A stretch of DNA of 64,000 bases. It comes from Pseudanabaena sp. SOY_30_concoct_251. GTDB taxonomy: Bacteria; Cyanobacteriota; Cyanobacteriia; Pseudanabaenales; Pseudanabaenaceae. The stretch's first letter is position 1. The number at the start of each line of letters is the position of its first letter. Where the stretch lies: NCBI GenBank assembly GCA_031388585.1, contig JANMRU010000141.1:3160-67159 (forward strand), read 5' to 3'. Positions 1 through 64,000 of this stretch are shown here, piece by piece. The notes beneath the pieces are model-generated. The model saw nothing but the letters and a program-made list of their open reading frames with translations. It was not told where the DNA came from and made no database searches. The position numbers and the translations under genes are program-made.

Positions 1-1631
1 ATAATACGATCGGCATTGGCAGCAGCAGAAAGTTGATGCGAGATAAAAATGACGGTTTTTTGTTTCGGTAGATTTGCCAGAATATTTGTCGCAGTTTGAT
101 TGTCAACACTAGAGAGCGCATCATCCAGCAGTAGAATCGGAGAATCTACCAATAGTGCCCTTGCTAAAGCTGTGCGCTGGCGTTGGCCACCTGACAGCGT
201 AATGCCACGCTCCCCCACCAGGGTGGCGTAGCGTTGTGGGAAATTCAAGATCTCACCCTGAATACGCGCTTGTTCGGCAAAATACTCAACTTGGGAATCA
301 GGTGCTTCAGGGTTGCCATAGCGGATGTTATTGGCGATCGAGGCACTGAACAGGAAGCTATCCTGGGGTACGTAGGTGATGATGCTACGCAGATCGCCAA
401 CACGGATTTGGGTAATATCGAAACCATCGATAAACAGTTGACCTGGGGCTATATCTAAAAGGCGCGGTAGGACATTTGCAAGTGTTGACTTGCCGGAACC
501 TACAGCACCAATCACGGCGACTGTCTCGCCTGGGGCAATCTCAAAATTGACATCCAGGAGTGCGGGTTTTGGGGAGTCTGGATATTGATAGGTGAGATGA
601 CGCGCCTCGATTCTGCCCTTAATAGTCGCGATATCTATACTGGAGGCATCAAAGCGATCTGCGATAGCTGGTGGTTCTTCTAGAATCTGCTCGACGCGAG
701 TAATGCTAACTTGTCCCCGCTGATACGTAGTAAGCACAAAACCTAATAAAGCAGTGGGGAAGATCAGCCGCTCCACATAAATGATTAGGGCAATGAGTTT
801 GCCCACTGTAAAGCCAGAGTTGGGTTCCGCTAACATACCGCCACCTACCCACAGCAATACGAGTAAGCTCACACTGGCAATGCCGCCCAACGCAGGAAAC
901 AATAGATTGCGGGTTTTAGCGAGCTTAATGTTTGCCTCAAGCAGATTTTGGTTGAGATGGTGAAATGCTCGCCGCTCGTTTGCCTCTTGGGCGTAGGTTT
1001 TAATTAGTGCCATTCCATTCAAGTCCTCTTGCAGCAGGGAACTCATGGTAGCGAGTTCCTCTTGCACCTGCTGCTGCTGGTCGCGCAATTGACCGCTAAA
1101 GGTTTGAACTACCATAAACATCAGTGGGTAAACCGCAAGAGACAGCAAACTGAGTTTGATATCAATTGCCAGCATTAAAGGCAATGTCATGGCATAGGCA
1201 AAAACCGTATTAATTAGGCTAAGTATGGCAAAGCCTAGTAAACGGCGAATATTTTCAACATCGCTTGTAGCGATACTGATTAGGTTGCCGACGGAATTGC
1301 TGGCAAAATAACTAGGTGAAAGTTTGAGTAGATGGGTAAATAGCTTTTGTTTGAGATCGAACTCTACCTGTCGTCCCAAACCAAATAGCCACATACGTGA
1401 TGCCATGCGGATTACCCACATCACCGAGGCCAGTACAATCACGATCCATACATCTCGCACAACTCGCTCGGTTGTGAAAGTAACAGTTAATTCATCTACT
1501 GCCCCACGAATCAGCCAGGGAATATAAGTACCGATCGCATTTACTGCGAACAGGGCAATTACACCTAGAGCTAAATCTCGATAGTGAGGTCTAAGGTAAT
1601 CGTTAAGTTTTTGTAGTTGCGATCGCGCCAT
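1..1631 (-). CDS. ABC transporter permease/ATP-binding fusion (type I exporter, MsbA-like); C-terminus lies beyond the window edge
   Basis: Absent from the ORF track because it runs off the window. My minus-strand translation from the ATG at 1631 gives MARSQLQKLNDYLRPHYRDLALGVIALFAV, then a hydrophobic TM region. Walker A GAVGSGKST, ABC signature LSGGQRQR and Walker B ILLLDDALS follow. Confidence 0.85.
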   Translation of the reverse strand, partial: MARSQLQKLNDYLRPHYRDLALGVIALFAVNAIGTYIPWLIRGAVDELTVTFTTERVVRDVWIVIVLASVMWVIRMASRMWLFGLGRQVEFDLKQKLFTHLLKLSPSYFASNSVGNLISIATSDVENIRRLLGFAILSLINTVFAYAMTLPLMLAIDIKLSLLSLAVYPLMFMVVQTFSGQLRDQQQQVQEELATMSSLLQEDLNGMALIKTYAQEANERRAFHHLNQNLLEANIKLAKTRNLLFPALGGIASVSLLVLLWVGGGMLAEPNSGFTVGKLIALIIYVERLIFPTALLGFVLTTYQRGQVSITRVEQILEEPPAIADRFDASSIDIATIKGRIEARHLTYQYPDSPKPALLDVNFEIAPGETVAVIGAVGSGKSTLANVLPRLLDIAPGQLFIDGFDITQIRVGDLRSIITYVPQDSFLFSASIANNIRYGNPEAPDSQVEYFAEQARIQGEILNFPQRYATLVGERGITLSGGQRQRTALARALLVDSPILLLDDALSSVDNQTATNILANLPKQKTVIFISHQLSAAANADRI

Positions 1632-1733
1632 ATACCTAATATGTTAGCTCCGATTGCCGACATTCCAAAATCCGCCTATGGGGATAGTCATACTTATTAC
1701 CTTATCGCGATCGCAACTACGAAGAGCTGAATT

Positions 1734-2045
1734 CTATGCCGCAGGGATCAGCATGGCGGCAAGTGTTGCCAATCCGGCAATAATCATCAATCCTGCTGGC
1801 ATAAATTTCTGAGTTTTGACTAACCGCACCACAAATACAACGACTAATAACCCTGCGATCGCGATGCCAGCCATCTGACCCCAGCTAATGTTATTCAACT
1901 GTGCCACTCCCGCCGCAATTAATAGTGCGCCGCTAATGCTGCCAGAGATAATCGAAGCTTTGCTCTGACTTTTGACGTAACCGAAAATACCGCCCACAAT
2001 CGACAAAACGCCATAGGCGATCGCCGCCACAATACTTATATTCAT
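1734..2045 (-). CDS. TMEM14/UPF0136-family small membrane protein
   Basis: 103 aa with four hydrophobic helices. GGIFGYVKSQSKASIISG and KTQKFMPAGL resemble the conserved TMEM14 motifs. Confidence 0.7.
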   Translation of the reverse strand: MNISIVAAIAYGVLSIVGGIFGYVKSQSKASIISGSISGALLIAAGVAQLNNISWGQMAGIAIAGLLVVVFVVRLVKTQKFMPAGLMIIAGLATLAAMLIPAA

Positions 2046-2162
2046 ACTCTTGCTAATTTCTCTCTAAACAAATTTTATTGCTAAACACCAATAATGCTAG
2101 CTGAGAGTTACGGCGACAAGCTAGCCAACTGATATCATAGTCACAGAACTTTACACACTGGC

Positions 2163-2532
2163 CTAAGTATCAAGTTCGTATATGGCAGTAAGCGATCTGA
2201 TCTGCGCAACAATTAACGGCTGCCCGATCTCAACACCAGCTTTTACCCCTTGCTTGAATAAATCCGGGAAAGCTAATCCAAACATCCAAATATTGCGGTT
2301 GAATATTTCTGAAAGCAGTGTTGTTGTAACCACTGTAGCCATAACGCCCAAAAATACCAAAGCGATCGCTCATCGCCCAGTCAAAATTTATGCCGTAAGC
2401 ATTAAACGTACTACCAACCACCTTCCCACCAGCATATTGCAGTCGCAAAGAGAAATTTTTATTTGGTGCATATTCTAATTCCAAAATACCTTGATATGAA
2501 TCGCCAAATAAGCCGCGATCGCCACCAGTCGA
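2163..2532 (-). pseudogene. Decayed internal fragment of an OprB-type porin, paralogous to the porins at 3941..5680 and 6145..7806
   Basis: Two overlapping minus-strand ORF pieces (2230..2484 and 2163..2360) align to the C-terminal barrel of the intact porins. Matches include GDRGLFGDSYQGILELEYAP, LRLQYAGG and FGRYGYS, and after a frame change WMFGLAFPDLFKQG and GQPLI. There is an upstream stop, no SLH or coiled-coil N-terminus, and the last barrel strands are missing. Confidence 0.75.
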
Positions 2533-2571
2533 TTCTAATTATGGCAATTTTAGTACCAAAGGAGGAGATTG

Positions 2572-2599
2572 GTAGTGCGCATGTAGTGCGCATGTAGTG
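2572..2599. repeat. Short tandem repeat, 11-bp unit gtagtgcgcat x2 plus a partial copy
   Basis: Direct reading: gtagtgcgcat gtagtgcgcat gtagtg. Confidence 0.8.
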
Positions 2600-2649
2600 T
2601 CGTATGATTATTTGTAGAAGTTAATCAGATTTTATAAAGCGCAGCAAAT

Positions 2650-2739
2650 ATGGATATTTTGACTTTTGGTTGGGTGGCAATATTGGGCATGTTTACGCTA
2701 TCACTCGCCTTTGTGGTGTGGGGACGTAACGGCATGTAG
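2650..2739 (+). CDS. petN: Cytochrome b6-f complex subunit 8 (PetN), 29 aa
   Basis: Below the ORF-track size cut-off. Translation is [29 protein letters not shown]. The MDI..GW start and VVWGRNG C-terminus are the PetN hallmark. Confidence 0.85.
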
Positions 2740-2857
2740 CCACTATGCCGTAATCAAGATCTCTATAGTCAAGAGTTTTAAGTCGAGAGTTTTACATATT
2801 ATCGATACGGCCTAAAGCAATTGTCCAATTAAATTTCCCTCTAACCCAAGTTAGAAA

Positions 2858-3829
2858 ATGTCCTCGTCTGGCCAACTCAGCTTTGCTAATCAGGATCTAC
2901 GTAATTGCTCCTTCAGACAACTATATTTGAGGGATGCTGATTTTAGTGGCGCAGATATTCGAGGATGTGACTTTAATAGCGCTAATTTAATTGGAGCAAA
3001 CTTTGGCTATGTTCGAGCTGGCCTGAGCCATAAACAAATTGTTACTCTAGCGATTTGTACCATTGGATTTGCAGTTGCCTACATTGTTGCCCTGACTTGT
3101 GCGTTCACTGGCAGTTTGGTCATAGCCGTGTCTATTTCCATAACAACCTCTGTCTTAGCAGCTCTAACATCACCTTTTGCCTGTAGTCTAATACTCTGTA
3201 CTTTGCTTGCAGTGCTGGTAAATATTAGCAGCCAGAACTTGGAGTTTTCGGTAGCGATCGCCTTAGGATTTAGCCTGGCGATTATTCTAAACTGCAACCG
3301 TACTCTAGTCGCTATATTTATTGCGGCGATCGCCTTTAGTCTTATAGTAGCGACTGTTTTGGGATTTGCTGGTGACTTGGCAACAACTTTTGCTACCCCC
3401 TTAGTATTTACTGTGGGTATTACCTTTGGTGGCATTGTCTCTTTCATAGTTGTGGATAGCGATCGAGACTTCTTCGATCCAAGTGCCACGGGTCAATTTA
3501 TGCTTGTAGCAGCAGCAGGGGGAAATTGTTTGGTGGTGGCAGCTCTAGCAATTGCGATCGCCCATCGTTCTTCTGTAGACAATTTCTTATTTATAGAATT
3601 AGCCTATCTGTTATTTGCGATCGCCGCGATCACTTGCGGTCTAAAGCTAGGAATTAGGGCCGTACAAGGAGTGCATAAAGCGATCGGGACGTCATTTCAG
3701 GATGCTAACTTGACGGGGGCTAGATTTGACTATGCGACGATCAGCAGTACTGATTTCTCGGGTGCAAAATTAACTAAAGTAAGTTGGACGCGGGCGCGGA
3801 TGAGAAAGTGTTTTGCGCGCAGTATTTAG
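2858..3829 (+). CDS. Pentapeptide-repeat protein with a central multi-pass membrane region
   Basis: The N-terminus (ANQDLRNCSFRQLYLRDADFSGADIRGCDFNSANLIGANF) and C-terminus (FQDANLTGARFDYATISSTDFSGAKLTKVSW) are pentapeptide repeats. They flank about 200 aa of hydrophobic helices. Confidence 0.8.
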   Translation: MSSSGQLSFANQDLRNCSFRQLYLRDADFSGADIRGCDFNSANLIGANFGYVRAGLSHKQIVTLAICTIGFAVAYIVALTCAFTGSLVIAVSISITTSVLAALTSPFACSLILCTLLAVLVNISSQNLEFSVAIALGFSLAIILNCNRTLVAIFIAAIAFSLIVATVLGFAGDLATTFATPLVFTVGITFGGIVSFIVVDSDRDFFDPSATGQFMLVAAAGGNCLVVAALAIAIAHRSSVDNFLFIELAYLLFAIAAITCGLKLGIRAVQGVHKAIGTSFQDANLTGARFDYATISSTDFSGAKLTKVSWTRARMRKCFARSI

Positions 3830-3891
3830 GGGTTCCCCAACTTCCAATTTATATAAGATTGCTATATTCAATTGCGATCGTAAAAAAAGGC

Positions 3892-3918
3892 AGATCGTAA
3901 AATCTGCCCAGCTAAATC
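3892..3918 (-). terminator. Rho-independent terminator downstream of porin 1
   Basis: The minus strand reads GGCAGAUUUUACGAUCUGCC followed by UUUUUUU. It lies just 3' of the stop at 3941. Confidence 0.7.
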
Positions 3919-3940
3919 TAAAGAGAATTAATTGTGAAAT

Positions 3941-5680
3941 TTAGAAAGTAAACACCGTTCTCAATGTACCAACTGTGACAGTACCATTCGCACTGTTGTT
4001 ATTGGGATTAAAGATGAATTGCAGATCGGGAGTGATTCTGATGTTGTCCGTGATTGGGAAGTTGTAGAACAACTCCACATTGGTTTGAGAACTATTACCC
4101 ACCTGACTAGAGATAAAAGGCTGACCCACTGCGATCGCCGCTAAAGCGCCAGGCTTAAATAAATCGGGGAAGGCCAAGCCAAACATCCAGGTCTGAGGAC
4201 TAAGGCTGGTTCCAGTCGCATTAGCATTGACGAAATTACGCAGTCCGGGGTTAGCATTTAAAGCTATACCACTACGACTGTCGATACTCCCAAACCCATA
4301 ACGGCCAAACAGGGCTGCACCCTTGGCAAATGCCCATTCCACATTCACGCCACCAGTATTAACCGTGAGATTGCTAATCGAAGCATTGGTATATTGCAGA
4401 CGAAGCGCAAATGGCCCTTTCTTATCCCCGTCTTTAGGCGCAAACTCTAATTCAACCGTGCCTTGATAGGGATCGCCAAATAAACCGCGATTAGTCTCAA
4501 TACCACCTGTGGTTACCACAGAGTTAATCGCCGATCTATTTAGTCCAGACGAAGCATCGGAGGCATTAGCAGCTAAGTACACAGCGCGAATGCTAAACGC
4601 ACCATTACCTGGATTCCAATCAATTGCCGCACCAGCACCACCTGTCTGAGGATTAACCAGCACTACAAGCGGGTTATTGATAAAGAATGTGGATGAAAAA
4701 TCGACTGCTTCGTTGTTAGCAAAGCTGTTCATGTCAACGTGGTCATAGATATGCATTACAGGCCCCAAGGACACCTTAAAGTCTTGTCCCAGTTTGAAGT
4801 CATAGCGTAACTTAGCTAGCGTAAAGTTGCTGCTCAAGCCTGCGTAATCAAGCCCAAAACTATCAAAACCAAGGTTGCCGACATCGCCAGCCGGCACGTT
4901 ACCCAAAATGCTGCCTGTAGTACCGCCACCATTACCCGCCTCTAAGCGTGTAATCAGCAGATCGTTACCAGTAAAGCTAGTATTAAAGTTCAGGCGAATT
5001 CTGGAGTTGAAAGTGGTATTGACATTGCCTGATGGAATGCTAAAAGCGCCATTTCCAGCAGCTCCTGGGACAGCTCCAACGTTAGAGCTAAAAAAACGCC
5101 CACCACCGCCGCCACCGCCAGTGATAGCGAAGATGGCCTCACCAGTTAGTTTTGTTGTTGTAGAAAACTGTTGAGCTTCTAGCTGAGCTGTCTTATTTTC
5201 CAGCGAATCAACGCGGCCTTTTAAAGCGGCTAGTTCTGCTGCAAATTCTTCTTGTAGCTTTTGCACAGCCGCGAAATCTTCTTTGCTGACTTTATCAGCT
5301 AGTCCAGTCGTGAGAATCTCATTAATCTTATCCAAGCAGGCATTTAAGCCTGCGGCAAACTCAAAGCGACTAAGAGCTCGTTGGCCGCGAAACGTGCGAT
5401 CAGGATAACCTGCGATACATCCATATCGTTCTACCAAGGATTGTAACGCTGTAAATGCCCAATCAGTAGGCTTTACATCGCTTAATTGAGAAACTGAAGT
5501 TACATTTTGGGCTACGGCACTGTTCTCTTCACTCACCATCTGCGAGACCTGATTTAGAGTGTCGCTTGATGGATCTGGTGTAACTTTAGTTGTTTCGGCC
5601 AATACGGGGAAACAACTAAAAAGACTGGCTGTAGCTAAAACGCTAATGCAACCAGCCATTCCGAGGCTATATTTTTTCAT
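3941..5680 (-). CDS. SLH-domain / OprB-family outer-membrane porin (copy 1)
   Basis: Signal peptide, an SLH motif (DVKPTDWAFTALQSLVERYGCIAGYPD), a coiled-coil linker, then a beta-barrel ending in F. I prefer the ATG at 5680 (MKKYSL), which is preceded by GAGGAG, over the track start at 5695. Confidence 0.85.
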   Translation of the reverse strand: MKKYSLGMAGCISVLATASLFSCFPVLAETTKVTPDPSSDTLNQVSQMVSEENSAVAQNVTSVSQLSDVKPTDWAFTALQSLVERYGCIAGYPDRTFRGQRALSRFEFAAGLNACLDKINEILTTGLADKVSKEDFAAVQKLQEEFAAELAALKGRVDSLENKTAQLEAQQFSTTTKLTGEAIFAITGGGGGGGRFFSSNVGAVPGAAGNGAFSIPSGNVNTTFNSRIRLNFNTSFTGNDLLITRLEAGNGGGTTGSILGNVPAGDVGNLGFDSFGLDYAGLSSNFTLAKLRYDFKLGQDFKVSLGPVMHIYDHVDMNSFANNEAVDFSSTFFINNPLVVLVNPQTGGAGAAIDWNPGNGAFSIRAVYLAANASDASSGLNRSAINSVVTTGGIETNRGLFGDPYQGTVELEFAPKDGDKKGPFALRLQYTNASISNLTVNTGGVNVEWAFAKGAALFGRYGFGSIDSRSGIALNANPGLRNFVNANATGTSLSPQTWMFGLAFPDLFKPGALAAIAVGQPFISSQVGNSSQTNVELFYNFPITDNIRITPDLQFIFNPNNNSANGTVTVGTLRTVFTF

Positions 5681-5809
5681 CTTATTACTCCTCACAAGAG
5701 TTTATTTAGAACGTCAATCCTTGCGATTGCTGAGACTCATTTTATCACCGAAGAAATACTGATTAACATTAAGTTAAAGTATTTATACTTAATTTGGTGT
5801 TCCGACATG

Positions 5810-5922
5810 AATAGCAATACCAATTTAAATAGTCGGGGTTGCAGATGGGTATGTGGGGGCTACACCGCACGAAGGGGCGGAACCACTTCACCCCCCTAAA
5901 AAAATAAAAAATGTTTGCTATA
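5810..5922 (+). mobile_element. MITE-like repeat (family C) with atagcaat...ttgctat termini
   Basis: Inverted termini atagcaat / ttgctat and a GC-rich internal hairpin region. Related copies lie at 28657, 43026, 18961 (inverted) and 3838 (partial). Confidence 0.55.
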
Positions 5923-5939
5923 TGGCGATCGCCAATAAA

Positions 5940-6068
5940 GTTAGACTTCCCACTCAATTAAATTTTGTTCTAAAGAATTATGTGGGGAGTTTGAGGGCTA
6001 CGCCCTCAATTAGGAGCTATGCCCCAAACCTCTTCAAATATAGATCTTTTTTTAGTTCTACGTAAGGT
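5940..6068 (+). mobile_element. MITE-like repeat (family B)
   Basis: The core gggagtttgagggctacgccctcaattaggagctatgccccaaacc is near-identical to the core at 13835..13880. The ends resemble the aggacttacgca/tgcgtaa termini of that copy. Confidence 0.6.
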
Positions 6069-6076
6069 GAGCTACT

Positions 6077-6109
6077 AAAAAAACATCCTCTAAATGAGGA
6101 TGCTTTTTT
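6077..6109 (-). terminator. Hairpin terminator downstream of porin 2 (A-run and T-run flanks, potentially bidirectional)
   Basis: aaaaaaa catcctc taaat gaggatg c tttttt: a 7-bp stem with U-tracts available on either strand. Confidence 0.7.
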
Positions 6110-6144
6110 AGATTAAGGACTTAAAGTTCTAAGCCTAAAATTTA

Positions 6145-7806
6145 CTAGAAACTGAACACAGTCCGAAGGGTGCCAACGGTAACAGTTCCATTTGTACTGT
6201 CGTTGTTGGGGTTGAAGATGAACTGTAGATCGGGGGTGATTCTGATGTTGTCAGAAATTGGGAAGTTGTAGAACAATTCCAAATTGGTCTGAGAGCTGTT
6301 ACCTACTTGGCTGGAGATAAATGGCTGACCAACCGCAATCCCAGCTAGAGCACCTGGCTTGAATAGGTCAGGGAAGGCAAATCCAAACATCCAGGTCTGA
6401 GGGCTAATGCTTCTACCTGTTCCAGGGTTGACGAAGTTACCGTAGGCAGTTGAAGCACTCAGGCTAACACCACGGCTGTTGATGGTTCCGAAGCCATAGC
6501 GACCAAAGAGAGCAGCACCCTTAGCAAATGCCCACTCAACGTTTACGCCACCAGATTCAACATCAACATTGCTGATTGCACCCTTGGTGTACTGCAGGCG
6601 GAGCGCAAAAGGCCCTTTCTTATCGCCATCTTTAGGAGAAAACTCAAGCTCAATCGTGCCTTGGTAAGGATCGCCAAACAGTCCTCGGTTAGTAAGCGCA
6701 CCTGTGCCATTATCGCCAGCGGAAGGTACTGAACCTGTCGCAGCAGCATAGACAGCACGAAGGCTAAATGCTCCACTACCAGGATTCCAGTCGAGTGCTG
6801 CACCAGGAACCCCATTGATGGGGTTAATAAGCATTACAAGGGGATTGTTAAGGAAGAATGTGGAGGAGAAATCAACGGCTTCGTTGTTAGCAAAGCTATT
6901 AACATCAACATAATCCCAAACATTAATGGCAGGGCCGATTGCTACCTTTAAGTCTTTAAATGGCTTGAATTCATAGACCAGCTTCTGTAGACCAAAATTG
7001 CTGCTGACACCACCGAAGTCTAGGGCGAATGTATCAAATCCGATATTGCCCAAGTCTCCAGCAGGAAAGGCACCAATCACGTTACCGGCGGTTGCACCAC
7101 CGTTACCAGCTTGAAGGCGGGTGATTAACAAGTCATCGCCAGTAAAGCTAGTATTAAAGTCAAGACGGACTCTGGAATTAAAAGTGGTATTGACGTTGCC
7201 GTTGTTACCACCGCTAGCACCAGTGACAGCAAAGATGGCTTGACCGCTTAGCTTTGTAGTGGTAGAAAACTGCTGAGACTCTAGCTTAGCGGTCTTAGAC
7301 TCTAAAGCATCAACACGTCCTTTTAGAGCTGCTAGTTCTGCGGCAAACTCTTCTTGTAACTTTTGAACGGCAGCGAAGTCTTCTTTACTGACTTTATCTG
7401 CCAGACCAGTTGTAATAATCTCGTTGATTTTGTCCAAGCAAGCATTCAAACCTGCGGCAAACTCGTAGCGAGTCATAGAGCGTTGGCCGCGATAGGTCTT
7501 ATCGGGGTAACCAGCAATACATCCGTAGCGTTCAACTAAGGATTGCAAGGCTGTAAATGCCCAATCAGTAGGTTTGACATCGCTGAGCTGAGATACCGAT
7601 GTAACGTTCTGTGCAACTTCTTGTGCGTTATTATTCAATACTTCAGTCACTTGACTGACTTGAGCTGGCTGAGAAGCTTCTTGGGTATTGGAGCTGGCCG
7701 CTGATGTATCGACTTTGGTTTGTGCTAGTACAGGATTGCCTGCAATTAGGCTAGCTACGGTCAGAATGCTAATGCCGCCTGCTAGTTTGAGATAAGATTC
7801 TTTCAT
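6145..7806 (-). CDS. SLH-domain / OprB-family outer-membrane porin (copy 2)
   Basis: Same architecture as copy 1, with long identical stretches such as NVTSVSQLSDVKPTDWAFTALQSLVERYGCIAGYPD and the C-terminal WMFG.AFPDLFKPGALA..AVGQPFISSQVGNSSQTN. I prefer the ATG at 7806 (MKESYL), which follows GAGGAG. Confidence 0.85.
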   Translation of the reverse strand: MKESYLKLAGGISILTVASLIAGNPVLAQTKVDTSAASSNTQEASQPAQVSQVTEVLNNNAQEVAQNVTSVSQLSDVKPTDWAFTALQSLVERYGCIAGYPDKTYRGQRSMTRYEFAAGLNACLDKINEIITTGLADKVSKEDFAAVQKLQEEFAAELAALKGRVDALESKTAKLESQQFSTTTKLSGQAIFAVTGASGGNNGNVNTTFNSRVRLDFNTSFTGDDLLITRLQAGNGGATAGNVIGAFPAGDLGNIGFDTFALDFGGVSSNFGLQKLVYEFKPFKDLKVAIGPAINVWDYVDVNSFANNEAVDFSSTFFLNNPLVMLINPINGVPGAALDWNPGSGAFSLRAVYAAATGSVPSAGDNGTGALTNRGLFGDPYQGTIELEFSPKDGDKKGPFALRLQYTKGAISNVDVESGGVNVEWAFAKGAALFGRYGFGTINSRGVSLSASTAYGNFVNPGTGRSISPQTWMFGFAFPDLFKPGALAGIAVGQPFISSQVGNSSQTNLELFYNFPISDNIRITPDLQFIFNPNNDSTNGTVTVGTLRTVFSF

Positions 7807-8309
7807 ATTTTTACTCCTCACGAGAGCGTTTTGATATTGCAAATTTTGCTTGAGCTTCTAACAGTTAGACTCTGTGTACGTCACTAACCTTTGGTTTGCG
7901 CGTCTATAGAAATCAGACTATTCTCTATTTCCAGGAAAAGATTCCATGAATCTAGAGCATATCTATAGGGCTTTGCAACTTTTTTGCTCAAGATTTAGTC
8001 AGAGTTACCCTTTTCTTGGATATTAGATAGCCATATATTAGCACTTCAAGCCCTTACAAAACAAAGGTTATGGTAGCTTTTGCTAAGTAATTTAAGGCTC
8101 AGTGTGATGCTTGGCACTTGACTAAGTGAGTAATTTCACCATAGACATCGTGCCTTGGAGTGCCTATCACGTAAGCAGAGTATCGCTCGGCACTTTAGTC
8201 TTCACTATGACAGAGTTGGGCAAATCTAATCCCTTTCTGGGGTTGGACGTGTCAGGGAGTCTTGACTTATATAATTGGTGTAGTAAGCCCTACCTGTTCA
8301 AATTGCTCT

Positions 8310-9002
8310 ATGCCCTCAACTAGCTTGATTACTGTATCATCACAACTGGAAAGCAGTAGTTCTCGCGATCGCCTCTTAGCGTTAGTATCTCTGCGTGATG
8401 TACCTGCGGAAGATGCAGTACCGCTAATCCTGAAGGTAATTGATGACGAAAATACTCAGGTTCGTTCTATGGCTGTATTTGCCCTTGGGGTAAAACCCAC
8501 GGAGGCATGTTTCCCTGTCCTGGTTAGAATTTTGGACTCAGAAGCAGACTACGGTATTCGGGCAGCGGCGGCGGGAGCCCTAGGCTATTTGAGCGATCCG
8601 AGGGGCTTAGAGCCTCTGCTGCGAGCTTTTTACGAAGATGTGGAATGGTTGGTGAGGTTCAGTGCGGCGGTCTCGCTGGGCAATTTACGCGATCCGCGTG
8701 CATTTGATGCACTAATTGAGGCGCTCAGTTGCGAGGAAACCATGTTGCATCAGGCGGCGATCGCGGCTTTAGGTGAGATTGGCGAACTGCGCGCCTGCGA
8801 ACCTATTCTCAAATTTGCTCGATCTGATGATTGGCTGACCAGACAGAGATTGGCGGAAGCCCTCGGTAATCTACCCACAGCGAAGAGCCTTTCAGCCTTG
8901 AATTATTTAACTAAGGACGAGCATTCACAGGTTGCTGCTGCTGCTGAATTTGCTCGCGATCGCCTATTGCAATATGTATTGCAACATGGTGACTTAAATT
9001 AA
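8310..9002 (+). CDS. HEAT-repeat protein (PBS-lyase HEAT-like repeats)
   Basis: Five to six repeats of the D..VR..A...LG type: DENTQVRSMAVFALG, DYGIRAAAAGALG, EWLVRFSAAVSLG, DWLTRQRLAEALG. The first ATG is at 8310; the track start at 8262 is a TTG. Confidence 0.7.
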   Translation: MPSTSLITVSSQLESSSSRDRLLALVSLRDVPAEDAVPLILKVIDDENTQVRSMAVFALGVKPTEACFPVLVRILDSEADYGIRAAAAGALGYLSDPRGLEPLLRAFYEDVEWLVRFSAAVSLGNLRDPRAFDALIEALSCEETMLHQAAIAALGEIGELRACEPILKFARSDDWLTRQRLAEALGNLPTAKSLSALNYLTKDEHSQVAAAAEFARDRLLQYVLQHGDLN

Positions 9003-9044
9003 TCTCTGGCGTAATATCCAGTCAGTCTAGAAAAAATTGTAGCT

Positions 9045-10097
9045 ATGGCACTAATACTGGCTGGCGATATTGGTGGGACAAAAACTCTATTACGTCTAGC
9101 AGATACGGCAGACCCAGCAAACCTTGAGAATGAAAATCTCCCCACCAACCTATTTGAAGCTAGCTACCGCAGCAATGACTTCGAGCATCTAACCCTAATC
9201 GTACAAAAGTTTCTGGCAGGGGCACAGGATCGCTTGGGCTATTTTCCGCAGCTGCAAACTGCGTGCTTTGGGATTGCGGGGCCAGTGGTGAACAATACTT
9301 CGGAATTAACTAATTTAGGTTGGTCTTTGCAGGGCGATCGCCTGGCGATCGCTTTGGAGATTGCACAGGTAACTCTAATAAATGACTTTGCCGCTGTGGG
9401 TTATGGGATTGGAGGTTTAGAGAGTAAGGATCTGCATACACTTCAGACAGGTCAACCTCAACCCCAAGCCCCAATTGCAATTATTGGAGCGGGAACTGGT
9501 TTGGGTGAGGGTTGGCTAACCTGGAGCGGGAGCAGTTATAAGGTGCAAAACTCTGAAGGTGGACATGCCAGCTTTGCCCCATGCGATCGCTTTGAGCTGG
9601 AATTATTGCAATATCTATTATGCCGTCATGAGCATGTTTCTGTGGAGCGCGTCGTCTCTGGTCAGGGCATTGTAGCAATTTACCAGTTTTTACGCGATCG
9701 TCAGTTTGCCGTTGATACGATTGGTTTGGCTCAGATTGTAAGTGATTGGGAGCAGGGCATAGGCTCAGTCGATCCAGGTGCTGCAATTTCGCAAGCAGGA
9801 CTAGAGCAACGCGATCGCCTGGCAATCCAAACTATGCTGATGTTTGTCAAAGCTTATGGGTCGGAGGCCGCTAACCTCGCACTCAAGCTATTACCCTACG
9901 GTGGCTTATATATTGCGGGGGGAATTGCCGCTAAGATCTTGCCGTTGCTGCAACAGGGAGAATTTATCGCCGCATTTCAGCAAAAAGGCAGAATGCAATC
10001 CCTTTTAGCGCATATTCCACTGCATATTATTTTGAACCCTAATGTTGGGTTGATCGGCTCGACGCTTTATGCTGCGAGGGCATGTTTGGAAGATTAG
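9045..10097 (+). CDS. glk: Glucokinase
   Basis: The N-terminal LAGDIGGTKT ATP-binding motif, length and overall pattern are typical of bacterial Glk. Confidence 0.85.
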   Translation: MALILAGDIGGTKTLLRLADTADPANLENENLPTNLFEASYRSNDFEHLTLIVQKFLAGAQDRLGYFPQLQTACFGIAGPVVNNTSELTNLGWSLQGDRLAIALEIAQVTLINDFAAVGYGIGGLESKDLHTLQTGQPQPQAPIAIIGAGTGLGEGWLTWSGSSYKVQNSEGGHASFAPCDRFELELLQYLLCRHEHVSVERVVSGQGIVAIYQFLRDRQFAVDTIGLAQIVSDWEQGIGSVDPGAAISQAGLEQRDRLAIQTMLMFVKAYGSEAANLALKLLPYGGLYIAGGIAAKILPLLQQGEFIAAFQQKGRMQSLLAHIPLHIILNPNVGLIGSTLYAARACLED

Positions 10098-10292
10098 GGA
10101 TTTATCAATGCGACCGATCTTATATAAACTGGAGCAAGGCATCTGCCGATTCTTACAATTCTTGCTTTCGTTTGCGATCGCACCCATCAAGAAAAATGGG
10201 TCACAGAGGTGCAGCCCCGACATTAGTTTTACTATTTTTTGTCTGTGGGGCTTGCAAAAAATTTAAACAAATATAAAAAAATTTAAAATTCT

Positions 10293-11459
10293 ATGAAACC
10301 AATCACCTTGCTGGGCTCTACTGGCTCGATCGGCACCCAAACCCTGGACATCGTAGCGCAATATCCTGATCGCTTCAGAGTAGTAGGTCTTGCCGCAGGG
10401 GGAAATGTAGATCTGCTAGCAGAGCAAATTCGCAGATTTCAGCCAGAAATTGTGGCGATCGCCGATCCAAACAAATTTGCTGCGCTCAAAGAAGCGATCG
10501 CTGGGGTCACACCTCAACCCATTCTACTCGCAGGTAAAGAGGGAATTGAAACCGTCGCTGCCTATGGCGATGCCCAAACCGTAGTTACTGGTATTGTGGG
10601 TTGTGCTGGCCTGCTACCGACCATTGCCGCCATTAAAGCTGGTAAAGATATTGCTTTGGCAAATAAAGAAACTTTGATTGCGGCAGGATCGGTGGTGCTA
10701 CCTCTGATCGAGAAACACGGAGTCAAGATCTTGCCTGCTGACTCAGAGCATTCTGCGATCTTCCAGTGCTTGCAGGGTATACCCGCAGGCGGCCTGCGAC
10801 GGATCTTGCTCACGGCTTCAGGTGGTTCGTTTAGAGATCTACCTGTAGAGAAATTAAGTACGGTGACGGTTGCCGATGCGCTGAAGCATCCAAACTGGTC
10901 AATGGGACGCAAAATTACGATCGACTCTGCCACGCTCATGAATAAGGGGCTAGAGGTAATCGAGGCTCATTATCTGTTTGGAGTGGACTACGATCGCATC
11001 GAAATTGTCATCCACCCGCAGAGCATCATTCATTCACTAATTGAGTTGCAAGATAGCTCCGTGCTGGCGCAACTAGGATTACCAGACATGCGACTACCGC
11101 TACTCTATGCCCTCTCTTATCCCGAACGCATCCATACTGATTGGTCTCGTCTCGATCTATTTAAGTGCGGCGATCTGACATTCCGTGAACCCGATCGCAG
11201 CAAATATCCATGTATGGATCTGGCCTACGCTGCTGGCAGGCGTGGTGGCACGATGCCTGCAGTTCTGAATGCTGCTAACGAGCAAGCTGTGGAACTATTC
11301 TTAAATGGCAAGATTACCTTTGTGCAGATCCCGCAATTGATTGAAATGGCTTGCGATCGCCATAACTGCTTAACTCAACCAGGTTTAGACGACATTATTG
11401 CTGCTGATACTTGGGCTAGACAGTCAGTTCTTGAGAATTTACTAGCGATCGCCCGCTAG
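10293..11459 (+). CDS. dxr: 1-deoxy-D-xylulose-5-phosphate reductoisomerase
   Basis: [23 protein letters not shown]-binding N-terminus, [15 protein letters not shown] and HPNWSMG motifs. Confidence 0.95.
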
Positions 11460-11554
11460 TGCAATACCAAGAATTCCCGAAAGCCCCCTCTAGCCACCCC
11501 TTGCTAAGAGGCGGCGATCGCTTGGGGTAGTAGCAACAGATCTAAAACAAGATC

Positions 11555-12616
11555 TTAGGAATCAGGCTGTCTTTTTTTGAGGACGGGGCGGGTTGGCGGT
11601 TCAGAAGTTGGTCTTGTCTGCCGAATTGGTTTACCTACGCCCTCGCCTACACTACTTGAGCCAACTTGATCGCCAAATTTCCTAGGTTTAGGCTTAAATC
11701 CGGGCCTGACATCTGTCTTGCGGAAAGACTTACGCGGTGGTTTGGCAGGAATATTAGCAATAAAATTAGCATCAAGAATTTTGAGGACATTGCCCTGACG
11801 CTGGGCATTAACATCCCAAAACTGGCCAACGGCATTGGTGGGCAAAATTCCAGACAGACATATTTTGAATTTTGTGATGGCCTTACCACCATCTTTTCTC
11901 GGCTGCACTGGCTTACTATTTAGTCCAATGCGACGCACTTTAATATATACCTGGTTATCTTCCAGTGATTGTGCGATTACCTCACCACGCACAGAGAAAT
12001 AACCATCATCAACACTGGGTTCAGAAGACTGCTCTGCTTTGCCCATCTCTACGGGGGCCCACACGCCAGCGATCTGAATGTGCAAGTCCCCAGCTCTATC
12101 ACGAGTGCGGGGATATACAACCCAGTAGTAGTCTTTCTCAAGATCGAGACGCTTTTTGACAATAGAAATAACCTTACCCAATAAAACAGCATCGATCGTC
12201 GTGCCGTCCGGGGTAACGATAAAGCCTTTGCTAAACTGATCTTCCTCAGGTGTATAGCGGCCTTGAACTAAACCAATAGCTCTATACTGCATTGGCTCCG
12301 TCGCTGGAGGAATTGGTAACGTGCGCTCAGAGCGATCGAGCGATAGCTGCTCTGACAGATCAGAGGGCTGTGCTATTAATTCATCCGTTGGTGGTTCTTG
12401 AACAGATTCAACTAATTCAGTCTTCGCTTCTACGATGATTTCGCTAGCTGCTTCGCTAGCTGCTTCGCTAGCTGCTTCGCTGATAGGTGTAGGACTAATT
12501 AGCTTAACTAGCTCTAGTTTTTGAGGTTCCTTTGCAGCGGCAGACTTAGACGTTGCCGAACCCGACGCAGAACTTGTGGACTTGGGAGACTTACTTGATT
12601 TGTTGAACTTGCTCAT
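11555..12616 (-). CDS. Hypothetical protein with basic Ser/Lys/Pro-rich tails and an (EAAS)n repeat
   Basis: ORF of 353 aa. The N-terminus is KSSKSPKSTSSASGSATSKSAAAK, the C-terminus is KPPRKSFRK..KPKPRK..KKRQ, and there is a globular centre. I recognised no family. Confidence 0.6.
   Translation of the reverse strand: MSKFNKSSKSPKSTSSASGSATSKSAAAKEPQKLELVKLISPTPISEAASEAASEAASEIIVEAKTELVESVQEPPTDELIAQPSDLSEQLSLDRSERTLPIPPATEPMQYRAIGLVQGRYTPEEDQFSKGFIVTPDGTTIDAVLLGKVISIVKKRLDLEKDYYWVVYPRTRDRAGDLHIQIAGVWAPVEMGKAEQSSEPSVDDGYFSVRGEVIAQSLEDNQVYIKVRRIGLNSKPVQPRKDGGKAITKFKICLSGILPTNAVGQFWDVNAQRQGNVLKILDANFIANIPAKPPRKSFRKTDVRPGFKPKPRKFGDQVGSSSVGEGVGKPIRQTRPTSEPPTRPVLKKRQPDS
12441..12481. repeat. 12-bp in-frame tandem repeat (tcgctagctgct, about 3.4 copies) encoding EAASEAASEAAS
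   Basis: Direct reading of 12441..12481 inside the CDS at 11555..12616. Confidence 0.9.
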
Positions 12617-12999
12617 TAGAACCTCCGAAACATACCATGACCCAAATTTGGGGAAGATCTACTCATATAGCTTTGGCAATAACCAAAGCTTGAGTTCAGT
12701 TAACTAATAGGGAAATTAGTTGGAAACTTTTTGCCAGGTTAATAGAATAACCCCAAAACTAAAGCTGGCAGTACAAAGCTTCAACTGCTCTTTACATTGT
12801 AATGAAGTTGAATGGATCTCTATACTAACAGGGCAAAACGGAGCCGCGTCAATAACCTGAAGAATATTCTTCTAGATCATCGACATCCTAGCATTTGGCT
12901 TAATCCAATGGTGTGCTATGTCCGGATTAAATATTCAGCTTCGTCTTAACTAGGGGGATTTTGCACGCATAAAGCAGGATGCTATTGCTAGGACTATCT

Positions 13000-13758
13000 C
13001 TATGTATCCTGCAAATGTTGGTAGTTAACTATTCGCGCGAACCCTTTAGCATCGAGACTAGCTCCACCGACTAGTACTCCGTCAATTTCTGGCTGTGCCA
13101 TGATTTCATCAATATTTTCAGGTTTCACAGAGCCACCGTACTGAATTGTGAGATCTGGGTAGTCAAGCTGGCTGCGAATCGAACCAATGACACGATTTGC
13201 TTCCTTCGCTTCGCAGGTATCCCCAGTACCGATCGCCCATATTGGTTCGTAGGCAATAATTAAATTTTTCTGATCTACTTCTTGTAATCCCTGCGCCAGT
13301 TGAGAAGCGATCCATGCTTCGGTTTCTCCGCCATCGCGCTGTTGCTTGCTTTCTCCCACACACAAAATTGGGGTTAAGCCATGACTTTGTGCTGCTTTGA
13401 GCCGTTGATTGACTGTGGCATTAGTTTCGCCAAAATACTGTCGTCTTTCACTGTGACCAATGATCGCAAACTTGATTCCCAATTCCACTAACATTGGTGC
13501 GGCAATTTCACCTGTAAATGCACCCTCATTAGCCCAATGTACATTCTGTGCGCCAATACTGAGGTTAGTCGGCCCATTTGCAGCTAGCTGTAACAACAGC
13601 GGCAACGTCGTAAATGGGGGACAGATAATAATCTGAGCCGCTGTGCCCCATTCGCTCTTCTGGGCAGTGAGTTGGGGCAGGAAATCAACCAGAAATGCTT
13701 TGGCCTCTGACTGGGTCTTATACATTTTCCAGTTGCCAGCAATTACAATCTTACGCAA
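13000..13758 (-). CDS. tpiA: Triosephosphate isomerase
   Basis: IAGNWKM, IGHSERR and [11 protein letters not shown] motifs. It has a TTG start. Confidence 0.95.
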
Positions 13759-13796
13759 AGTAAATAGTCCTTAAAAATCCATTTTTTTAATGCTTT

Positions 13797-13920
13797 AGGA
13801 CTTACGCAGTCAAATCCATGAAAAATGAATGGAAGGGAGTTTGAGGGCTTCGCCCTCAATTGGGGCGTTGCCCCAAACCCCTTAAAATTCGGTTTTTATC
13901 TTTCACGGTGCGTAAATCCT
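13797..13920 (+). mobile_element. MITE-like repeat (family B) with 12-bp terminal inverted repeats
   Basis: aggacttacgca ... tgcgtaaatcct are inverted termini with one mismatch. The internal hairpins are gagggcttcgccctc and ggggcgttgcccc, and the core is shared with 5984..6030. Confidence 0.7.
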
Positions 13921-14023
13921 ATGCTTATTTAAGTTTAGTTTTAAACTTGGTGATTATAGAGACTTAATTATCAAAACAGAGCTAGGGGCCGAAACGAGTC
14001 AGCTGGGTCAGCAAGAAAAAGAT

Positions 14024-14230
14024 CTAGGGTTTTCTCTCGTCAGGGGTTGCCCGTAAGCAAGTATAGTTAGCGGCATTCCGAAAGGTTTGAATCTTTTCGA
14101 CAATATTAAGATGGCCGCAGTTGGGGCAATAGACTTTTTCACCGATTTGCGGCTCAATATCTGCTCTGCTCCACCAACTCTGACAGCGATCGCAACAAAA
14201 ATGATATAGAAACTCTAAAGATACCTTCAT
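14024..14230 (-). CDS. Small zinc-ribbon protein
   Basis: 68 aa with CDRC ... CPNC cysteine pairs. Its ATG lies 2 nt after the stop of the upstream DUF1257 gene. Confidence 0.55.
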   Translation of the reverse strand: MKVSLEFLYHFCCDRCQSWWSRADIEPQIGEKVYCPNCGHLNIVEKIQTFRNAANYTCLRATPDERKP

Positions 14231-14232
14231 CT

Positions 14233-14607
14233 TTAAACCCAGCGTCCCACCACTACGCGCACCGTACCATCTGGTAAAACTTCTTCCTGCTCGATCGCAA
14301 AGCCTTGAGCTTGAGCCGCCGCCATCAGCGATCTGTGCGCATATTTTTGCGTGACCGCATTGACAAAAGCCTGCTCGTCGATCTGCGCTCCCCAGAAATC
14401 TGCGATTAGTTCATAGCTTGCGCCCTGCTTTCTAAAGCCCAGGTCATAGCCGTTAATCTGGCGAACCACGTATTCAGACTCGATCTTGTTGCCTTTGTAA
14501 CCGCGTACCATCGTATTGCGTTCTACCTTATACCCCAATTCTTGCAGAGCTTGTTGCAAAATTTCGCCATTTTCGATCTGGACTTTGATCGTCGTAAAGT
14601 GGGACAT
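14233..14607 (-). CDS. DUF1257 (Ycf35-like) protein
   Basis: MSHFTTIKVQIENGEILQQALQELGY resembles the DUF1257 N-terminus. An AGGAGG lies 8 nt upstream of the ATG at 14607. The longer track ORF (to 14829) would overlap the divergent rnb start. Confidence 0.65.
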   Translation of the reverse strand: MSHFTTIKVQIENGEILQQALQELGYKVERNTMVRGYKGNKIESEYVVRQINGYDLGFRKQGASYELIADFWGAQIDEQAFVNAVTQKYAHRSLMAAAQAQGFAIEQEEVLPDGTVRVVVGRWV

Positions 14608-14714
14608 GAGACTTTTTCCTCCTGATAGTTTCAGTATTCCACAAACTCTTGACTTGGTATGCATGTGGTTGACTATAGAGTAAAATTTCAGATAAACCGT
14701 GGAAAATAGAGCTT

Positions 14715-16742
14715 GTGGAAAAGGGTACGCTGGTTGAATTTCGTCTGCATGGCGATCGCCGCTTGGCGGTAGTCGATCGGCCAGAAGGTAAAAAACACCT
14801 ACAAGTAATTGACGAAAATGGCACGACACATACGGTACATCCCCGCGAGATTGACTATGTGATTAAAGGTAGCCCTAAAGCTGAGCCAGAAAGATTTACA
14901 GTCAAGCAGATCCCAACTTTTCACCAGCAGGTCAAGCCATTCCTCGACCCTTCTAGCCTAGAGGTAGCTTGGGAGATCTTGGTAGAGGATAATCAGCCCG
15001 TTACTCCCGATCAATTAGCACAGTTACTGTTTTCGCAGATCAGTGCCGCTACAACCTACGCAGCTCATTGCTTGCTCAGTGAAGATAAGCTCTACTTCAA
15101 GCAAAAGGGCACTAACTACGAGCCCCGATCTACAACCCAAGTGGCGGAGTTAAAACACCAGGCTGAAGTCGCAGCAGCAAGGGTAAATGAAGCGGAAGCA
15201 TTTTTGCAAAAACTTAAAACCAAATTAGAGGGGACAGAAATAGAGTGGACGAGTAGCGATCGCCATCGGTTAGAGAGCCTGGAGCGCTATGCTCTAAATG
15301 GCGAAGATTCTTCGGACAAATCTGTCGCGATCGATCTTTTAACTGCACTCCAGCGCTCTAAGCATGATATTGCTGCATTTCAGCTTCTAGTCGATCTGGG
15401 TATCTGGAGCGTGCACGAAAATCTCCACCTTCGCCGCAGTCAGATTCCTACCCGATTTGCCGCTGATCTGCTTGCAAAAGTGCAGGAGCTGATGGATTCC
15501 CCTATTCCCGATCCCATCGAGCGCATCGATCTTACCCATCTACACGTCTATACGATTGATGATGAGAGTACGACGGAAATTGATGATGGCCTCAGTGTTG
15601 AGACCCTGGAGTCTGGCAAACATCGCATCTGGATTCACATCGCCGACCCGACGCGCTGGGTGCAGCCCAATGACGTTTTAGATCGCGAAGCCCGCAAGCG
15701 TGGAACTAGCGTTTATCTGCCCACAGGGGTAATTCCCATGTTTCCCACGGAATTCGCCACTGGGCCAATGAGTTTAGTGCAGGGGCAGATACGTCATGCG
15801 CTCTCATTTGCCGTTGAGCTAGATGCAACTGGTGGAGTGGAGAAATATGATATCTATGCTAGTACGATCAAGCCCAACTATCGCCTCACATATGAAGATG
15901 TGACTGAGATGCTTGAACTCGGAGTAGAATCTGACTTAGAAGCTCTGGCTAACTATGCCCACCTCAGAACTGACTGGCGGAAATCGCAGGGCGCGATCAA
16001 CATCGACTTACCAGAAACCAATATTAAGGTCGATTTAAACAACCCTGAGAAACTGACCTTAGAGATTTTAGACGACTCCTTCTCTAGACAGCTAGTCGCT
16101 GAGATGATGATTCTGACTGGCGAGGTCGCAGCTAAATTTGCCCAAGCCCATAATATTCCAATTCCCTACCGCTTCCAAGAGCAACCCGATCTGCCCTCCG
16201 AAGAAGAGATTATGCAACTGCCACCTGGACCGGTGCGCGAATTTGCGATTTGTCGCTGCATGACCAAGGGTGAGGCGGGCGTTTATCCCTCTCGCCATGC
16301 TGGATTAGGCTTAGATGCCTACGCACAGGTAACTTCACCAATTCGTCGTTATAGCGATCTGTTGGCTCACTGGCAGATTAAAGCTCATCTCAGCGGCGAA
16401 CCCTTACCGTTTACGACAGATACCTTGAGCGATTTGTTGCAGATGATCGATCCTGGTGTTTACGAAGCGATTCAAATCGAGCGTCAATCAACACGTTACT
16501 GGAGTTTGGAATATCTCAATCGTTATCGTGATACGGTATGGAGAGCGCTGCTATTAGATTGGTTGCGTGAAAGCGAGCGGCTCGGACTAGTTCTATTCGA
16601 GGATTTGGGACTCAAGCTTCCGATGCGATTGACCAGAACTATTAATGTGGGCGAGAATCTCAACCTAAAAGTAGTAGATGTCGATCCCCGCAAGGATATT
16701 ATCCAGTTTCAGGAGGTACAGGCAGCAGTTCTGCAGCCTTGA
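14715..16742 (+). CDS. rnb: Exoribonuclease II / RNase R family (RNB domain)
   Basis: The RNB catalytic motif is YTIDDESTTEIDDGLSV, with SPIRRYSDLLAHWQ further on. It has a GTG start. Confidence 0.85.
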   Translation: MEKGTLVEFRLHGDRRLAVVDRPEGKKHLQVIDENGTTHTVHPREIDYVIKGSPKAEPERFTVKQIPTFHQQVKPFLDPSSLEVAWEILVEDNQPVTPDQLAQLLFSQISAATTYAAHCLLSEDKLYFKQKGTNYEPRSTTQVAELKHQAEVAAARVNEAEAFLQKLKTKLEGTEIEWTSSDRHRLESLERYALNGEDSSDKSVAIDLLTALQRSKHDIAAFQLLVDLGIWSVHENLHLRRSQIPTRFAADLLAKVQELMDSPIPDPIERIDLTHLHVYTIDDESTTEIDDGLSVETLESGKHRIWIHIADPTRWVQPNDVLDREARKRGTSVYLPTGVIPMFPTEFATGPMSLVQGQIRHALSFAVELDATGGVEKYDIYASTIKPNYRLTYEDVTEMLELGVESDLEALANYAHLRTDWRKSQGAINIDLPETNIKVDLNNPEKLTLEILDDSFSRQLVAEMMILTGEVAAKFAQAHNIPIPYRFQEQPDLPSEEEIMQLPPGPVREFAICRCMTKGEAGVYPSRHAGLGLDAYAQVTSPIRRYSDLLAHWQIKAHLSGEPLPFTTDTLSDLLQMIDPGVYEAIQIERQSTRYWSLEYLNRYRDTVWRALLLDWLRESERLGLVLFEDLGLKLPMRLTRTINVGENLNLKVVDVDPRKDIIQFQEVQAAVLQP

Positions 16743-16750
16743 ATCTTGTC

Positions 16751-16864
16751 TATAGCGATCGCCAATTAGGTCAGGACGGGGTGGAGGGGTAGAACCCCTC
16801 CGTGGGGGCATTGCCCCCACACCCCCAATTAAAATCTGTCCTAACGATCTAGGCGCTGGCTATA
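16751..16864 (+). mobile_element. MITE-like repeat (family A), copy 1
   Basis: About 114 bp. Termini are tatagcgatcgcc / ggcgctggctata, with sub-terminal aggtcaggac / gtcctaac. Hairpins are gaggggtagaacccctc and gggggcattgccccc. It is near-identical to 33784..33896. Confidence 0.8.
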
Positions 16865-17027
16865 GATTTAAACTTTTACAAAGACGCGATTTGTAGTCCC
16901 CGATCGTTAGGAGTTGGCAACTGGTATATTACGGGTAATTTCCGAGATGCAAATTTGAGCGTGGAAAATTTTCTTGCGCTGCTTTGAATTAGTTGGAAAA
17001 GCGATCGCTAAGCAGATATTGACCGTT

Positions 17028-17489
17028 ATGGAATCTATAGCTACAATCCCAGAACTTGATGATTTTAAGCTGACCTATGAACCTATAGATGTAGGTGAGG
17101 TTTACAAATTAGCTGATGCATCGGCTAATGGAGCCGTTGTGTTAATGAGTGGCATGGTACGCGACAAGACAGCAGGCAGAGCCGTAGATCACCTCGATTA
17201 TCAGGCGTATGATGTGATGGCACTGCGGGTATTCCACCAAATTGCAGGGGATATTCGACACAGGTATCCTGATGTCAGCCGTGTTGCGATCCATCATCGT
17301 CTGGGCAAATTAAGTGTGGGTGAAATCAGCGTCCTGATTGCGGTTGGCTCCCCCCATCGCGGCGAGGCATTTGATGCTTGCCGCTACGCCATTGATACGC
17401 TCAAGCAGAATGCCCCAATCTGGAAAAAAGAATACTGGCTTGACGGCGACAGCACTTGGGTTAATATTGGCAAATGCAATTTGCCGTAA
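17028..17489 (+). CDS. moaE: Molybdopterin synthase catalytic subunit
   Basis: HHRLGKLSVGEISVLIAVGSPHRGEAFDACRYAIDTLKQNAPIWKKE is the MoaE signature region. The ATG is at 17028. Confidence 0.85.
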   Translation: MESIATIPELDDFKLTYEPIDVGEVYKLADASANGAVVLMSGMVRDKTAGRAVDHLDYQAYDVMALRVFHQIAGDIRHRYPDVSRVAIHHRLGKLSVGEISVLIAVGSPHRGEAFDACRYAIDTLKQNAPIWKKEYWLDGDSTWVNIGKCNLP

Positions 17490-17527
17490 GCTCCACCTCT
17501 TCAATCCTCAAAAGAGGAATATCACAG

Positions 17528-18940
17528 ATGAAAAAATCAGCTTTAGATTTTGGTTTGGATTTAACTCTAGCTAGTGCGATCGCCGCTTTAGGTCTACTGT
17601 TTTCGACAGTCTTAGTCAATACTCAAGCAGGCGCACAAACAAGCTCAGTTGCTTCGCTAGCCAATACCTCGGCGCGACTTAACCAACATCAAAGTCGGAG
17701 ATCGCAAATGCGCCCCGAGAGTTTTGACCTGGCACTGTATCCGATCGTAGATGCTAACGAAAGATATTGGATTAGCTTGCTATGGGATACGGGTATCGTG
17801 GAGCCACAGACAGATTATGCGGCCAAAGCTTTAGGGGAAATCCTAGCTTTAACCACTACCCCCAATTTATCCGAGGCGCAATCGCGCATAGTCCATGCCG
17901 CGATGCAGGTAGGTACGCAGTTATACGCCAGCAATCCTACTCTCAACACCACAATCGAAAAGGCATTCTTGCAAACAATCGATCGCGGCCTCGATCCAGA
18001 ATGGGTAGCGATGTCGCTTTCAGGATTAGGCAAGGGCAGTATCGAGGTGCAGGAACTCCAACAACTGGGCGATCGCGTCAAACAAAGATTCCCTCGCTGG
18101 TCGCAAAATATCTACCTTTACACGACAATGCGAGAGATTGAGGAGATGGTTTCTCCCTCTGACACTCCGCCCTTAAACGATCTTCTAAATTGGACAGGCA
18201 TTCCCGATCGATTCCATCTCTATGTAATTTGCCAACGAAATCGCCAGATCTTATGTCAAGCCGTAGTTAAGGATCGAAATGGCAAATTTATCAGAGAGAA
18301 TGGGAAGCTCTGGTCTGTTCCTTTGTTACTGCGATCGCTACATCACCTGAGTTGGAATTTCACGCGCGGCCAAACTCCACAGGGCATTTATCGCATTGAA
18401 GGTACAGTACCGCAGCCAGATACTGAATATTTTAGAGCCTACGGTCAGTTCCCATTGGTCAAAATATTTGTACCGTTTGAAGCTGGTGTGAAGGAGTTTT
18501 TGCCAGGTCGCAAAGGTGGCTTTAGAGAAAACATTCAAGCCTATCAAGCACTTTTGCCACCATCCTGGCAGAACTATTTTCCCATCCAACAAACCTATTG
18601 GGCGGGAATGAGTGGCAGATCGCTATTTCGGATTCACGGCAGTGGGGAAGCAGCTACCTATTTCCCAGGCAACCGTCCACAACAGGGCAATAATACCTGG
18701 AGCCCAACCATTGGTTGCCTTTCCGCGCTGGAGTCATATGACGATCGCGGTAATCTCTCGCAAACAGATATGCCTAAGATTTTGAGGACGCTGACGACTT
18801 TAGGCGGAGGTAATTTATCAGGTTATCTAATCGTTGTAGAAGTTCCTGGCGATGCCAAAAATCCGATCTCTTTAGAAACCATTCAGGCGGCGATCGCATC
18901 GCAACCTAGAGCCCAAGTAAACCAATCGAGAATACCCTAG
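17528..18940 (+). CDS. Exported hypothetical protein with a possible YkuD-like (L,D-transpeptidase fold) C-terminal region
   Basis: Signal-like N-terminus MKKSALDFGLDLTLASAIAALGLLFS. The C-terminal FRIHGSGE....SPTIGCLSA resembles the His...Gly-Cys catalytic arrangement. This is a weak, eye-only call. Confidence 0.5.
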   Translation: MKKSALDFGLDLTLASAIAALGLLFSTVLVNTQAGAQTSSVASLANTSARLNQHQSRRSQMRPESFDLALYPIVDANERYWISLLWDTGIVEPQTDYAAKALGEILALTTTPNLSEAQSRIVHAAMQVGTQLYASNPTLNTTIEKAFLQTIDRGLDPEWVAMSLSGLGKGSIEVQELQQLGDRVKQRFPRWSQNIYLYTTMREIEEMVSPSDTPPLNDLLNWTGIPDRFHLYVICQRNRQILCQAVVKDRNGKFIRENGKLWSVPLLLRSLHHLSWNFTRGQTPQGIYRIEGTVPQPDTEYFRAYGQFPLVKIFVPFEAGVKEFLPGRKGGFRENIQAYQALLPPSWQNYFPIQQTYWAGMSGRSLFRIHGSGEAATYFPGNRPQQGNNTWSPTIGCLSALESYDDRGNLSQTDMPKILRTLTTLGGGNLSGYLIVVEVPGDAKNPISLETIQAAIASQPRAQVNQSRIP

Positions 18941-18960
18941 GATATACAGCAATCAGTTTT

Positions 18961-19044
18961 TATTTGTTTAGGGATGAAAGGCTGAAACCCATCTGTGGGG
19001 GCGCAGCCTCCACCGCCAACTTGCAATTTATATAGGATTGCTAC
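18961..19044 (-). mobile_element. MITE-like repeat (family C), inverted copy
   Basis: The reverse complement reads tagcaatcctatataaattgcaagttggcggtggaggctgcgccccc...cctaaacaaata, which matches the copies at 28657 and 43026. Confidence 0.6.
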
Positions 19045-19091
19045 ATACCTTTGCAGGTATAATTTCAATCGAACTGAAAGCGGTAAATGCA

Positions 19092-19961
19092 ATGCACGAT
19101 TTGGCCGAATTGTTAGCGATCGCCCGCCCGATTGCCTGGGGAGCAGCAGAAATTTTATTGAAATATTACCAATCACCCCAGGATTTGCAGATTACCGATA
19201 AGGGGAATGATGAGGGTGATGTGACTTCGGCAGATTTGGCCGCGAATGAATATATTTTGCAAAACCTCCAGCAAAATCTAGGGACAAAGGATTTTGCCTA
19301 TCTTAGTGAAGAGACCGAAGACGATATCACGAGGCTAGAGCATGACTGGGTATGGATGATCGACCCGATGGATGGTACTAGCGATTTTATTAAACGCACA
19401 GGCGAATTTGCCGTTCATATTGGGTTGGCATATCAGCAACGTCCCATTTTGGGATTAGTCGCTGCGCCTGTGGCAGGGAAACTGTTTACGGCTACTTCTG
19501 GTGGTGGGGCTTATGTAGAACTATTGAATGGCGAAAAAACACGCTTGCAAGTTTCCAAAAAAATTGAAATGGAGAGAATGGTGGCGATCGCTAGTCGTAG
19601 CCATCGCAGCCCCAAGTTAGATTATGTCCTGAAACATTTGCCCAAAGAAGGAGAAATCACTTTAGGTAGTATTGGCGGTAAGTTAGCCGCGATCGCTGAA
19701 GGGACGGCGGATTACTATGTTTCAATTTCAGGTAAGTCCGCGCCCAAAGACTGGGACTATTGCGCTCCCGAAATTATTCTCACCGAGGCCGGGGGCAAAT
19801 TGACTCACTTCGATCTCAGCCCATTAACCTATAACAATGCCGATATATTTCAGTGGGGCGGCATTATTGCCAGTAACCGCCGCTGCCATGCCGATCTTTG
19901 CAAACTCAGTCAAGCCGCTTTGTCGGCCATGGAAGCCATGGAAGCCATGGAACAAGCCTAA
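19092..19961 (+). CDS. Inositol monophosphatase family protein (CysQ / 3'(2'),5'-bisphosphate nucleotidase-like)
   Basis: LSEE, WMIDPMDGTSDF and DWDYCA motifs. The ATG at 19092 avoids the MITE-derived 5' extension. Confidence 0.8.
   Translation: MHDLAELLAIARPIAWGAAEILLKYYQSPQDLQITDKGNDEGDVTSADLAANEYILQNLQQNLGTKDFAYLSEETEDDITRLEHDWVWMIDPMDGTSDFIKRTGEFAVHIGLAYQQRPILGLVAAPVAGKLFTATSGGGAYVELLNGEKTRLQVSKKIEMERMVAIASRSHRSPKLDYVLKHLPKEGEITLGSIGGKLAAIAEGTADYYVSISGKSAPKDWDYCAPEIILTEAGGKLTHFDLSPLTYNNADIFQWGGIIASNRRCHADLCKLSQAALSAMEAMEAMEQA
19926..19952. repeat. 9-bp in-frame tandem repeat (gccatggaa x3) encoding AMEAMEAME
   Basis: Direct reading at the 3' end of the CDS at 19092..19961. Confidence 0.9.
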
Positions 19962-20108
19962 AACTCCAAACTAACGCAATAGGCTCGCAGTCTAAACCTG
20001 TTAGAATGAGTTGAAAGCCCGAGCGCTAGTCAGTTTTAACTCAATTCAGCTATCAGCCCATAAGCGTTAGGCTCCCCATACGGTTGTTTAATTGTAAGGA
20101 GGCGCAGA

Positions 20109-21647
20109 ATGAAACCGAATTACCTGATTGTAGGTAGTGGTCTGTCGGCACTGGTTTTTGCGGCTCTGATGGCAAAATCTGGTAAGAAAGTGCAGATCTT
20201 AGAAGCCCACGAGCATCCAGGCGGCTTTGGTCACACGTTTACGATGGCCCAGAAATATACATTTAATGCTCAACTCCATTATGTGTGGAATTGTGGCGAA
20301 GGGCAGACTGTGAATCAGGTGCTCAAAAAACTGAACCTGGATCGAGAAGTGACTTTTGAGCGTTACGATCCCGATGGTTTTGACCATATGAGAATGCCGG
20401 GCTACTCGCTAGATATTCCTTCGGAATCTGAGGAGCTAGTTCTGAGGCTAGCCAAGCTTTTTCCGCAGCATACCGATCGCATTCGCAAATTTATGGCTGA
20501 AGTCCAAAAAACGGCTGAGGGATTAGAGAACTTATCATTTCCACTTATTCCGACTCAAGTATTTCAGCACTTTGGTGCGGTGCTCTGCGCCCTAACCTAT
20601 CTGAATAGTACGCTTCAGGATGTCTTCGATAAATTTAAACTACCGAAAGAGGCTCAAACGCTGTTGGCGCTGCAATGGCCTGATTTCTTATTACCTCCGA
20701 ATCGACTCTCTTTTTATGCCTGGGTAATTTTGTTTACGGGATATCAAAAAGGAGCGTTTTATCCCACTAAGCACTTCGAGCATGTCATAAATTCCCTAGT
20801 TAAGCTAATTGAGCAGCATGGAGGTAAGGTTCTGCTGAATCATGAAGTCACTAGTTTTACGGTCAAAAATAAAACTGTGACTGGAGTCCAGGCGATCAAT
20901 AAGATCGCCCATCAAACTGAAGAATTCACAGGTGAAACGATTATCTGCAACATGGATCCCAAAAAAGCAGCCAAGCTAATTGGAGTGGAAAACTTCTCCC
21001 CAACAATTCGCCAGAAACTCAACTATGATTACTCGGCGTCAAACTATATGGCCTACTGCGTGGTTAAAGATATCGACCTGCGCGATTATGGATTTGGCAA
21101 GTGGAATACCTTCTATACTGGCGATCGCGATTTAAATCAGGCATTCGATCGCATGTATGAAAAACATGATTTTTCTAATCCCAGTTTTGCGATTACGACA
21201 CCGACTTTACTCACAAAGGAGCAACTCGACTGCCCAGAAGACTGCCAAATTATTGAATTCCTCACCGTTGCTAATTATGACTACTTTAAAAAGCTGCAAG
21301 AAAGCGATCGCAAGGCTTATAGACAGAAAAAAACCGAAATCTTCGATGCCATTCTGGACGTAGTCGAAAAAAACTATATTCCGAATTTCAGAAAACACAT
21401 TGTGTTTAAAATTACTGGCAGTCCCACTACAAATGAGCGGTTTTGCTGGTGTCCGCAGGGGAATTCCTATGGTTCTAATCTCACACCCCGCAATATGGGA
21501 ATTGGCAGGCTGAATTATCAGACATCCTTGAAGAATTTCTATTTTTGCAATGCATCATCAGGTTACCCAGGCTTTGCGCCGACATTTTGGACTGGAGCAG
21601 TTTTATATCAGCGATTGTCAGGAGATTTGATTCTATCGAATAACTAA
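20109..21647 (+). CDS. FAD/NAD(P)-dependent oxidoreductase, phytoene-desaturase/RetSat-like (COG1233-type)
   Basis: Rossmann N-terminus YLIVGSGLSALVFAALMAKSGKKVQILEAHEHPGGFGHTF. The length of 512 aa fits the family. Confidence 0.65.
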   Translation: MKPNYLIVGSGLSALVFAALMAKSGKKVQILEAHEHPGGFGHTFTMAQKYTFNAQLHYVWNCGEGQTVNQVLKKLNLDREVTFERYDPDGFDHMRMPGYSLDIPSESEELVLRLAKLFPQHTDRIRKFMAEVQKTAEGLENLSFPLIPTQVFQHFGAVLCALTYLNSTLQDVFDKFKLPKEAQTLLALQWPDFLLPPNRLSFYAWVILFTGYQKGAFYPTKHFEHVINSLVKLIEQHGGKVLLNHEVTSFTVKNKTVTGVQAINKIAHQTEEFTGETIICNMDPKKAAKLIGVENFSPTIRQKLNYDYSASNYMAYCVVKDIDLRDYGFGKWNTFYTGDRDLNQAFDRMYEKHDFSNPSFAITTPTLLTKEQLDCPEDCQIIEFLTVANYDYFKKLQESDRKAYRQKKTEIFDAILDVVEKNYIPNFRKHIVFKITGSPTTNERFCWCPQGNSYGSNLTPRNMGIGRLNYQTSLKNFYFCNASSGYPGFAPTFWTGAVLYQRLSGDLILSNN

Positions 21648-21700
21648 CCGCAAAGTTACGACTCAATTTTCACGGAATCTCACTAGTTTTGCGATTAAAT

Positions 21701-22915
21701 ATGAAAATAGCGATAATTGGCGGTGGAGCAAGTGGGATGGTCGCAGCCTACTTACTCGATAAACAGGGGCACCATGTCACGGTTTTTGAAAAGCAACCGA
21801 TTCTGGGCGGACATATTCGCACGTTAAATCAAAATGTTAAACCCAATCGCTCTGATTGCGACCTATGTTTAGAAAGCGGCGTGCTTGAATTTCCCATTGT
21901 ATTTCACAACTTCCTGGCCTTGATGAAGGAACTGGAAGTGGAATTAGAACCCGTTAATATTGGATCGGCATTGTTCCTGCAAGATGGTCGCCACTTTCTG
22001 TCGGCGGTGATGATTCAAAAGAACTTCACGGGCATTCAGCGTGCGATCGAATATTTGCGACTTGATGGCATCTACGCCCGTTCCGCAGGACTATGGATCA
22101 CAACGCATTTTGCGCGATCGCTCGATCTACGAGATCGCCCCATGTCTCAATTCGTTCATCGTCAGTTCATCAGGAATTGCTGGCTGAAATTGCTAACCAT
22201 GTACAGCTACTCGATACCATTTGAACTGATCGACAATTTTCCAGCGGCATTGGTAATTCCCACACTCCGTGAGTACATCTTTGTCAACTGGGTGAGAATT
22301 AAAGGCGGAGTTTATTCCTACATTGCCAAAATCTTGGAACGATTCAAGGGCGATCTCCTTCTCAATGTCGATGTTGTGGAGATTTTCAGGTCAACTGATG
22401 CCGTTAAAGTTGGACTCTCAGATGGTGTGACACGTGAGTTTGATAAGATTGTGTTCGCGACACCACCCGATCGAGTAATGGAGTTATTAGCCGATCCGAC
22501 TGACACCGAAATCAAGCGGTTTTCGGCATGGAAGAGTAACTACGCAAAAACTGTTATCCATACCGATACTTCGATGTACGTTAAATACGGCATTAAGCAA
22601 TTTTCGGAATTTGATTTTTTCCAAACTGAGAGTAGTTGGGGCTATAATGCCTATCTCAACCAGCTTTGTGGTATCTCATCGTCTGAGCAATATAGTCTAG
22701 CGTTTAATCTCGATGAGTTACTTGCAAAAGATAAAATCGTGCACGTACAGGAACATCACACTCCTCTGTACACGGTTGAGGCTTTCAGGTATAGAGACGA
22801 AGTGATCGAGACTAATGGTGAGAATCGTACATATCATGCGGGAGCATACCTTGGTGATGGTTTGCATGAAGGAGCGGTCGCCTCCGCCATGCGGGTTGCT
22901 CAGTTGATTGGGTAG
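21701..22915 (+). CDS. FAD-dependent oxidoreductase, amine-oxidase-like (COG2907-type)
   Basis: MKIAIIGGGASGMVAAYLLDKQGHHVTVFEKQPILGGHIRT dinucleotide-binding motif. The C-terminal YHAGAYLGDGLHEGAVASA is typical of this flavoprotein group. Confidence 0.65.
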   Translation: MKIAIIGGGASGMVAAYLLDKQGHHVTVFEKQPILGGHIRTLNQNVKPNRSDCDLCLESGVLEFPIVFHNFLALMKELEVELEPVNIGSALFLQDGRHFLSAVMIQKNFTGIQRAIEYLRLDGIYARSAGLWITTHFARSLDLRDRPMSQFVHRQFIRNCWLKLLTMYSYSIPFELIDNFPAALVIPTLREYIFVNWVRIKGGVYSYIAKILERFKGDLLLNVDVVEIFRSTDAVKVGLSDGVTREFDKIVFATPPDRVMELLADPTDTEIKRFSAWKSNYAKTVIHTDTSMYVKYGIKQFSEFDFFQTESSWGYNAYLNQLCGISSSEQYSLAFNLDELLAKDKIVHVQEHHTPLYTVEAFRYRDEVIETNGENRTYHAGAYLGDGLHEGAVASAMRVAQLIG

Positions 22916-23024
22916 CATGTATTTTGTCACCCGTTCGGATTCTATCCTGCCAACCCATAATCCCAATCCAAAGAAACAACTATTCGCGTTCCTATCTCCA
23001 AATATGCGATCGCAATCGTAAAAA

Positions 23025-23798
23025 TCATGCAGCAGCCAACGCTTCTTGTCCGTGTTGGCGCATCAGATCCATGAGTTCGTCGCGGTAATCGTGGAAGACA
23101 GAGTGGCGTTTAACCAGGTGAGTGCGATTGGGTAGCTTAACGGTAATCACCTTACGCACAGTGCCAGGGCGAGAACCGAGAGCATAGATGCGATTGGAGA
23201 GAAAAATTGCTTCTTCCACGTCGTGGGTGATCGAGAAGACTGTAATCCCCGTACGTTGCCAGAGATCGAGCATAAATTCGTGCATCGCTTCTTTTGTGTG
23301 AATATCTAAAGCACCGAAAGGTTCATCCATCAGCAGAATTTTTGGCTCGGAAGCTAGGGCGCGGGCGATCGCCACCCGTTGCTTCATACCACCGGAAAGT
23401 TCCTTCGGTAATGATTTAGAAAACTGAGATAATCCCACCACATTGAGATAATAGCTAGCTTGTTCGCGGCGTTCCTTTTTAGGGACACCTTGTAGTTTTA
23501 GCCCAAACTCGGTGTTTTGCAGCACTGTCATCCAGGGATAAAGGGTGTAGTTCTGAAACACCATGCCGCGATCGGGTCCTGGTGAAGTGACACGCTTACC
23601 CTCAATTCTGATTTCACCACTAGTTGGCAAGTCAAGCCCAGCAATCTGACGCAGCAAAGTAGACTTACCTGAACCCGATGCCCCCACAACGCAAATAAAC
23701 TCACCTTGCTCGATCGACATATTAATGTCTCTAAGCACAACCAGGGTTCCTTGCTGAGTCTCAAAGTTCTTGTTTAAGCGATTGATTTGTAAAAACAT
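23025..23798 (-). CDS. ABC transporter ATP-binding protein (NitT/TauT family), last gene of the guanidine operon
   Basis: Walker A GASGSGKST, signature LSGGMKQR and Walker B LLMDEPFGALD. I prefer the ATG at 23798 (MFLQINRLNKNF). Confidence 0.85.
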   Translation of the reverse strand: MFLQINRLNKNFETQQGTLVVLRDINMSIEQGEFICVVGASGSGKSTLLRQIAGLDLPTSGEIRIEGKRVTSPGPDRGMVFQNYTLYPWMTVLQNTEFGLKLQGVPKKERREQASYYLNVVGLSQFSKSLPKELSGGMKQRVAIARALASEPKILLMDEPFGALDIHTKEAMHEFMLDLWQRTGITVFSITHDVEEAIFLSNRIYALGSRPGTVRKVITVKLPNRTHLVKRHSVFHDYRDELMDLMRQHGQEALAAA

Positions 23799-23896
23799 GA
23801 TTTTAATACTGGTTATAAATCTTATATATTCTGGATCGATTTCAGGTGACATGCTGTAAATTTGGTCACACTTCTATAGCACTCCCACGCAAGCAA

Positions 23897-24778
23897 TTAG
23901 CGTTTTTGACTAGCCCATCGACAGGATACTTGCAATAAATATTGAAATAGCAAATCGAAGGTTAGACCAATGACTCCAATTACGATTAGACCAACAAAAA
24001 TTTCATCGGTTTTGAGAAATCGACCAGCGACGCTGATCCTTCTCCCTAAACCTTCAGTTGCTGCAATCAGCTCTGAAACGATTACCAATTGCCAGGCAGC
24101 CGCCAGGTTGATACGGCAGGCATCAATAATGCCAGGTAGGGAATGTGGGAAAATCACCTGCAGTAAAGTTTCCCAGCGATTTCCACCGAGCATATAAGTA
24201 GCTTCCAGCAAATCTTTAGACACAAACTTAATCGTGTCCATCACCATCAATGAATTGAAGAAAAAGACCCCAATAAAGATAAGAGCGATTTTGGGTTCCT
24301 CCCCAATCCCCAGATATAGAATTAACAGCGGAATAAAGGCAGGGGCGGGCATATATCGCACCAGACCAAAAAGTGGTTCTAGCAAGGCACGAATACTTGC
24401 AAAGCTACCCATCATCACACCAGTTGGAATGGCAAACATTGCTGCCAGTGAGAATCCAACCCCAACCCGCCACAGACTCGCCACCGTATCTTTAAGCAGT
24501 TCACCAGTGTTCCACAATCGACCGAAGGCATCGCTAACCTGACCAGGCGAAGGTAAAAACTTGGGGTCTATCTGAACGAATGTCGTTACCAACCACCATA
24601 GTCCCAATGGTAAAGCGATTGAAGTAATTGCTAATGCCGCACTCAGGGGTTGAGGAATATCTTCTGCTAGTCGCCAGAAAACGCTTGTACGAAAGGTCTT
24701 AGGTTTAATCAATGACTGAATTGATTTCTGGTCATTAGGCTCTTGCATTTTTCGCCGGGATAATAGCTTAACCGCCAA
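23897..24778 (-). CDS. ABC transporter permease (NitT/TauT family)
   Basis: Six hydrophobic helices and BPD-type permease topology. The start is either the TTG at 24778 or the ATG at 24748. Confidence 0.8.
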   Translation of the reverse strand: MAVKLLSRRKMQEPNDQKSIQSLIKPKTFRTSVFWRLAEDIPQPLSAALAITSIALPLGLWWLVTTFVQIDPKFLPSPGQVSDAFGRLWNTGELLKDTVASLWRVGVGFSLAAMFAIPTGVMMGSFASIRALLEPLFGLVRYMPAPAFIPLLILYLGIGEEPKIALIFIGVFFFNSLMVMDTIKFVSKDLLEATYMLGGNRWETLLQVIFPHSLPGIIDACRINLAAAWQLVIVSELIAATEGLGRRISVAGRFLKTDEIFVGLIVIGVIGLTFDLLFQYLLQVSCRWASQKR

Positions 24779-24783
24779 TTTAA

Positions 24784-25824
24784 CTAGGTTTTCTGAGCTT
24801 TTTCTGCGTATGCTTTGACAAAGCGATCGTCAAATAGCTTACTGAGATTCGGTTTTGTTTTTGCTAAGCCAACCTCGTTGAGGAATTTACTCATCTGTTC
24901 GGCAGCAAATGGTAATGAACCCATATCAGAACCTGGTAGAAAGGCTTTCAAGTTTTCGGCGATCGTGAAAATTTGAGTGCCGTTGGCATAGTCCTTGTAT
25001 TCTTCAACGCTAACACCAGCGCGCTTCGCCATAATCTCATAGGCTGTCTTCTGATTGGCGTTAATGTAGTCTAAGGTGGCAAACCATGAATTGACTGCTA
25101 ATTGCACCAGATCTGGATGTTCATTGACAAACTTGCGCGTAAATACCAGGTGGTCAGAAATTGCACCTGGGAAGTCCTTAGAACTGAAGATTTCTTTACT
25201 CCCTGACAGCTTCAATGCTTGAGTAGTGAAGGGCGCAAATACGGCAACCGCATCAACTTGTCCTGCCACAAAAGCTGCCGCAGCTTTGCCAGTTTCTAGG
25301 GGTACAAACTGAATATCTTTCGCTGATAAGCCAGCTTTTTTTAGACCTTGCAATAAAAGGAAGTGATCGACAGTACCTTCTTCAGCAGCAACCTTCTTCC
25401 CTTTTAAATCGGTGATGGAATTGATGCCACTTCTAGCAATCACTTTGTCATTGCCAGTTGAATTATCATTCACTAGAACGATAACTTGATCCGCACCACC
25501 GGATACAGAACTCACAGTATCTCCCAAGGTTTGGCTATTTGCATCAATTTGCCCAGCGTTGAGTGTACTGATCGATTCTAAGTAACCATCAAACCATTTC
25601 AAATCTACTTGGGTTTTGGTGGCTGTAAATATCCCTTGCTCTTGAGCTACTTGCCAAGGGAACCAGCCTGGCCATGCACTAAATCCTAAACGAATAGTAG
25701 TTTGGGTTGCTGAAGTTGGTGAGCTGTTTGTGGAAATCTGGTTTGCGGGATTTGTACAGCCTACCGCAAGGGTTAAACTAATGCAGAAGAGTAAGAAACA
25801 AGAAAGAAGTGATTTGATTTTCAT
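24784..25824 (-). CDS. ABC transporter substrate-binding lipoprotein (NMT1/TauA-like); predicted guanidine-binding component
   Basis: Lipobox LTLAVGC and a periplasmic-binding-protein pattern. The ligand assignment is inferred from operon and riboswitch context. Confidence 0.75.
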   Translation of the reverse strand: MKIKSLLSCFLLFCISLTLAVGCTNPANQISTNSSPTSATQTTIRLGFSAWPGWFPWQVAQEQGIFTATKTQVDLKWFDGYLESISTLNAGQIDANSQTLGDTVSSVSGGADQVIVLVNDNSTGNDKVIARSGINSITDLKGKKVAAEEGTVDHFLLLQGLKKAGLSAKDIQFVPLETGKAAAAFVAGQVDAVAVFAPFTTQALKLSGSKEIFSSKDFPGAISDHLVFTRKFVNEHPDLVQLAVNSWFATLDYINANQKTAYEIMAKRAGVSVEEYKDYANGTQIFTIAENLKAFLPGSDMGSLPFAAEQMSKFLNEVGLAKTKPNLSKLFDDRFVKAYAEKAQKT

Positions 25825-25833
25825 AATACATCC

Positions 25834-26532
25834 TTACAAGTGACTAACCGCTAAGTTTTGCTTTGCGGCAATTTGCGATCGCAACCACCCAAACCAGGCT
25901 TCTAAGCCCTCACTGGTTTTAGCCGAAATGGGAAAGATCGCGCAATGGGGATTCATTTGGCGGACATTGGCAATAATCTGACTGATATCAATATCTAGAT
26001 GCGGGGCAAGATCCATCTTCGTAATCAACAGACAATCTGCGGCTTGGAACATCACAGGATATTTCAGCGGTTTATCTTCTCCTTCAGTGATGCTCAAAAG
26101 TGCGACCTTAGCATGTTCGCCCACTTCAAACTCGGCGGGACAAACCAGATTGCCAACATTCTCAACTAAAACGAGATCGAATTCAGTTGGAGTGTATTCG
26201 TGCTCTAATCGATGAATCCCACCCGCAACCATTTTGGCGTCGAGATGACAGGAGCGTCCTGTATTAATTGCTATGACTGGGACATCGTAGCAACGTAGGC
26301 GCTCAGCATCCAGCTCTGTGGTCATGTCACCTTCTATTACGGCAATTCTAAACTCTCGATTCAGTGCTGCTAGGGTGCGCTCTAACAGCACGGTCTTGCC
26401 CGCACCGGGGCTACTCATAATATTTAGGCAGGTGATACCCCATTTGTCAAAGTGGGCGCGATTATGGTCTGCTCCTTGCTGATTGGCGTGAAGCAAGTTA
26501 ATGCCGAGGGCAGCGTCAAAGGTTTGATGCAT
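25834..26532 (-). CDS. hypB: HypB-family metal-binding GTPase; by context a GhaB-like accessory protein for Ni loading of guanidine hydrolase
   Basis: P-loop [21 protein letters not shown] and a TKMD NKxD-like motif. No hydrogenase genes are nearby, and it sits directly downstream of the arginase-fold gene. Confidence 0.8.
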
Positions 26533-26543
26533 AGGATCTCCAG

Positions 26544-26933
26544 TTAGCGGGAAAGGGTGGTGGCGATGGTTTGCTCAGAACGGGTGCAGGTATATTCGAT
26601 GCGATCGATTTTCAGCTCTCGTCCTGAGCGGATATCTTCCATAGGAGAGCGACAATCGGGACAGGCATATTGAATACCAATTTCTGGTTGATACTCCTGT
26701 TGGCAGCCGTGGCAAAAGGCAATGAGGGGAGACTCACAAATCACGAGAGCTGCCTTTTCTAGAAAGGTATTTAGAGTCTGAACTTCAAATGTGAACTGCA
26801 AACTCATGGGTTCCACACATGTGAACTTCCCGACTGTGAGATGAACGTGAGAGATCTCAACAGGTTCTGGCTGACTCTCCCACCAGTCTTTTACAGTCAA
26901 GATCAAAGCTTTCGTCATATCTATTTCGTGCAT
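26544..26933 (-). CDS. hypA: HypA-family zinc-ribbon Ni metallochaperone; by context GhaA-like
   Basis: MHE N-terminus and CHGC...CPDC zinc site. The ATG at 26933 lies 10 nt after the upstream stop; the track's longer ORF overlaps the upstream gene. Confidence 0.8.
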
Positions 26934-26943
26934 GGTGTTATCC

Positions 26944-28140
26944 TCATGCCCACGGTATATCGACAGACATATTGGCTTCAGGATGGATGTAAGTGGCTTT
27001 TTGTTTGCGTGGTAATTGGCCAGAGAGCACCAAATGCGCCATCGCGTCACAAATTACTCGCGTTGCTAATAGTGAAGTCATATCGCTGACATCGTAGGGA
27101 GGAGACACTTCAACTATCTCTAGTCCACAAACGGGGGCGCGTTGCACAATTTTGCCAAGCAGTGCGAGAGCTTCACGAGGTAGTAAACCTCCTGGTTCTG
27201 GCCAGCCTGTACCTGGGACAAATCCAGCATCGATACAATCAATATCAAAACTAATATAGACGCAATCAGTGCCATCTAAAGCGCGTTCTAGGGCAAACTC
27301 CACCGAGGCATCAATGCCCATTTCCATGATGTCGGTAACGGTGAGAATGTTTGTGGCACGCTCTCGGCAAACCTTAACTCCTTGACGGGGAACCTGCCAA
27401 CCGCCAATCCCTAACTGCACTAGATTTTTGGCTGGCGCATTCTTCATGTTGGTAGCATGGAACCAAGGACAGGTGTGCATCCTTTCATCTAGATCGGTCT
27501 CTTGGGTATCGACGTGGCGATCGAAGTGGATAATTCCGACCTTTTTGTCTCCTAGATGGCGACATACTCCTCGAACCGTGGGAAATCCGATAGAGTGATC
27601 GCCGCCAAGAATGATCGGGAACGCACCAGAACTGAAAACGTGAGCAACTCCTTTGGATATTTGATCGAAGGATTTCTCGTTGTTGGCAGGAATGGTAAAT
27701 ATATCGCCAACATCGCAGAGGGTAATTTGTTCGCGCAAGTCAACGCCTAACTCAAAGTTGTAGGGTGTATAGAGGGCGGAAATGCGACGGATGCCTTGAG
27801 GGCCAAAACGAGTGCCTGGGCGGTAGGTGGTGCCAGAGTCGTGAGGTACGCCAACGATCGCCACATCGTATTCCCCTACTTTACGCACATCTTCTAGATA
27901 AGGGGCTTTCATAAACGTGTTGATCCCGGCGTAGTGGGGGAGTTCGCCGCGAGAAAAGGTGGGAATAGAGCGATCGCGAATACTCTCTGCTGCTTCCAAT
28001 CCATATTCTAGACCTTTGGAAACTTCTTGTTGCCAGCCTGATAGAGGCAGTTGTGCTTCACGCTCTAAAGCACGGTTTGCTTCAGTAGAGTATCCACTTA
28101 TGTTAGAGTCCGGACTTTGAAAAAGGGAATCTTCAGTCAT
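26944..28140 (-). CDS. gdmH: Arginase/agmatinase-family ureohydrolase; predicted Ni-dependent guanidine hydrolase (GdmH-type)
   Basis: Ureohydrolase motifs GVPHD, HFDRHVDT, GGDHS and SFDIDCIDAGFVPGTGWPEPGG, with an N-terminal extension relative to classical agmatinases. A guanidine-I riboswitch lies in the leader and HypA/HypB-like genes lie downstream. Confidence 0.8.
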   Translation of the reverse strand: MTEDSLFQSPDSNISGYSTEANRALEREAQLPLSGWQQEVSKGLEYGLEAAESIRDRSIPTFSRGELPHYAGINTFMKAPYLEDVRKVGEYDVAIVGVPHDSGTTYRPGTRFGPQGIRRISALYTPYNFELGVDLREQITLCDVGDIFTIPANNEKSFDQISKGVAHVFSSGAFPIILGGDHSIGFPTVRGVCRHLGDKKVGIIHFDRHVDTQETDLDERMHTCPWFHATNMKNAPAKNLVQLGIGGWQVPRQGVKVCRERATNILTVTDIMEMGIDASVEFALERALDGTDCVYISFDIDCIDAGFVPGTGWPEPGGLLPREALALLGKIVQRAPVCGLEIVEVSPPYDVSDMTSLLATRVICDAMAHLVLSGQLPRKQKATYIHPEANMSVDIPWA

Positions 28141-28182
28141 GCTTTAGGTCTCCGTGAATAGATATGGATCTAAATAAAATGC

Positions 28183-28240
28183 AAAAAACCGGGCGAGTAG
28201 CAAAGATAGATAAAACTATCGTTGCCAACTTCTCCCGGGC
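28183..28240 (-). terminator. Riboswitch expression platform: terminator hairpin overlapping the 3' aptamer strand
   Basis: On the minus strand, CCGGGAGAAGUUGGCAA...UUUGCUACUCGCCCGG is followed by UUUUUU. The 5' arm reuses the CCCGGGAGA that closes the aptamer, so ligand binding should prevent termination. Confidence 0.65.
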
Positions 28241-28372
28241 TTTTATCCCGCCGTGTTACCATTCTGAATCACTTCAACTTTTGAAAGAAAAAATGCCAGG
28301 TGGTTTACTTCTCTCGGACCAGCCGCTCAATCCAGGAGCATTGCCCATGTCTCAAACCGGAACCCTAGAAGC
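28229..28372 (-). promoter_or_regulatory. Guanidine-I riboswitch (ykkC class) aptamer
   Basis: The minus strand reads CUAGGGUUCCGG...CUGGUCCGAGAG...ACACGGCGGGAUAAAAGCCCGGGAGA. All three highly conserved ykkC blocks are present in the right order. Confidence 0.9.
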
Positions 28373-28656
28373 TATTTAAATTTTTTGAGTGTGAAAAGGT
28401 TTAATTAAGATAGGGTCGCCTAAAAACAATAAATCATGATTAGACGCGCTTAGATCGGAAACTTTAGCGACTTATGCCATTTTAAGGATTGTCTATCTAA
28501 ATTCACCTACTAGCTATACGGATTATTAGTAGCAATATCAGCAGCGCATAATTGTATCAAAGAATACAGAATCAGTCTCCTTATCAAAAGGCTCTGCTGT
28601 CCAAATCGCATGGCTATCAAGCTTTGCGGCAATATACCGCCATCTGCAACCTCAAT

Positions 28657-28725
28657 TATAGCAATCCATGAAAATTGCAAGTTGGGGGTGAGGAGGCTGC
28701 GCCCTCACGAAGGTGTTCCACATAT
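28657..28725 (+). mobile_element. MITE-like repeat (family C), copy or fragment
   Basis: tatagcaatccatgaaaattgcaagttgggggtgaggaggctgcgccctcac matches the other family C copies. Confidence 0.55.
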
Positions 28726-28775
28726 TTAACTTGGCATTAGTAGTGGTGTAGATGGTGTTAGTTAGTGTGGAACCC

Positions 28776-28815
28776 AAAAAGCCGCTTGCTTGGCACTGAG
28801 TGCGGTAAACGGCTT
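28776..28815 (-). terminator. Rho-independent terminator of ftsH
   Basis: The minus strand reads AAGCCG..(GCAC/GUGC inner stem)..CGGCUU followed by UUUUU, about 40 nt after the stop. Confidence 0.6.
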
Positions 28816-28852
28816 GATTGGAGTGAGCTAATTAAGCAATGAGCAAAGAACC

Positions 28853-30703
28853 TTAGAGAATGCCTGCTAGTCTGACATCGCTGGTGTTGATAATCTCCTG
28901 CAACTCATCAGAATCAACGGTTTCATGTTCGATTAGGAGTTCGGCAATTCGGTCAAGGATGTGACGATTTTGAGTCAATACCAGTTTGGCACGCTTATAA
29001 GCAGCATCTACTAGATCGCTCACCTCAGCATCGATTACGGCGGCGGTTTCCTCTGAGAAATCGCGCTCGGACATAATGTCGCGTCCGAGGAACATATTGC
29101 CGCTAGAACGACCAAGGGCAATGGGACCCAGCTTATCGCTCATGCCAAAACGCATGATCATCTGGCGAGCTGTTGAGGCTACTTGTTGCAGATCGCTCGA
29201 AGCACCTGTGGTGACTTCCGCTTCGCCAAATACAATTTCTTCAGCGAGACGACCACCGAGCGCGACTGCCATTTGATTTTGCAGGTAAGAACGGCTTTGC
29301 ATCCTGTCTTCTGTGGGTAGAAACCAGGTAAGACCTCCAGCCCGACCGCGAGGAATAATCGTGACTTTCTGCACAGCGTCGTAGTCTGGCAATAAAGCAC
29401 CAACTAGTGCATGGCCAGCTTCGTGATACGCTACCAGTTTTTTGCGCTTATCACTCATTACCCGATCTTTCTTCTCGGGGCCAGCTAAGACGCGATCGAC
29501 GGCATCATTGATCTCATCCATTGAGATTTCAGTGAGATTGCGACGTGCGGCGAGAATGGCAGCTTCATTGAGCAGGTTAGACAGATCGGCGCCTGTGAAA
29601 CCAGGCGTACGACGGGCGATTTTTTCTAGATCGACATCTTGACCTAGAGTCTTACCACGAGCGTGAACGCCCAAAATTTCAAGGCGACCAGCAAAATCGG
29701 GGCGATCTACAACTACCTGGCGATCGAAGCGACCTGGGCGTAATAGCGCTGCATCTAATACATCGGGACGGTTAGTCGCGGCAATGATGATGATGCCAGT
29801 ATTGCCTTCAAACCCATCCATTTCGGTGAGTAACTGGTTGAGGGTTTGCTCGCGCTCGTCGTTACCGCCACCTAAGCCGGCACCGCGTTGACGACCTACT
29901 GCATCAATTTCATCAATGAAGACGATGCAGGGAGCGTTAGACTTGGCTTGCTCGAACAGGTCGCGAACTCTGGACGCACCCACGCCGACAAACATTTCTA
30001 CAAATTCTGAACCAGAAATACTAAAGAAAGGTACGCCTGCTTCGCCGGCTACAGCCCGAGCTAACAGAGTCTTACCGGTACCAGGAGGCCCCACCAACAG
30101 TACGCCCTTAGGGATTTTCGCTCCTACGGCTGTGAAGCGATCGGAATTTTTGAGGAAATCTACTACTTCGGTTAACTCCAATTTGGCTTGTTCGATACCC
30201 GCAACATCGCTAAATGTAACCTGGGTTTGTGGCTCCATTTGAACTCTGGCTTTGGACTTGCCAAAGTTCATGGCCTGACTGCCGGGCCCAACCTGGGCAC
30301 GACGTAGCAAAAAGAACAGACCCACTAGCAACAAAATTGGCAAAATAAGATTGCTTAGGGTCTGCCATACAGCAACATCATTGCGTCGTGGTGCAACGTC
30401 TATATCAACATCGTTGGCATCAAGAATGTTGACAAAATCTGGATCGTTTGGGAGATTAACTCGTACTTTTTTATTACCTGTAGCACCCCCAGCAATATAG
30501 GCTTCTGCCCAGGAGCGATCGTTATTGAGTATTACCTTAGATACTGTACGAGGTTTACTCTCTACTGCCTCTAACAATCGACTATAACGCCATTCTTCTT
30601 GAGGTTTAGTTTGGCTACTATCTATCAATGTCGTACCTAGCGTAACTGCCACAATTGCCAGCAGTGCATATAGACCGAAACTTCTCAAATTCTTATTCTT
30701 CAA
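28853..30703 (-). CDS. ftsH: ATP-dependent zinc metalloprotease FtsH
   Basis: AAA Walker [18 protein letters not shown], the second region of homology, and the HEAGHA zinc site. Confidence 0.95.
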
Positions 30704-30830
30704 TGCTCATTGCTCCATCCGAGGGATATATTTAGATTTTAGAGGCTTTGTAATTATTAAATAATATTAACTTAATAGCCCCAATTGTTGGATCCTTGCT
30801 GGCTATGCCTGAAGAGTGAAAACCCGATAT

Positions 30831-31940
30831 CTAAGCGTATTTCCCTAGCATCAGATTGGGGCTAGCTTGAATGCCTTGCAACAGCTTTTCTTGCTCCTCC
30901 ACGGTTCTAACGCAAATACGGAAATAGCGATCGCCCAGTTCAGGAAAGCTATGACAATCACGAATTAGGATGCGGTGTTCTGCGAGCAGGTAATTGCGTA
31001 ACTGTATGACAGACTTCGCTTCCGACTCAACTAGCAAAAAATTCGCCGCCCCCACAATTGGTTTCATCCCCGAAATTTTACCTAGATTTTGATACAAGCT
31101 GCTTCTAGCGGTGGGCAACCATTGCCATGTTTTCTGCTGATATTCTTTATCCCCAAGCGCGGCGATCGCGGCTTCCATCGCTAAACAATTTACACTCCAG
31201 GGGTCGCGCCACATCTGCCAAGTACGCAGGCGGTCGGGGTGGGCGATCGCATAACCAATGCGCAGCCCTGGCAGGGCATAGAACTTTGTCAGCGATCGCA
31301 GAATGACCAGATTAGGGTGCGACTCCACTAGATCGACCAGACTCTGCGATGCCTCGGGCGGCAAGAAATCCATAAATGCCTCATCAATGACTACGAGGTC
31401 ATAGCGCTCTAAAAATTGGATGAGGCGATCGCGTTGATATAGCTTACCCGTAGGATTATGTGGATTGTTCAGCAGAATGCCTTCAGATTCACTTGCGGGA
31501 TTGAGTAACAAGGAATAGTCATTTACATAATCTTCATCTTGGGCAAACGCTATTGGGATTTTCTCCAAGTTCGCACCCGCAGCTTTTAAGGCTCGAAAAT
31601 AGTCAGTAAAGGCTGGGACTGGCAGTTTGACTGCGGCCAAGGCGGATAGATCTTTACCTACCCAAGTCAAAAGTTCGGCAACACCATTACCTGGCAATAT
31701 GCAATCGGGTGAAATCTGGTGATGTGCGGCAATGGCTTGCCTGAGACGGCTGTAATTGGGATCGGGGTAGTGATGAATTTGGGCAAAAACTACGGGCGAT
31801 CGCAATGTCTGGGCAACGGACTCAGGCATACCTAAAGGGTTAATACTGGCCGAAAAATCTAAGATTTCTTCTGGTTTACAACCCGCTATACTCGCTGCCC
31901 ACTCTATATTTCCACCATGAGAAGGTTGGTCTAAGTTCAT
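30831..31940 (-). CDS. cobD: Threonine-phosphate decarboxylase (CobD) / class I-II aminotransferase family
   Basis: The N-terminal HGGN motif followed by DFSASINPLG is typical of CobD. The PLP-lysine region is SLTKFYALPGLRIGY. Confidence 0.75.
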   Translation of the reverse strand: MNLDQPSHGGNIEWAASIAGCKPEEILDFSASINPLGMPESVAQTLRSPVVFAQIHHYPDPNYSRLRQAIAAHHQISPDCILPGNGVAELLTWVGKDLSALAAVKLPVPAFTDYFRALKAAGANLEKIPIAFAQDEDYVNDYSLLLNPASESEGILLNNPHNPTGKLYQRDRLIQFLERYDLVVIDEAFMDFLPPEASQSLVDLVESHPNLVILRSLTKFYALPGLRIGYAIAHPDRLRTWQMWRDPWSVNCLAMEAAIAALGDKEYQQKTWQWLPTARSSLYQNLGKISGMKPIVGAANFLLVESEAKSVIQLRNYLLAEHRILIRDCHSFPELGDRYFRICVRTVEEQEKLLQGIQASPNLMLGKYA

Positions 31941-32000
31941 TTATTCACCGCCAAACATCCTTTGCAACATGCGACGGTTTTCGATACTAACTCACCGATC

Positions 32001-33725
32001 TTAATCTAAGGACAAGAATATCTGACCGCGCCTGACGTTTGGACTATCCTTGGGATTTGATGCCACACTTGCTAGGTTAATTGCTCTGATGTGTTTAAAG
32101 AGCGGCATGTCGTCGTCGGCAACTGCGTTCCGCACTAGTTTGAACAAAGCTGTATCGGGTAATAATGCGGCTAAATCTATTTGCTGGTCAGTATAGGCAT
32201 AGCTCTGGTAATTGTGGGGTAATGTAGCTGCGATCGCCTTGGATTTCTCTGAGTTAGTTATACTTTTTCGATCGCTGGCTAGAGCCTTCGTTGCCTCAAT
32301 TGCTTCTATGGCCTCGACAGAGTTGGCGATCGAGACTAGATCGGGAGTCTGACTGCGCACCGCTGCTACCGTACCAGTTATTGATGCCTTGTCAGATTTG
32401 ACGCTAACGGCACTGAGGCGCGTCCAAACTGTTAGTTCGCGACCGTTTACTTCAATATTACCGACGGTGAGCTTACCTTTACTGCGAGCGCGATCGTCAA
32501 GTTGAGCGATCGCGGCTTTAGAAGTTTCAGCATTTGTTTTTTGGGCGACAAATACCCAGTCAGGAGCCTTATCTGCAACCGGTAATAAGCCGATCGCATA
32601 GTCACCATTGACCCAGTTAAAAACATCCTGTTCTAGGTTTAACCCCAAGTTGGAAGCTAAGTTGGCGATCGCTTGATTGCAAAATGTTGCCAATTCAGGA
32701 TAAGGCTGCAAAACGGAGCTGATTTGCTGCCAGGTTTGCTTTAAGTCGCGTCCCACAATTAACGAACTATTCTGAGGGAGAATTTGGAAGGCTTTATTGT
32801 CAGTAAAAATAGATGAGTTAGATGGATTTGCGGCGCTTACAGGTAGTTTAGCGAGTGATTCCAGAGTTAATAATGTTTCCGCTTTTATCCCTGCACGATC
32901 TAACCCTAACCCAAGGGTAATACCAGCCTCAGGTAGGTTCGCAAAACTAGTAGGTAAAGCCTTATTGACTGTTCCCCATCTACCTAACTCAGACAAATTG
33001 GCAAATGCTACGCCAATATGAGCTTCTGATAATTGGTTGAGGCTATTTTGATAGTTGCTGACGCTTGCGAGCGCTAAATCTGGTACCTGAATGTCGTTAA
33101 TGGCATTGCGAATTACTTTAGGATCGTTAGCTAGCAACACAAACTTGCCCAGAATTGTCGCGGTCAGCCCAGGGTACTTTGATGTGGATGTGGCATAAAT
33201 AAAAGGCACGCCCTGATACTGCTCAAAGGCCAGATCCATGCCTGCGACTGCCTGTCTCTGCCAGAATGAGTCCACGGATTTCTTGGCTATAACAGGTTTA
33301 TCGATCGCTAGAGCTAGCAGATATCCAGGTTGTAGTCCATTTGCAGACTGACGGTCTAAATCGGGTGTGGTGACGGCCAAAGTGACTTCATTGCCCACCC
33401 AAGGTTTGACATCTTGGTCATAGTCCAATGCCCATACTTGTTTGACTGCCTGCTTGAGATCTCGAATTTCGTTACGAAGGGCAGCGCGATCGCCAGGTCT
33501 AGCTGATAGTTGTGCGGACAAGCTCAATTTATCGGGATTAACCAGGAATGATGCGACTAATGGTGATCGCTTCGGCAAAAATGTGGCGGCAGCAGGCTGT
33601 ACCGTGACACCCTGCAATAGGTTGCCAGGCGAGGCACTCAAAACCCTCGATACTGCTGTGATACTAAGAAACAGTAATACAACTGCCGCAGCCGCAATAA
33701 CAATAACAACTGATTTGGCCTTCAT
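32001..33725 (-). CDS. DUF3352-like protein (N-terminal membrane anchor, large periplasmic part)
   Basis: 574 aa with an N-terminal TM helix. The block YDQDVKPWVGNEVTLAV parallels FERDIQPWLGSMTFAV in the paralog at 38958..40616. Family assignment is from memory only. Confidence 0.5.
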   Translation of the reverse strand: MKAKSVVIVIAAAAVVLLFLSITAVSRVLSASPGNLLQGVTVQPAAATFLPKRSPLVASFLVNPDKLSLSAQLSARPGDRAALRNEIRDLKQAVKQVWALDYDQDVKPWVGNEVTLAVTTPDLDRQSANGLQPGYLLALAIDKPVIAKKSVDSFWQRQAVAGMDLAFEQYQGVPFIYATSTSKYPGLTATILGKFVLLANDPKVIRNAINDIQVPDLALASVSNYQNSLNQLSEAHIGVAFANLSELGRWGTVNKALPTSFANLPEAGITLGLGLDRAGIKAETLLTLESLAKLPVSAANPSNSSIFTDNKAFQILPQNSSLIVGRDLKQTWQQISSVLQPYPELATFCNQAIANLASNLGLNLEQDVFNWVNGDYAIGLLPVADKAPDWVFVAQKTNAETSKAAIAQLDDRARSKGKLTVGNIEVNGRELTVWTRLSAVSVKSDKASITGTVAAVRSQTPDLVSIANSVEAIEAIEATKALASDRKSITNSEKSKAIAATLPHNYQSYAYTDQQIDLAALLPDTALFKLVRNAVADDDMPLFKHIRAINLASVASNPKDSPNVRRGQIFLSLD

Positions 33726-33783
33726 AAGAAAAACTTGGGAGACAGCGCTTATCGTGATTCACTTTAGTACACTTTGTGGCCAA

Positions 33784-33896
33784 TATAGCTATCGCCAATT
33801 AGGTTAGAACGGGGTGGAGGGGTAGAACCCCTCCGTGGGGCATTGCCCCCACACCCCCAATTAAAATCTGTCCTAACAATCTAGGCGCTGGCTATA
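33784..33896 (+). mobile_element. MITE-like repeat (family A), copy 2
   Basis: Near-identical over about 113 bp to 16751..16864, with only a handful of substitutions or indels by eye. Confidence 0.8.
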
Positions 33897-33943
33897 AATA
33901 ACCAGTCTTTCGACTGGCTTAACTGATTAATCTTCGTATTGGG

Positions 33944-35197
33944 TTATCGTTGAGATTTCTGATTTAGCTGTGCGATCGCATCCGCAACTATGCTTGTAGC
34001 TCGCTCGATCTCATCCACTGTTACCACTAGAGGTGGTACGAACCTGACGACTTTTGGCCCAGCAGGAACTAAGAGTAGACCGCGCTCGATACAAGCCTGC
34101 ACAATATCGCGAGATGCGATCGGATCTGAATCTGCAATCACCAGCCCCTGAATCAGCCCCCAACCGCGTACATTTACAAACTTGTCGGGATAATTCTGCG
34201 CGATCGCCAACAAACCCTCCCGTAATTGCTGTCCGCGCGCTCTGACATTTGCAATCAGCTCATCTTTCTCTAAGGTATGGCAAACAGTCAATGCCATCTG
34301 ACAAGCGAAAGGATTACCCCCAAAGGTACTAGCATGGTCGCCCGCTTCAAAAACATCGCAGCCACTTTTACATAGCATCGCGCCGATGGGGATACCGCCA
34401 CCTAAACCCTTGGCAGAGGTGAAGATATCGGGCTGAATGCCAAGATTTTCGTAGCCCCAGAGCTTTCCACTGCGTCCCATTCCAACCTGAACCTCATCAA
34501 GAATTAGCAAAGCTTTCTGCTCGTCGCAGATCTGGCGCACGCGCTGGAAATACGCGCGATCGCCTGGGCAGACACCACCCTCACCCTGCAAAGCTTCAAG
34601 CATAATTGCACAGAGTCGTCCTTCATACTTAGCCACAGCCGCTTCTAGCGCCGCAATATCGTTGTAGGGAACATAGTCAAATCCCGGTACTAATGGGTCA
34701 AAATTTTTCTGATACTTGGGCTGGCCTGTGGCTGTGATTGTGGCGAGCGTCCTGCCATGAAAGCTGGCATTAGCCGTGAGAATTACGGGTGCGTCGATAC
34801 CTAGCTTCGTGTGGGCATACTTTCTAGCAAGCTTGATTGCCCCTTCATTAGCCTCAGCACCAGAGTTACAGAAAAATGCTTTATCCGCGCAGGAATTTTG
34901 CACTAGCCATTTGGCTAATTCGCCCTGAGGCGGAACGTAGAACAAGTTAGAAACATGGTGTAGCTTTTGCATCTGCTCAGTTGCAGCTTGCACCATAGCG
35001 GGATGGGCATGACCGAGCGTACAAGTGGCTATACCAGCCACAAAATCCAAATATTCCTTACCATTGCTGTCCCATACTCGACAACCGCTACCGCGTTCTA
35101 AAGAAATCGGAAATCTGGCATACGTACCCATGACGTACTTATCGAAGTCAGACGTGCCTGTTTGGGTTTCTTCAATAGCGAGCGTAGTTGGAGACAT
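33944..35197 (-). CDS. argD: Acetylornithine aminotransferase (class III aminotransferase)
   Basis: YARFPISLERGSGCRVWD..GKEYLDF..GIATCTLGHAHP, LILDEVQVGMGRSGK and the FTSAKGLGGG PLP-lysine motif. Confidence 0.9.
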   Translation of the reverse strand: MSPTTLAIEETQTGTSDFDKYVMGTYARFPISLERGSGCRVWDSNGKEYLDFVAGIATCTLGHAHPAMVQAATEQMQKLHHVSNLFYVPPQGELAKWLVQNSCADKAFFCNSGAEANEGAIKLARKYAHTKLGIDAPVILTANASFHGRTLATITATGQPKYQKNFDPLVPGFDYVPYNDIAALEAAVAKYEGRLCAIMLEALQGEGGVCPGDRAYFQRVRQICDEQKALLILDEVQVGMGRSGKLWGYENLGIQPDIFTSAKGLGGGIPIGAMLCKSGCDVFEAGDHASTFGGNPFACQMALTVCHTLEKDELIANVRARGQQLREGLLAIAQNYPDKFVNVRGWGLIQGLVIADSDPIASRDIVQACIERGLLLVPAGPKVVRFVPPLVVTVDEIERATSIVADAIAQLNQKSQR

Positions 35198-35319
35198 AGG
35201 GTTGTACGCAAATGAGGTTAATAAAATTTAGTTCATCATAAATTATGCACTATCCCCAATTTGTGTTCCCCCAAGCAAATAACCAGAATGTGCGCCAAAT
35301 ACCTATAGCTCGATCTGGG

Positions 35320-35913
35320 CTAGGAATGGGTTAGAGCCGTGGCGATCGCCCAGCTATCAGTCAGTAAAAGCAGGATTGTCAAGACTAAGAGAATTAAGTA
35401 CATCCACGGTTGTGCTAGAGGTTTAACATCCCTGGTATCAATACCAGTTTTAGCTTCGACTGTTTGAACTAAACGGGCGAACCCCACTACGCGCATCGGC
35501 AACAAATAACCTCGACCCTCATGGCTGAGGAAGTAGTAGACCAAGCCACCCTGTCCTGTTGTTCGCGGTTTGAGTGCCTTCACATCCTGCCATGCCAGTG
35601 ACCAACCCTGACGCAGGAAACGCGGAACCCAACCAGGATAGGTTACTTGAATACCGCAATCGTTCAATAAAACTCGTTCGCTGAGGACAGCATAAAGACC
35701 GATAAAGCCAACACCTAAGCCAAAAATCATCACTTCTGGAGAAACTGATGCATTAGTAAACTTTGCCAGAAAAGGTAAAGGCGCAGTAAGGGCAATATAC
35801 AGACCCAGCAGAGTTATCCGAATTAGTGGTGAAATCCGAAAAGTATCAGTTATGACTTCAGGTATTTCCGTGGGGAGATTTGGCGAGCGATCTACAAATT
35901 GATCGGTTGACAT
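35320..35913 (-). CDS. Hypothetical membrane protein
   Basis: 197 aa with several hydrophobic helices. No family recognised. Confidence 0.5.
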   Translation of the reverse strand: MSTDQFVDRSPNLPTEIPEVITDTFRISPLIRITLLGLYIALTAPLPFLAKFTNASVSPEVMIFGLGVGFIGLYAVLSERVLLNDCGIQVTYPGWVPRFLRQGWSLAWQDVKALKPRTTGQGGLVYYFLSHEGRGYLLPMRVVGFARLVQTVEAKTGIDTRDVKPLAQPWMYLILLVLTILLLLTDSWAIATALTHS

Positions 35914-36005
35914 AGCTCAAATAGTTACAAATCTTAAAGATATTTACTATTATCAATAAATTCAAGCGATCAATAACTTTTATTTTCTAGGCGTGTCCAT
36001 AAAAA

Positions 36006-36296
36006 CTAGGTTCGTGAATTCCTTGATGGGTTAGCTTCAACATTCAAAAAGCTACCATTACATATCTGAAACTGTGCTTGTTCATTTGGTCTGAGGCTAG
36101 AACGGACATATTGGCTTAAATTTCTTCCCTGAGAATTGCGATACCTGGTTTTAACATTGATTACAGTTCCACTGGTGGTGTTAGTGGTCACATACTTTAT
36201 GCAGCCGCGACTCCCTCCTTGAATTGCTGATGTAGGCAGGGAGAATACGGGCAATGACTGAGCCATCAGAAAAACCAGGCTGGCAATTTTAAACAT
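36006..36296 (-). CDS. Small secreted hypothetical protein
   Basis: 96 aa with a signal-like N-terminus MFKIASLVFLMAQSLPVFSLPTSA. Confidence 0.45.
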   Translation of the reverse strand: MFKIASLVFLMAQSLPVFSLPTSAIQGGSRGCIKYVTTNTTSGTVINVKTRYRNSQGRNLSQYVRSSLRPNEQAQFQICNGSFLNVEANPSRNSRT

Positions 36297-36472
36297 TTAA
36301 GCACTGAAGTACGTTAGTTAAAAAGTACCAAAATGTCTAGCAAAAAGACACTTGAACAAGCATGATAAGCAGGCAATTGCGTAAACGCGTAGAATTATAG
36401 TTAAAAAGAGTAGCTACTTAAGATGTCGCATGATTACATCTTTGAGTGAAGGCATCTTAAGTGAGGAGAAAT

Positions 36473-37048
36473 ATGAGTGTACCTGTACTAGACAAAAAGG
36501 TTTGGCTTGGCTTGGCTGTTGCCGCTGCGATCGGGAGTGGTGGCACTGCAGCATTGCTCTACAGTAACAAGGTGACTTACGATCCACCTAACATTCCCCA
36601 ATCGCCAACAAGAAACTCGCCAGTAAGTGATGAGCTACTCGTGACGATGTATTGGATTGAATCTAGGGAAAAGCGGTTTGTGGCTGTACCAACTACGGTG
36701 AAGACGGCCAAAAGTGAAGTAGCGTTAAGAACCGCCCTCTCGACGATGATTGAAGAACCAGTAAAACAGCCTGGACTATATAGTGCCATTCCTCCCAAGA
36801 CTAAAGTACTGGATTTTACAATTAAAGATAAGAATATCCAATTGAATCTATCCAAGGAGTTTACTTCTGGCGGTGGCAGTGCCAGCATGATCGGCCGCGT
36901 AGTCCAGGTGCTATACACATCTACCAGTCTCGATCCAGATGCCAAGCTTTTCTTGTCGATCGAGGGTAAACCGCTCAACTATCTGGGTGGAGAAGGCTTG
37001 GAGATCCAACAACCAATTACACGTAAAGACTTTGCCCTGGAATTTTAA
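36473..37048 (+). CDS. GerMN domain-containing protein
   Basis: Membrane anchor plus the pattern VTMYWIES...FVAVPTTV...LNLSKEFTSGGGSASMIGRVVQVLYT typical of GerMN. A GAGGAG precedes the ATG at 36473. Confidence 0.65.
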   Translation: MSVPVLDKKVWLGLAVAAAIGSGGTAALLYSNKVTYDPPNIPQSPTRNSPVSDELLVTMYWIESREKRFVAVPTTVKTAKSEVALRTALSTMIEEPVKQPGLYSAIPPKTKVLDFTIKDKNIQLNLSKEFTSGGGSASMIGRVVQVLYTSTSLDPDAKLFLSIEGKPLNYLGGEGLEIQQPITRKDFALEF

Positions 37049-37148
37049 ACTAGGTATGAATTCTTAATAAAAACTTGTGCTGTATTGGGGATCGCAGGAG
37101 GTCGGGTTAAGGTGGTGAAGATCCCAAGAAACGACTTAACCCACGCTT

Positions 37149-38567
37149 ATGGCAAACGATAAACAAAGCTTTGGTTTAATTGGCCTCGCTGTCATGGGAG
37201 AAAATTTGGCGCTGAACATCGAGCGCAATGGCTTTCCCATTACGGTCTATAACCGCAGCCGTGACAAGACTGACAAGTTTATGGCGACTCGCGCCGTCGG
37301 GAAAAATGTTAAGGCCGCATATACGATCGCCGAACTGGTGGCATCATTAGAGCGCCCACGCAAAGTCATGATCATGGTAAAGGCTGGCGCGCCTGTAGAT
37401 GCGGTGATTGATGAACTCAAACCGCTCTTAGAACCTGGGGATATTATCATCGACGGGGGGAATTCTCACTTCCCCGATACTGATCGCCGCACTATTGATT
37501 TAGAGAAAGCCCAATTGCAATTTATCGGCATGGGTGTTAGCGGTGGTGAGGAAGGCGCATTAAATGGGCCAAGCATGATGCCAGGTGGACAAAAGTCTGC
37601 CTATGCTGCGATTGAGCCGATTGTGACGAAAATTGCGGCCCAAGTGGATGATGGCGCTTGTGTTACCTACATTGGCCCTGGCAGTGCTGGACACTACGTC
37701 AAAATGGTGCATAACGGCATTGAATATGGCGATATGCAGTTGATTGCCGAGGCTTACGATCTGCTAAAAACAGGCGTAGGTATGGGAGCATCCGAGCTGC
37801 ACGAGACGTTTACAGCTTGGAACATGACAGAGTTAGAGTCATTTTTAATTGAAATTACGGCTGACATCTTTACCAAAATGGACGATCGCACAAGCGAACC
37901 ATTGGTAGACAAAATCATGGATGCCGCTGGGCAAAAGGGAACTGGCAAATGGACCGTCGAAACCGCCTTCGATCTAGGCGTAGCTATTCCCACCATGATC
38001 TCAGCCGTCACAGCACGGGTAATGTCTTCCTATAAAAAGGAACGCGTTGCGGCTTCACAAGTACTTACCAGTAATACAACAGGTAAGTATGAAGGCGATC
38101 GCGCTGAGTTTATCAATGCGGTGCGCGATGCGCTTTACTGCTCAAAAATTTGCTCTTATGCTCAGGGCATGGCACTTTTAGGCAAGGCATCGAAAGAGTA
38201 CAAGTATGAACTCAATCTTGCTGAAGTAGCGCGTATTTGGAAGGGTGGCTGCATTATCCGCGCTGTCTTCCTCGATAAGATTAAGCAAGCTTTCAAGCGC
38301 AATCCTGAACTACCTAATTTGCTGGTAGACAGCGATTTCACCCAGACTATCCTTAGCAAGGAAAATTCCTGGAGACTAGTGGTACAGTCGGCAGCTAAGC
38401 TCGGTATTCCTATACCTGCGTTTAGTGCTTCGCTGGACTATTTCGATAGCTATCGCCGCGATCGCCTGCCCCAAAACCTAACGCAAGCGCAACGCGATTA
38501 CTTTGGCGCTCATACCTACGAGCGTACAGATATGGAAGGTTCCTTCCACACTGAGTGGTTTAGCTAG
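37149..38567 (+). CDS. gnd: 6-phosphogluconate dehydrogenase, decarboxylating
   Basis: GLIGLAVMGENLALN N-terminus, GMGVSGGEEGA, HNGIEYGDMQLI and IWKGGCIIR. Confidence 0.95.
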   Translation: MANDKQSFGLIGLAVMGENLALNIERNGFPITVYNRSRDKTDKFMATRAVGKNVKAAYTIAELVASLERPRKVMIMVKAGAPVDAVIDELKPLLEPGDIIIDGGNSHFPDTDRRTIDLEKAQLQFIGMGVSGGEEGALNGPSMMPGGQKSAYAAIEPIVTKIAAQVDDGACVTYIGPGSAGHYVKMVHNGIEYGDMQLIAEAYDLLKTGVGMGASELHETFTAWNMTELESFLIEITADIFTKMDDRTSEPLVDKIMDAAGQKGTGKWTVETAFDLGVAIPTMISAVTARVMSSYKKERVAASQVLTSNTTGKYEGDRAEFINAVRDALYCSKICSYAQGMALLGKASKEYKYELNLAEVARIWKGGCIIRAVFLDKIKQAFKRNPELPNLLVDSDFTQTILSKENSWRLVVQSAAKLGIPIPAFSASLDYFDSYRRDRLPQNLTQAQRDYFGAHTYERTDMEGSFHTEWFS

Positions 38568-38620
38568 CGATTTAACTAGAACGCGATCGCCACTTTTTTG
38601 ATTTCACTTCCTCAATATTG

Positions 38621-38657
38621 AGCAGTGCGGTAGCCATGCCGCGCTGCTTTTTTATTT
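38621..38657 (+). terminator. Rho-independent terminator of gnd
   Basis: AGCAGUGCGG uagccaug CCGCGCUGCU followed by UUUUUUAUU. Confidence 0.75.
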
Positions 38658-38957
38658 ACAGCAGTTATCGATCGAACGCCCATAAAAAAGGCCGCAGGGC
38701 GCGTACCGAAATAAATGAGTTCCGATTGGAATAAGGTAATTCGGATTTTAGAATAATTTCACTAGCTGTTTCTACTTCTAAACTAAACTCGTAATTGAAG
38801 TTTGCTTTCAAGCGATCGCATCTTTATCTCAGGATATCGAAGTGAACCACGAAAAGTAGGTTGGCTAGGCTAGATCGACTAAAAATCCCCAAATCAAAGC
38901 ATATTCTTTACCAACGAAACATTGTAGACTGATCCTAATCGAACTGAATCAAAGCAT

Positions 38958-40616
38958 ATGGTTATACGGAAATTTGGTCTACTAGCTCTAATCTGCGGGA
39001 CGGTCATGGTTGCAGGAAGTCCAGTAGATTCTCTATTTGCACAGGGAAATAATATTCGTTCGGCTGAACCAGTTGTAAGTGCAGCCAGGTTTGTGCCGCC
39101 GCAGGCGTTGATGACAGTTTCGTTTTACCCCGATCGCAAAACATGGTCTCAGCTAGATCGATTTCACACCCCAACTACTAAAAAGCTATTTAATCAAGCG
39201 ATCGCAAGTTTCCAAAGCACAATTCCTCCCAAGTACAATTTTGAACGAGATATCCAACCCTGGTTAGGGAGCATGACGTTTGCAGTTTTACCCAGACCCT
39301 CTTTGAGATCTCAGAATAAAGAAAGTAGTGAATCCAAGTTCTTGTTCTCAATCGAAGTCACAGATCTAGATAGGGCCAACAAATTGATGGAAGCAGTGAA
39401 AATCCATGATGGTTCTAAGGTGACACTACGAGAGGATTATAAAGGGGTTAAAATCATCCAGATTGATTACGACAACGGGAAACAATTCATCTATACATTT
39501 GTTGACAAACATTTAGTATTTGCTGAGCAGGAAGTGGTTTTAAAGCACGCGATAGATACATATAAAAGTAAGGTGTCACTTGCTAGCGTTATTGCTAACG
39601 ATAATCTAGATCTCAAAAATCCAGTTTGCTGGCTTTATATGCATAGTTTGGCAAAATTTGTCAAGCAATATGGAACGGAAGATACCGAAATCCCTGCGGA
39701 ATCTCTCGCTGTCCTGAATTCGATTGAGTCAATAAATTTAGGAGTGGGCATAGACATTGATGGCATCAGACTCAAAGCCTCTACGAAGCTAAAGTCAAAT
39801 TCACCCTACCTAAATGTTTTTAAACCTTTCACAGATAAGATAATTTCACAATTCCCATCTGAAACAATTGGATTGCTCTCTGGCAGTAATATCAAAGCTC
39901 ATTGGCAGCAATTTGTGGGAAGTGTGGAAAGGTTGTCTGAAGTAAAAAACAGCCTGAATGAGTTTAGACAAACGCTTAAATCATCCCCTCTTGCACTCGA
40001 TCTCGATAAAGATATCTTTGGATGGATGGGAGGTGAATTTGCCTTTGCAGGAATTCCCACTCACGGAGAGGGAGAAAGTATATTAGCAATCATAGGCTTC
40101 ACGCCTGTTTTGGTTTTGCAAACTAGCGATCGCCGCGCTACTGAATCTCTACTGAATAAATTAAACACCTTTTTTAAAAATAATTCTGGCTTAGTCGAGA
40201 CTAAAACCATCGGTAGCACTCCTGTAACGCAGTGGATATTCCCAACTGCACCAGAGGCGCTCCTGAGTTATGGTTGGCATAGAAAAGATACGTTATTTAT
40301 AACTGTTGGCGGATCTTTGACAAAAGTACTAGCCTCGAACTCAAAGGAAACTTTGCAGGGCAGTTCAGCATTTAGGGCGATCGCTGGATCGCTCCCTCAA
40401 CCAAATCTCGGCTACTTTTATCTAGATATTGACAAAACCTGGAAGTTGGTTACTGAGAAATATCCAGATTCTGCAAATATTGGCGCCGAAGTCACTGCCA
40501 TACTTAGCAGAGTTCGCGGCATCGGTGTGACCGTCACTGCTCCCGATCGCAATACAACAAAAGTGAAAATGCTACTCTCTCTCAAGCAGCGAGGTTTTGG
40601 GGGTATTTGGTATTAA
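38958..40616 (+). CDS. DUF3352-like protein, paralog of 32001..33725
   Basis: 552 aa with an N-terminal signal or anchor. It shares blocks with the other copy, for example the DIQPWLGSMTFAVLP region. Confidence 0.5.
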   Translation: MVIRKFGLLALICGTVMVAGSPVDSLFAQGNNIRSAEPVVSAARFVPPQALMTVSFYPDRKTWSQLDRFHTPTTKKLFNQAIASFQSTIPPKYNFERDIQPWLGSMTFAVLPRPSLRSQNKESSESKFLFSIEVTDLDRANKLMEAVKIHDGSKVTLREDYKGVKIIQIDYDNGKQFIYTFVDKHLVFAEQEVVLKHAIDTYKSKVSLASVIANDNLDLKNPVCWLYMHSLAKFVKQYGTEDTEIPAESLAVLNSIESINLGVGIDIDGIRLKASTKLKSNSPYLNVFKPFTDKIISQFPSETIGLLSGSNIKAHWQQFVGSVERLSEVKNSLNEFRQTLKSSPLALDLDKDIFGWMGGEFAFAGIPTHGEGESILAIIGFTPVLVLQTSDRRATESLLNKLNTFFKNNSGLVETKTIGSTPVTQWIFPTAPEALLSYGWHRKDTLFITVGGSLTKVLASNSKETLQGSSAFRAIAGSLPQPNLGYFYLDIDKTWKLVTEKYPDSANIGAEVTAILSRVRGIGVTVTAPDRNTTKVKMLLSLKQRGFGGIWY

Positions 40617-40630
40617 ATTGCGAGCTTTAA

Positions 40631-41152
40631 CTATGGAATATCAAATTGGACGTCAAAAGTTTCTTCCCTGATCAGAGAATCTAGTAAACCTTCACAGGCA
40701 TCAAACAACAGGTCGATTACATAATCAAAGCCATCGTCGCCGCCGTAGTAGGGGTCAGGCACTTCGCGGTCGTCAAAGCGACTGCAATAACCACACATCA
40801 GTTGAACTTTGTCCCTATATACGCCCTCAATATCAAGACTGAGAATATCGCGGTAGTTATCTCGATCCATCGCCAGGATCAAATCAAAACTCTCAAAATC
40901 CTCGCGCACAAATTGTCGCGCCGATCCCGTCATCTTAATCCCACGTTTGAGCGCCGCTGCTTGCATCCGACGATCTGGAGACGCGCCAACATGATAGCCA
41001 GCCGTACCTGCCGAGTCACTGATAAAGCGATCGCTCAAGCTAGACCGTGCCACCAGATGATTCATGATATTTTCTGCCGAAGGCGATCGGCAGATATTAC
41101 CCAAACAGACAAATAAAAGTTTCTGCTGCAATTTCAGAGGACTCCTAATCAA
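40631..41152 (-). CDS. Low-molecular-weight protein-tyrosine phosphatase
   Basis: CX5R(S) P-loop VCLGNICRSPSAE and the DPYYG general-acid loop. It overlaps the pyk stop by 4 bp. Confidence 0.9.
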   Translation of the reverse strand: MIRSPLKLQQKLLFVCLGNICRSPSAENIMNHLVARSSLSDRFISDSAGTAGYHVGASPDRRMQAAALKRGIKMTGSARQFVREDFESFDLILAMDRDNYRDILSLDIEGVYRDKVQLMCGYCSRFDDREVPDPYYGGDDGFDYVIDLLFDACEGLLDSLIREETFDVQFDIP

Positions 41153-42909
41153 ACATCTTTCGTAGCAGAACCAGAATATATCAGACCTTTACGCAAATCT
41201 ACAGTAAGGGGTTCGCCATCACGAATATTTTTTGTTGCACCTTCAACCCCAACCATCACTGGGATACCTAATTTACGGCCAATTATGACAGCATGGGAAT
41301 CTAAGCTGTCTTCTTCCGTAACGATCGCTGCTGCTTTACGTATAACTTCAACATAATCCACATCAGTTTGCTTGACGACTAGAATTTCCTTCGGATGGAA
41401 GTCCTTAACATCAAGATAATTATGAGCAACCCGAGCGCGGCCACTGATAACGCCTTGACCAACTCCCAAGCCCTTGCCTACTACAGCGGAGACAAACTCT
41501 ACTTTGATTAAGTCCGTTGAGCCTGCAACACCCTGCAATGTTCCCGCTGTCATAACCACCAGATCGCCTGCTGCCACCAATTTGCGCTCTTGTGCGACAT
41601 TTAAAGCTGCCTCGAAATTTTGACGCGCCGATGGTAAAGAAAGAATCATCAATGGTTGTACGCCCCATACCAACTGTAGCTGACGGGCTACATCCACCTG
41701 TGGAGTAACAGCCACAATGGGGATGGGTGGTCGATATTTGCTAACATTTCGTGCCGTTGCACCAGTTTTAGTCAGGGTTAAAATGGCGGTAGCATCAAGC
41801 TGTACGGCAATTTTGCCGACTGCTTCGCTAATAGCATTGGGGACAGAGCGTCCTTCACTCAGCACTGGATGAAGATTATGCTCTTTCTCAATCCGCTGCG
41901 CAATTCTGTCCATAGTTTCCACAGCCTGAATGGGATACTGACCCACGGCAGTTTCATTGGAAAGCATCACGGCATCAGTACCGTCGAGGATGGCATTTGC
42001 CACATCGGAAATCTCGGCTCTTGTAGGGCGAGGATTGCTGACCATACTATCTAGCATCTGAGTTGCAGTAATCACAGGGATGCCAAGCTGATTTGCAGTT
42101 TTAATCAATCGCTTTTGCAGCAATGGTACATCTTCAGCAGGCACCTCTACACCCAGATCTCCTCTGGCGACCATTACACCATCACAGAGCGATAGAATCT
42201 CTTGCATCTGAGTAATCGCTTCGTGTTTTTCAATTTTTGCGATTACACCCACACTTTTCCCCGAAGGGGCAATTAATTCCTTGAGCTCAAGAATATCCTC
42301 AGGGTTACAAACAAAGCTCAACGCTACCCAGTCAACTCCCTCTGCCAGACCAAACCGCAAATCTTCGCGATCTTTATCGGTCATAGCCTTAACCGATAAA
42401 GAAACATTGGGGAAGTTTACACCCTTGTTGTCAGACAAAACCCCATTCATTACCGCTCGACAATGCAAGCTTTTAGTCTCTGTGTCAACTGATTCCACTT
42501 GCATCTCGACTTTGCCATCATCCAGCATGATTGTGGCTCCGACTGGAACCTCCTCCGCCAGTCTGTTATAGCTAACCGAGCTGATCGTATGGTCGCAGAC
42601 AACATCTCGACTGGTGAGCGTAAACTTATCACCTTTTTTTAAAGAGATTGGACCGCCCGCAAATTTGCCAAGCCGAATTTTTGGCCCTTGTAAATCCTGC
42701 AAAATTGCGACGGGCTGGTTTAGTTCTGAGGATATCTGGCGGATTGTACAAATACTACGATGATGATCGGCATGGGTGCCGTGCGAAAAGTTTAGTCGCA
42801 GCGTTGTTGCACCCGCTTCGATCAATTTACGAATCATTTCAGGGCTGCTAGTAGCAGGTCCGATCGTTGCCACAATTTTGGTGCGGCGAAATGTGTCTCT
42901 TACTGTCAT
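41149..42909 (-). CDS. pyk: Pyruvate kinase with a C-terminal PEP-utiliser mobile domain
   Basis: RRTKIVATIGPA, NFSHG and MVARGDLGVE motifs. The extra C-terminal roughly 100 aa resembles the PEP-utilising-enzyme swivel domain. Confidence 0.95.
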   Translation of the reverse strand: MTVRDTFRRTKIVATIGPATSSPEMIRKLIEAGATTLRLNFSHGTHADHHRSICTIRQISSELNQPVAILQDLQGPKIRLGKFAGGPISLKKGDKFTLTSRDVVCDHTISSVSYNRLAEEVPVGATIMLDDGKVEMQVESVDTETKSLHCRAVMNGVLSDNKGVNFPNVSLSVKAMTDKDREDLRFGLAEGVDWVALSFVCNPEDILELKELIAPSGKSVGVIAKIEKHEAITQMQEILSLCDGVMVARGDLGVEVPAEDVPLLQKRLIKTANQLGIPVITATQMLDSMVSNPRPTRAEISDVANAILDGTDAVMLSNETAVGQYPIQAVETMDRIAQRIEKEHNLHPVLSEGRSVPNAISEAVGKIAVQLDATAILTLTKTGATARNVSKYRPPIPIVAVTPQVDVARQLQLVWGVQPLMILSLPSARQNFEAALNVAQERKLVAAGDLVVMTAGTLQGVAGSTDLIKVEFVSAVVGKGLGVGQGVISGRARVAHNYLDVKDFHPKEILVVKQTDVDYVEVIRKAAAIVTEEDSLDSHAVIIGRKLGIPVMVGVEGATKNIRDGEPLTVDLRKGLIYSGSATKDV

Positions 42910-43025
42910 TTATGGGTTAGGTGCACGTGAATCGAACATACTTAGGGCACATGCAATGAGTGCCTTTCAAGCGGTCTGGTATATTTTTGTCAACAGCTGA
43001 CATACTATCATTCTCTATAGCGCTA

Positions 43026-43115
43026 TATAGCAATCCTTGCTGAAATGCAAATTGGGAGTTTGGGGGACTTTGCCTCCATAAAGGGGTTTCCCCCCTTCAC
43101 CCTTAAACAAATAAA
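43026..43115 (+). mobile_element. MITE-like repeat (family C)
   Basis: tatagcaatccttgctgaaatgcaaattgggag...ggggtttccccccttcacccttaaacaaata aligns with the inverted copy at 18961..19044. Confidence 0.6.
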
Positions 43116-43207
43116 AACTGATCGCTATCCCCATACCTATCCCTATATATGTATATGTTTGTCCGATCGCAAGTATGGCAAAATATAAATGTTGCAAAAT
43201 GTAAAGT

Positions 43208-44230
43208 GTGTTAGTTATCTCCGATCTAGGTAAAGCTATTACCCCGACGGCAATTGCCCTGGGCAATTTTGATGGCGTACATCGAGGTCATCAATGTGTA
43301 ATTGCGCCTGCGATCGCCAATTCTGAAGGGTTAGTTCCTACGGTATTAACTTTCAACCCGCACCCCCAAGAATTTTTTACAGGTACTGCCAGACTTTTAC
43401 TCACACCGATCGCCGAAAAGATCGAGCAGCTTGAGGCATTAGGTGTCCAGCAGTTGGTATTGCTCCCTTTCGATCGGGCGATCGCAGCTTTAACGCCGCA
43501 AGAATTTATGCAGCAAATCTTGATCGACCAACTGCAAGCACGTAAAATCAGCGTTGGCTTTAACTTTCGCTTTGGCTGCAAGCGCTGTGGCTCTGTGGAA
43601 GACTTAAAAGCTATATGGGGCGATCGCGTTAATGTTGTACCCGAGCAACTCATGCACGACAAATTAGATATTGATGGTTCCTCTCCACTCAGGATTAGTA
43701 GTTCTGCCATCCGCGCAGCCTTAATGCAGGGCGAGATCGACATTGCCCAGGTGTTCTTGGGTCGCCCCTACAGCCTGATTGGTAATGTAGTAGCAGGCCA
43801 GCAAATGGGGCGCAAGCTAGGATTCCCCACGGCGAATCTACAGTTAGATCCCCAGAAATTTTTACCTAGAGATGGCGTTTATGCCGTGCAGGTAATGAAT
43901 CTGGCTAATGAGCCAATTGCAGCGGTGATGAATATTGGTGTGCGTCCCACAGTCACTGGGGATCGACAGCGCACCGTAGAAGTACATTTGTTGAACTGGA
44001 GTGGAGATCTCTACGGTCAAAAACTATGTGTAAATTTGGTGAAGTTTCTGCGACCTGAGCAGAAGTTTGATTCATTAGATGCGCTGAAGCAGCAAATTAA
44101 AACAGACTGTGAAATTGCTCTTAGTGGTTCTGCTGCAAGCAAGCCTTTTGAACTAATTGAATTGTGCCACACCTTAACAGAGGTAAATGATGCTGTTACC
44201 TATCTTCCATCCCATAATATTGAGCCATGA
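43208..44230 (+). CDS. ribF: Bifunctional riboflavin kinase / FMN adenylyltransferase
   Basis: ALGNFDGVHRGHQ, and GFPTANL in the kinase half. It has a GTG start, and its stop overlaps the nagA ATG (ATGA). Confidence 0.9.
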   Translation: MLVISDLGKAITPTAIALGNFDGVHRGHQCVIAPAIANSEGLVPTVLTFNPHPQEFFTGTARLLLTPIAEKIEQLEALGVQQLVLLPFDRAIAALTPQEFMQQILIDQLQARKISVGFNFRFGCKRCGSVEDLKAIWGDRVNVVPEQLMHDKLDIDGSSPLRISSSAIRAALMQGEIDIAQVFLGRPYSLIGNVVAGQQMGRKLGFPTANLQLDPQKFLPRDGVYAVQVMNLANEPIAAVMNIGVRPTVTGDRQRTVEVHLLNWSGDLYGQKLCVNLVKFLRPEQKFDSLDALKQQIKTDCEIALSGSAASKPFELIELCHTLTEVNDAVTYLPSHNIEP

Positions 44231-45297
44231 CAGGTTTGCACAGAGTCCTCAGTCCTTCTCAAGGTGCGATCGATCTCCAAATTAACGGAGCACTAGGCAT
44301 TCCTTTTAATGACCTAAATCGCGATCGCGCTGCTAAGTTACCAGAAATTTGTCGTTTTCTATATCAACAGGGCATTGATGGATTTTTACCCACCCTTGTT
44401 ACTACATCAATTGAGCAAACGCATCGATCGCTATTCTTTCTAGCCGCAGCGATCGCCCAACAAAAGCAAAATCCGCAGCCTCTCGAAGCGGAAATTTTAG
44501 GCATACACCTCGAAGGACCTTTTCTCCATGCCGATAAGTGCGGCGCACATCCTCAGCAACATCTATTACCACTTAATCTCGATACGTTACGACAAGTCTT
44601 GGGCGATTACACCAAAATTATTAAACTTGTCACCCTCGCACCCGAACTCGATCCCACAGGTGCAACTATTCAATATTTACGAGATCGCCAAGTTGTCGTT
44701 AGTTTAGGGCACTCTACTGCTAATGCCGAGCAAACAAAAGCAGCGATCTATCAAGGCGCAACAATGGTGACTCATGCCTTTAACGCCATGCCTAGTCTGC
44801 ATCATCGTGATGTTGGTTTATTAGGAGAAGCAATATTAAGCGATCGGGTTTGGTGCGGCTTAATTGCCGATGGTGTTCATGTTTCACCGCAGATGGTCAA
44901 ACTGCTTTATCGGATGACCAACAGAATTTTTCTGGTTAGCGATGCTCTTGCCCCCCTTGGGTTACCCGATGGATCTTACCCTTGGGATGATCGCCTAATT
45001 ACCGTCACCAATGGCACGGCCAGATTACCCGATGGCACCCTCTCAGGGACAACCCTTCCTCTGCTCAAATCCGTCAATAATCTGATCTATTGGGATATTT
45101 GCCCGCCAGAACAGGCAATCAACTCAGCGATCGTAGCTCCCCGTCTTGCCATGAATCTAGCGATCGATTCGGACGCGCCGCAGAGGCTAGCATGGTTTCA
45201 GGACACATTCTCTTGCGCAATGAATCCAGAATTTGCCCCACCTGGTTTTCGGGATGTTCGGTCTTCGCTTGGCTATGAAGTTTTAGAGCAAATATAA
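44227..45297 (+). CDS. nagA: N-acetylglucosamine-6-phosphate deacetylase
   Basis: IDLQINGA, HLEGPFL, LGHS and THAFNAM amidohydrolase motifs. Confidence 0.85.
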   Translation: MTGLHRVLSPSQGAIDLQINGALGIPFNDLNRDRAAKLPEICRFLYQQGIDGFLPTLVTTSIEQTHRSLFFLAAAIAQQKQNPQPLEAEILGIHLEGPFLHADKCGAHPQQHLLPLNLDTLRQVLGDYTKIIKLVTLAPELDPTGATIQYLRDRQVVVSLGHSTANAEQTKAAIYQGATMVTHAFNAMPSLHHRDVGLLGEAILSDRVWCGLIADGVHVSPQMVKLLYRMTNRIFLVSDALAPLGLPDGSYPWDDRLITVTNGTARLPDGTLSGTTLPLLKSVNNLIYWDICPPEQAINSAIVAPRLAMNLAIDSDAPQRLAWFQDTFSCAMNPEFAPPGFRDVRSSLGYEVLEQI

Positions 45298-45442
45298 TTG
45301 GGGATGACCAACTACCTCAATGAGCCACAATACTGATGGTATAGGCTGCCGCAGACTGCGAATTTGTTCTTAGTGCCAACCAACATTGACAGTCCGCGTA
45401 TATTGACTAACAGCACTATGGAATTGGATAAAGTGGAAAAGA

Positions 45443-46627
45443 CTATATCAATCTTCGTTTCACCTGCATACCGATTGCTAGCCCCACCACAATAATAACT
45501 GTGAGGTAGAAAAGCGTAATAAACCTTACGGTTAGAGACGGCGCTACGCCCTCCACTTCAATTTCTTGAGTAACTTGAAAGGGCTGAAATTGCCGAACTC
45601 CTCCTGGCTTTGGCGAGACTTCAACTTCTAACTTGTGCGGTGCTCCATCTAAAAATGTCGCCAGCCATTGCAAATCCCCTGTAGCATTTGGCGATGCTTG
45701 GAAGTCCAGTGCGACCCATTCACCATCAACTGCCGTAGTTTTGACATGCAGAAGTGCATCCGTAACTGGCTGATTAGTCTTGGTGTCGATTACTTGAACC
45801 TTGAAGTTAGCAGGTTGCCCTACGATCGCTTGCTGATCGCCAGCTAGCCTTACTTCTAATCCTTGCGATCGCTTTATACCTGCCTCACTAGTGGCAATAT
45901 TCTGGGCATCAGGATTAGCTTGGTGAGCGACTGAGCCTTGGTCTGTCCCATGTGATTCTGCCATTTCGGCGTTGATATTAACGAATAGTAGAGCGCCAAT
46001 TGCTAGCACCGTCATACCACTTAGCAATAACCTGACTCGCTGAGGTGCGATTTCGCCTGTGGCGACTTGTTGCTTACCACCAATAATCCAGCCTCCACCT
46101 AGTCCCATTACAAGCAAAACGATTGCTAGAATTGCAAAATAGAGATACTTCACACCACTTTCGGGTACATCCAGACTTAAAGTTTGTTGAAATGGTGCAA
46201 ATGCTTGGGCCACTGTAGGGGTGGCGTTTACCTGCAATTGATAGGTGCCGCGAATGGGAAGCATCTGTTGCACTTGCAACTCGCCGTTGGGAGCGATCGC
46301 CTCCACATCTAATAACTTTGTGCCTTCCACATTTGGGAAATCAGTTGTAAACCAGGGTGTTGGAGCTGGGGCAAGAATCTGGAGGTGGATCTTGGCATTG
46401 GTAAGGGGACGACCAGCAGAGTCTAGCGCTTGCAAAGTCAGGCGCGTCGGCGTTGGAGTCACAGCAGCCTCGGCTTCAAAGGGTAAAATTTGGCTGACTG
46501 GCGGTTCGGTGAGCAATCTCACCGTAGACTGTGGCTGGGAAACGATCGCAGAGCGACTGAAAATTAAAGCGACCGCACATGTTAATGCCAAAAAAGCAAT
46601 CGGCTTGATCGATCTGAACTTAAACAT
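45443..46627 (-). CDS. Uncharacterised membrane protein with two tandem (beta-rich periplasmic domain + TM) modules; B12-riboswitch regulated
   Basis: Signal or anchor, domain 1, two TM helices, domain 2, and a C-terminal TM helix. The halves align: LTLQALDSAGRPLTNAKIHLQ with FKVQVIDTKTNQPVTDALLHV, and FAPFQQTLSLDV with FQPFQVTQEIEV. It lies 50 nt downstream of the cbtB-like gene. Confidence 0.6.
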   Translation of the reverse strand: MFKFRSIKPIAFLALTCAVALIFSRSAIVSQPQSTVRLLTEPPVSQILPFEAEAAVTPTPTRLTLQALDSAGRPLTNAKIHLQILAPAPTPWFTTDFPNVEGTKLLDVEAIAPNGELQVQQMLPIRGTYQLQVNATPTVAQAFAPFQQTLSLDVPESGVKYLYFAILAIVLLVMGLGGGWIIGGKQQVATGEIAPQRVRLLLSGMTVLAIGALLFVNINAEMAESHGTDQGSVAHQANPDAQNIATSEAGIKRSQGLEVRLAGDQQAIVGQPANFKVQVIDTKTNQPVTDALLHVKTTAVDGEWVALDFQASPNATGDLQWLATFLDGAPHKLEVEVSPKPGGVRQFQPFQVTQEIEVEGVAPSLTVRFITLFYLTVIIVVGLAIGMQVKRRLI

Positions 46628-46677
46628 ATTAATCCTGGCTTCCTGCTAGTTTTAAATACTGACTCGAATGCTGGCAA

Positions 46678-46872
46678 CTAATGGCAAGCGACAGTTAGGG
46701 TATGGTGACGCAGAGAGTGCATTTGGTCATGTATAGCAGGGTAGGTAGAAAAATAGATAGTCCAGATGATTAAAGCGCACAGCGACACATACAAAGTCGC
46801 TTGCATGGGGACGGATAAAGTAAATCGGGCTAGTTTTTTGGAAAAAGCAGTTTGGGATGCAGTTGTCATCAT
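46678..46872 (-). CDS. cbtB: CbtB-like small membrane protein (putative cobalt transporter subunit)
   Basis: One TM helix and the C-terminal HDQMHSLRHHTLTVACH, which resembles the CbtB His/Cys tail (H.F.HD.RH....CH). I prefer the ATG at 46872, after GAGG. Confidence 0.6.
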   Translation of the reverse strand: MMTTASQTAFSKKLARFTLSVPMQATLYVSLCALIIWTIYFSTYPAIHDQMHSLRHHTLTVACH

Positions 46873-46904
46873 GTACCTCGCAGATGCACTTAAATTACTC
46901 ACTT

Positions 46905-47075
46905 ACTTGGGCGGGCATTCTGACTTTTCAGCAACCAAATTACATAGTGAGGAGTTAGTTAAGAAGCCCTATCACTGCATAACTGGTAACTGAGTCTACA
47001 GTTGCGGGACAGCGTCGGATTTACACCGCTCTTTCCCCGTTACCTCTAGTAGCTGATCCCTACTAGAACCGATAA
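46905..47075 (-). promoter_or_regulatory. Cobalamin (B12) riboswitch
   Basis: The minus strand reads CGGUUC-hairpin(CUAGUAG..CUACUAG)-AGGUAACGGGGAAAGAGCGGUGUAAAUCCGACGCUGUCCCGCAACUGUAG ... AAGUCAGAAUGCCCGCC. That is the conserved core plus a B12-box-like 3' element, about 35 nt upstream of the cbtB ATG. Confidence 0.85.
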
Positions 47076-47131
47076 GCTTGCACATCATATCATGGGGGGC
47101 TGCCCAGGTTTTTAAAGCTTTGTTTACATCG

Positions 47132-47809
47132 TTAATTTAACCTAGGGCAAGCAACGGCTGTTAGTCTTGCGGTTGGACATTGCTGCTCTAAGCATGGCTG
47201 ACTATAGGCAGGATCTGTTTCTGGGGTGGGGTAGGCTTGGCCAAAAACCATTTTGCAACTGAGATCTTCAAAATTTGGGGTCATGGTGAGGGGAATACCA
47301 AATTTTTCGGTAAAAAAGGTTTGGGTAGGCACTTTACACATATTTACGCACATGCCAACGCAGCCGCTGTCCGCGAGGTAACGACATTTTTTGATATTCA
47401 CAGCAGATAGTTGCGATCGCACCGTCCCATCCGCCAAATTGACTTCAGCTTCAGCTATCTCACACGGCCCCACCAACCACTCAAACAATTGGGCTGCAAA
47501 CCACGCATTTAGCACGCACACCAGTCGTGTAGGAGAAGAAAAAGTGCGAATCGCCCAGAGTACTGGAGAGGGTACTAAAGATTGCAGTACTTGAGCCACG
47601 ATTGCTTGCTGCTCTTGGGCATTACGTCCCTGCATAATTTGTTTCGACAAATCCACAAAACCGCCATAGCCACTGACTTTAGTTCCCGTACCCAGAGCTT
47701 GAGACATCTTGCTAGAAAACAGCCAGATAAACAGGCGATCGATGAAATTGTCGTTGTATTCATCACTGAATTTATCTTTGACAACAGTTTGTACGGCTTT
47801 CGGCTGCAT
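47132..47809 (-). CDS. DUF4033 / D27-like (beta-carotene isomerase-like) protein
   Basis: CRYLADSGCVGMCVNMCKVPTQTFFTEKFGIPLTMTPNFEDLSCKMVFGQ matches the D27-family cysteine-rich block. The ATG at 47809 follows GAGGA. Confidence 0.75.
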   Translation of the reverse strand: MQPKAVQTVVKDKFSDEYNDNFIDRLFIWLFSSKMSQALGTGTKVSGYGGFVDLSKQIMQGRNAQEQQAIVAQVLQSLVPSPVLWAIRTFSSPTRLVCVLNAWFAAQLFEWLVGPCEIAEAEVNLADGTVRSQLSAVNIKKCRYLADSGCVGMCVNMCKVPTQTFFTEKFGIPLTMTPNFEDLSCKMVFGQAYPTPETDPAYSQPCLEQQCPTARLTAVACPRLN

Positions 47810-47952
47810 TGCTTTCCTCAAATCAGACTGCCTGGATTCAATCCTAACAATCTTAACTGAATCCCCAGGTGCGAAACAATGTCGGGTTTACACCACATTT
47901 TTCTCTTTGCCCACACTTATCCTAAGGACGATATTCTGTTCAGATCCCTTGA

Positions 47953-48064
47953 TATAGCCAACACCTTATCGTTAGGACAAATTTTAATTGGGTTGAGGGG
48001 GCATTACCCCACGGGAGGGGTTCTACCCCCTAAACCCCGTCCTAACCTAACTGGCATCTGTACA
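47953..48064 (-). mobile_element. MITE-like repeat (family A), copy 3 (inverted, more diverged)
   Basis: The reverse complement aligns along its full length with 16751..16864, including the ggacgggg...ggggtagaacccctc...aattaaaat.tgtcctaacgat blocks. Confidence 0.7.
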
Positions 48065-48280
48065 TGGAAATGAGATCGTCGATTGAGGATTACTCTGCGA
48101 GAAGACGCTTCGCGTCTACGATGCCCCAAAAATCGACACACTATCATCGATTAGTCCCAACATCAAAGATGTAAACCTGTCAGAATGTTGGTAAGTTGAA
48201 CCTGACCTCCAGCTGCTGAGGGTGGAGTCCTATAGCCTCCCGAACCCACCATTTTAATAGATAAAAAGAATAAGAATATA

Positions 48281-49222
48281 GTGAAAATCTCAGCCGCAGA
48301 CATCAAACAAAAGGCACTAAAGCTAGGTTTTAGTCGCGTGGGGATCGCCTCAGCTACCCCCGATCCTGCAATCGCTCAAGCTAATGACAGATTACAAGCT
48401 TGGCTGACGCAGGGCTATCACGCAGATATGGCCTGGATGCAAAATCCCAAACGCCAGGATATTATGCAGGTGATGCCGAGCGTGCGATCGCTGATTTCCT
48501 TGGCCCTCAACTACTACACTCCACATCAACATAGTGGCGATCCCCAGACTGCCAAAATTTCTCGCTATGGTTGGGGACGAGATTATCACCGCGTCTTGGG
48601 CAAAAAGCTAAAAGCCTTGAGTATCTGGTTAGAGGCTCAAGCCAACGACGAACCAATTCAGACGCGCTTTTATGTCGATACTGGCCCGATCGCGGAAAAA
48701 ACATGGGCAGAACGGGCGGGGATTGGTTGGGTCGGCAAGCACGGCAACCTGATTACCCGTGATTATGGCTCCTGGGTATTTCTGGGCGAAGTTCTCACTA
48801 ATCTAGATTTGGAACCAGATTTTCCACATGCCGAACATTGCGGCACCTGTACGCGTTGCATACAGGCTTGTCCGACAGGAGCGATCGCGCAACCATTTGT
48901 GGTTGATGCCAATCGCTGCATTGCCTACCACACGATTGAAAATAAGGCGGAGGATTTGCCAGAGGCGATCGCTACTAATCTAAATAATTGGGTCGCGGGT
49001 TGCGATATTTGCCAGGATGTTTGCCCTTGGAATCAGCGTTTTGCCCAAGAAACCCATGTCGAAGATTTTCAGCCCTATCTGCATAACGTTAATCCGCAGT
49101 TAAGTGACCTGGCGAAGATTTCGGAGGAAGAATGGGATCGAGCTTTTACGGGTTCGGCACTGCGGCGAATCAAGCCAGAACGTTGGAGGCGCAATGCCAG
49201 AAAAGCGAGTAATAAAGACTAA
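48281..49222 (+). CDS. queG: tRNA epoxyqueuosine(34) reductase
   Basis: Two ferredoxin-type clusters, CGTCTRCIQACPTGAI and CDICQDVCPWN, and the CIAYHTIE block. It has a GTG start. Confidence 0.85.
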   Translation: MKISAADIKQKALKLGFSRVGIASATPDPAIAQANDRLQAWLTQGYHADMAWMQNPKRQDIMQVMPSVRSLISLALNYYTPHQHSGDPQTAKISRYGWGRDYHRVLGKKLKALSIWLEAQANDEPIQTRFYVDTGPIAEKTWAERAGIGWVGKHGNLITRDYGSWVFLGEVLTNLDLEPDFPHAEHCGTCTRCIQACPTGAIAQPFVVDANRCIAYHTIENKAEDLPEAIATNLNNWVAGCDICQDVCPWNQRFAQETHVEDFQPYLHNVNPQLSDLAKISEEEWDRAFTGSALRRIKPERWRRNARKASNKD

Positions 49223-49246
49223 AGAGGGGGATATGGTGGTGAAGAG

Positions 49247-49765
49247 ATGTCAGATAAGCAAACCTATATTCGTGAGAGCAGAGCTATATATGATAGCGCT
49301 TGCTCAGCATATGAAAGACAGTATTTTGATTGGCAGTCAGGTGGATTTGTGCTGACACATAATGGACATAATCGCGATGATGCTTTTTCATCCGAACTAT
49401 TTGTAGCAAAGGTGTTTGCACAAAGCGGCAGTAGAGTTAAGCTGCTAGAGGAGTCTGATGCCGTTCCTGGTAAGCGTCCTGATGCTGATATTAACGGCGA
49501 AATTTGGGACTTTAAAGAAATCGCGAATGCCGAGAATATTGCAGGTGCAACTCAACAGCAGATTCGGCGGGGTAAAAAGCAGGCTGATAAAGTGACTTTA
49601 TATGTTACTCAGGAATACGATATTGCCGATGTTAACCTAGGTATTGCAAGTGCAATCAGGATTGATATAGCCAACCTAATCCAGAAGATCGCTTTCATAG
49701 ATCGCGCTGGAAGGTTGCAAATTCTAAACAGAGAGGAACTTATGAATGGAAAACGCTTTCAATAA
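49247..49765 (+). CDS. Putative PD-(D/E)xK-fold nuclease (toxin-like)
   Basis: Ordered motif set SSELFVAK (E), RVKLLEE, KRPDADI (PD), EIWDFKE (D-x-K) and QQQIRRGKK. The region is AT-richer and lacks HIP1. Confidence 0.45.
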   Translation: MSDKQTYIRESRAIYDSACSAYERQYFDWQSGGFVLTHNGHNRDDAFSSELFVAKVFAQSGSRVKLLEESDAVPGKRPDADINGEIWDFKEIANAENIAGATQQQIRRGKKQADKVTLYVTQEYDIADVNLGIASAIRIDIANLIQKIAFIDRAGRLQILNREELMNGKRFQ

Positions 49766-49985
49766 CTTTGAGTACATCATCAAAGAAGGAATCAAGAATA
49801 ATATGCCTGAGATGTCTAAGATACTCATCTTAGGACAAATGCATTATGCGATGGGGCGTGGAGATTTGATAATTCGGCAAGTTGAAGAGCTTGAGGCTAT
49901 GCTTGGCTACTCATTAAAGAACTACAAACGTGAGCTTGAGTATGCTCTTGCTGGTAGTAGCGAGGAGGATGACGTTGCCGCATAA
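49746..49985 (+). CDS. Small acidic helical protein, putative cognate immunity/antitoxin partner
   Basis: 79 aa with an acidic tail SSEEDDVAA. Its start overlaps the upstream gene by 20 nt. Confidence 0.4.
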   Translation: MENAFNNFEYIIKEGIKNNMPEMSKILILGQMHYAMGRGDLIIRQVEELEAMLGYSLKNYKRELEYALAGSSEEDDVAA

Positions 49986-50120
49986 ACGCAATAATGATCA
50001 TAGGTGGCAGGAGCAAAATTGATGCACGATCGCTAATAACAACAACTAATAACTGACTACAATAGTTCAGAGTGCTTTTATCGCACTCCTAATACCCAAT
50101 CGTCTAGAAATTTGCAAATA

Positions 50121-51500
50121 ATGACCACGGTTCTGCCCCACCCACCGCTCTCAACTACCTCAAATACGCTGGATCGGCGATCGCCAAATCAGCAACTGTT
50201 GCCCCTTACAGCCAAAATCAACGAGGCCGATCGCCTGGAAATTGGTGGCTGCGATGTGGTGGAACTAGTGAAGCAGTATGGTTCACCCCTATACGTTCTA
50301 GACGAAGTGACCCTGCGTACTGCCTGTCAGCAATATCGCGATGCCTTTAAGCACTTCTACAAGGGCACCTCACAGGTACTTTATGCCTCTAAAGCTTGGA
50401 ATTGTTTGGCAATCTGCGCGATCGTGGCATCAGAGGGCTTGGGAATCGATATTGTCTCTGGCGGAGAACTATTTACGGCGATCGAAGCGGGAGTCGATCC
50501 TCGCCTGCTTTATCTACACGGCAATAATAAATCCTTAGAAGAATTGCAGTACGCGCTCGAAGTTGACTGCACGGTGGTAGCGGATAACTGGCTGGAATTG
50601 CAAACCCTCGATCGCCTCGCCGCTGAAATGGGTAAAACACCACGCATTATGTTGCGCCTCACCCCAGGGATTGAATGCCATACCCACGAATACATCCGCA
50701 CTGGGCATCTCGATAGCAAGTTTGGCTTCGATCCTAACGATGTCGATGCTGTGCTGGAGTTTGTCGCCAAATCCCACCTCAACTGTATTGGTCTGCACGC
50801 CCACATTGGTTCGCAAATTTTCGAGTTGCAGCCCCATCAAGATATTGGTGAAGTCATGGTGCAGTGGTTTAAGCTAGCAAATACGCAGTATGGACTCAAT
50901 TTGTCAGAATTAAACATCGGTGGTGGACTCGGAATCCGCTATACTGAGTCCGACGATCCACCAACGATTGAGGCATGGGCGCAAACTGTTTGTGATGGTG
51001 TGACCGCAGCCTTTGAGAATAATGCCTTACCTCTGCCTAAACTTTTGTGCGAACCTGGGCGATCGCTAGTTGGTTCGGCTTGCGTTACGGCGTATACAAT
51101 TGGCAGTAATAAGACTGTACCAGGCGTGCGTACCTACGTTTCTGTGGATGGTGGTATGTCTGATAACCCCAGACCAATCACCTACCAAGCCCAGTATCGC
51201 GCTGCGATCGCTAATCGCATGACTGCGGCGGCCGATCAAGTTGTCACCGTTGCTGGTAAGCACTGTGAATCGGGTGATATTTTGATCAAGGATATCTCTC
51301 TACCTCAGACCGAACCTGGTGATGTGCTTGTAGTATTGACAACAGGAGCTTATAACTACAGTATGGCTTCCAACTACAACCGTTTACCTAAGATCGCTGC
51401 CGTGCTGGTACAAGAGCGAGAAGCTAACCTGATCCTTAAACGCGAAACCTATGTGGATCTGATTCGTCAAGATTGCTTGCCGTCAAGGTTGAAGGTTTAG
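50121..51500 (+). CDS. lysA: Diaminopimelate decarboxylase
   Basis: YASKA PLP-lysine region, HIGSQ, GGGLG, EPGRS and CESGD motifs. The ATG is at 50121. Confidence 0.9.
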   Translation: MTTVLPHPPLSTTSNTLDRRSPNQQLLPLTAKINEADRLEIGGCDVVELVKQYGSPLYVLDEVTLRTACQQYRDAFKHFYKGTSQVLYASKAWNCLAICAIVASEGLGIDIVSGGELFTAIEAGVDPRLLYLHGNNKSLEELQYALEVDCTVVADNWLELQTLDRLAAEMGKTPRIMLRLTPGIECHTHEYIRTGHLDSKFGFDPNDVDAVLEFVAKSHLNCIGLHAHIGSQIFELQPHQDIGEVMVQWFKLANTQYGLNLSELNIGGGLGIRYTESDDPPTIEAWAQTVCDGVTAAFENNALPLPKLLCEPGRSLVGSACVTAYTIGSNKTVPGVRTYVSVDGGMSDNPRPITYQAQYRAAIANRMTAAADQVVTVAGKHCESGDILIKDISLPQTEPGDVLVVLTTGAYNYSMASNYNRLPKIAAVLVQEREANLILKRETYVDLIRQDCLPSRLKV

Positions 51501-51528
51501 CTAGATGAAATGAATGTGAGGGCTATGG

Positions 51529-52416
51529 ATGCAGTGGTTAATCAACATCAACTTAAATGCATTCATCTGGTGGCTAGATGTATTTTTTGTGCTGTCTCTG
51601 GTGTACCTGATGCTAGCAATGAGCAGCGATCGCCGTACTCTGTTGATGGTGCGTGGTTTTATCATCCTGCTGATCGTGAATGTGATTAGCACCAGACTAG
51701 AGTTCAAGTTACTTAGTTTCGTCCTTGATAAGCTTCTGGTGGGGGCAGCCTTGGCAATGGCTGTGATCTTTCAGTCAGAGCTACGCCGCTTTCTCGAGCA
51801 GCTCGGACGTGGCGAGATCCTATTGCTGTTGCGCCCTGTGCGCAATCGACGTTCCCACTCAATTTCTTCGAGGATCATCGATGAACTAATTGAAGCCGTA
51901 GTCGAGCTTTCGCAGAACCGAACAGGAGCGTTGATGATTTTAGAAACTAGCGAACCAATCGAAGAGCGCGACTTTCCGGTCCCTGGTGTGCGGATCAATG
52001 CGGAATTAACCAAGGAACTACTACAAACTATCTTTCAAACTTCAACATTGTTGCATGATGGTGCGGTATGGTTGCGAGGCGACCGCGTAATCGCAGCAGG
52101 AGTAATCTTGCCACTTTCCGATCGCGCAGCCTCCCGCGAAATTGGCACCAGACATCGCGCGGCCATGGGGATCACCGAACGAATTAATGCCTGTTTTTGC
52201 ATCGTAGTCTCCGAAGAGACAGGCTCGATCGCGATCGCCGAAAATGGTATTTTAGATCGACCAATTACTAGTGCAAAGTTACGAGAAATTCTTGAAGATA
52301 AATTTGCCTCTTCGGCACCAACCACTTTAGTCGGAACAGTTCCGCGTTTTGGTTGGTTATGGAGGTTGACTGGTCTGGGGACAATGTTTAAACGGAAATT
52401 GCCGCTAAAGAAATGA
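51529..52416 (+). CDS. cdaA: Diadenylate cyclase CdaA (c-di-AMP synthase)
   Basis: Three N-terminal TM helices, then a DAC domain with [20 protein letters not shown] and VVSEETG. Confidence 0.9.
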
Positions 52417-53156
52417 CTGCTAAGCTACTGCAAACTCTACCTGCCGATCTAGATCGTCAACGTCTACCCAAGCATGTAGCTGTGATTATGGACGGTAACG
52501 GTCGCTGGGCAAAAAAGCAAGGATTACCTCGCGTTGTAGGACATCGGCAAGGTGTAGATACGCTCAAGGACTTGCTGCGTTGCTGCAAAGATTGGGGGAT
52601 AGAATCACTCACTGCCTATGCTTTTTCGACTGAGAACTGGGGAAGACCCGTCGAAGAGGTGGATTTCCTGATGATTTTATTTGAGCGGATGCTTCGACAA
52701 GAGCTAGCGCAAATGCATCTAGAGGGCGTGCGGATTCGCTTTGTTGGAGATCTTGCCGCTTTACCTAAATCGTTGCAGACGGAGATGCAGCGCTCTATGG
52801 TCGAAACGGCTGATAATCATGCAATTGAATTTACAGTTGCGATTAACTATGGCAGTCGCCATGAGATAATCAAAGTATGCCGTCAACTGGCAGAAATGGT
52901 GGAGCACGACCACCTCAAGTCTGAAGAAATCACCGAAAAACTATTTGAAGAACATCTCTACACTTCGGGAGCCAGCGATCCAGATCTGCTAATCCGTACA
53001 AGTGGAGAAATGCGAATTAGTAACTTCTTGCTGTGGCAAATTGCCTATTCAGAAATTTACTTTACGGATATTCTCTGGCCAGAATTTGATCGAGTAGAAT
53101 TCCATCGCGCTTTAATCGCATATCAAGAACGCGATCGCCGCTTTGGTAAGATTTAA
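52413..53156 (+). CDS. uppS: Undecaprenyl diphosphate synthase
   Basis: [20 protein letters not shown] and IRTSGE.R.SNFLLWQ motifs. It overlaps cdaA by 4 bp. Confidence 0.95.
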
Positions 53157-53287
53157 GAATTCCCCGAATTTAGCGAAGCGAAATCAAGGGAATGTCAAAC
53201 CACTTTGAGTTAGACATGCGCTAATCTATAGCTAGGTAATGGCAGTCATTAGTCAGTCCTAGTTTTTTGCGGTATAGAGGGTTAGTT

Positions 53288-56200
53288 ATGTCTAATTTTG
53301 TCGGTCTGCACGTCCATAGCGAATATAGCTTACTGGATGGGGCAAGTCAGCTGCCAAACATGATCGACCAGGCCGTAGAGTTAGGCATGGAGGCGATCGC
53401 ACTAACGGATCATGGGGTGATGTATGGGGCGATCGAGCTGATCAAAATCTGTCGCAGCAAAGGGATTAAGCCCATTGTGGGCAATGAAATGTACGTTCTC
53501 AATGGTGATATTACGAAGCAGGAAAAAAAACGCAAGTATCACCAAATTGTCCTAGCCAAAGATACGCAGGGTTATAAAAATCTAGTCAAGCTCACCACGA
53601 TTTCTCACCTGCAGGGCTACCAAGGCAAGGGCATATTTGCCCGCCCCTGCATCAACAAGGAGAATTTAGAAAAATATAAAGAAGGGTTAGTCGTGACATC
53701 GGGTTGCTTAGCGGGGGAAGTACCACAGGCCATCTTGCAAGGACATCCTGAAATCGCCCGTGAAGTCGCCGCCTGGTACAAGGAAAGATTTGGCGATGAC
53801 TATTACCTCGAAATCCAAGATCATGGTTATCCTGAAGATCGGACTGTGAATGTGGAGATCGTGAGAATTGCGAGAGAGTTAGATATCAAAATTGTCGCGA
53901 CTAATGATTCCCATTTTGTCTCCTGTCACGACGTTGAAGCCCATGATGCTTTGCTTTGTATCCAAACTGGCAAACTAATTACAGAATTAAAGCGACTGCG
54001 GTATAGTGGTGCTGAATATCTGAAATCTTTCGATGAGATGAAGTTGCTATTTCGCGATCATTTAACTGATGATGTAATTGCGGAAGCGCTTAATAACACC
54101 GTAGAAGTAGCCGCAAAGATCAAGAGTTACGACATCATGAGCGACCCGCGCGCGGCGGAATATGCAGTCCCTGCTGGCCATACAGCGGATACTTACCTAG
54201 AGAATCTCACCTGGCAAGGGCTCCTAGAAAGATTTAAAACGGAGCACCGAAGTGATATCCCTGAAAGTTACCATGAGCGGATGCACTACGAGCTGCAAAT
54301 CATGCAGCAGATGGGATTTTCTACCTATTTTCTCGTTGTCTGGGACTACATCAAATATGCTCGCGATCGCAATATTCCTGTCGGTCCTGGTCGTGGATCT
54401 GCCGCAGGTTCTCTAGTAGCCTATGCGTTGGGAATTACGAATATCGATCCCATCCATCATGGATTGCTATTCGAGCGCTTTCTCAATCCTGAGCGCAAGT
54501 CTATGCCAGATATAGATACTGATTTCTGCATCGATCACCGCGACGAACTGATTAAATACGTCACTCAGAAGTATGGCGAAGATCGTGTCGCACAGATTGT
54601 TACGTTTAACCGCTTGACTTCTAAGGCTGTGCTAAAAGATGTAGCTAGAGTTCTGGATGTCCCCTATGGCGAAGCGGACAAAATGGCAAAGATGATCCCT
54701 GTATCTAGGGGGAAGCCTGCTAAGCTCAAGACCATGATTTCAAATGAGACTCCAGCACCAGAGTTTAAGGAGCGCTACGACAAAGATCCTAAAGTCTTCC
54801 ATTGGTTAGATATGGCAATGCGAATCGAAGGCGTTAACAAGAGTTCTGGGGTTCATGCAGCGGGTGTAGTAATTTCGCCGATGCCTTTAGATGAAATAGT
54901 CCCTTTACAACGAAATAACGATGGTGCTGTAATTACGCAATATCCTATGGAGGATCTTGAATCTTTGGGTCTATTAAAAATGGACTTTTTGGGTTTGCGT
55001 AACCTCACAACCATTCAGCATACGGTCGATCTAATCAACGAAAGTCATAAGGATATGAATTTCGATATTAATGCAATCGCACCCGATGCACCTACTCCTG
55101 GGAATGAAGAAACTTACAAGTTGCTAGGTAGAGGTGATTTGGAAGGAATCTTTCAGCTTGAATCATCAGGTATGAAGCAGATTGTGCGGGATCTAAAGCC
55201 ATCGAATATCGATGATATTTCCTCAATTCTAGCTCTCTATCGTCCAGGGCCATTAGATGCGGGACTAATTCCCAAATTCATTAACCGCAAACACGGGCGC
55301 GAGATCATGGATTACGCTCATCCTGACCTAGAGCCAATCTTGAAAGAAACATACTCGATTCTGGTATTCCAAGAGCAAATCATGAAAATCGCTCAAGATT
55401 TGGCTGGCTACTCTCTGGGTGAAGCCGACCTACTTCGGAGAGCCATGGGAAAAAAGAAACCAGCAGAAATGGAGAAGCAACGTGAGAAGTTTCTGGATGG
55501 CGCGGCAAGAAATGGGATTAAATCTAAAGTTGCTACTGACCTCTTCGAGCAGATGGTCTTATTTGCCGAGTATTGCTTCAATAAATCTCATAGTGTTGCC
55601 TACGGTTACGTTACTTATCAAACTGCCTATCTCAAAGCCAACTATCCAGTTGAGTATATGGCGGCACTGTTGTCATCGGCTAGCGGCGATCAGGCCAAGG
55701 TGCAGAGATATATTGCCAGTTGCAACGGTATGGGAATCGATATCTTACCACCTGATGTTAATTCCTCTGGTGTAGATTTTACTCCCCGAGATCGCCAGAT
55801 AGTATTCGGCTTAGCAGCGATTAAGAATCTTGGTGCGGGAGCGATCGATTCAATTTTGGCAGTGCGCGATCGCGAAGGAAAATTTAAAACACTTGCTGAC
55901 ATCTGTAGTCGCGTGGATTCCCGCGCTTTGAATAAAAAAGCTCTAGAAGCATTAATTCAAACTGGTGCGCTAGATTCCATGCAGCCCAATCGCCATCAAT
56001 TAATGAGCGATCTAGAAATTACCTTAGAATGGTCATCACGCAAAGCGAAGGAACAAGCATCTGGTCAAGCTAGTCTCTTCGATCTGTTTACTGAGGATAC
56101 CAGTAGCGAGAATACTTTTGATGACACACCCAGTGGCCCTAAAGTGGAGGATTACCCCTCTCAAGAAAAATTGAGACTGGAGAAAGAACTGCTAGGCTTC

Positions 56201-56797
56201 TATATTTCCGATCATCCCCTCAAAGTTGTCAGTAAATCAGCTAAACTAATGGCTCCAATTAATCTTAGCGAACTGGCTGACTGTCATGAGAATATGACGC
56301 TCACAGCCATCGTTTTGATTTTAGATATCAAGGACATTACTACCAAAAAGGGCGATCGCATGGCAGTACTCCAGGTTGAAGACCTTACTGGCAGTTCGGA
56401 AGCGGTTGTATTCCCCAAAACCTATGAGAAGGTGCGATCGCACCTGCAAAAGGATAATCGCCTCATGGTGTGGGGGAAATTAGATCGCCGTGACGATCGC
56501 GTGCAGTTAATTATTGAAGATATGCAACCAATTGAATCAGTGCGTATGGTTCGTGTGGAGCTGAGTCAGGAGCAGGCTATGGATATCCAAAAACTTCATC
56601 AACTGCGGGAAGTCCTAAAAGCGCACCAGTCTGGGGAAACAGAAGGTGCAAAAGTGCCAGTGATTGCTGAATTGCCATATCATTCGCAAATGGTCCGGCT
56701 TGGGAATCAATTTTGGGTGACTGATGACTCCACTGCTGTAGCTGCACTGACTAAAGCTGGATTTAAGGCCATGCCCGATGCGATCGCTAATAGATAA
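53288..56797 (+). CDS. dnaE: DNA polymerase III alpha subunit, contiguous (no intein and not split)
   Basis: PHP domain [15 protein letters not shown], the palm region PDIDTDF, and the FNKSHS fingers motif, in a single 1169-aa reading frame. Confidence 0.95.
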
Positions 56798-56852
56798 GGA
56801 TGGCCAATACTCTAATTACATCAAACCAACCTACAAGCTCAACAAACTTGAG

Positions 56853-57674
56853 CTAGAAGTCACAATCCCATTTTTCAATCGCTTTCAAATAAAACTCTAT
56901 GCCGTGGTCTTTTATTAAAATATGTAAAGGACGAGGAAAATCCTTGAAAGCTTCCCTTGCGCCATCAACTGAATCTAGGAACTTAAACCACCATCCAGGA
57001 TCGTTATACAATTTCTCCTCTTCTGAAATATATAGAAATGAGCCTACATGGCTGTAGCTCATAATTCGAGCTGGCATTCTGGTAACGGGATCGTTGTTGT
57101 TTTGGAAACGAAAAAACCGAGACTTAGCTTCTACATTGAAGATTCTAGCTGTTTCGAGAGTCATTGCGCGTGGCTGGCCAAAGGTATATGTCGAAATGAA
57201 GGGAAAATCCATATGAATGAGTTTCGCGGCAGCCACAGTCGCCATAGCACCTCCCAGACTGTGTCCTGTCAAAAAGAGAGGTCGCTTTTTTTTATCTCTT
57301 AGAAGGTTATGTTGATCAAATAATTTCCCCCAAACATCGTTGACTGAATTCAAGAAACCACGATGAAAGCCTCCAAATAGTGCCCTTTCAGGAAACATAT
57401 TAAAGTTGTCCAACCAATCAGTGACTTCGTCGGTACCACGGAAAGCAAAGCAAAAATAGTCTTCATGTTCTATTAATGCTGCCTGTGCGCTATTTTTGGA
57501 AACACCGAACACAGAAATAAAATTTGTATCATCTTTCTTTAAGTTTGCAAGGATTTTTTCTTCATCTGGCTCAGGATTATTTTGCTTTCTAGTATAGATT
57601 TCGCCAGCGATTCTTGCCATCCAGTAAGCATTAGATTGACTCAGAGTTGTTTTGTAGGGTTCAACATTCTTCAT
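56853..57674 (-). CDS. Class 3 lipase-family alpha/beta hydrolase
   Basis: Nucleophile elbow GHSLGGA within FLTGHSLGGAMATVAAA, plus the FRGT block. The gene is visibly AT-rich and has no GCGATCGC. Confidence 0.75.
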   Translation of the reverse strand: MKNVEPYKTTLSQSNAYWMARIAGEIYTRKQNNPEPDEEKILANLKKDDTNFISVFGVSKNSAQAALIEHEDYFCFAFRGTDEVTDWLDNFNMFPERALFGGFHRGFLNSVNDVWGKLFDQHNLLRDKKKRPLFLTGHSLGGAMATVAAAKLIHMDFPFISTYTFGQPRAMTLETARIFNVEAKSRFFRFQNNNDPVTRMPARIMSYSHVGSFLYISEEEKLYNDPGWWFKFLDSVDGAREAFKDFPRPLHILIKDHGIEFYLKAIEKWDCDF

Positions 57675-58055
57675 AAATTTTTCCTAGAATAAAAAAGTCA
57701 TTTACCAACTTAAAAAGTTCAGGTTCACAAAGACTTAGAATCTTTTGATAGAGTTAGCGACTTGAAAATATCTATAATAATCACTGAGACGTTTTTCAAT
57801 TTTCTCTGGGACAGGTCTTATCTCCTTGTTCTTTGAGAGTTCCATAGTTTTACGTCTAAACTAGATATCCAAAAACCGCTAAGCACAATATAGCACGCTA
57901 AATCGCGGCATACTAAAGCATCTAACAGTCCAGCAATTCTGAACAGCATCTTTTAGCGCATATTGAGATCTAATTGCGAGGTGTCAAATCCTTACCTCAA
58001 CCTCAACTACGATTGGACGTTCTCAAGCCCCCATGTTATTCAACTAGCGATGAAA

Positions 58056-58979
58056 TCAACCACTAACTGAGAAGCGCCGAACCGCTAAAAGACTACCAAG
58101 CACTCCTACGGTAGAACCAAACAATATCAGGATTGCAGGCAACAAGAATTGTGAGCGCGGATCGGAAAGCAACCCTACTGTGAGAGATTTGATTAGCTCT
58201 GGTTGGTTGACGATCGCATTGCCCAGAAAATTTAGGATTGCAGTTAGCATAAAGTAGGCGATCGCGGCGCCCGCAATGCCAAACACCACACCTTGCAAAA
58301 CAAACGGAAAGTAAATCCAGGTTGCTGTCGCCCCCACTAACTGCATCACTTCGATTTCCCGCCGTCGTGCTAAGACAATCAGACGAATCGTGGTTGTAAT
58401 CACAGCGATCGAGATCGCTGTGAATATACTGGTGACGATCGTGCCAATACTAGTCATGGCTTTGCGTAATTCTGCCAGGCGATCGACCACTTCATTCGTG
58501 TACCAAACTTCGTTGATGCCCTTTAATCCCGAAATCCGTTTTGCAACATCAGGTACGCGATCGGACGATACCGTGCGCACCTTAAACTCATCCACCAGGG
58601 GATTTCCGCCCAGTTGCTGCGTGGCTGCGCCCAATTCAATTTTGCCCAGATCTTTTAACATGGTTTCCCAGGCTACATCCTTAGGAATCAGATGGATGGC
58701 GGCCACGCCATCAACTAACATCAGTCGCGGTTGGAGTACCTCCGCACTGGCTGCTTCATCTAGATACACCGATATTTCTAACTGGCTACCCATTTGCCCT
58801 AATAAACCCTCTAACTGCCAAGAGACTTGCAAACTAGCGCCAAAGAGAAACAGCAATATCGCAACCGTACTCACAGCAGCCCAGTTCATCCAGCCGCCAC
58901 GTTTTAAACCCAAAAGGGTTTCTTTAAGCAAATACTCTAATTTGGTCAGCAGTCGGGATATATTTTTGCGATCGATCAT
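58056..58979 (-). CDS. ftsX: Cell-division protein FtsX (permease-like)
   Basis: Four TM helices with a large periplasmic loop. It overlaps ftsE by 4 bp. Confidence 0.85.
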   Translation of the reverse strand: MIDRKNISRLLTKLEYLLKETLLGLKRGGWMNWAAVSTVAILLFLFGASLQVSWQLEGLLGQMGSQLEISVYLDEAASAEVLQPRLMLVDGVAAIHLIPKDVAWETMLKDLGKIELGAATQQLGGNPLVDEFKVRTVSSDRVPDVAKRISGLKGINEVWYTNEVVDRLAELRKAMTSIGTIVTSIFTAISIAVITTTIRLIVLARRREIEVMQLVGATATWIYFPFVLQGVVFGIAGAAIAYFMLTAILNFLGNAIVNQPELIKSLTVGLLSDPRSQFLLPAILILFGSTVGVLGSLLAVRRFSVSG

Positions 58980-59725
58980 GGTTTGACCCCATAAATATAG
59001 CCATCTTTGAGTTGTGCTACGGAATGATTTGCCGCACGTACCAACTGTTCGTCATGGGTAGTCATCAGAATTGTGACACCAAAGGAGTTTAGCTTCTTAA
59101 AAATTTTAATTACTTGCCAGGCATTTTCAGGATCGAGGTTACCAGTAGGCTCATCGGCCAGTAACAAGGGAGGTGTGTTGACGATCGCCCTGGCAATACT
59201 AGTGCGTTGCTGCTCGCCACCAGATAATTCTTCGGGGAAACAATCTGCCTTGCCAGTCAGCCCAACCATCTTTAAGGCAGGCATAAGGCGGCGTTGAATT
59301 TCGGCTTTAGAGAATCCCTGTGCCATTAGCACAAATGCCACATTTTCGGCGACAGTCCGCCTGGGTATGAGTTTATAGTCCTGAAATACAATCCCAATGC
59401 TGCGTCGCAACATGGCCAGACCATTTCCCTTTAGGCCCTTGAGATTAAATCCATTAACGAATACTTCGCCATCAGTTACTTGCTCAGCCCCATAGAGCAA
59501 TTTCAATAACGTTGACTTCCCCGAACCAGAATGCCCCGTGACAAAAAGAAAATCGCCCTTGAGTAGCTCTAAACTAATCCCCTTAAGCCCCTCAAATCCG
59601 TTGGTATAGGTTTTTCGTACATTCTCGATTCTGACTACTACCTTTCTGCCTTCGGCAGTGAAATTAGTCTCAGGATCGGAAGGTTTTTCCTTTTGCTGAC
59701 GAAATTTGAGCGGGAGTTTGAGCAT
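58976..59725 (-). CDS. ftsE: Cell-division ATP-binding protein FtsE
   Basis: Walker A GHSGSGKST, signature LSGGEQQR and Walker B LLADEPTGNLD. Confidence 0.9.
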   Translation of the reverse strand: MLKLPLKFRQQKEKPSDPETNFTAEGRKVVVRIENVRKTYTNGFEGLKGISLELLKGDFLFVTGHSGSGKSTLLKLLYGAEQVTDGEVFVNGFNLKGLKGNGLAMLRRSIGIVFQDYKLIPRRTVAENVAFVLMAQGFSKAEIQRRLMPALKMVGLTGKADCFPEELSGGEQQRTSIARAIVNTPPLLLADEPTGNLDPENAWQVIKIFKKLNSFGVTILMTTHDEQLVRAANHSVAQLKDGYIYGVKP

Positions 59726-59766
59726 GGATAGGGCTAAAGGCGATAAATTTTAAATAATTAATTTTT

Positions 59767-59920
59767 AACAGGACTTACGTATTAATCCCCAAGAACTCAA
59801 GTTCTTGGCTCAAAGCTAAAGTCTGCTCAAGCAGACTAGGAAATGTCTACAATTAAGCTATTCCAAAAGGTTTAAGCTTTTAGACTGCAATTTACGGCAA
59901 GGCTTTTGCATACATCCTGT
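59767..59920 (+). mobile_element. Possible MITE with aacaggacttacgta / tgcatacatcctgtt imperfect termini
   Basis: The left end resembles the family B terminus aggacttacgca. It contains perfect hairpins ccaagaac-tca-gttcttgg and agtctgc-tcaa-gcagact. The right terminus matches 11 of 15 positions by eye. Confidence 0.4.
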
Positions 59921-60003
59921 TTAAAGCAATTGTGGTGAGAATACCTTATTGCAGGTAAAGAAGAAACCCCCATATTTAACGGTCATGTTCAGCACCTCAC
60001 CGA

Positions 60004-60390
60004 TCACTGCTCAATCGCGTTGGGTAATGCTTCAATGACGACGGTACCTCTCTCCACTGCTTGAATTCGCAAGTCATAGCCGTAAAGTAAACTCATTCCA
60101 ACTAATGGATCAGTTTCGGCAGAATTAATGGGGATACTTCGGAACTGACCATCCCATATCACGACTGCTTCATACACATTAAATGTAGTTTCACTGCCAT
60201 CCCCTAAAGTCCCTCGATCAAGGCCTGTCCAGGGCAGGGATAACTCAGTAATTATTTTGTCAGGTAAGCTCAAGAATCCTGTAAAACCTGTGTCGATAAC
60301 TGCATCAATCACTTGTCTCTTAGAATTGCTGTTCCCAATCACAATCCGCACTGTAGCTTCACAGTTTGCGTTGACAACACCAAGAATCAT
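60004..60390 (-). CDS. Retropepsin-like (clan AA) aspartic protease
   Basis: Active-site block AVIDTGFTGFLSLP in a 128-aa protein of about single-lobe size. The ATG at 60390 overlaps the upstream stop (ATGA). Confidence 0.7.
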   Translation of the reverse strand: MILGVVNANCEATVRIVIGNSNSKRQVIDAVIDTGFTGFLSLPDKIITELSLPWTGLDRGTLGDGSETTFNVYEAVVIWDGQFRSIPINSAETDPLVGMSLLYGYDLRIQAVERGTVVIEALPNAIEQ

Positions 60391-60662
60391 ACAGATTCTC
60401 TGAGGCTCCGAGCACCAAAGCGATGTACTGCCCGATAGCCAATACGGACGATCCACGGTTGGGCATCTGGCAGACGCTCAAATAGTTTATGTGTGGCAGC
60501 CAAAATATCATCGGCAATCTCAAAAGCTCCAGTTTCAATATCGATCGCCACAATTTTGCCATTGTTGTTTGCTTCAACTTGAGGGCGCACCTGAGACGCA
60601 TAGATCTCATCACCACGCCGTGCGAACTCCGCTTTACTGTAACGGGGCTGACGAACAATCAT
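60387..60662 (-). CDS. Small hypothetical protein translationally coupled to the aspartic protease
   Basis: 91 aa, with its stop overlapping the downstream ATG. No family recognised with confidence. Confidence 0.5.
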   Translation of the reverse strand: MIVRQPRYSKAEFARRGDEIYASQVRPQVEANNNGKIVAIDIETGAFEIADDILAATHKLFERLPDAQPWIVRIGYRAVHRFGARSLRESV

Positions 60663-60716
60663 AGGTTTGACCTAATTTCAACATTGCCACCCCTATTTTA
60701 GACTACGTGCGGTTAG

Positions 60717-60953
60717 CTAAATCCTCGAAGAATAGATCTCAAACCCAATGACTCCATGCGCACACTCAGCAAAAAGCTGATTTGCGGCCAACAGTTCGGG
60801 AATCATAACCCGCAATTTAGGGATCAGTACCTCCAGCGTTTCAGCTTCAGTGACAAGTCCTGGCACAGAATCACTCGTAGCGACCCAAACCGATGCCTCA
60901 TCATCCCAAAAGGCTTCTACCACAATCATAATTTCTGGATCTGCAGTCAACAT
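60717..60953 (-). CDS. DUF1902 domain protein (HicB-like antitoxin N-domain)
   Basis: EAFWDDEASVWVATSDSVPGLVTEAETLEVLIPKLRVMIPELL matches the DUF1902 pattern. An AAGGAG lies upstream of the ATG at 60953. Confidence 0.65.
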   Translation of the reverse strand: MLTADPEIMIVVEAFWDDEASVWVATSDSVPGLVTEAETLEVLIPKLRVMIPELLAANQLFAECAHGVIGFEIYSSRI

Positions 60954-61017
60954 TTTGTCTTTCTCCTTCGCTAGCGCCACCTGAAGTTTTGGGTAGAGAT
61001 ATCTCACCTATTTTAGG

Positions 61018-62112
61018 CTATATTCCTTCCGCTAAATCTGGGAAAGCCTCAGCAACAGCAGGATGCGCGATCGCACCGCCCTTAATATTTAGTCCTTTTG
61101 CCAGAGCAGGGTTGAGATTCAGAGCATCTAAGCCGCGATCGCTTAGCAACTGCACGTAGGGGAAAGTGGCATTTACCAACGCCTGTGTCGATGTCCACGG
61201 CACAGCACCAGGCATATTCGGTACACCGTAGTGCAATACACCTGCCATTTCGTAGACGGGATGGCTATGGGAAGTGGGATGCATGGTTTCAATGCAACCG
61301 CCTTGATCGACGGCAACATCAACGATGACGGAATGCGATCGCATCTGACTCACTACTTGCTTGGATACCAATATGGGCGCTCGACTCCCAGTTACCAGAA
61401 CTGCGCCCACGACTAAATCCGCATCTTTGACGGCTTCAGCAATATTGCTCGGATTGCTATACAGCAGCTCTACCCGCGAGCCAAAGATCGTCTCTAATTC
61501 GCCTAAACGCAACAAATTCACATCTAGAATCTGAACCCTTGCGCCCAGCCCGACCGCCATACGTGCCGCTTCAGTGCCAACTACGCCACCACCAATTACA
61601 GCTACCCGCCCTGGACGCACACCAGGAATGCCGCCCAACAATACACCGCTACCACCCTGCTGCTTAGTTAAGAAATGCGCTCCAAACTGCACCGATAAAC
61701 GCCCTGCAATAATGCTCATGGGTACGAGCAATGGCAACTGACCATTCGCGAGTTGTACAGTTTCGTAGGCGATGCAGGTTGCACCCGATCGCATTAAGGC
61801 GGCGGTTAATTCGCGATTGGCGGCTAGATGGAGGTAGGTAAATAGGAGCAGGCGATCATGCAGCAAGCCGTACTCAGAGGGCAACGGCTCTTTAACCTTC
61901 ACCACCATATCCTGGGCATAGATTTCCTCAGCACTAGCGGCGATCGCGGCACCAGATCCTTCATAATCGCGATCCGAAAATCCTGCCCCAACACCTGCGC
62001 CTGCCTGCACTTTCACGGTATGGGAACGGCTTACTAGAGTGGCGATCGCCGCAGGAGTCAGACCAACGCGAAATTCCTGATCTTTAATTTCCTTGGGAAT
62101 ACCGATTTTCAT
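61018..62112 (-). CDS. ald: Alanine dehydrogenase
   Basis: MKIGIPKEIKDQEFRVGLTP N-terminus and the NAD-binding GGGVVG motif. Confidence 0.9.
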   Translation of the reverse strand: MKIGIPKEIKDQEFRVGLTPAAIATLVSRSHTVKVQAGAGVGAGFSDRDYEGSGAAIAASAEEIYAQDMVVKVKEPLPSEYGLLHDRLLLFTYLHLAANRELTAALMRSGATCIAYETVQLANGQLPLLVPMSIIAGRLSVQFGAHFLTKQQGGSGVLLGGIPGVRPGRVAVIGGGVVGTEAARMAVGLGARVQILDVNLLRLGELETIFGSRVELLYSNPSNIAEAVKDADLVVGAVLVTGSRAPILVSKQVVSQMRSHSVIVDVAVDQGGCIETMHPTSHSHPVYEMAGVLHYGVPNMPGAVPWTSTQALVNATFPYVQLLSDRGLDALNLNPALAKGLNIKGGAIAHPAVAEAFPDLAEGI

Positions 62113-62140
62113 GCAGTTTTTATTCAGCTATTTTTCGCTA

Positions 62141-62782
62141 TCACTCGTTAAATGTCTCTTTCAACACCGTCCGAGCCGCAAGTTGACTGCGGGTAGATGA
62201 CAGAATCTCCGCTTCGCGGCGCAGTCTGGCAGCCGTATTCTGGGTTTCTAGTAATGCTTGTTGCTCGCCACTAGCACCATGAAAATTACTGGCAATCCAG
62301 TATGACAGTTCGATCGGACTGCGTGGAATTTGGGGTAGTTCGATCTCTTGCTCGGTCAGCTTTTGCGATAACCGCACGACATCGTCTAGTAGTTCGCGCA
62401 CTTCGTTTGCCAGTAAATAAGGGCTGTCATCACCTGGCTCATCTTCAATAAACTCGACTAACCCAACCCGATACGGAGTTTCGCGTGTATACTCCAGTAC
62501 CCGAAACCGTTGTTGCCCAACGGCAAGAAGCTTAAAGCGATCGTCAGGGAGACGATGGTATTGTAAAATCTTGGCCGCACAGCCCACATCCATAGGCTTC
62601 CCCCGTTCCGAGTCCCACATTTGCACTCCAAAGCAGCGATCGCCTTCGAGTACAGTGTTGATCATCATGCGGTAGCGATACTCGAAGATATGCAATGGTA
62701 GAGACTGACTGGGAAACAGTACTACCTCTGGCAACGGGAATAATGGTAATTCTCTAACTGTTAGGTAGGGTGATGTAGTCAT
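62141..62782 (-). CDS. LON substrate-binding (Lon N-terminal) domain protein
   Basis: LPLFPLPEVVLFPSQSLPLHIFEYRYRMM is the typical LON_substr_bdg start. There is no ATPase or protease domain. Confidence 0.8.
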   Translation of the reverse strand: MTTSPYLTVRELPLFPLPEVVLFPSQSLPLHIFEYRYRMMINTVLEGDRCFGVQMWDSERGKPMDVGCAAKILQYHRLPDDRFKLLAVGQQRFRVLEYTRETPYRVGLVEFIEDEPGDDSPYLLANEVRELLDDVVRLSQKLTEQEIELPQIPRSPIELSYWIASNFHGASGEQQALLETQNTAARLRREAEILSSTRSQLAARTVLKETFNE

Positions 62783-62871
62783 TGCGGATACCGTGCGTGA
62801 TATGGAGTGAAAGCGTTACCTTAGCCTAACATTCCTGGTTCGTGCTTGGCAGGAAGTTCTCATAATAACGA

Positions 62872-63315
62872 TTAGCTTTCGCGGCTACGAATCCGCTGCC
62901 AGTACTTAGATTCTTCGATCGCCGGACGCATCTGTTCGTAAAGCTCACGAACGTTGAGGGGCAAGCGTTCCAGACTCAGCATCGGCGTGCTTTTGTCCTG
63001 GGTGTATAGCACTATATTCCCAGTCCCCATCAAGCGCTGACCAAAAGGCTTTTCTAGCTTAATATCATCAATTAGATATAGTTCCAGCGTATCGGTTTTA
63101 CGGGAAAGTAACCCTGTTTCGATCACAATCCGCTGTGATGTGATTAGGTAATGGGTGGAAATGGTGCTAATCCAGAAATATAGCGCTCCTAGCCCCAGCG
63201 TGATAATCGACAAAAATAGCCTTGAAAGGCTGCCAATTATCGCAGGGCGACCATCGAAAAATACCGTTTCCGATCTGGTTTCTGATCTATCCGATCTAGG
63301 AGTATCGCTATACAT
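62872..63315 (-). CDS. Bacterial PH-domain (bPH_2/YdbS-like) membrane protein
   Basis: Two TM helices, then HYLITSQRIVIETGLLSRKTDTLELYLIDDIKLEKPFGQRLMGTGNIVL. Confidence 0.7.
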   Translation of the reverse strand: MYSDTPRSDRSETRSETVFFDGRPAIIGSLSRLFLSIITLGLGALYFWISTISTHYLITSQRIVIETGLLSRKTDTLELYLIDDIKLEKPFGQRLMGTGNIVLYTQDKSTPMLSLERLPLNVRELYEQMRPAIEESKYWQRIRSRES

Positions 63316-63347
63316 CTCTACTGATATTCACTGACACAAACTACAAA

Positions 63348-64000
63348 TTAGCCGCGCATTTTCTGCGACCATACACGCGTGGGCATACCCCATACGTAGA
63401 TGAAGCCCTCGGCAGCTTTGTGATCGAAGCGATCGGCGGAAGTATAGGTGGCAAGATCTTCGTCATAGAGACTGTTGACAGATTTGCGTCCCACAATTGT
63501 GGCATTGCCCTTCAAGAATTTGATGCGCACCACACCTGTTACTCTCTCCTGACTGCTTTTGATGAAAGCATCGAGCGCAGTTTTGAGGGGGCTATACCAA
63601 AGACCGTTATAGATCATCTTGGCGTAGGTATCTTCGATGCCGCGCTTGTATTGCGCCAGGTCTGATGTGAGCGTCAGACTTTCTAGATCGCGATGGGCTT
63701 GAATCAATACCAACATTGCGGGTACTTCGTAGATTTCCCGTGACTTGATTCCCACCAGGCGGTTTTCCACCATATCAATGCGACCAACGCCGTTGTTGCC
63801 AGCGATCGCATTTAGTTCGGTAATTAATGCCACTGGTGATAGGGCTTTGCCATCGATCGCGACAGGAATACCGCGCTCAAAGGCAATTTCTGTATAGGTT
63901 GGTTCGTTAGGAGTATCGGCGATCGCCTTGGTGAGCGCATAAATTTCTTCAGGTGGCTCTTGCCAGGCATCTTCTAGAACACCAGCTTCAATACTGCGTC
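63348..64000 (-). CDS. argG: Argininosuccinate synthase, N-terminus beyond the window edge
   Basis: [20 protein letters not shown] and the C-terminal [13 protein letters not shown]. The reading frame stays open to position 64000. Confidence 0.9.

Follow-up and report, generated by a model that had tools for sequence, protein, structure and literature searches.

The stretch of DNA analysed here (the window, 64,000 nucleotides from a Pseudanabaena contig) carries on its minus strand, from 28140 to 23025, six co-directional genes preceded by a guanidine-I aptamer. With a probability of about 0.93, genes and aptamer together make up the cyanobacterial module for guanidine assimilation (gdmH-ghaA-ghaB-gimABC and its guanidine-I riboswitch), which is orthologous to sll1077-sll1082 of Synechocystis PCC 6803; the functions at the locus are all transferred by orthology. 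The initial annotation had reached the same interpretation, and it is supported. That annotation also held the pathway to be a hidden one, but the complete arrangement, with its importer and riboswitch, has already been published. Experiments in Synechocystis have characterised each of the components (Wang 2021; Funck 2022, as cited in later papers; Itzenhauser 2025), so the locus represents a known system and not a new one.

The module would work as follows. On nitrogen limitation NtcA would activate a promoter situated some 150 nt ahead of the aptamer, a step proposed here from sequence and shown in Synechocystis. Without guanidine the nascent leader would fold into a terminator (28238-28183) and transcription would halt before gdmH; with guanidine bound, aptamer helix P3 would keep the segment CCGGGAG, the terminator would be blocked and read-through would ensue, as the overlap of the two sequences implies. 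GimABC would bring in guanidine at low external concentration, GhaA and GhaB would insert Ni into GdmH, and GdmH would convert guanidine to urea and ammonium.

Gene organisation

All six open reading frames were confirmed on the minus strand, and the intergenic spacers are, in order, 10, 11, 9, 5-35 and 44-98 nt, in keeping with the gaps of about 100 nt or less first reported for them. The features are, from the promoter downstream:

28554..28567, minus strand: candidate NtcA site GTATTCTTTGATAC, a perfect GTA-N8-TAC
28526..28531, minus strand: candidate -10 element TACTAA, with TTGC just before it, 22 nt downstream of the NtcA box
28230..28379, minus strand: guanidine-I (ykkC, RF00442) aptamer, 66.8 bits against a gathering score of 63, E = 1.1e-9
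28183..28238, minus strand: expression platform, a terminator hairpin (28238-28189) followed by U6 (28188-28183)
28153-28150, minus strand: Shine-Dalgarno sequence GGAG of gdmH
26944..28140, minus strand: gdmH, 398 aa, arginase fold, Ni-dependent guanidine hydrolase by orthology
26544..26933, minus strand: ghaA, 129 aa, HypA-like nickel metallochaperone (PF01155, 97 bits; TIGR00100, 111 bits)
25834..26532, minus strand: ghaB, 232 aa, HypB-like GTPase (TIGR00073, 309 bits)
24784..25824, minus strand: gimA, 346 aa, NitT/TauT (NMT1/SsuA-like) fold, predicted periplasmic guanidine-binding protein
23897..24778, minus strand: gimB, ABC permease (PF00528), likely start 24748 giving 283 aa, gene order conserved
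23025..23852, minus strand: gimC, ABC ATPase (PF00005), likely start 23798 giving 257 aa, gene order conserved

The same six-gene order occurs in 49 of 80 other cyanobacterial loci, a count taken among loci that reach far enough to show six genes, and ghaA and ghaB adjoin gdmH in most of the 80. Two amine-oxidase-like flavoproteins, an FtsH and an aminotransferase were considered as further members of the module and rejected, as they lack synteny to gdmH in other genomes.

The enzyme

On its sequence the first gene is that of a GdmH-type guanidine hydrolase. Its product matches Sll1077 (PDB 7ESR/7OI1), the enzyme with which it was originally equated, at 784 bits and 86% identity (327 of 379 residues). 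The guanidinase of Nitrospira inopinata (9FEK) follows at 595 bits and, that one apart, any other ureohydrolase reaches 176 bits or less. The exact protein occurs elsewhere in Logan metagenome contigs only. The motifs picked out at the start as marks of an arginase-fold enzyme are located at residue 179 (GGDHS) and residue 205 (HFDRHVDT), and SFDIDCID...GTGWPEPGG spans 297-318. The binuclear ligand pattern of His, Asp-x-His-x-Asp and Asp-x-Asp is present, and the metal ligands H182, D207, H209, D211, D299 and D301 are, like the active-site W313, invariant in 82 sequences. This tryptophan would correspond to W305 of Sll1077 (PMC11410670), on the assumption that a tag of 2 residues offsets the PDB chain. 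The Pfam Arginase domain begins only at residue 92, so that some 90 aa lie ahead of it as the N-terminal extension that had been described; residues 19-91 can be aligned to Sll1077, and the N-terminal loop of GdmH has been described in PMC10927577. Alignment to Sll1077 had been put forward as the check on the assignment, and both the extension and the active-site Trp are found in it.

Sll1077 degrades guanidine and leaves agmatine undegraded (PMC8390497). GdmH requires both Ni and the GhaA/GhaB pair (Funck 2022, as cited in PMC11399263 and PMC10927577), the metal it needs being Ni rather than Mn (Funck 2022, as cited in PMC11399263).

The nickel chaperones

The true start of ghaA is M40 of the listed 168-aa open reading frame, and the resulting 129 aa are also called on identical public contigs. 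Its translation has an N-terminal MHE motif and a CxxC...CxxC zinc site; that of ghaB has a GAGKT P-loop, a CH motif and a GNLVCP motif, and in a 162-bit match to the HypB structure 2WSM the CH and GNLxCP motifs align. The HypA-like zinc-ribbon protein and HypB-like GTPase announced as following the enzyme are thus borne out by the family matches listed above (PF01155 and TIGR00100 for the one, TIGR00073 for the other). No member of the hydrogenase, Hyp C-F or urease families was detected at E <= 1e-6 among 40 further open reading frames of at least 130 aa in the 64-kb window, those left out of the scan being few, and short or nested on the opposite strand. This agrees with the earlier statement that the window is devoid of hydrogenase genes, and GhaA and GhaB appear to stand outside any hydrogenase or urease maturation cluster within it.

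The guanidine-I leader

The leader, initially recognised as guanidine-I (ykkC), matches the full RF00442 model (positions 1-107 of 107) above its gathering score, as the covariance scan proposed for it reveals. The region first delimited ended at 28372, so that the first 7 nt of the aptamer are missing from it. The score is only 3.8 bits over the gathering score, owing to the unusual length of two loops: insertions bring the P1b loop to 20 nt (4 in the model) and P2 to 39 nt (12 in the model). All P1b pairs are nevertheless standard or G-U in the RF00442 alignment, loop lengths vary widely among related aptamers, and all 45 core positions that are invariant in 43 cyanobacterial aptamers are present.

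The P1/P1a/P1b/P2/P3 fold is supported by covariation among those 43 aptamers. In their alignment pairing holds in 92.7% of cells, and 11 of 26 pairs covary with both sides changed; none of 500 shuffles attained the covariation score, and shifting the 3' partners by one column brings pairing down to 54%. An aptamer precedes gdmH in 42 of the 80 other loci by a strict pattern, and a covariance model built from the pattern matches adds 25, for a total of about 67, so that the strict pattern alone undercounts.

Folding gives the terminator hairpin a free energy of -22.9 kcal/mol. A simple terminator scan missed it because the hairpin has internal mismatches. The segment CCGGGAG (nt 28238-28232) serves both as the 5' arm of this hairpin and as the 3' strand of aptamer P3, and this sharing implies that the leader would be a guanidine ON switch. 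The Synechocystis element binds guanidine with a Kd of ~58 uM and gives roughly 4-5-fold induction (PMC12704784).

Promoter and extent of the transcript

The candidate NtcA site is the only perfect one between 20737 and 36806, and, with the candidate -10 element following it, transcription would start near 28519. Of 43 distinct related loci (the pattern search set), 29 have a perfect site in the 450 nt that precede the aptamer, and in most such loci TTGxTA occurs 19-24 nt past it, in the same register. A simple sigma-70 scan of the leader found no promoter, which says little because NtcA-type promoters have no -35 box. The distance from NtcA box to aptamer core is 199 nt here versus 56-130 nt in most relatives, which makes the assignment of the promoter less secure. 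Measured from the predicted promoter, the pre-aptamer leader exceeds that of most relatives by some 140 nt and might carry a further regulatory element. The NtcA box would put the operon under nitrogen-limitation control, as has been shown for gdmH in Synechocystis (PMC12704784).

The spacer between ghaB and gimA is 9 nt, versus a median of 115 nt elsewhere, and is the shortest among about 50 loci. This junction, together with the 5-98 nt packing of the genes, suggests that the importer is on the same riboswitch-gated transcript as the enzyme and chaperones; the idea draws also on the lack of an NtcA-like site before gimA, where neither a perfect nor a loose match was found within 300 nt. A perfect NtcA box before gimA is present in just 5 of 58 loci checked. 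In Synechocystis, in contrast, gimABC is expressed from its own NtcA-dependent promoter (TU794). It may be, though the proposal is a tentative one with the odds rather against it, that the importer here has lost a separate NtcA promoter and become fused into a six-gene transcript behind the riboswitch. If so, guanidine uptake would itself be guanidine-gated, a positive feedback loop absent from Synechocystis.

The importer

GimA has a signal peptide with Cys23, and the lengths of 283 aa for GimB and 257 aa for GimC are those called on identical public contigs. Residues W51, W54, D126 and D224 of GimA are invariant in 57 gdmH-linked orthologues, with position 196 (F196 here) being F or W. By spacing and conservation, as distinct from direct alignment, these five residues fit W59, W62, D135, F205 and D233 of Sll1080 (PMC12704784), with a one-residue offset. 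Orthology and the conserved binding residues point to GimABC being a guanidine importer. The initial annotation had deduced this role for the ABC system; it has since been shown for Synechocystis GimABC (PMC12704784), and the cage residues are present here. Synechocystis GimA has a Kd for guanidine of ~97 nM, and growth of gimA and gimB mutants fails at low guanidine (PMC12704784).

Alternative readings

Taken by homology alone, the six genes would be an agmatinase (SpeB, polyamine synthesis), HypA and HypB for hydrogenase maturation and an ABC transporter for aliphatic sulfonate, taurine or nitrate, brought together by chance. The HypA and HypB equivalog models of NCBIfam (TIGR00100, TIGR00073) do score above cut-off, as does the SsuA (aliphatic sulfonate) subfamily model for the binding protein, whose public names, among the matches listed, are generic or 'aliphatic sulfonate'. 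The top NCBIfam models for the enzyme are likewise agmatinase ones, yet both fall below cut-off (NF002564, 205.4 versus 302; TIGR01230, 173.8 versus 174.3, a shortfall of 0.5 bit), and a SpeB identity was rejected. This reading is very improbable: the 86% identity is to an enzyme that spares agmatine (PMC8390497), PDB entries for true agmatinases reach just 120-136 bits, the leader is a guanidine-specific aptamer, the gene order recurs in 49 other cyanobacterial loci, the 40 other open reading frames scanned in the window included no detected hydrogenase gene, and GimA has an aromatic and acidic cage in place of a sulfonate-binding site (PMC12704784). The forecast that homology-only annotation would misname the genes is correct, as NCBIfam and the public names mislabel most of the six; given the HypA/HypB equivalogs, the SsuA model and the near-cut-off TIGR01230 score, automated pipelines will go on mislabelling the module.

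The same parts might instead serve mainly to detoxify internal guanidine, with the ABC system acting on a related compound or in re-uptake. Guanidine is toxic above ~5 mM and Synechocystis tolerance needs GdmH activity (PMC12704784), guanidine-producing strains are rescued by Sll1077 (PMC8390497), and exporters stand under many guanidine-I riboswitches elsewhere. The linkage of an importer of predicted nanomolar affinity to the operon and the conservation of an NtcA-type promoter across loci point, however, to assimilation under nitrogen limitation, and Synechocystis uses guanidine as sole nitrogen source via the system (PMC12704784); detoxification as the main role is accordingly unlikely, if less so than the chance cluster. 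Detoxification and assimilation are compatible roles. Least credible of all is that the aptamer is a decayed, non-functional relic, with control at the promoter only. The narrow 3.8-bit excess and the long P1b and P2 insertions would suit such decay, but the whole invariant core is intact, every P1b pair is standard or G-U, loop length is highly variable in relatives, and a strong terminator overlaps P3 exactly as an ON-switch design has it.

Comparison with known systems

The guanidine assimilation module of the window has the same gene content and order as sll1077-sll1082 (gdmH-ghaA-ghaB-gimA-gimB-gimC) of Synechocystis PCC 6803 (Wang 2021, PMC8390497; Itzenhauser 2025, PMC12704784), on which Funck 2022 (Nature 603:515, used here by way of papers that cite it) is a further source. 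The likeness extends to the 86% identity of GdmH with the same ligands, active-site Trp and N- and C-terminal extensions, to an RF00442 aptamer in the gdmH leader with an NtcA-type box upstream, and to a NitT/TauT binding protein with the W/W/D/F/D guanidinium cage of GimA (Sll1080). The 9 nt spacer and missing NtcA-like site before gimA set the window apart, as do its longer P1b and P2 insertions and its promoter, which is ~140 nt farther from the aptamer than in most relatives. With enzyme, chaperones, importer, riboswitch and NtcA control all described for the Synechocystis orthologues in 2021-2025, no new biology is involved. The practical value is in the annotation of a widespread nitrogen-scavenging module and, for users of guanidine riboswitches as inducible tools, in a compact natural variant of switch plus importer.

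Nitrospira inopinata (9FEK; Palatinszky 2024, PMC11410670) likewise pairs a GdmH-type Ni guanidinase with a guanidine-I riboswitch, but comammox loci have an APC-family permease and neither Ni chaperones nor an ABC transporter, where the window has GhaA/GhaB and GimABC. Guanidine carboxylase operons (Nelson 2017; Schneider 2020) share the riboswitch class, take nitrogen from free guanidine and often have a related NitT/TauT-type ABC transporter; they proceed, however, by carboxylating guanidine at the expense of ATP, after which carboxyguanidine deiminase and allophanate hydrolase act, and genes for these steps are absent here. The metformin hydrolase operons MfmAB/MefH (PMC10927577, PMC11399263) also encode Ni ureohydrolases whose arginase fold is extended at the N-terminus and which depend on HypA/HypB-like chaperones encoded alongside them. 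They differ in that the enzyme is a metformin-specific heteromer of two paralogues and the operons lack a guanidine riboswitch, and the metformin hydrolases match the GdmH of the window at only 138-151 bits.

A predicted operon for guanidine uptake and hydrolysis

The initial annotation read 23025-28372 as an operon for riboswitch-gated uptake and hydrolysis of guanidine. The analysis confirms the observation and supports its interpretation. Six co-directional minus-strand frames, from 28140 to 23025, are present in the ORF list, and the range given holds for the operon but not at its upper end: since the aptamer extends to 28379, 7 nt of it are clipped.

28230-28379 (−), guanidine-I aptamer
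26944-28140 (−), gdmH, arginase-fold guanidine hydrolase
26544-26933 (−), ghaA, HypA-like protein
25834-26532 (−), ghaB, HypB-like GTPase
24784-25824 (−), gimA, followed by gimB and gimC (−), ABC importer

A GGAG Shine Dalgarno sequence lies 9 nt ahead of the gdmH ATG. The HypA-like ORF is listed as 168 aa and overlaps the end of gdmH; its Pfam and NCBIfam matches start at residue 40 (MHEIDM...), and in the gene calls of identical public contigs the gene is 129 aa. Taking the starts from these calls gives spacers of 10, 11, 9, 35 and 98 nt, the last two becoming 5 and 44 nt if the longest ORFs are taken, so that gaps of about 100 nt or less had been correctly described (5-98 nt measured).

The enzyme and its accessory proteins

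The 398-aa GdmH carries the motifs quoted for it (GGDHS at 179, HFDRHVDT at 205 and SFDIDCID...GTGWPEPGG at 297-318) and, as the Pfam Arginase domain begins only at residue 92, the long N-terminal extension also ascribed to it. The proposed match to Synechocystis Sll1077 is borne out by 327 identical residues of 379 (86%). Against the PDB entries for Sll1077 (7ESR/7OI1, deposited as ‘probable agmatinase 2’) the score is 784 bits and against the Nitrospira inopinata guanidinase (9FEK) 595 bits, the next-best ureohydrolases reaching at most 176 bits and true agmatinases 120-136 bits. Sll1077 converts guanidine to urea and ammonium and does not degrade agmatine (PMC8390497); according to Funck et al. 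(2022, Nature 603:515), as relayed in PMC11399263 and PMC10927577, it requires Ni, and two HypA/HypB-like proteins, GhaA and GhaB, activate it.

When the window protein is aligned with 80 cyanobacterial orthologues and Sll1077, all six metal ligands (H182, D207, H209, D211, D299, D301) are invariant among the 82 sequences, and so is W313. The active-site tryptophan is Trp305 in Sll1077 and Trp313 in the Nitrospira enzyme (PMC11410670); W313 is its counterpart here if, as assumed for the mapping to Trp305, a tag shifts the numbering of the PDB chains by two residues. Only at Y295, where Sll1077 has W, do the two proteins differ in their tryptophans, and this position varies freely among the orthologues (54 Y, 28 W).

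For the two accessory proteins, the features expected of a HypA-like protein (an MHE N-terminus and two CxxC pairs) and of a HypB-like GTPase (a GAGKT P-loop, a CH motif and a GNLVCP motif) were found. Forty other ORFs (130 aa or longer) from the rest of the window were scanned against Pfam, and none matched a hydrogenase, Hyp C-F or urease family at E <= 1e-6, which agrees with the reported lack of hydrogenase genes in the window.

That annotation by homology alone would mislead is evident from the family models. The NCBIfam HypA and HypB equivalogs pass (111 bits against a cut-off of 88, and 309 against 121), GimA passes the SsuA subfamily model (232 against 163), and the best models for GdmH are agmatinase models, TIGR01230 falling 0.5 bit under its cut-off. 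Relatives of GimA go under public names such as ‘NitT/TauT family’, ‘aliphatic sulfonate...’ or ‘ABC transporter substrate-binding protein’.

The predicted importer

GimA has the NMT1/SsuA (NitT/TauT) fold. In Synechocystis, Sll1080-1082 is the guanidine importer GimABC; the Kd of its GimA for guanidine is 97 nM, the guanidinium being caged by W59, W62, F205, D135 and D233, and importer mutants do not grow at 0.1 mM guanidine (PMC12704784). The counterparts in the window protein, mapped by spacing, which is that of Sll1080 bar one residue, are W51, W54, F196, D126 and D224. With the cage kept and the orthologue characterised, the assignment of the ABC system as a guanidine importer is supported. 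The gdmH-linked GimA orthologues form two clades, about 65-80% and about 48-58% identical to the window protein, the latter including Microcystis, Snowella and Acaryochloris. Across 57 of them, drawn from both clades (at about 75% and about 50% identity), the two tryptophans and two aspartates are invariant and the phenylalanine position is always aromatic; nearby positions change (D153 to G, H154 to D, H225 to L).

Riboswitch and candidate promoter

An Rfam scan of the entire window gave a full-length guanidine-I (RF00442) match of 66.8 bits (gathering score 63, E = 1.1e-9), the only copy in the window. Aligned with 42 aptamers from upstream of gdmH in other cyanobacteria, it has all 45 of the 45 invariant columns. 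Standard pairs fill 92.7% of cells in P1/P1a/P1b/P2/P3, falling to about 54% after the 3′ partners are slid by one column; both sides change in 11 of the 26 pairs, and none of 500 shuffles reached the observed covariation score, though these figures are biased in favour of the structure, since the alignment contains the window sequence and had partly served to derive that structure. The Rfam score is independent and free of that bias. On the opposite strand a 66-aa hypothetical ORF is called across the aptamer on identical contigs (28179-28379 (+); 1450-1650 of L081, one such contig); it is probably a spurious call.

Immediately 3′ of the aptamer is a hairpin, 28238-28189 (−22.9 kcal/mol), with U6 behind it. 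The 5′ arm of the hairpin, CCGGGAG, comprises the conserved tail and the 3′ strand of P3, and as this segment is common to both, P3 and the terminator are mutually exclusive. Such competition is the classical guanidine-I ON design, and the overlap suggests that guanidine would switch expression on. For the Synechocystis RF00442 element, the Kd for guanidine is about 58 uM and a reporter is induced 4-5-fold (PMC12704784).

Upstream of the aptamer, at 28567-28554 (−), is a perfect NtcA consensus, GTATTCTTTGATAC, for which the chance expectation in a 450-nt stretch is about 5%. A perfect site is similarly placed in 29 of 43 distinct related loci found by pattern search, and in most of these TTGxTA follows 19-24 nt past the box in the same register, where the window has TTGCTACTAA. 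The candidate box would fit the control known from Synechocystis, where NtcA governs both transcription units (PMC12704784). From box to aptamer core the window has 199 nt compared with 56-130 nt in most relatives; long spacing is also found in three other cyanobacterial loci (L017, L019, L047). The predicted NtcA-type promoter is thereby separated from the aptamer by about 140 nt of additional leader, 28380-28519 (−).

Distribution and regulatory variation

Among 586 relatives (one genome per species) the best 80 loci were retained; all are from cyanobacteria or cyanobacterium-like metagenome bins, with GdmH 87-91% identical, and the six-gene order of the window recurs in 49 of these best 80. 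Of the 37 loci missed by a strict aptamer pattern, 25 have the aptamer ahead of gdmH according to a covariance model made for this analysis, giving about 67 of the 80. A wide occurrence of gdmH among cyanobacteria, often alongside these ABC genes, has been reported (PMC12704784). In other genomes the module is not linked to its neighbours in the window; it is a self-contained unit. Since every element is characterised in Synechocystis PCC 6803, the window locus is an orthologue of the published system, and its guanidine system is already known.

The arrangement differs at the importer. Synechocystis transcribes gimABC from a separate promoter, whereas in the window no NtcA-like site is present within 300 nt upstream of gimA, and the ghaB-gimA junction is 9 nt (the other 49 complete loci have a median of 115 and a minimum of 21 nt). 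The importer is, judging from the sequence, probably co-transcribed behind the riboswitch, a predicted regulatory variation of modest extent. In an Acaryochloridaceae bin (L056) gimABC is upstream of gdmH, with a separate guanidine-I aptamer for each block (1081-1204 and 5046-5186), so there importer and hydrolase are gated separately.

Other features of the window

Convergent with gimC are two adjacent flavin amine-oxidase/CrtI-like oxidoreductases, 20109-21647 (+) and 21689-22915 (+), both far under every NCBIfam cut-off; in other genomes the pair is not syntenic with gdmH loci. A cobalamin riboswitch (RF00174, 38.4 bits, gathering score 31.5) at 46893-47088 (−) directly precedes a 394-aa ORF, 45443-46627 (−), with no Pfam match at E <= 1e-6 and no NCBIfam match at E <= 1e-3, which is an uncharacterised, predicted B12-regulated gene. 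Two DUF3352 paralogues, 32001-33725 (−; 574 aa) and 38958-40616 (+; 552 aa), are less than 7 kb apart, and OprB-type porins with SLH domains form a tandem pair at 3941-5695 (−) and 6145-7842 (−). A lone 172-aa ORF, 49247-49765 (+), comes just past a QueG-like gene and carries a CdiA C-terminal toxin domain (PF18451, 50 bits); no large CdiA body is nearby.

Follow-up and report, generated by a model that had tools for sequence, protein, structure and literature searches.

On the minus strand of the 64 kb stretch of cyanobacterial DNA analysed here (the window), a cobalamin (B12) riboswitch aptamer (46893..47088) occupies the leader of a two-gene operon that consists of cbtB (46678..46872, minus strand; 63-64 aa) and, after an intergenic gap of 50 nt, a gene for a 394-aa protein in the CbtA position (45443..46627, minus strand). 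The initial annotation had proposed a cobalamin riboswitch ahead of a protein with one transmembrane (TM) helix and a CbtB-like tail, followed, in place of the canonical partner CbtA, by a 394-aa protein with a signal or anchor segment, two beta-rich modules and three further TM helices that could be assigned to no family. Each of these elements is borne out by the results given below.

The whole window was scanned with cmscan against 4227 Rfam families. The leader matches RF00174 (Cobalamin) over the full-length model (1-189) at a score of 38.4 bits (E=3.6e-06; gathering score 31.5), so that it passes the covariance scan that had been suggested as a check, at a score only 7 bits over the Rfam cut-off. 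The cobalamin core GGGGAAAGAGCGGTGTAAATCCGACGCTGTCCCGCAACTGT and the B12 box AAGTCAGAATGCCCGCC are legible in the leader, as are the conserved aptamer elements GGGGAAAG...GGTGTAAATCC...GCTGTCCCGCAACTGT plus AGTCAGAATGCCCGCC. The leader can be aligned with 12 RF00174-positive leaders lying 5' of cbtB in other cyanobacteria, and the columns of the core and the B12 box are mostly invariant in an alignment of 13 cbtB leaders. The 3' end of the aptamer lies about 20 nt ahead of the cbtB start codon; since this gap is too short for a terminator, B12 control most likely acts at translation initiation. A terminator and promoter scan returned nothing above chance on the minus strand, and minimum free energy folding of the leader gave a z-score of 0.21, which is uninformative on the expression platform.

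The mechanically called cbtB open reading frame begins with a GTG at 46902, inside the aptamer. Because homologs start with MTTQ and are 63 aa long, we take the true start, by homology, to be one of two tandem ATG codons, at 46872 or 46869. A GAGG 3-6 nt 5' of these codons (46876..46879, minus strand) reads as the likely Shine-Dalgarno sequence of cbtB. The encoded protein matches the CbtB family of Pfam by a narrow margin (PF09489, 27.7 bits; cut-off 27) and falls below the cut-off of the stricter NCBIfam model TIGR02459 (22 bits against 64.4); its close homologs carry the NCBI name 'CbtB domain-containing protein'. It comprises a single TM helix and a C-terminal tail of the form HDxxHxxRHHxxxxxCH, the C-terminal end being HDQMHSLRHHTLTVACH. 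The tail, ...YPAIHDQMHSLRHHTLTVACH, matches that of the CbtB of Shinella (LHDTAHDTRHSYGFPCH), and neither the cyanobacterial nor the distant pairs show any variation at its H, H, RH and CH. These His and Cys residues suggest ion binding, and the positive-inside rule would place the tail in the periplasm.

The second open reading frame is a real gene, with at least 673 homologs, the closest non-self ones being 82-88% identical. In the AlphaFold2 model of the protein (mean pLDDT 77.6, pTM 0.69), a signal peptide or anchor helix (residues 7-26) is followed by a first beta-sandwich domain (residues ~35-154, with the family motifs TDFPxVEGT and PIRGxY), by TM helices at residues 159-183 and 196-225, by a disordered linker with His and acidic residues, by a second, YtkA-like beta-sandwich domain (residues ~251-359, motif FxDGAPH) and by a C-terminal TM helix (residues 365-393). 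Four helices are thus predicted, one of them possibly a cleaved signal peptide. Both all-beta domains, of some 110-120 aa each, are modelled at pLDDT mostly 83-94 with helices on either side, and we infer that they are extracytoplasmic and tethered to the membrane. The protein is internally duplicated (first half against second half in hhalign: E=2.3e-5, 76% probability, 116 columns): a module made up of a YtkA-like beta-sandwich and the TM helix after it occurs twice in tandem. Four acidic or His residues, D96, E101, D327 and H331, are invariant in the family alignment from cyanobacteria through to the distant pairs. The linker after TM3, which could be placed in 64 full-length representatives, holds at least three His in 23 of them and is often acidic too; these invariant residues and the His/acidic linker appear suited to the metal capture predicted below. 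Some relatives have Met-rich linkers instead (SMPMSHM), a type of stretch more typical of Cu(I). Conserved polar residues are few in the helices (an invariant Gln in CbtB; Ser, Asn and Thr in TM3 and TM4), and no ion path through them is evident.

No Pfam or NCBIfam family scores above threshold for the 394-aa protein. The closest is YtkA (PF13115), a weak match of 23.3 bits against a cut-off of 25.9 over residues 253-299; PF13115 appears at E<=1 in 12 of 26 family members (best 2.2e-5), is precomputed for two members (P0053 and P0093) and exceeds the cut-off in one distant relative (P0164, 30.4 bits). Among the folds that had been put forward for this protein, the YtkA-like one is partly upheld, and two others fall away: DUF4198/NikM gave zero matches in any scan, and FixH (PF05751) reached E=0.02-0.045 in three relatives, far under the cut-off. 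A Foldseek comparison of the whole model with the PDB returned generic tandem Ig-like proteins alone, at uninformative TM-scores of 0.16-0.23, and a PDB sequence search found no relative (best E=0.83, an FGFR Ig domain).

CbtA itself is missing from the operon: in a Pfam scan covering it and its flanks, no open reading frame has a CbtA match. Nor is the 394-aa protein a divergent CbtA, a possibility that the initial annotation had kept in view. PF09490 is absent at E<=1 from the window protein, from 26 family members and from 10 distant relatives, and an hhalign comparison of the family profile with a verified CbtA gave a probability of 0.17%. The reference was a Shinella protein (PF09490, 151 bits) from a canonical cbtB-cbtA-...-cobW arrangement reached through a plasmid tblastn match; its periplasmic loop carries AHDGEGHEEGG, comparable to the His/acidic linker of the 394-aa protein.

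At least 292 species genomes carry relatives of the 394-aa protein, frequently on plasmids, and a family profile search collected 363 clusters at 50% identity. We examined 80 cyanobacterial loci, two of which are cut by contig ends; all 78 that could be tested have a cbtB-like open reading frame immediately 5' of the homolog and in the same orientation. The TIGRFAM definition of the CbtB family includes obligate co-localisation with CbtA, yet at every one of these loci the neighbour of cbtB belongs to the 394-aa family. The pairing also holds in the reverse direction: behind each of the cbtB genes of Stanieria, Pseudanabaena, Neosynechococcus and Nostoc PCC 7120 stands a homolog of 45-50% identity, carried in Nostoc PCC 7120 on plasmid pCC7120beta together with its cbtB (WP_010993931 and WP_010993932, the latter being the homolog). 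A profile search with the CbtB alignment returned almost exclusively cyanobacterial CbtB, and inspection of 405 proteins revealed no fusion of CbtB with its partner.

Scored with a covariance model built in this analysis, a canonical B12 riboswitch precedes cbtB at 34 of the 78 loci, of which 33 match over the full length at more than 100 bits and one in truncated form. Rfam's own RF00174 cut-off is passed by 13 of 20 loci tested, and the homologous leaders of other cyanobacteria reach up to 66.6 bits. The canonical element is missing from about 44 of the 78 loci, and many Nostocales loci have lost it; Leptolyngbya boryana and Oscillatoria nigro-viridis PCC 7112 are among the strains that retain it. 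Downstream of the pair, DUF1636 lies on the same strand at 29 of the 80 loci and CobW at five; in Nostoc carneum, cbiX and a precorrin methylase gene are found about 4 kb away. Many cyanobacterial pairs are plasmid-borne and lie in mixed metal islands; P-type ATPases occur at 22 of the 80 loci and multicopper oxidases at 19, and Nramp, CDF and ZIP genes and ArsR/MerR regulators are present as well. An Nramp gene stands divergently upstream at about 11 loci.

Seven distant relatives, at roughly 20-35% identity and including one Chloroflexi group, extend this picture. Six adjoin cbtB, the order sometimes being reversed, and four lie within B12 biosynthesis clusters with cobN, chlI-like or cbiX/C/D genes. 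One such cluster (L089) reads chlD-like, cbtB, homolog, chlI-like, cbiX, cbiC, cbiD, methyltransferase; two (L092 and L096) read cobO, cobN, cbtB, homolog, chlI-like, with BtuF/BtuCD-like genes nearby; and in the fourth (L093) the homolog is placed between cbiC/cbiG/methylase genes and cobU/cobD. On the Chloroflexi-type contig L092, RF00174 heads the cobO-cobN-cbtB-homolog-chlI-like operon. A further relative (L087) is followed by cbtB, a chlI-like gene and then a nitrile hydratase of the cobalt type, as judged from the motif VCTLCSC of its alpha subunit. The link to B12 elements seen in the window thus recurs in other genomes, through riboswitches as well as through cob/cbi clusters.

Among known systems, the nearest is CbtAB, a predicted cobalt transporter (PF09490 + PF09489) proposed in 2003 by Rodionov and co-workers, as cited in PMC2667541. 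Both systems have a B12 riboswitch over a two-gene operon with cbtB first, a single-helix CbtB ending in H-x-x-x-H-x-x-R-H...C-H, a multi-helix membrane partner with a His/acidic periplasmic stretch, and linkage to cobN, cobW and B12 genes. They differ in that CbtA is compact (about five TM helices, ~240-260 aa) and lacks large extracytoplasmic domains, whereas the partner described here combines two predicted periplasmic beta-sandwich domains with three to four helices and an internal duplication; the cyanobacterial CbtB is, moreover, divergent, barely passing Pfam and failing TIGR02459. A YtkA-like fold takes part in extracytoplasmic metal trafficking in Bacillus subtilis, in CtaK (YtkA) and in the C-terminal domain of the copper importer YcnJ (CopC-CopD-YtkA), where membrane-anchored PF13115-type beta-sandwiches likewise stand next to or within an importer (PMC12362106, PMC13344008); those proteins, however, serve copper for oxidase assembly, without a CbtB partner or B12 control, and the PF13115 match here is weak. 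HupE (HupE/UreJ) of Synechocystis follows, in the same phylum, the regulatory logic predicted for our locus, a B12 riboswitch before a cobalt uptake gene (PMC7689651; regulon tables in PMC3766115), but is an unrelated six-helix permease with an HPxxGxDH motif, no CbtB and no periplasmic domains. The ECF-type Ni/Co accessory subunits CbiN and NikL/NikK also combine a helix, an extracytoplasmic segment and a helix and aid metal loading of a transporter core (compare PMC7689651); we found no sequence similarity to them and no adjacent CbiM/Q/O, and the pairing here is with CbtB.

In the papers that could be searched, none links CbtB to cyanobacteria or describes the 394-aa family; among named Cbt proteins the sequence comparison covered CbtA and CbtB, and the family might correspond to one of CbtC-G or CbtX. 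CbtA-G are reportedly defined in Rodionov 2003 and 2006. Neither cbtB nor the 394-aa gene appears in the 2013 RegPrecise tables for 14 cyanobacteria (PMC3766115), and the same searchable literature holds no experimentally supported cobalt importer in cyanobacteria other than HupE.

In our view, the two genes probably form a cyanobacterial module for cobalt acquisition under repression by B12, in which CbtB acts with a 394-aa protein that takes the place of CbtA. Judged from its sequence and associations, this protein is best read as a functional, non-homologous replacement of CbtA: its linkage to cbtB, to B12 riboswitches and to B12 genes argues that it works like a CbtA, not that it is one. 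Repression by the end product, B12, fits the uptake of a precursor. The initial annotation had inferred a role in cobalt or corrinoid acquisition; gene context favours such a role and narrows it towards cobalt ions, since CbtB, CobW, cobN/chlI and a cobalt-type nitrile hydratase are found nearby. With ample B12, the ligand (in cyanobacteria probably pseudocobalamin) would bind the leader RNA and switch off both genes, most likely by blocking translation initiation, the mode favoured by an aptamer ending so close to the start codon. With scarce B12, CbtB and the 394-aa protein would be made and inserted in the cytoplasmic membrane, so that the two YtkA-like domains and the His/acidic linker (His- or Met-rich in relatives) would face the periplasm beside the CbtB tail. 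There CbtB and its partner may jointly capture Co2+, which would then cross the membrane through a bundle of four to five helices, probably oligomeric, or be handed to a neighbouring transporter; the captured cobalt would feed B12 synthesis.

Several observations were counted against this reading: the few polar residues in the helices, the metal islands, the Met-rich linkers, the share of loci without a riboswitch, the marginal riboswitch score in the window and the status of CbtAB as itself a predicted transporter. The scarcity of polar helix residues would also fit a periplasmic cobalt-capture or chaperone module rather than a transporter. In such a module, the membrane-anchored beta-sandwich domains and the CbtB tail would bind Co2+ and pass it either to some client in the periplasm or to a permease encoded elsewhere, such as Nramp, HupE or ZIP. 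The divergent Nramp genes would supply such a permease, and the known YtkA-domain proteins are accessory metal-trafficking domains, not pores (PMC13344008, PMC12362106). Nramp adjacency is nevertheless confined to a minority of loci, the pair is the sole membrane-protein candidate for cobalt entry seen within the B12 clusters of L089, L092 and L096, and CbtA, the usual partner of CbtB, is presumed to be the permease; we hold this alternative to be unlikely, though the most serious of the three considered.

The metal itself could also be another one. A role of the pair in copper, nickel or zinc handling or in metal resistance, with the B12 riboswitch as a lineage-specific add-on, would accord with the plasmid islands of CopA-like ATPases, multicopper oxidases, CDF, ZIP and MerR/ArsR genes, with the Met-rich linkers of some homologs, with the loss of the canonical riboswitch from many Nostocales loci and with the copper-handling role of characterised YtkA-domain proteins (PMC13344008). 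Repression by B12 would make no sense for copper handling or efflux, however, and the CbtB family is B12-cluster-associated; the genes found downstream of cyanobacterial pairs include CobW and DUF1636, and distant homologs sit in cob/cbi clusters and next to a cobalt-type nitrile hydratase, all of which leaves this explanation improbable. Least probable of all, and only a slight chance in our estimate, is that corrinoids (B12 or its precursors), not cobalt ions, are what the pair binds or imports, as is the case for many riboswitch-controlled genes. B12 uptake genes are very often under B12 riboswitches, and BtuF/BtuCD-like genes do lie near the L092 and L096 homologs, but the His/Cys tail of CbtB suggests ion binding, the cobN/chlI chelatase and CobW contexts speak of cobalt insertion, the nitrile hydratase uses non-corrin cobalt, and profile scans and Foldseek detected no similarity to BtuF, BtuB or BtuG-type binders.

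The cobalt acquisition reading leads to a broader proposal, to which we give somewhat less than even chances: CbtB and a duplicated 'beta-sandwich plus helix' protein may constitute a cobalt uptake system that has so far gone unrecognised and whose origin is independent of CbtA. Such a system would serve as the main B12-linked route of cobalt entry in many filamentous cyanobacteria, some Chloroflexi and other bacteria, and in it YtkA-like domains would for the first time be seen to serve cobalt instead of copper. If true, this would imply that the conserved core of 'Cbt' systems is CbtB and not CbtA; the pairing of CbtB with two unrelated partners already suggests that CbtB may be their key metal-handling element. 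Cobalt supply limits the B12 (pseudocobalamin) production of cyanobacteria, which matters to aquatic, soil-crust and lichen food webs. The pair is a second testable candidate for a cobalt importer in cyanobacteria, present in the tractable Nostoc PCC 7120 and Leptolyngbya boryana. It also gives a name and a prediction to an unannotated family whose genes are now locus tags or 'hypothetical proteins' inside cobN-chlI B12 clusters, so that genome-based prediction of B12 producers could improve.

On the minus strand of the window, a cobalamin riboswitch, a cbtB gene and a 394-codon ORF follow one another between positions 47088 and 45443. The window is cyanobacterial (46% G+C; the HIP1 octamer GCGATCGC occurs 98 times), and the close homologs all come from filamentous cyanobacteria. 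When the whole window was compared with all 4227 Rfam families, the leader at 46893-47088 gave a full-length RF00174 match of 38.4 bits (gathering score 31.5, E=3.6e-06), which bears out the cobalamin leader claimed in the initial annotation; the core and B12 box quoted there are both present. The small ORF that follows, ending at 46678, encodes a single helix and the tail HDQMHSLRHHTLTVACH. It had been described as a CbtB-like one-helix mini-protein, and it does pass the PF09489 cut-off (27.7 bits versus 27), while falling below that of the stricter NCBIfam model TIGR02459 (22 bits, cut-off 64.4). A mechanical GTG start at 46902 lies within the aptamer; as cbtB homologs begin with MTTQ and are 63 aa long, the true start is the ATG at 46872 or 46869, just downstream of a GAGG. 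No terminator-like hairpin was found in the gap of only about 20 nt between the aptamer and the cbtB start codon, which suggests that the riboswitch acts at translation initiation of cbtB. The 394-codon ORF (45443-46627) begins 50 nt 3' of cbtB.

Directly upstream of the riboswitch, a D27-like (beta-carotene isomerase-like) gene on the same strand (47132-47821; PF13225, 127.6 bits) has its stop codon only 44 nt from the aptamer, so that the operon may have its promoter within this gene or be co-transcribed with it; a NagA-like deacetylase gene flanks the operon on the opposite strand. Neither gene is conserved as a neighbour of the cbtB-partner pair elsewhere. The window also holds a guanidine-I riboswitch (28230-28379, minus strand; RF00442, 66.8 bits), with genes for an arginase-family protein, a HypB/CobW-type GTPase and an NMT1-like binding protein on its 3' side (24784-28140, minus strand). 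This locus matches the known, ordinary cyanobacterial guanidine hydrolase / hypAB / uct-type operon (cf. PMC12704784, tables of PMC3766115).

Profile comparisons indicate that the 394-aa protein holds CbtA's place without being a CbtA homolog, as initially suspected. Our reference was a canonical pair from a Shinella replicon, comprising a 75-aa CbtB (PF09489, 68.9 bits) and a 261-aa CbtA (PF09490, 151 bits), with cobW further downstream. A divergent CbtA was rejected: profile-profile comparison with Shinella CbtA gave 0.17% probability over an 18-column two-helix match, PF09490 matched none of the near or distant family members scanned, and the architecture of the partner differs from that of CbtA.

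For the 394-aa protein itself, there was no Pfam match above threshold and no NCBIfam match, and no related PDB sequence was found. An AlphaFold2 model built from 26 homologs (mean pLDDT 77.6, pTM 0.69) reproduces the anchor, two beta-rich modules and three further helices first described from sequence: an N-terminal helix (residues 7-26), an all-beta domain 1 (~35-154), two helices separated by a short basic loop (159-183 and 196-225), a stretch of pLDDT <50 covering the end of the latter helix and the linker after it (~218-248), an all-beta domain 2 (~251-359) and a C-terminal helix (365-393) followed by KRRLI. According to the positive-inside rule, both beta domains and the linker would be periplasmic, and the short loop and C-terminus cytoplasmic. 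The N-terminal helix may be cleaved off as a signal peptide, since in distant relatives it terminates in A-x-A-like sites.

The two halves of the protein are mutually related: residues 30-190 and 196-394 align in hhalign over 116 columns (E=2.3e-5, 76% probability), in a register that continues into each following helix. Two tandem copies of a 'beta-sandwich plus helix' module thus make up the protein, a duplication that split forms confirm, as in the distant relative L094, where adjoining genes for module 1 (193 aa) and module 2 (207 aa) precede the start of cbtB; a representative search also returned many single-module proteins of ~180 aa. The suggested likeness to YtkA/FixH-like proteins is partly borne out by domain 2, which resembles the YtkA-like domain PF13115: this model hits 12 of 26 family members, one distant relative exceeds its cut-off (30.4 bits), and the window protein stays below it (23.3 bits, cut-off 25.9). 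Foldseek of the model against the PDB returned nothing more specific than generic tandem Ig-like proteins.

Domain 1 carries the conserved motifs TDFPxVEGT and PIRGxY, and domain 2 carries FxDGAPH; among 90 full-length cluster representatives, 87 have PIRGxY, 67 the TDFP motif and 64 FxDGxxH. From cyanobacterial members down to pairs of ~33% identity, D96, E101, R126, Y129, D327 and H331 are invariant. Many members have a His/acidic-rich or Met/His-rich linker after the third helix (HGDHHHH..., AHNHGDHDH, SEMSMPMSHM). Conserved polar residues within the helices are few (one Gln in CbtB; Ser, Asn and Thr in partner helices 3 and 4), and GxGGG is conserved in partner helix 2.

The family has at least 673 members in a 90%-clustered database, all labelled hypothetical, and forms 363 clusters at 50% identity (E<=0.001), with relatives in 292 GTDB species-representative genomes. 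Across its 80 best genome loci, the association with cbtB and B12 riboswitches recurs: a cbtB-like ORF lies immediately upstream on the same strand in 78 of 78 testable loci (two being cut by contig ends), and 34 of these 78 strongly match a covariance model that we built from RF00174-positive leaders (33 full-length above 100 bits, one cut by a contig end). Rfam's own threshold was exceeded by 13 of 20 leaders tested. In the reverse check, each cbtB gene taken as a starting point (Stanieria, Pseudanabaena, Neosynechococcus, Nostoc PCC 7120) had a homolog with 45-50% identity as its next gene. Within the 80 loci, a gene for DUF1636, a predicted metal-binding protein, lies downstream on the same strand in 29, and one for CobW, the cobalt chaperone of the aerobic B12 pathway, downstream in five; an Nramp gene is found divergently upstream in about 11, a P-type ATPase nearby in 22 and a multicopper oxidase in 19. 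We take Anabaena alr4027 and the 'cfrX' genes of the RegPrecise B12 regulons to belong to the DUF1636 family. Anabaena alr4027 is riboswitch-controlled (PMC10878165). The pair is often carried on plasmids (16 plasmid records, pCC7120beta among them).

Contig neighbourhoods were also examined for seven distant relatives (roughly 20-35% identity): cbtB adjoins the homolog in six, four stand in a B12 cluster and one beside a non-corrin cobalt enzyme. The order in L089 is chlD-like, cbtB, homolog, chlI-like, cbiX, cbiC, cbiD and methyltransferase; that in L092 is cobO, cobN, a small ORF, cbtB, homolog and chlI-like, with RF00174 in front of cobO. L096 has the gene order of L092 together with btuCD-like genes, cbiA, cobS and cobT, its cbtB having been missed by gene calling and located via the tail motif; the L092/L096 type has a close relative labelled Chloroflexi. 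The homolog of L093, without cbtB, lies between a cbiC-cbiG-methylase operon and cobU-cobD, and that of L095 is followed by cbtB. In L087, homolog, cbtB and a chlI-like gene precede nitrile hydratase beta, alpha and accessory genes, and the alpha subunit carries VCTLCSC, the cobalt-type nitrile hydratase signature. The ChlI-type AAA+ proteins that directly follow the non-cyanobacterial pair (~580-640 aa; L087:2055-3974, L089:3723-5459, L092:8306-10201, L096:8235-10070) have N-terminal HEAT repeats in two of three scanned, and form a recurrent third partner, possibly a variant of a chelatase subunit. Both Chloroflexi-type loci also have, between cobN and cbtB, a conserved 60-61-aa two-helix ORF (MLNVIGL...FYFANR; L092:6441-6623, L096:6594-6779), with no Pfam match on record.

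Leaders vary among Nostocales. At 28 loci, weak full-length matches to the leader model, from 54 down to 11.6 bits, occupy the same position just 5' of cbtB (L038:3469-3610, L079:3442-3583, L009:3467-3609, L005:3594-3736, L002:1109-1251, L021:3517-3658 and ~22 further loci), and even the best of them gives no Rfam hit at E<=1. P1 and P2 persist, with 84% paired cells versus 24-42% in slid controls and 21 of 30 pairs changed on both sides, in an alignment whose fitting to the model favours pairing. About 20 of the 28 have lost the core helix that binds B12, and the B12 box has changed. In many Nostocales the cbtB leader is therefore recognisably riboswitch-derived yet no longer canonical, either a decaying relic or, possibly, a variant aptamer with another ligand specificity. 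A further group, including PCC 7120, is without a riboswitch-like leader and has a sigma-70-like promoter (TTGTCA ... TATATC) overlapping the palindrome CTTGTCAAAGACAAAG, ~100-60 nt upstream of cbtB in L022, L024, L034, L037, L051, L071 and L076, and at L090:7835-7870 on Nostoc PCC 7120 pCC7120beta. The palindrome resembles an operator bound by a protein regulator, perhaps a metal sensor, and the Nostocales leaders as a whole look like regulatory turnover, through decay or replacement by such a regulator. The cbtB-partner spacer of Nostocales is ~300 nt; in PCC 7120, whose partner gene encodes 388 aa, this spacer contains GGCGCGAAATCTGCGCC, a terminator-like hairpin with TTTTTT after it (L090:8190-8225), which may partly uncouple the two genes.

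End-product repression by B12, the presence of CbtB, and neighbouring genes for cobalt chelatase subunits, CobW, DUF1636 and a cobalt enzyme together point to cobalt supply, and we consider it fairly probable that the pair serves cobalt acquisition, standing in for CbtA. As proposed, B12 would repress the pair, and the CbtB-partner complex would capture Co2+ at the outer, periplasmic face of the cytoplasmic membrane, since all candidate ligands (the CbtB tail, the His/acidic linker and the invariant Asp/Glu/His of both domains) would face the periplasm. The captured ion might then cross through a pore formed only by an oligomer, or be passed to another permease; that the pair is itself the translocating unit within cobalt acquisition is somewhat less likely than not. 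A pure capture or chaperone function, also a form of cobalt acquisition, has perhaps one chance in a handful. Plasmid metal islands, Met-rich linkers and the copper precedent for YtkA domains speak for another metal or for resistance, which we hold to be improbable, and binding of corrinoids by the pair is more improbable still. The contexts of the distant relatives, an independent line of evidence, favour the cobalt ion over corrinoids as substrate.

The closest known system to the pair is CbtAB, a comparative-genomics prediction only (PMC2667541). The riboswitch and CbtB of the window are further members of known families, and the partner represents a different, unnamed one, a distant branch of which may be covered by the names CbtC-G or CbtX. 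A 2009 survey of Ni/Co transporters covered 16 cyanobacteria and reported none of the 'other predicted Co transporters' in them (PMC2667541), and the 2013 RegPrecise regulon tables for 14 cyanobacteria list hupE, cbiX, metE and btuB, with cbtB absent, and give unnamed locus tags beside cobN in Chloroflexi and Deinococcus (PMC3766115). No such partner protein is listed in a 2021 review of cobalt supply for B12 (PMC7689651), and no paper linking CbtB to cyanobacteria was found in the searchable literature. These genomes would thus carry a cobalt module that is built around CbtB, regulated by B12 and completed by a partner non-homologous to CbtA.
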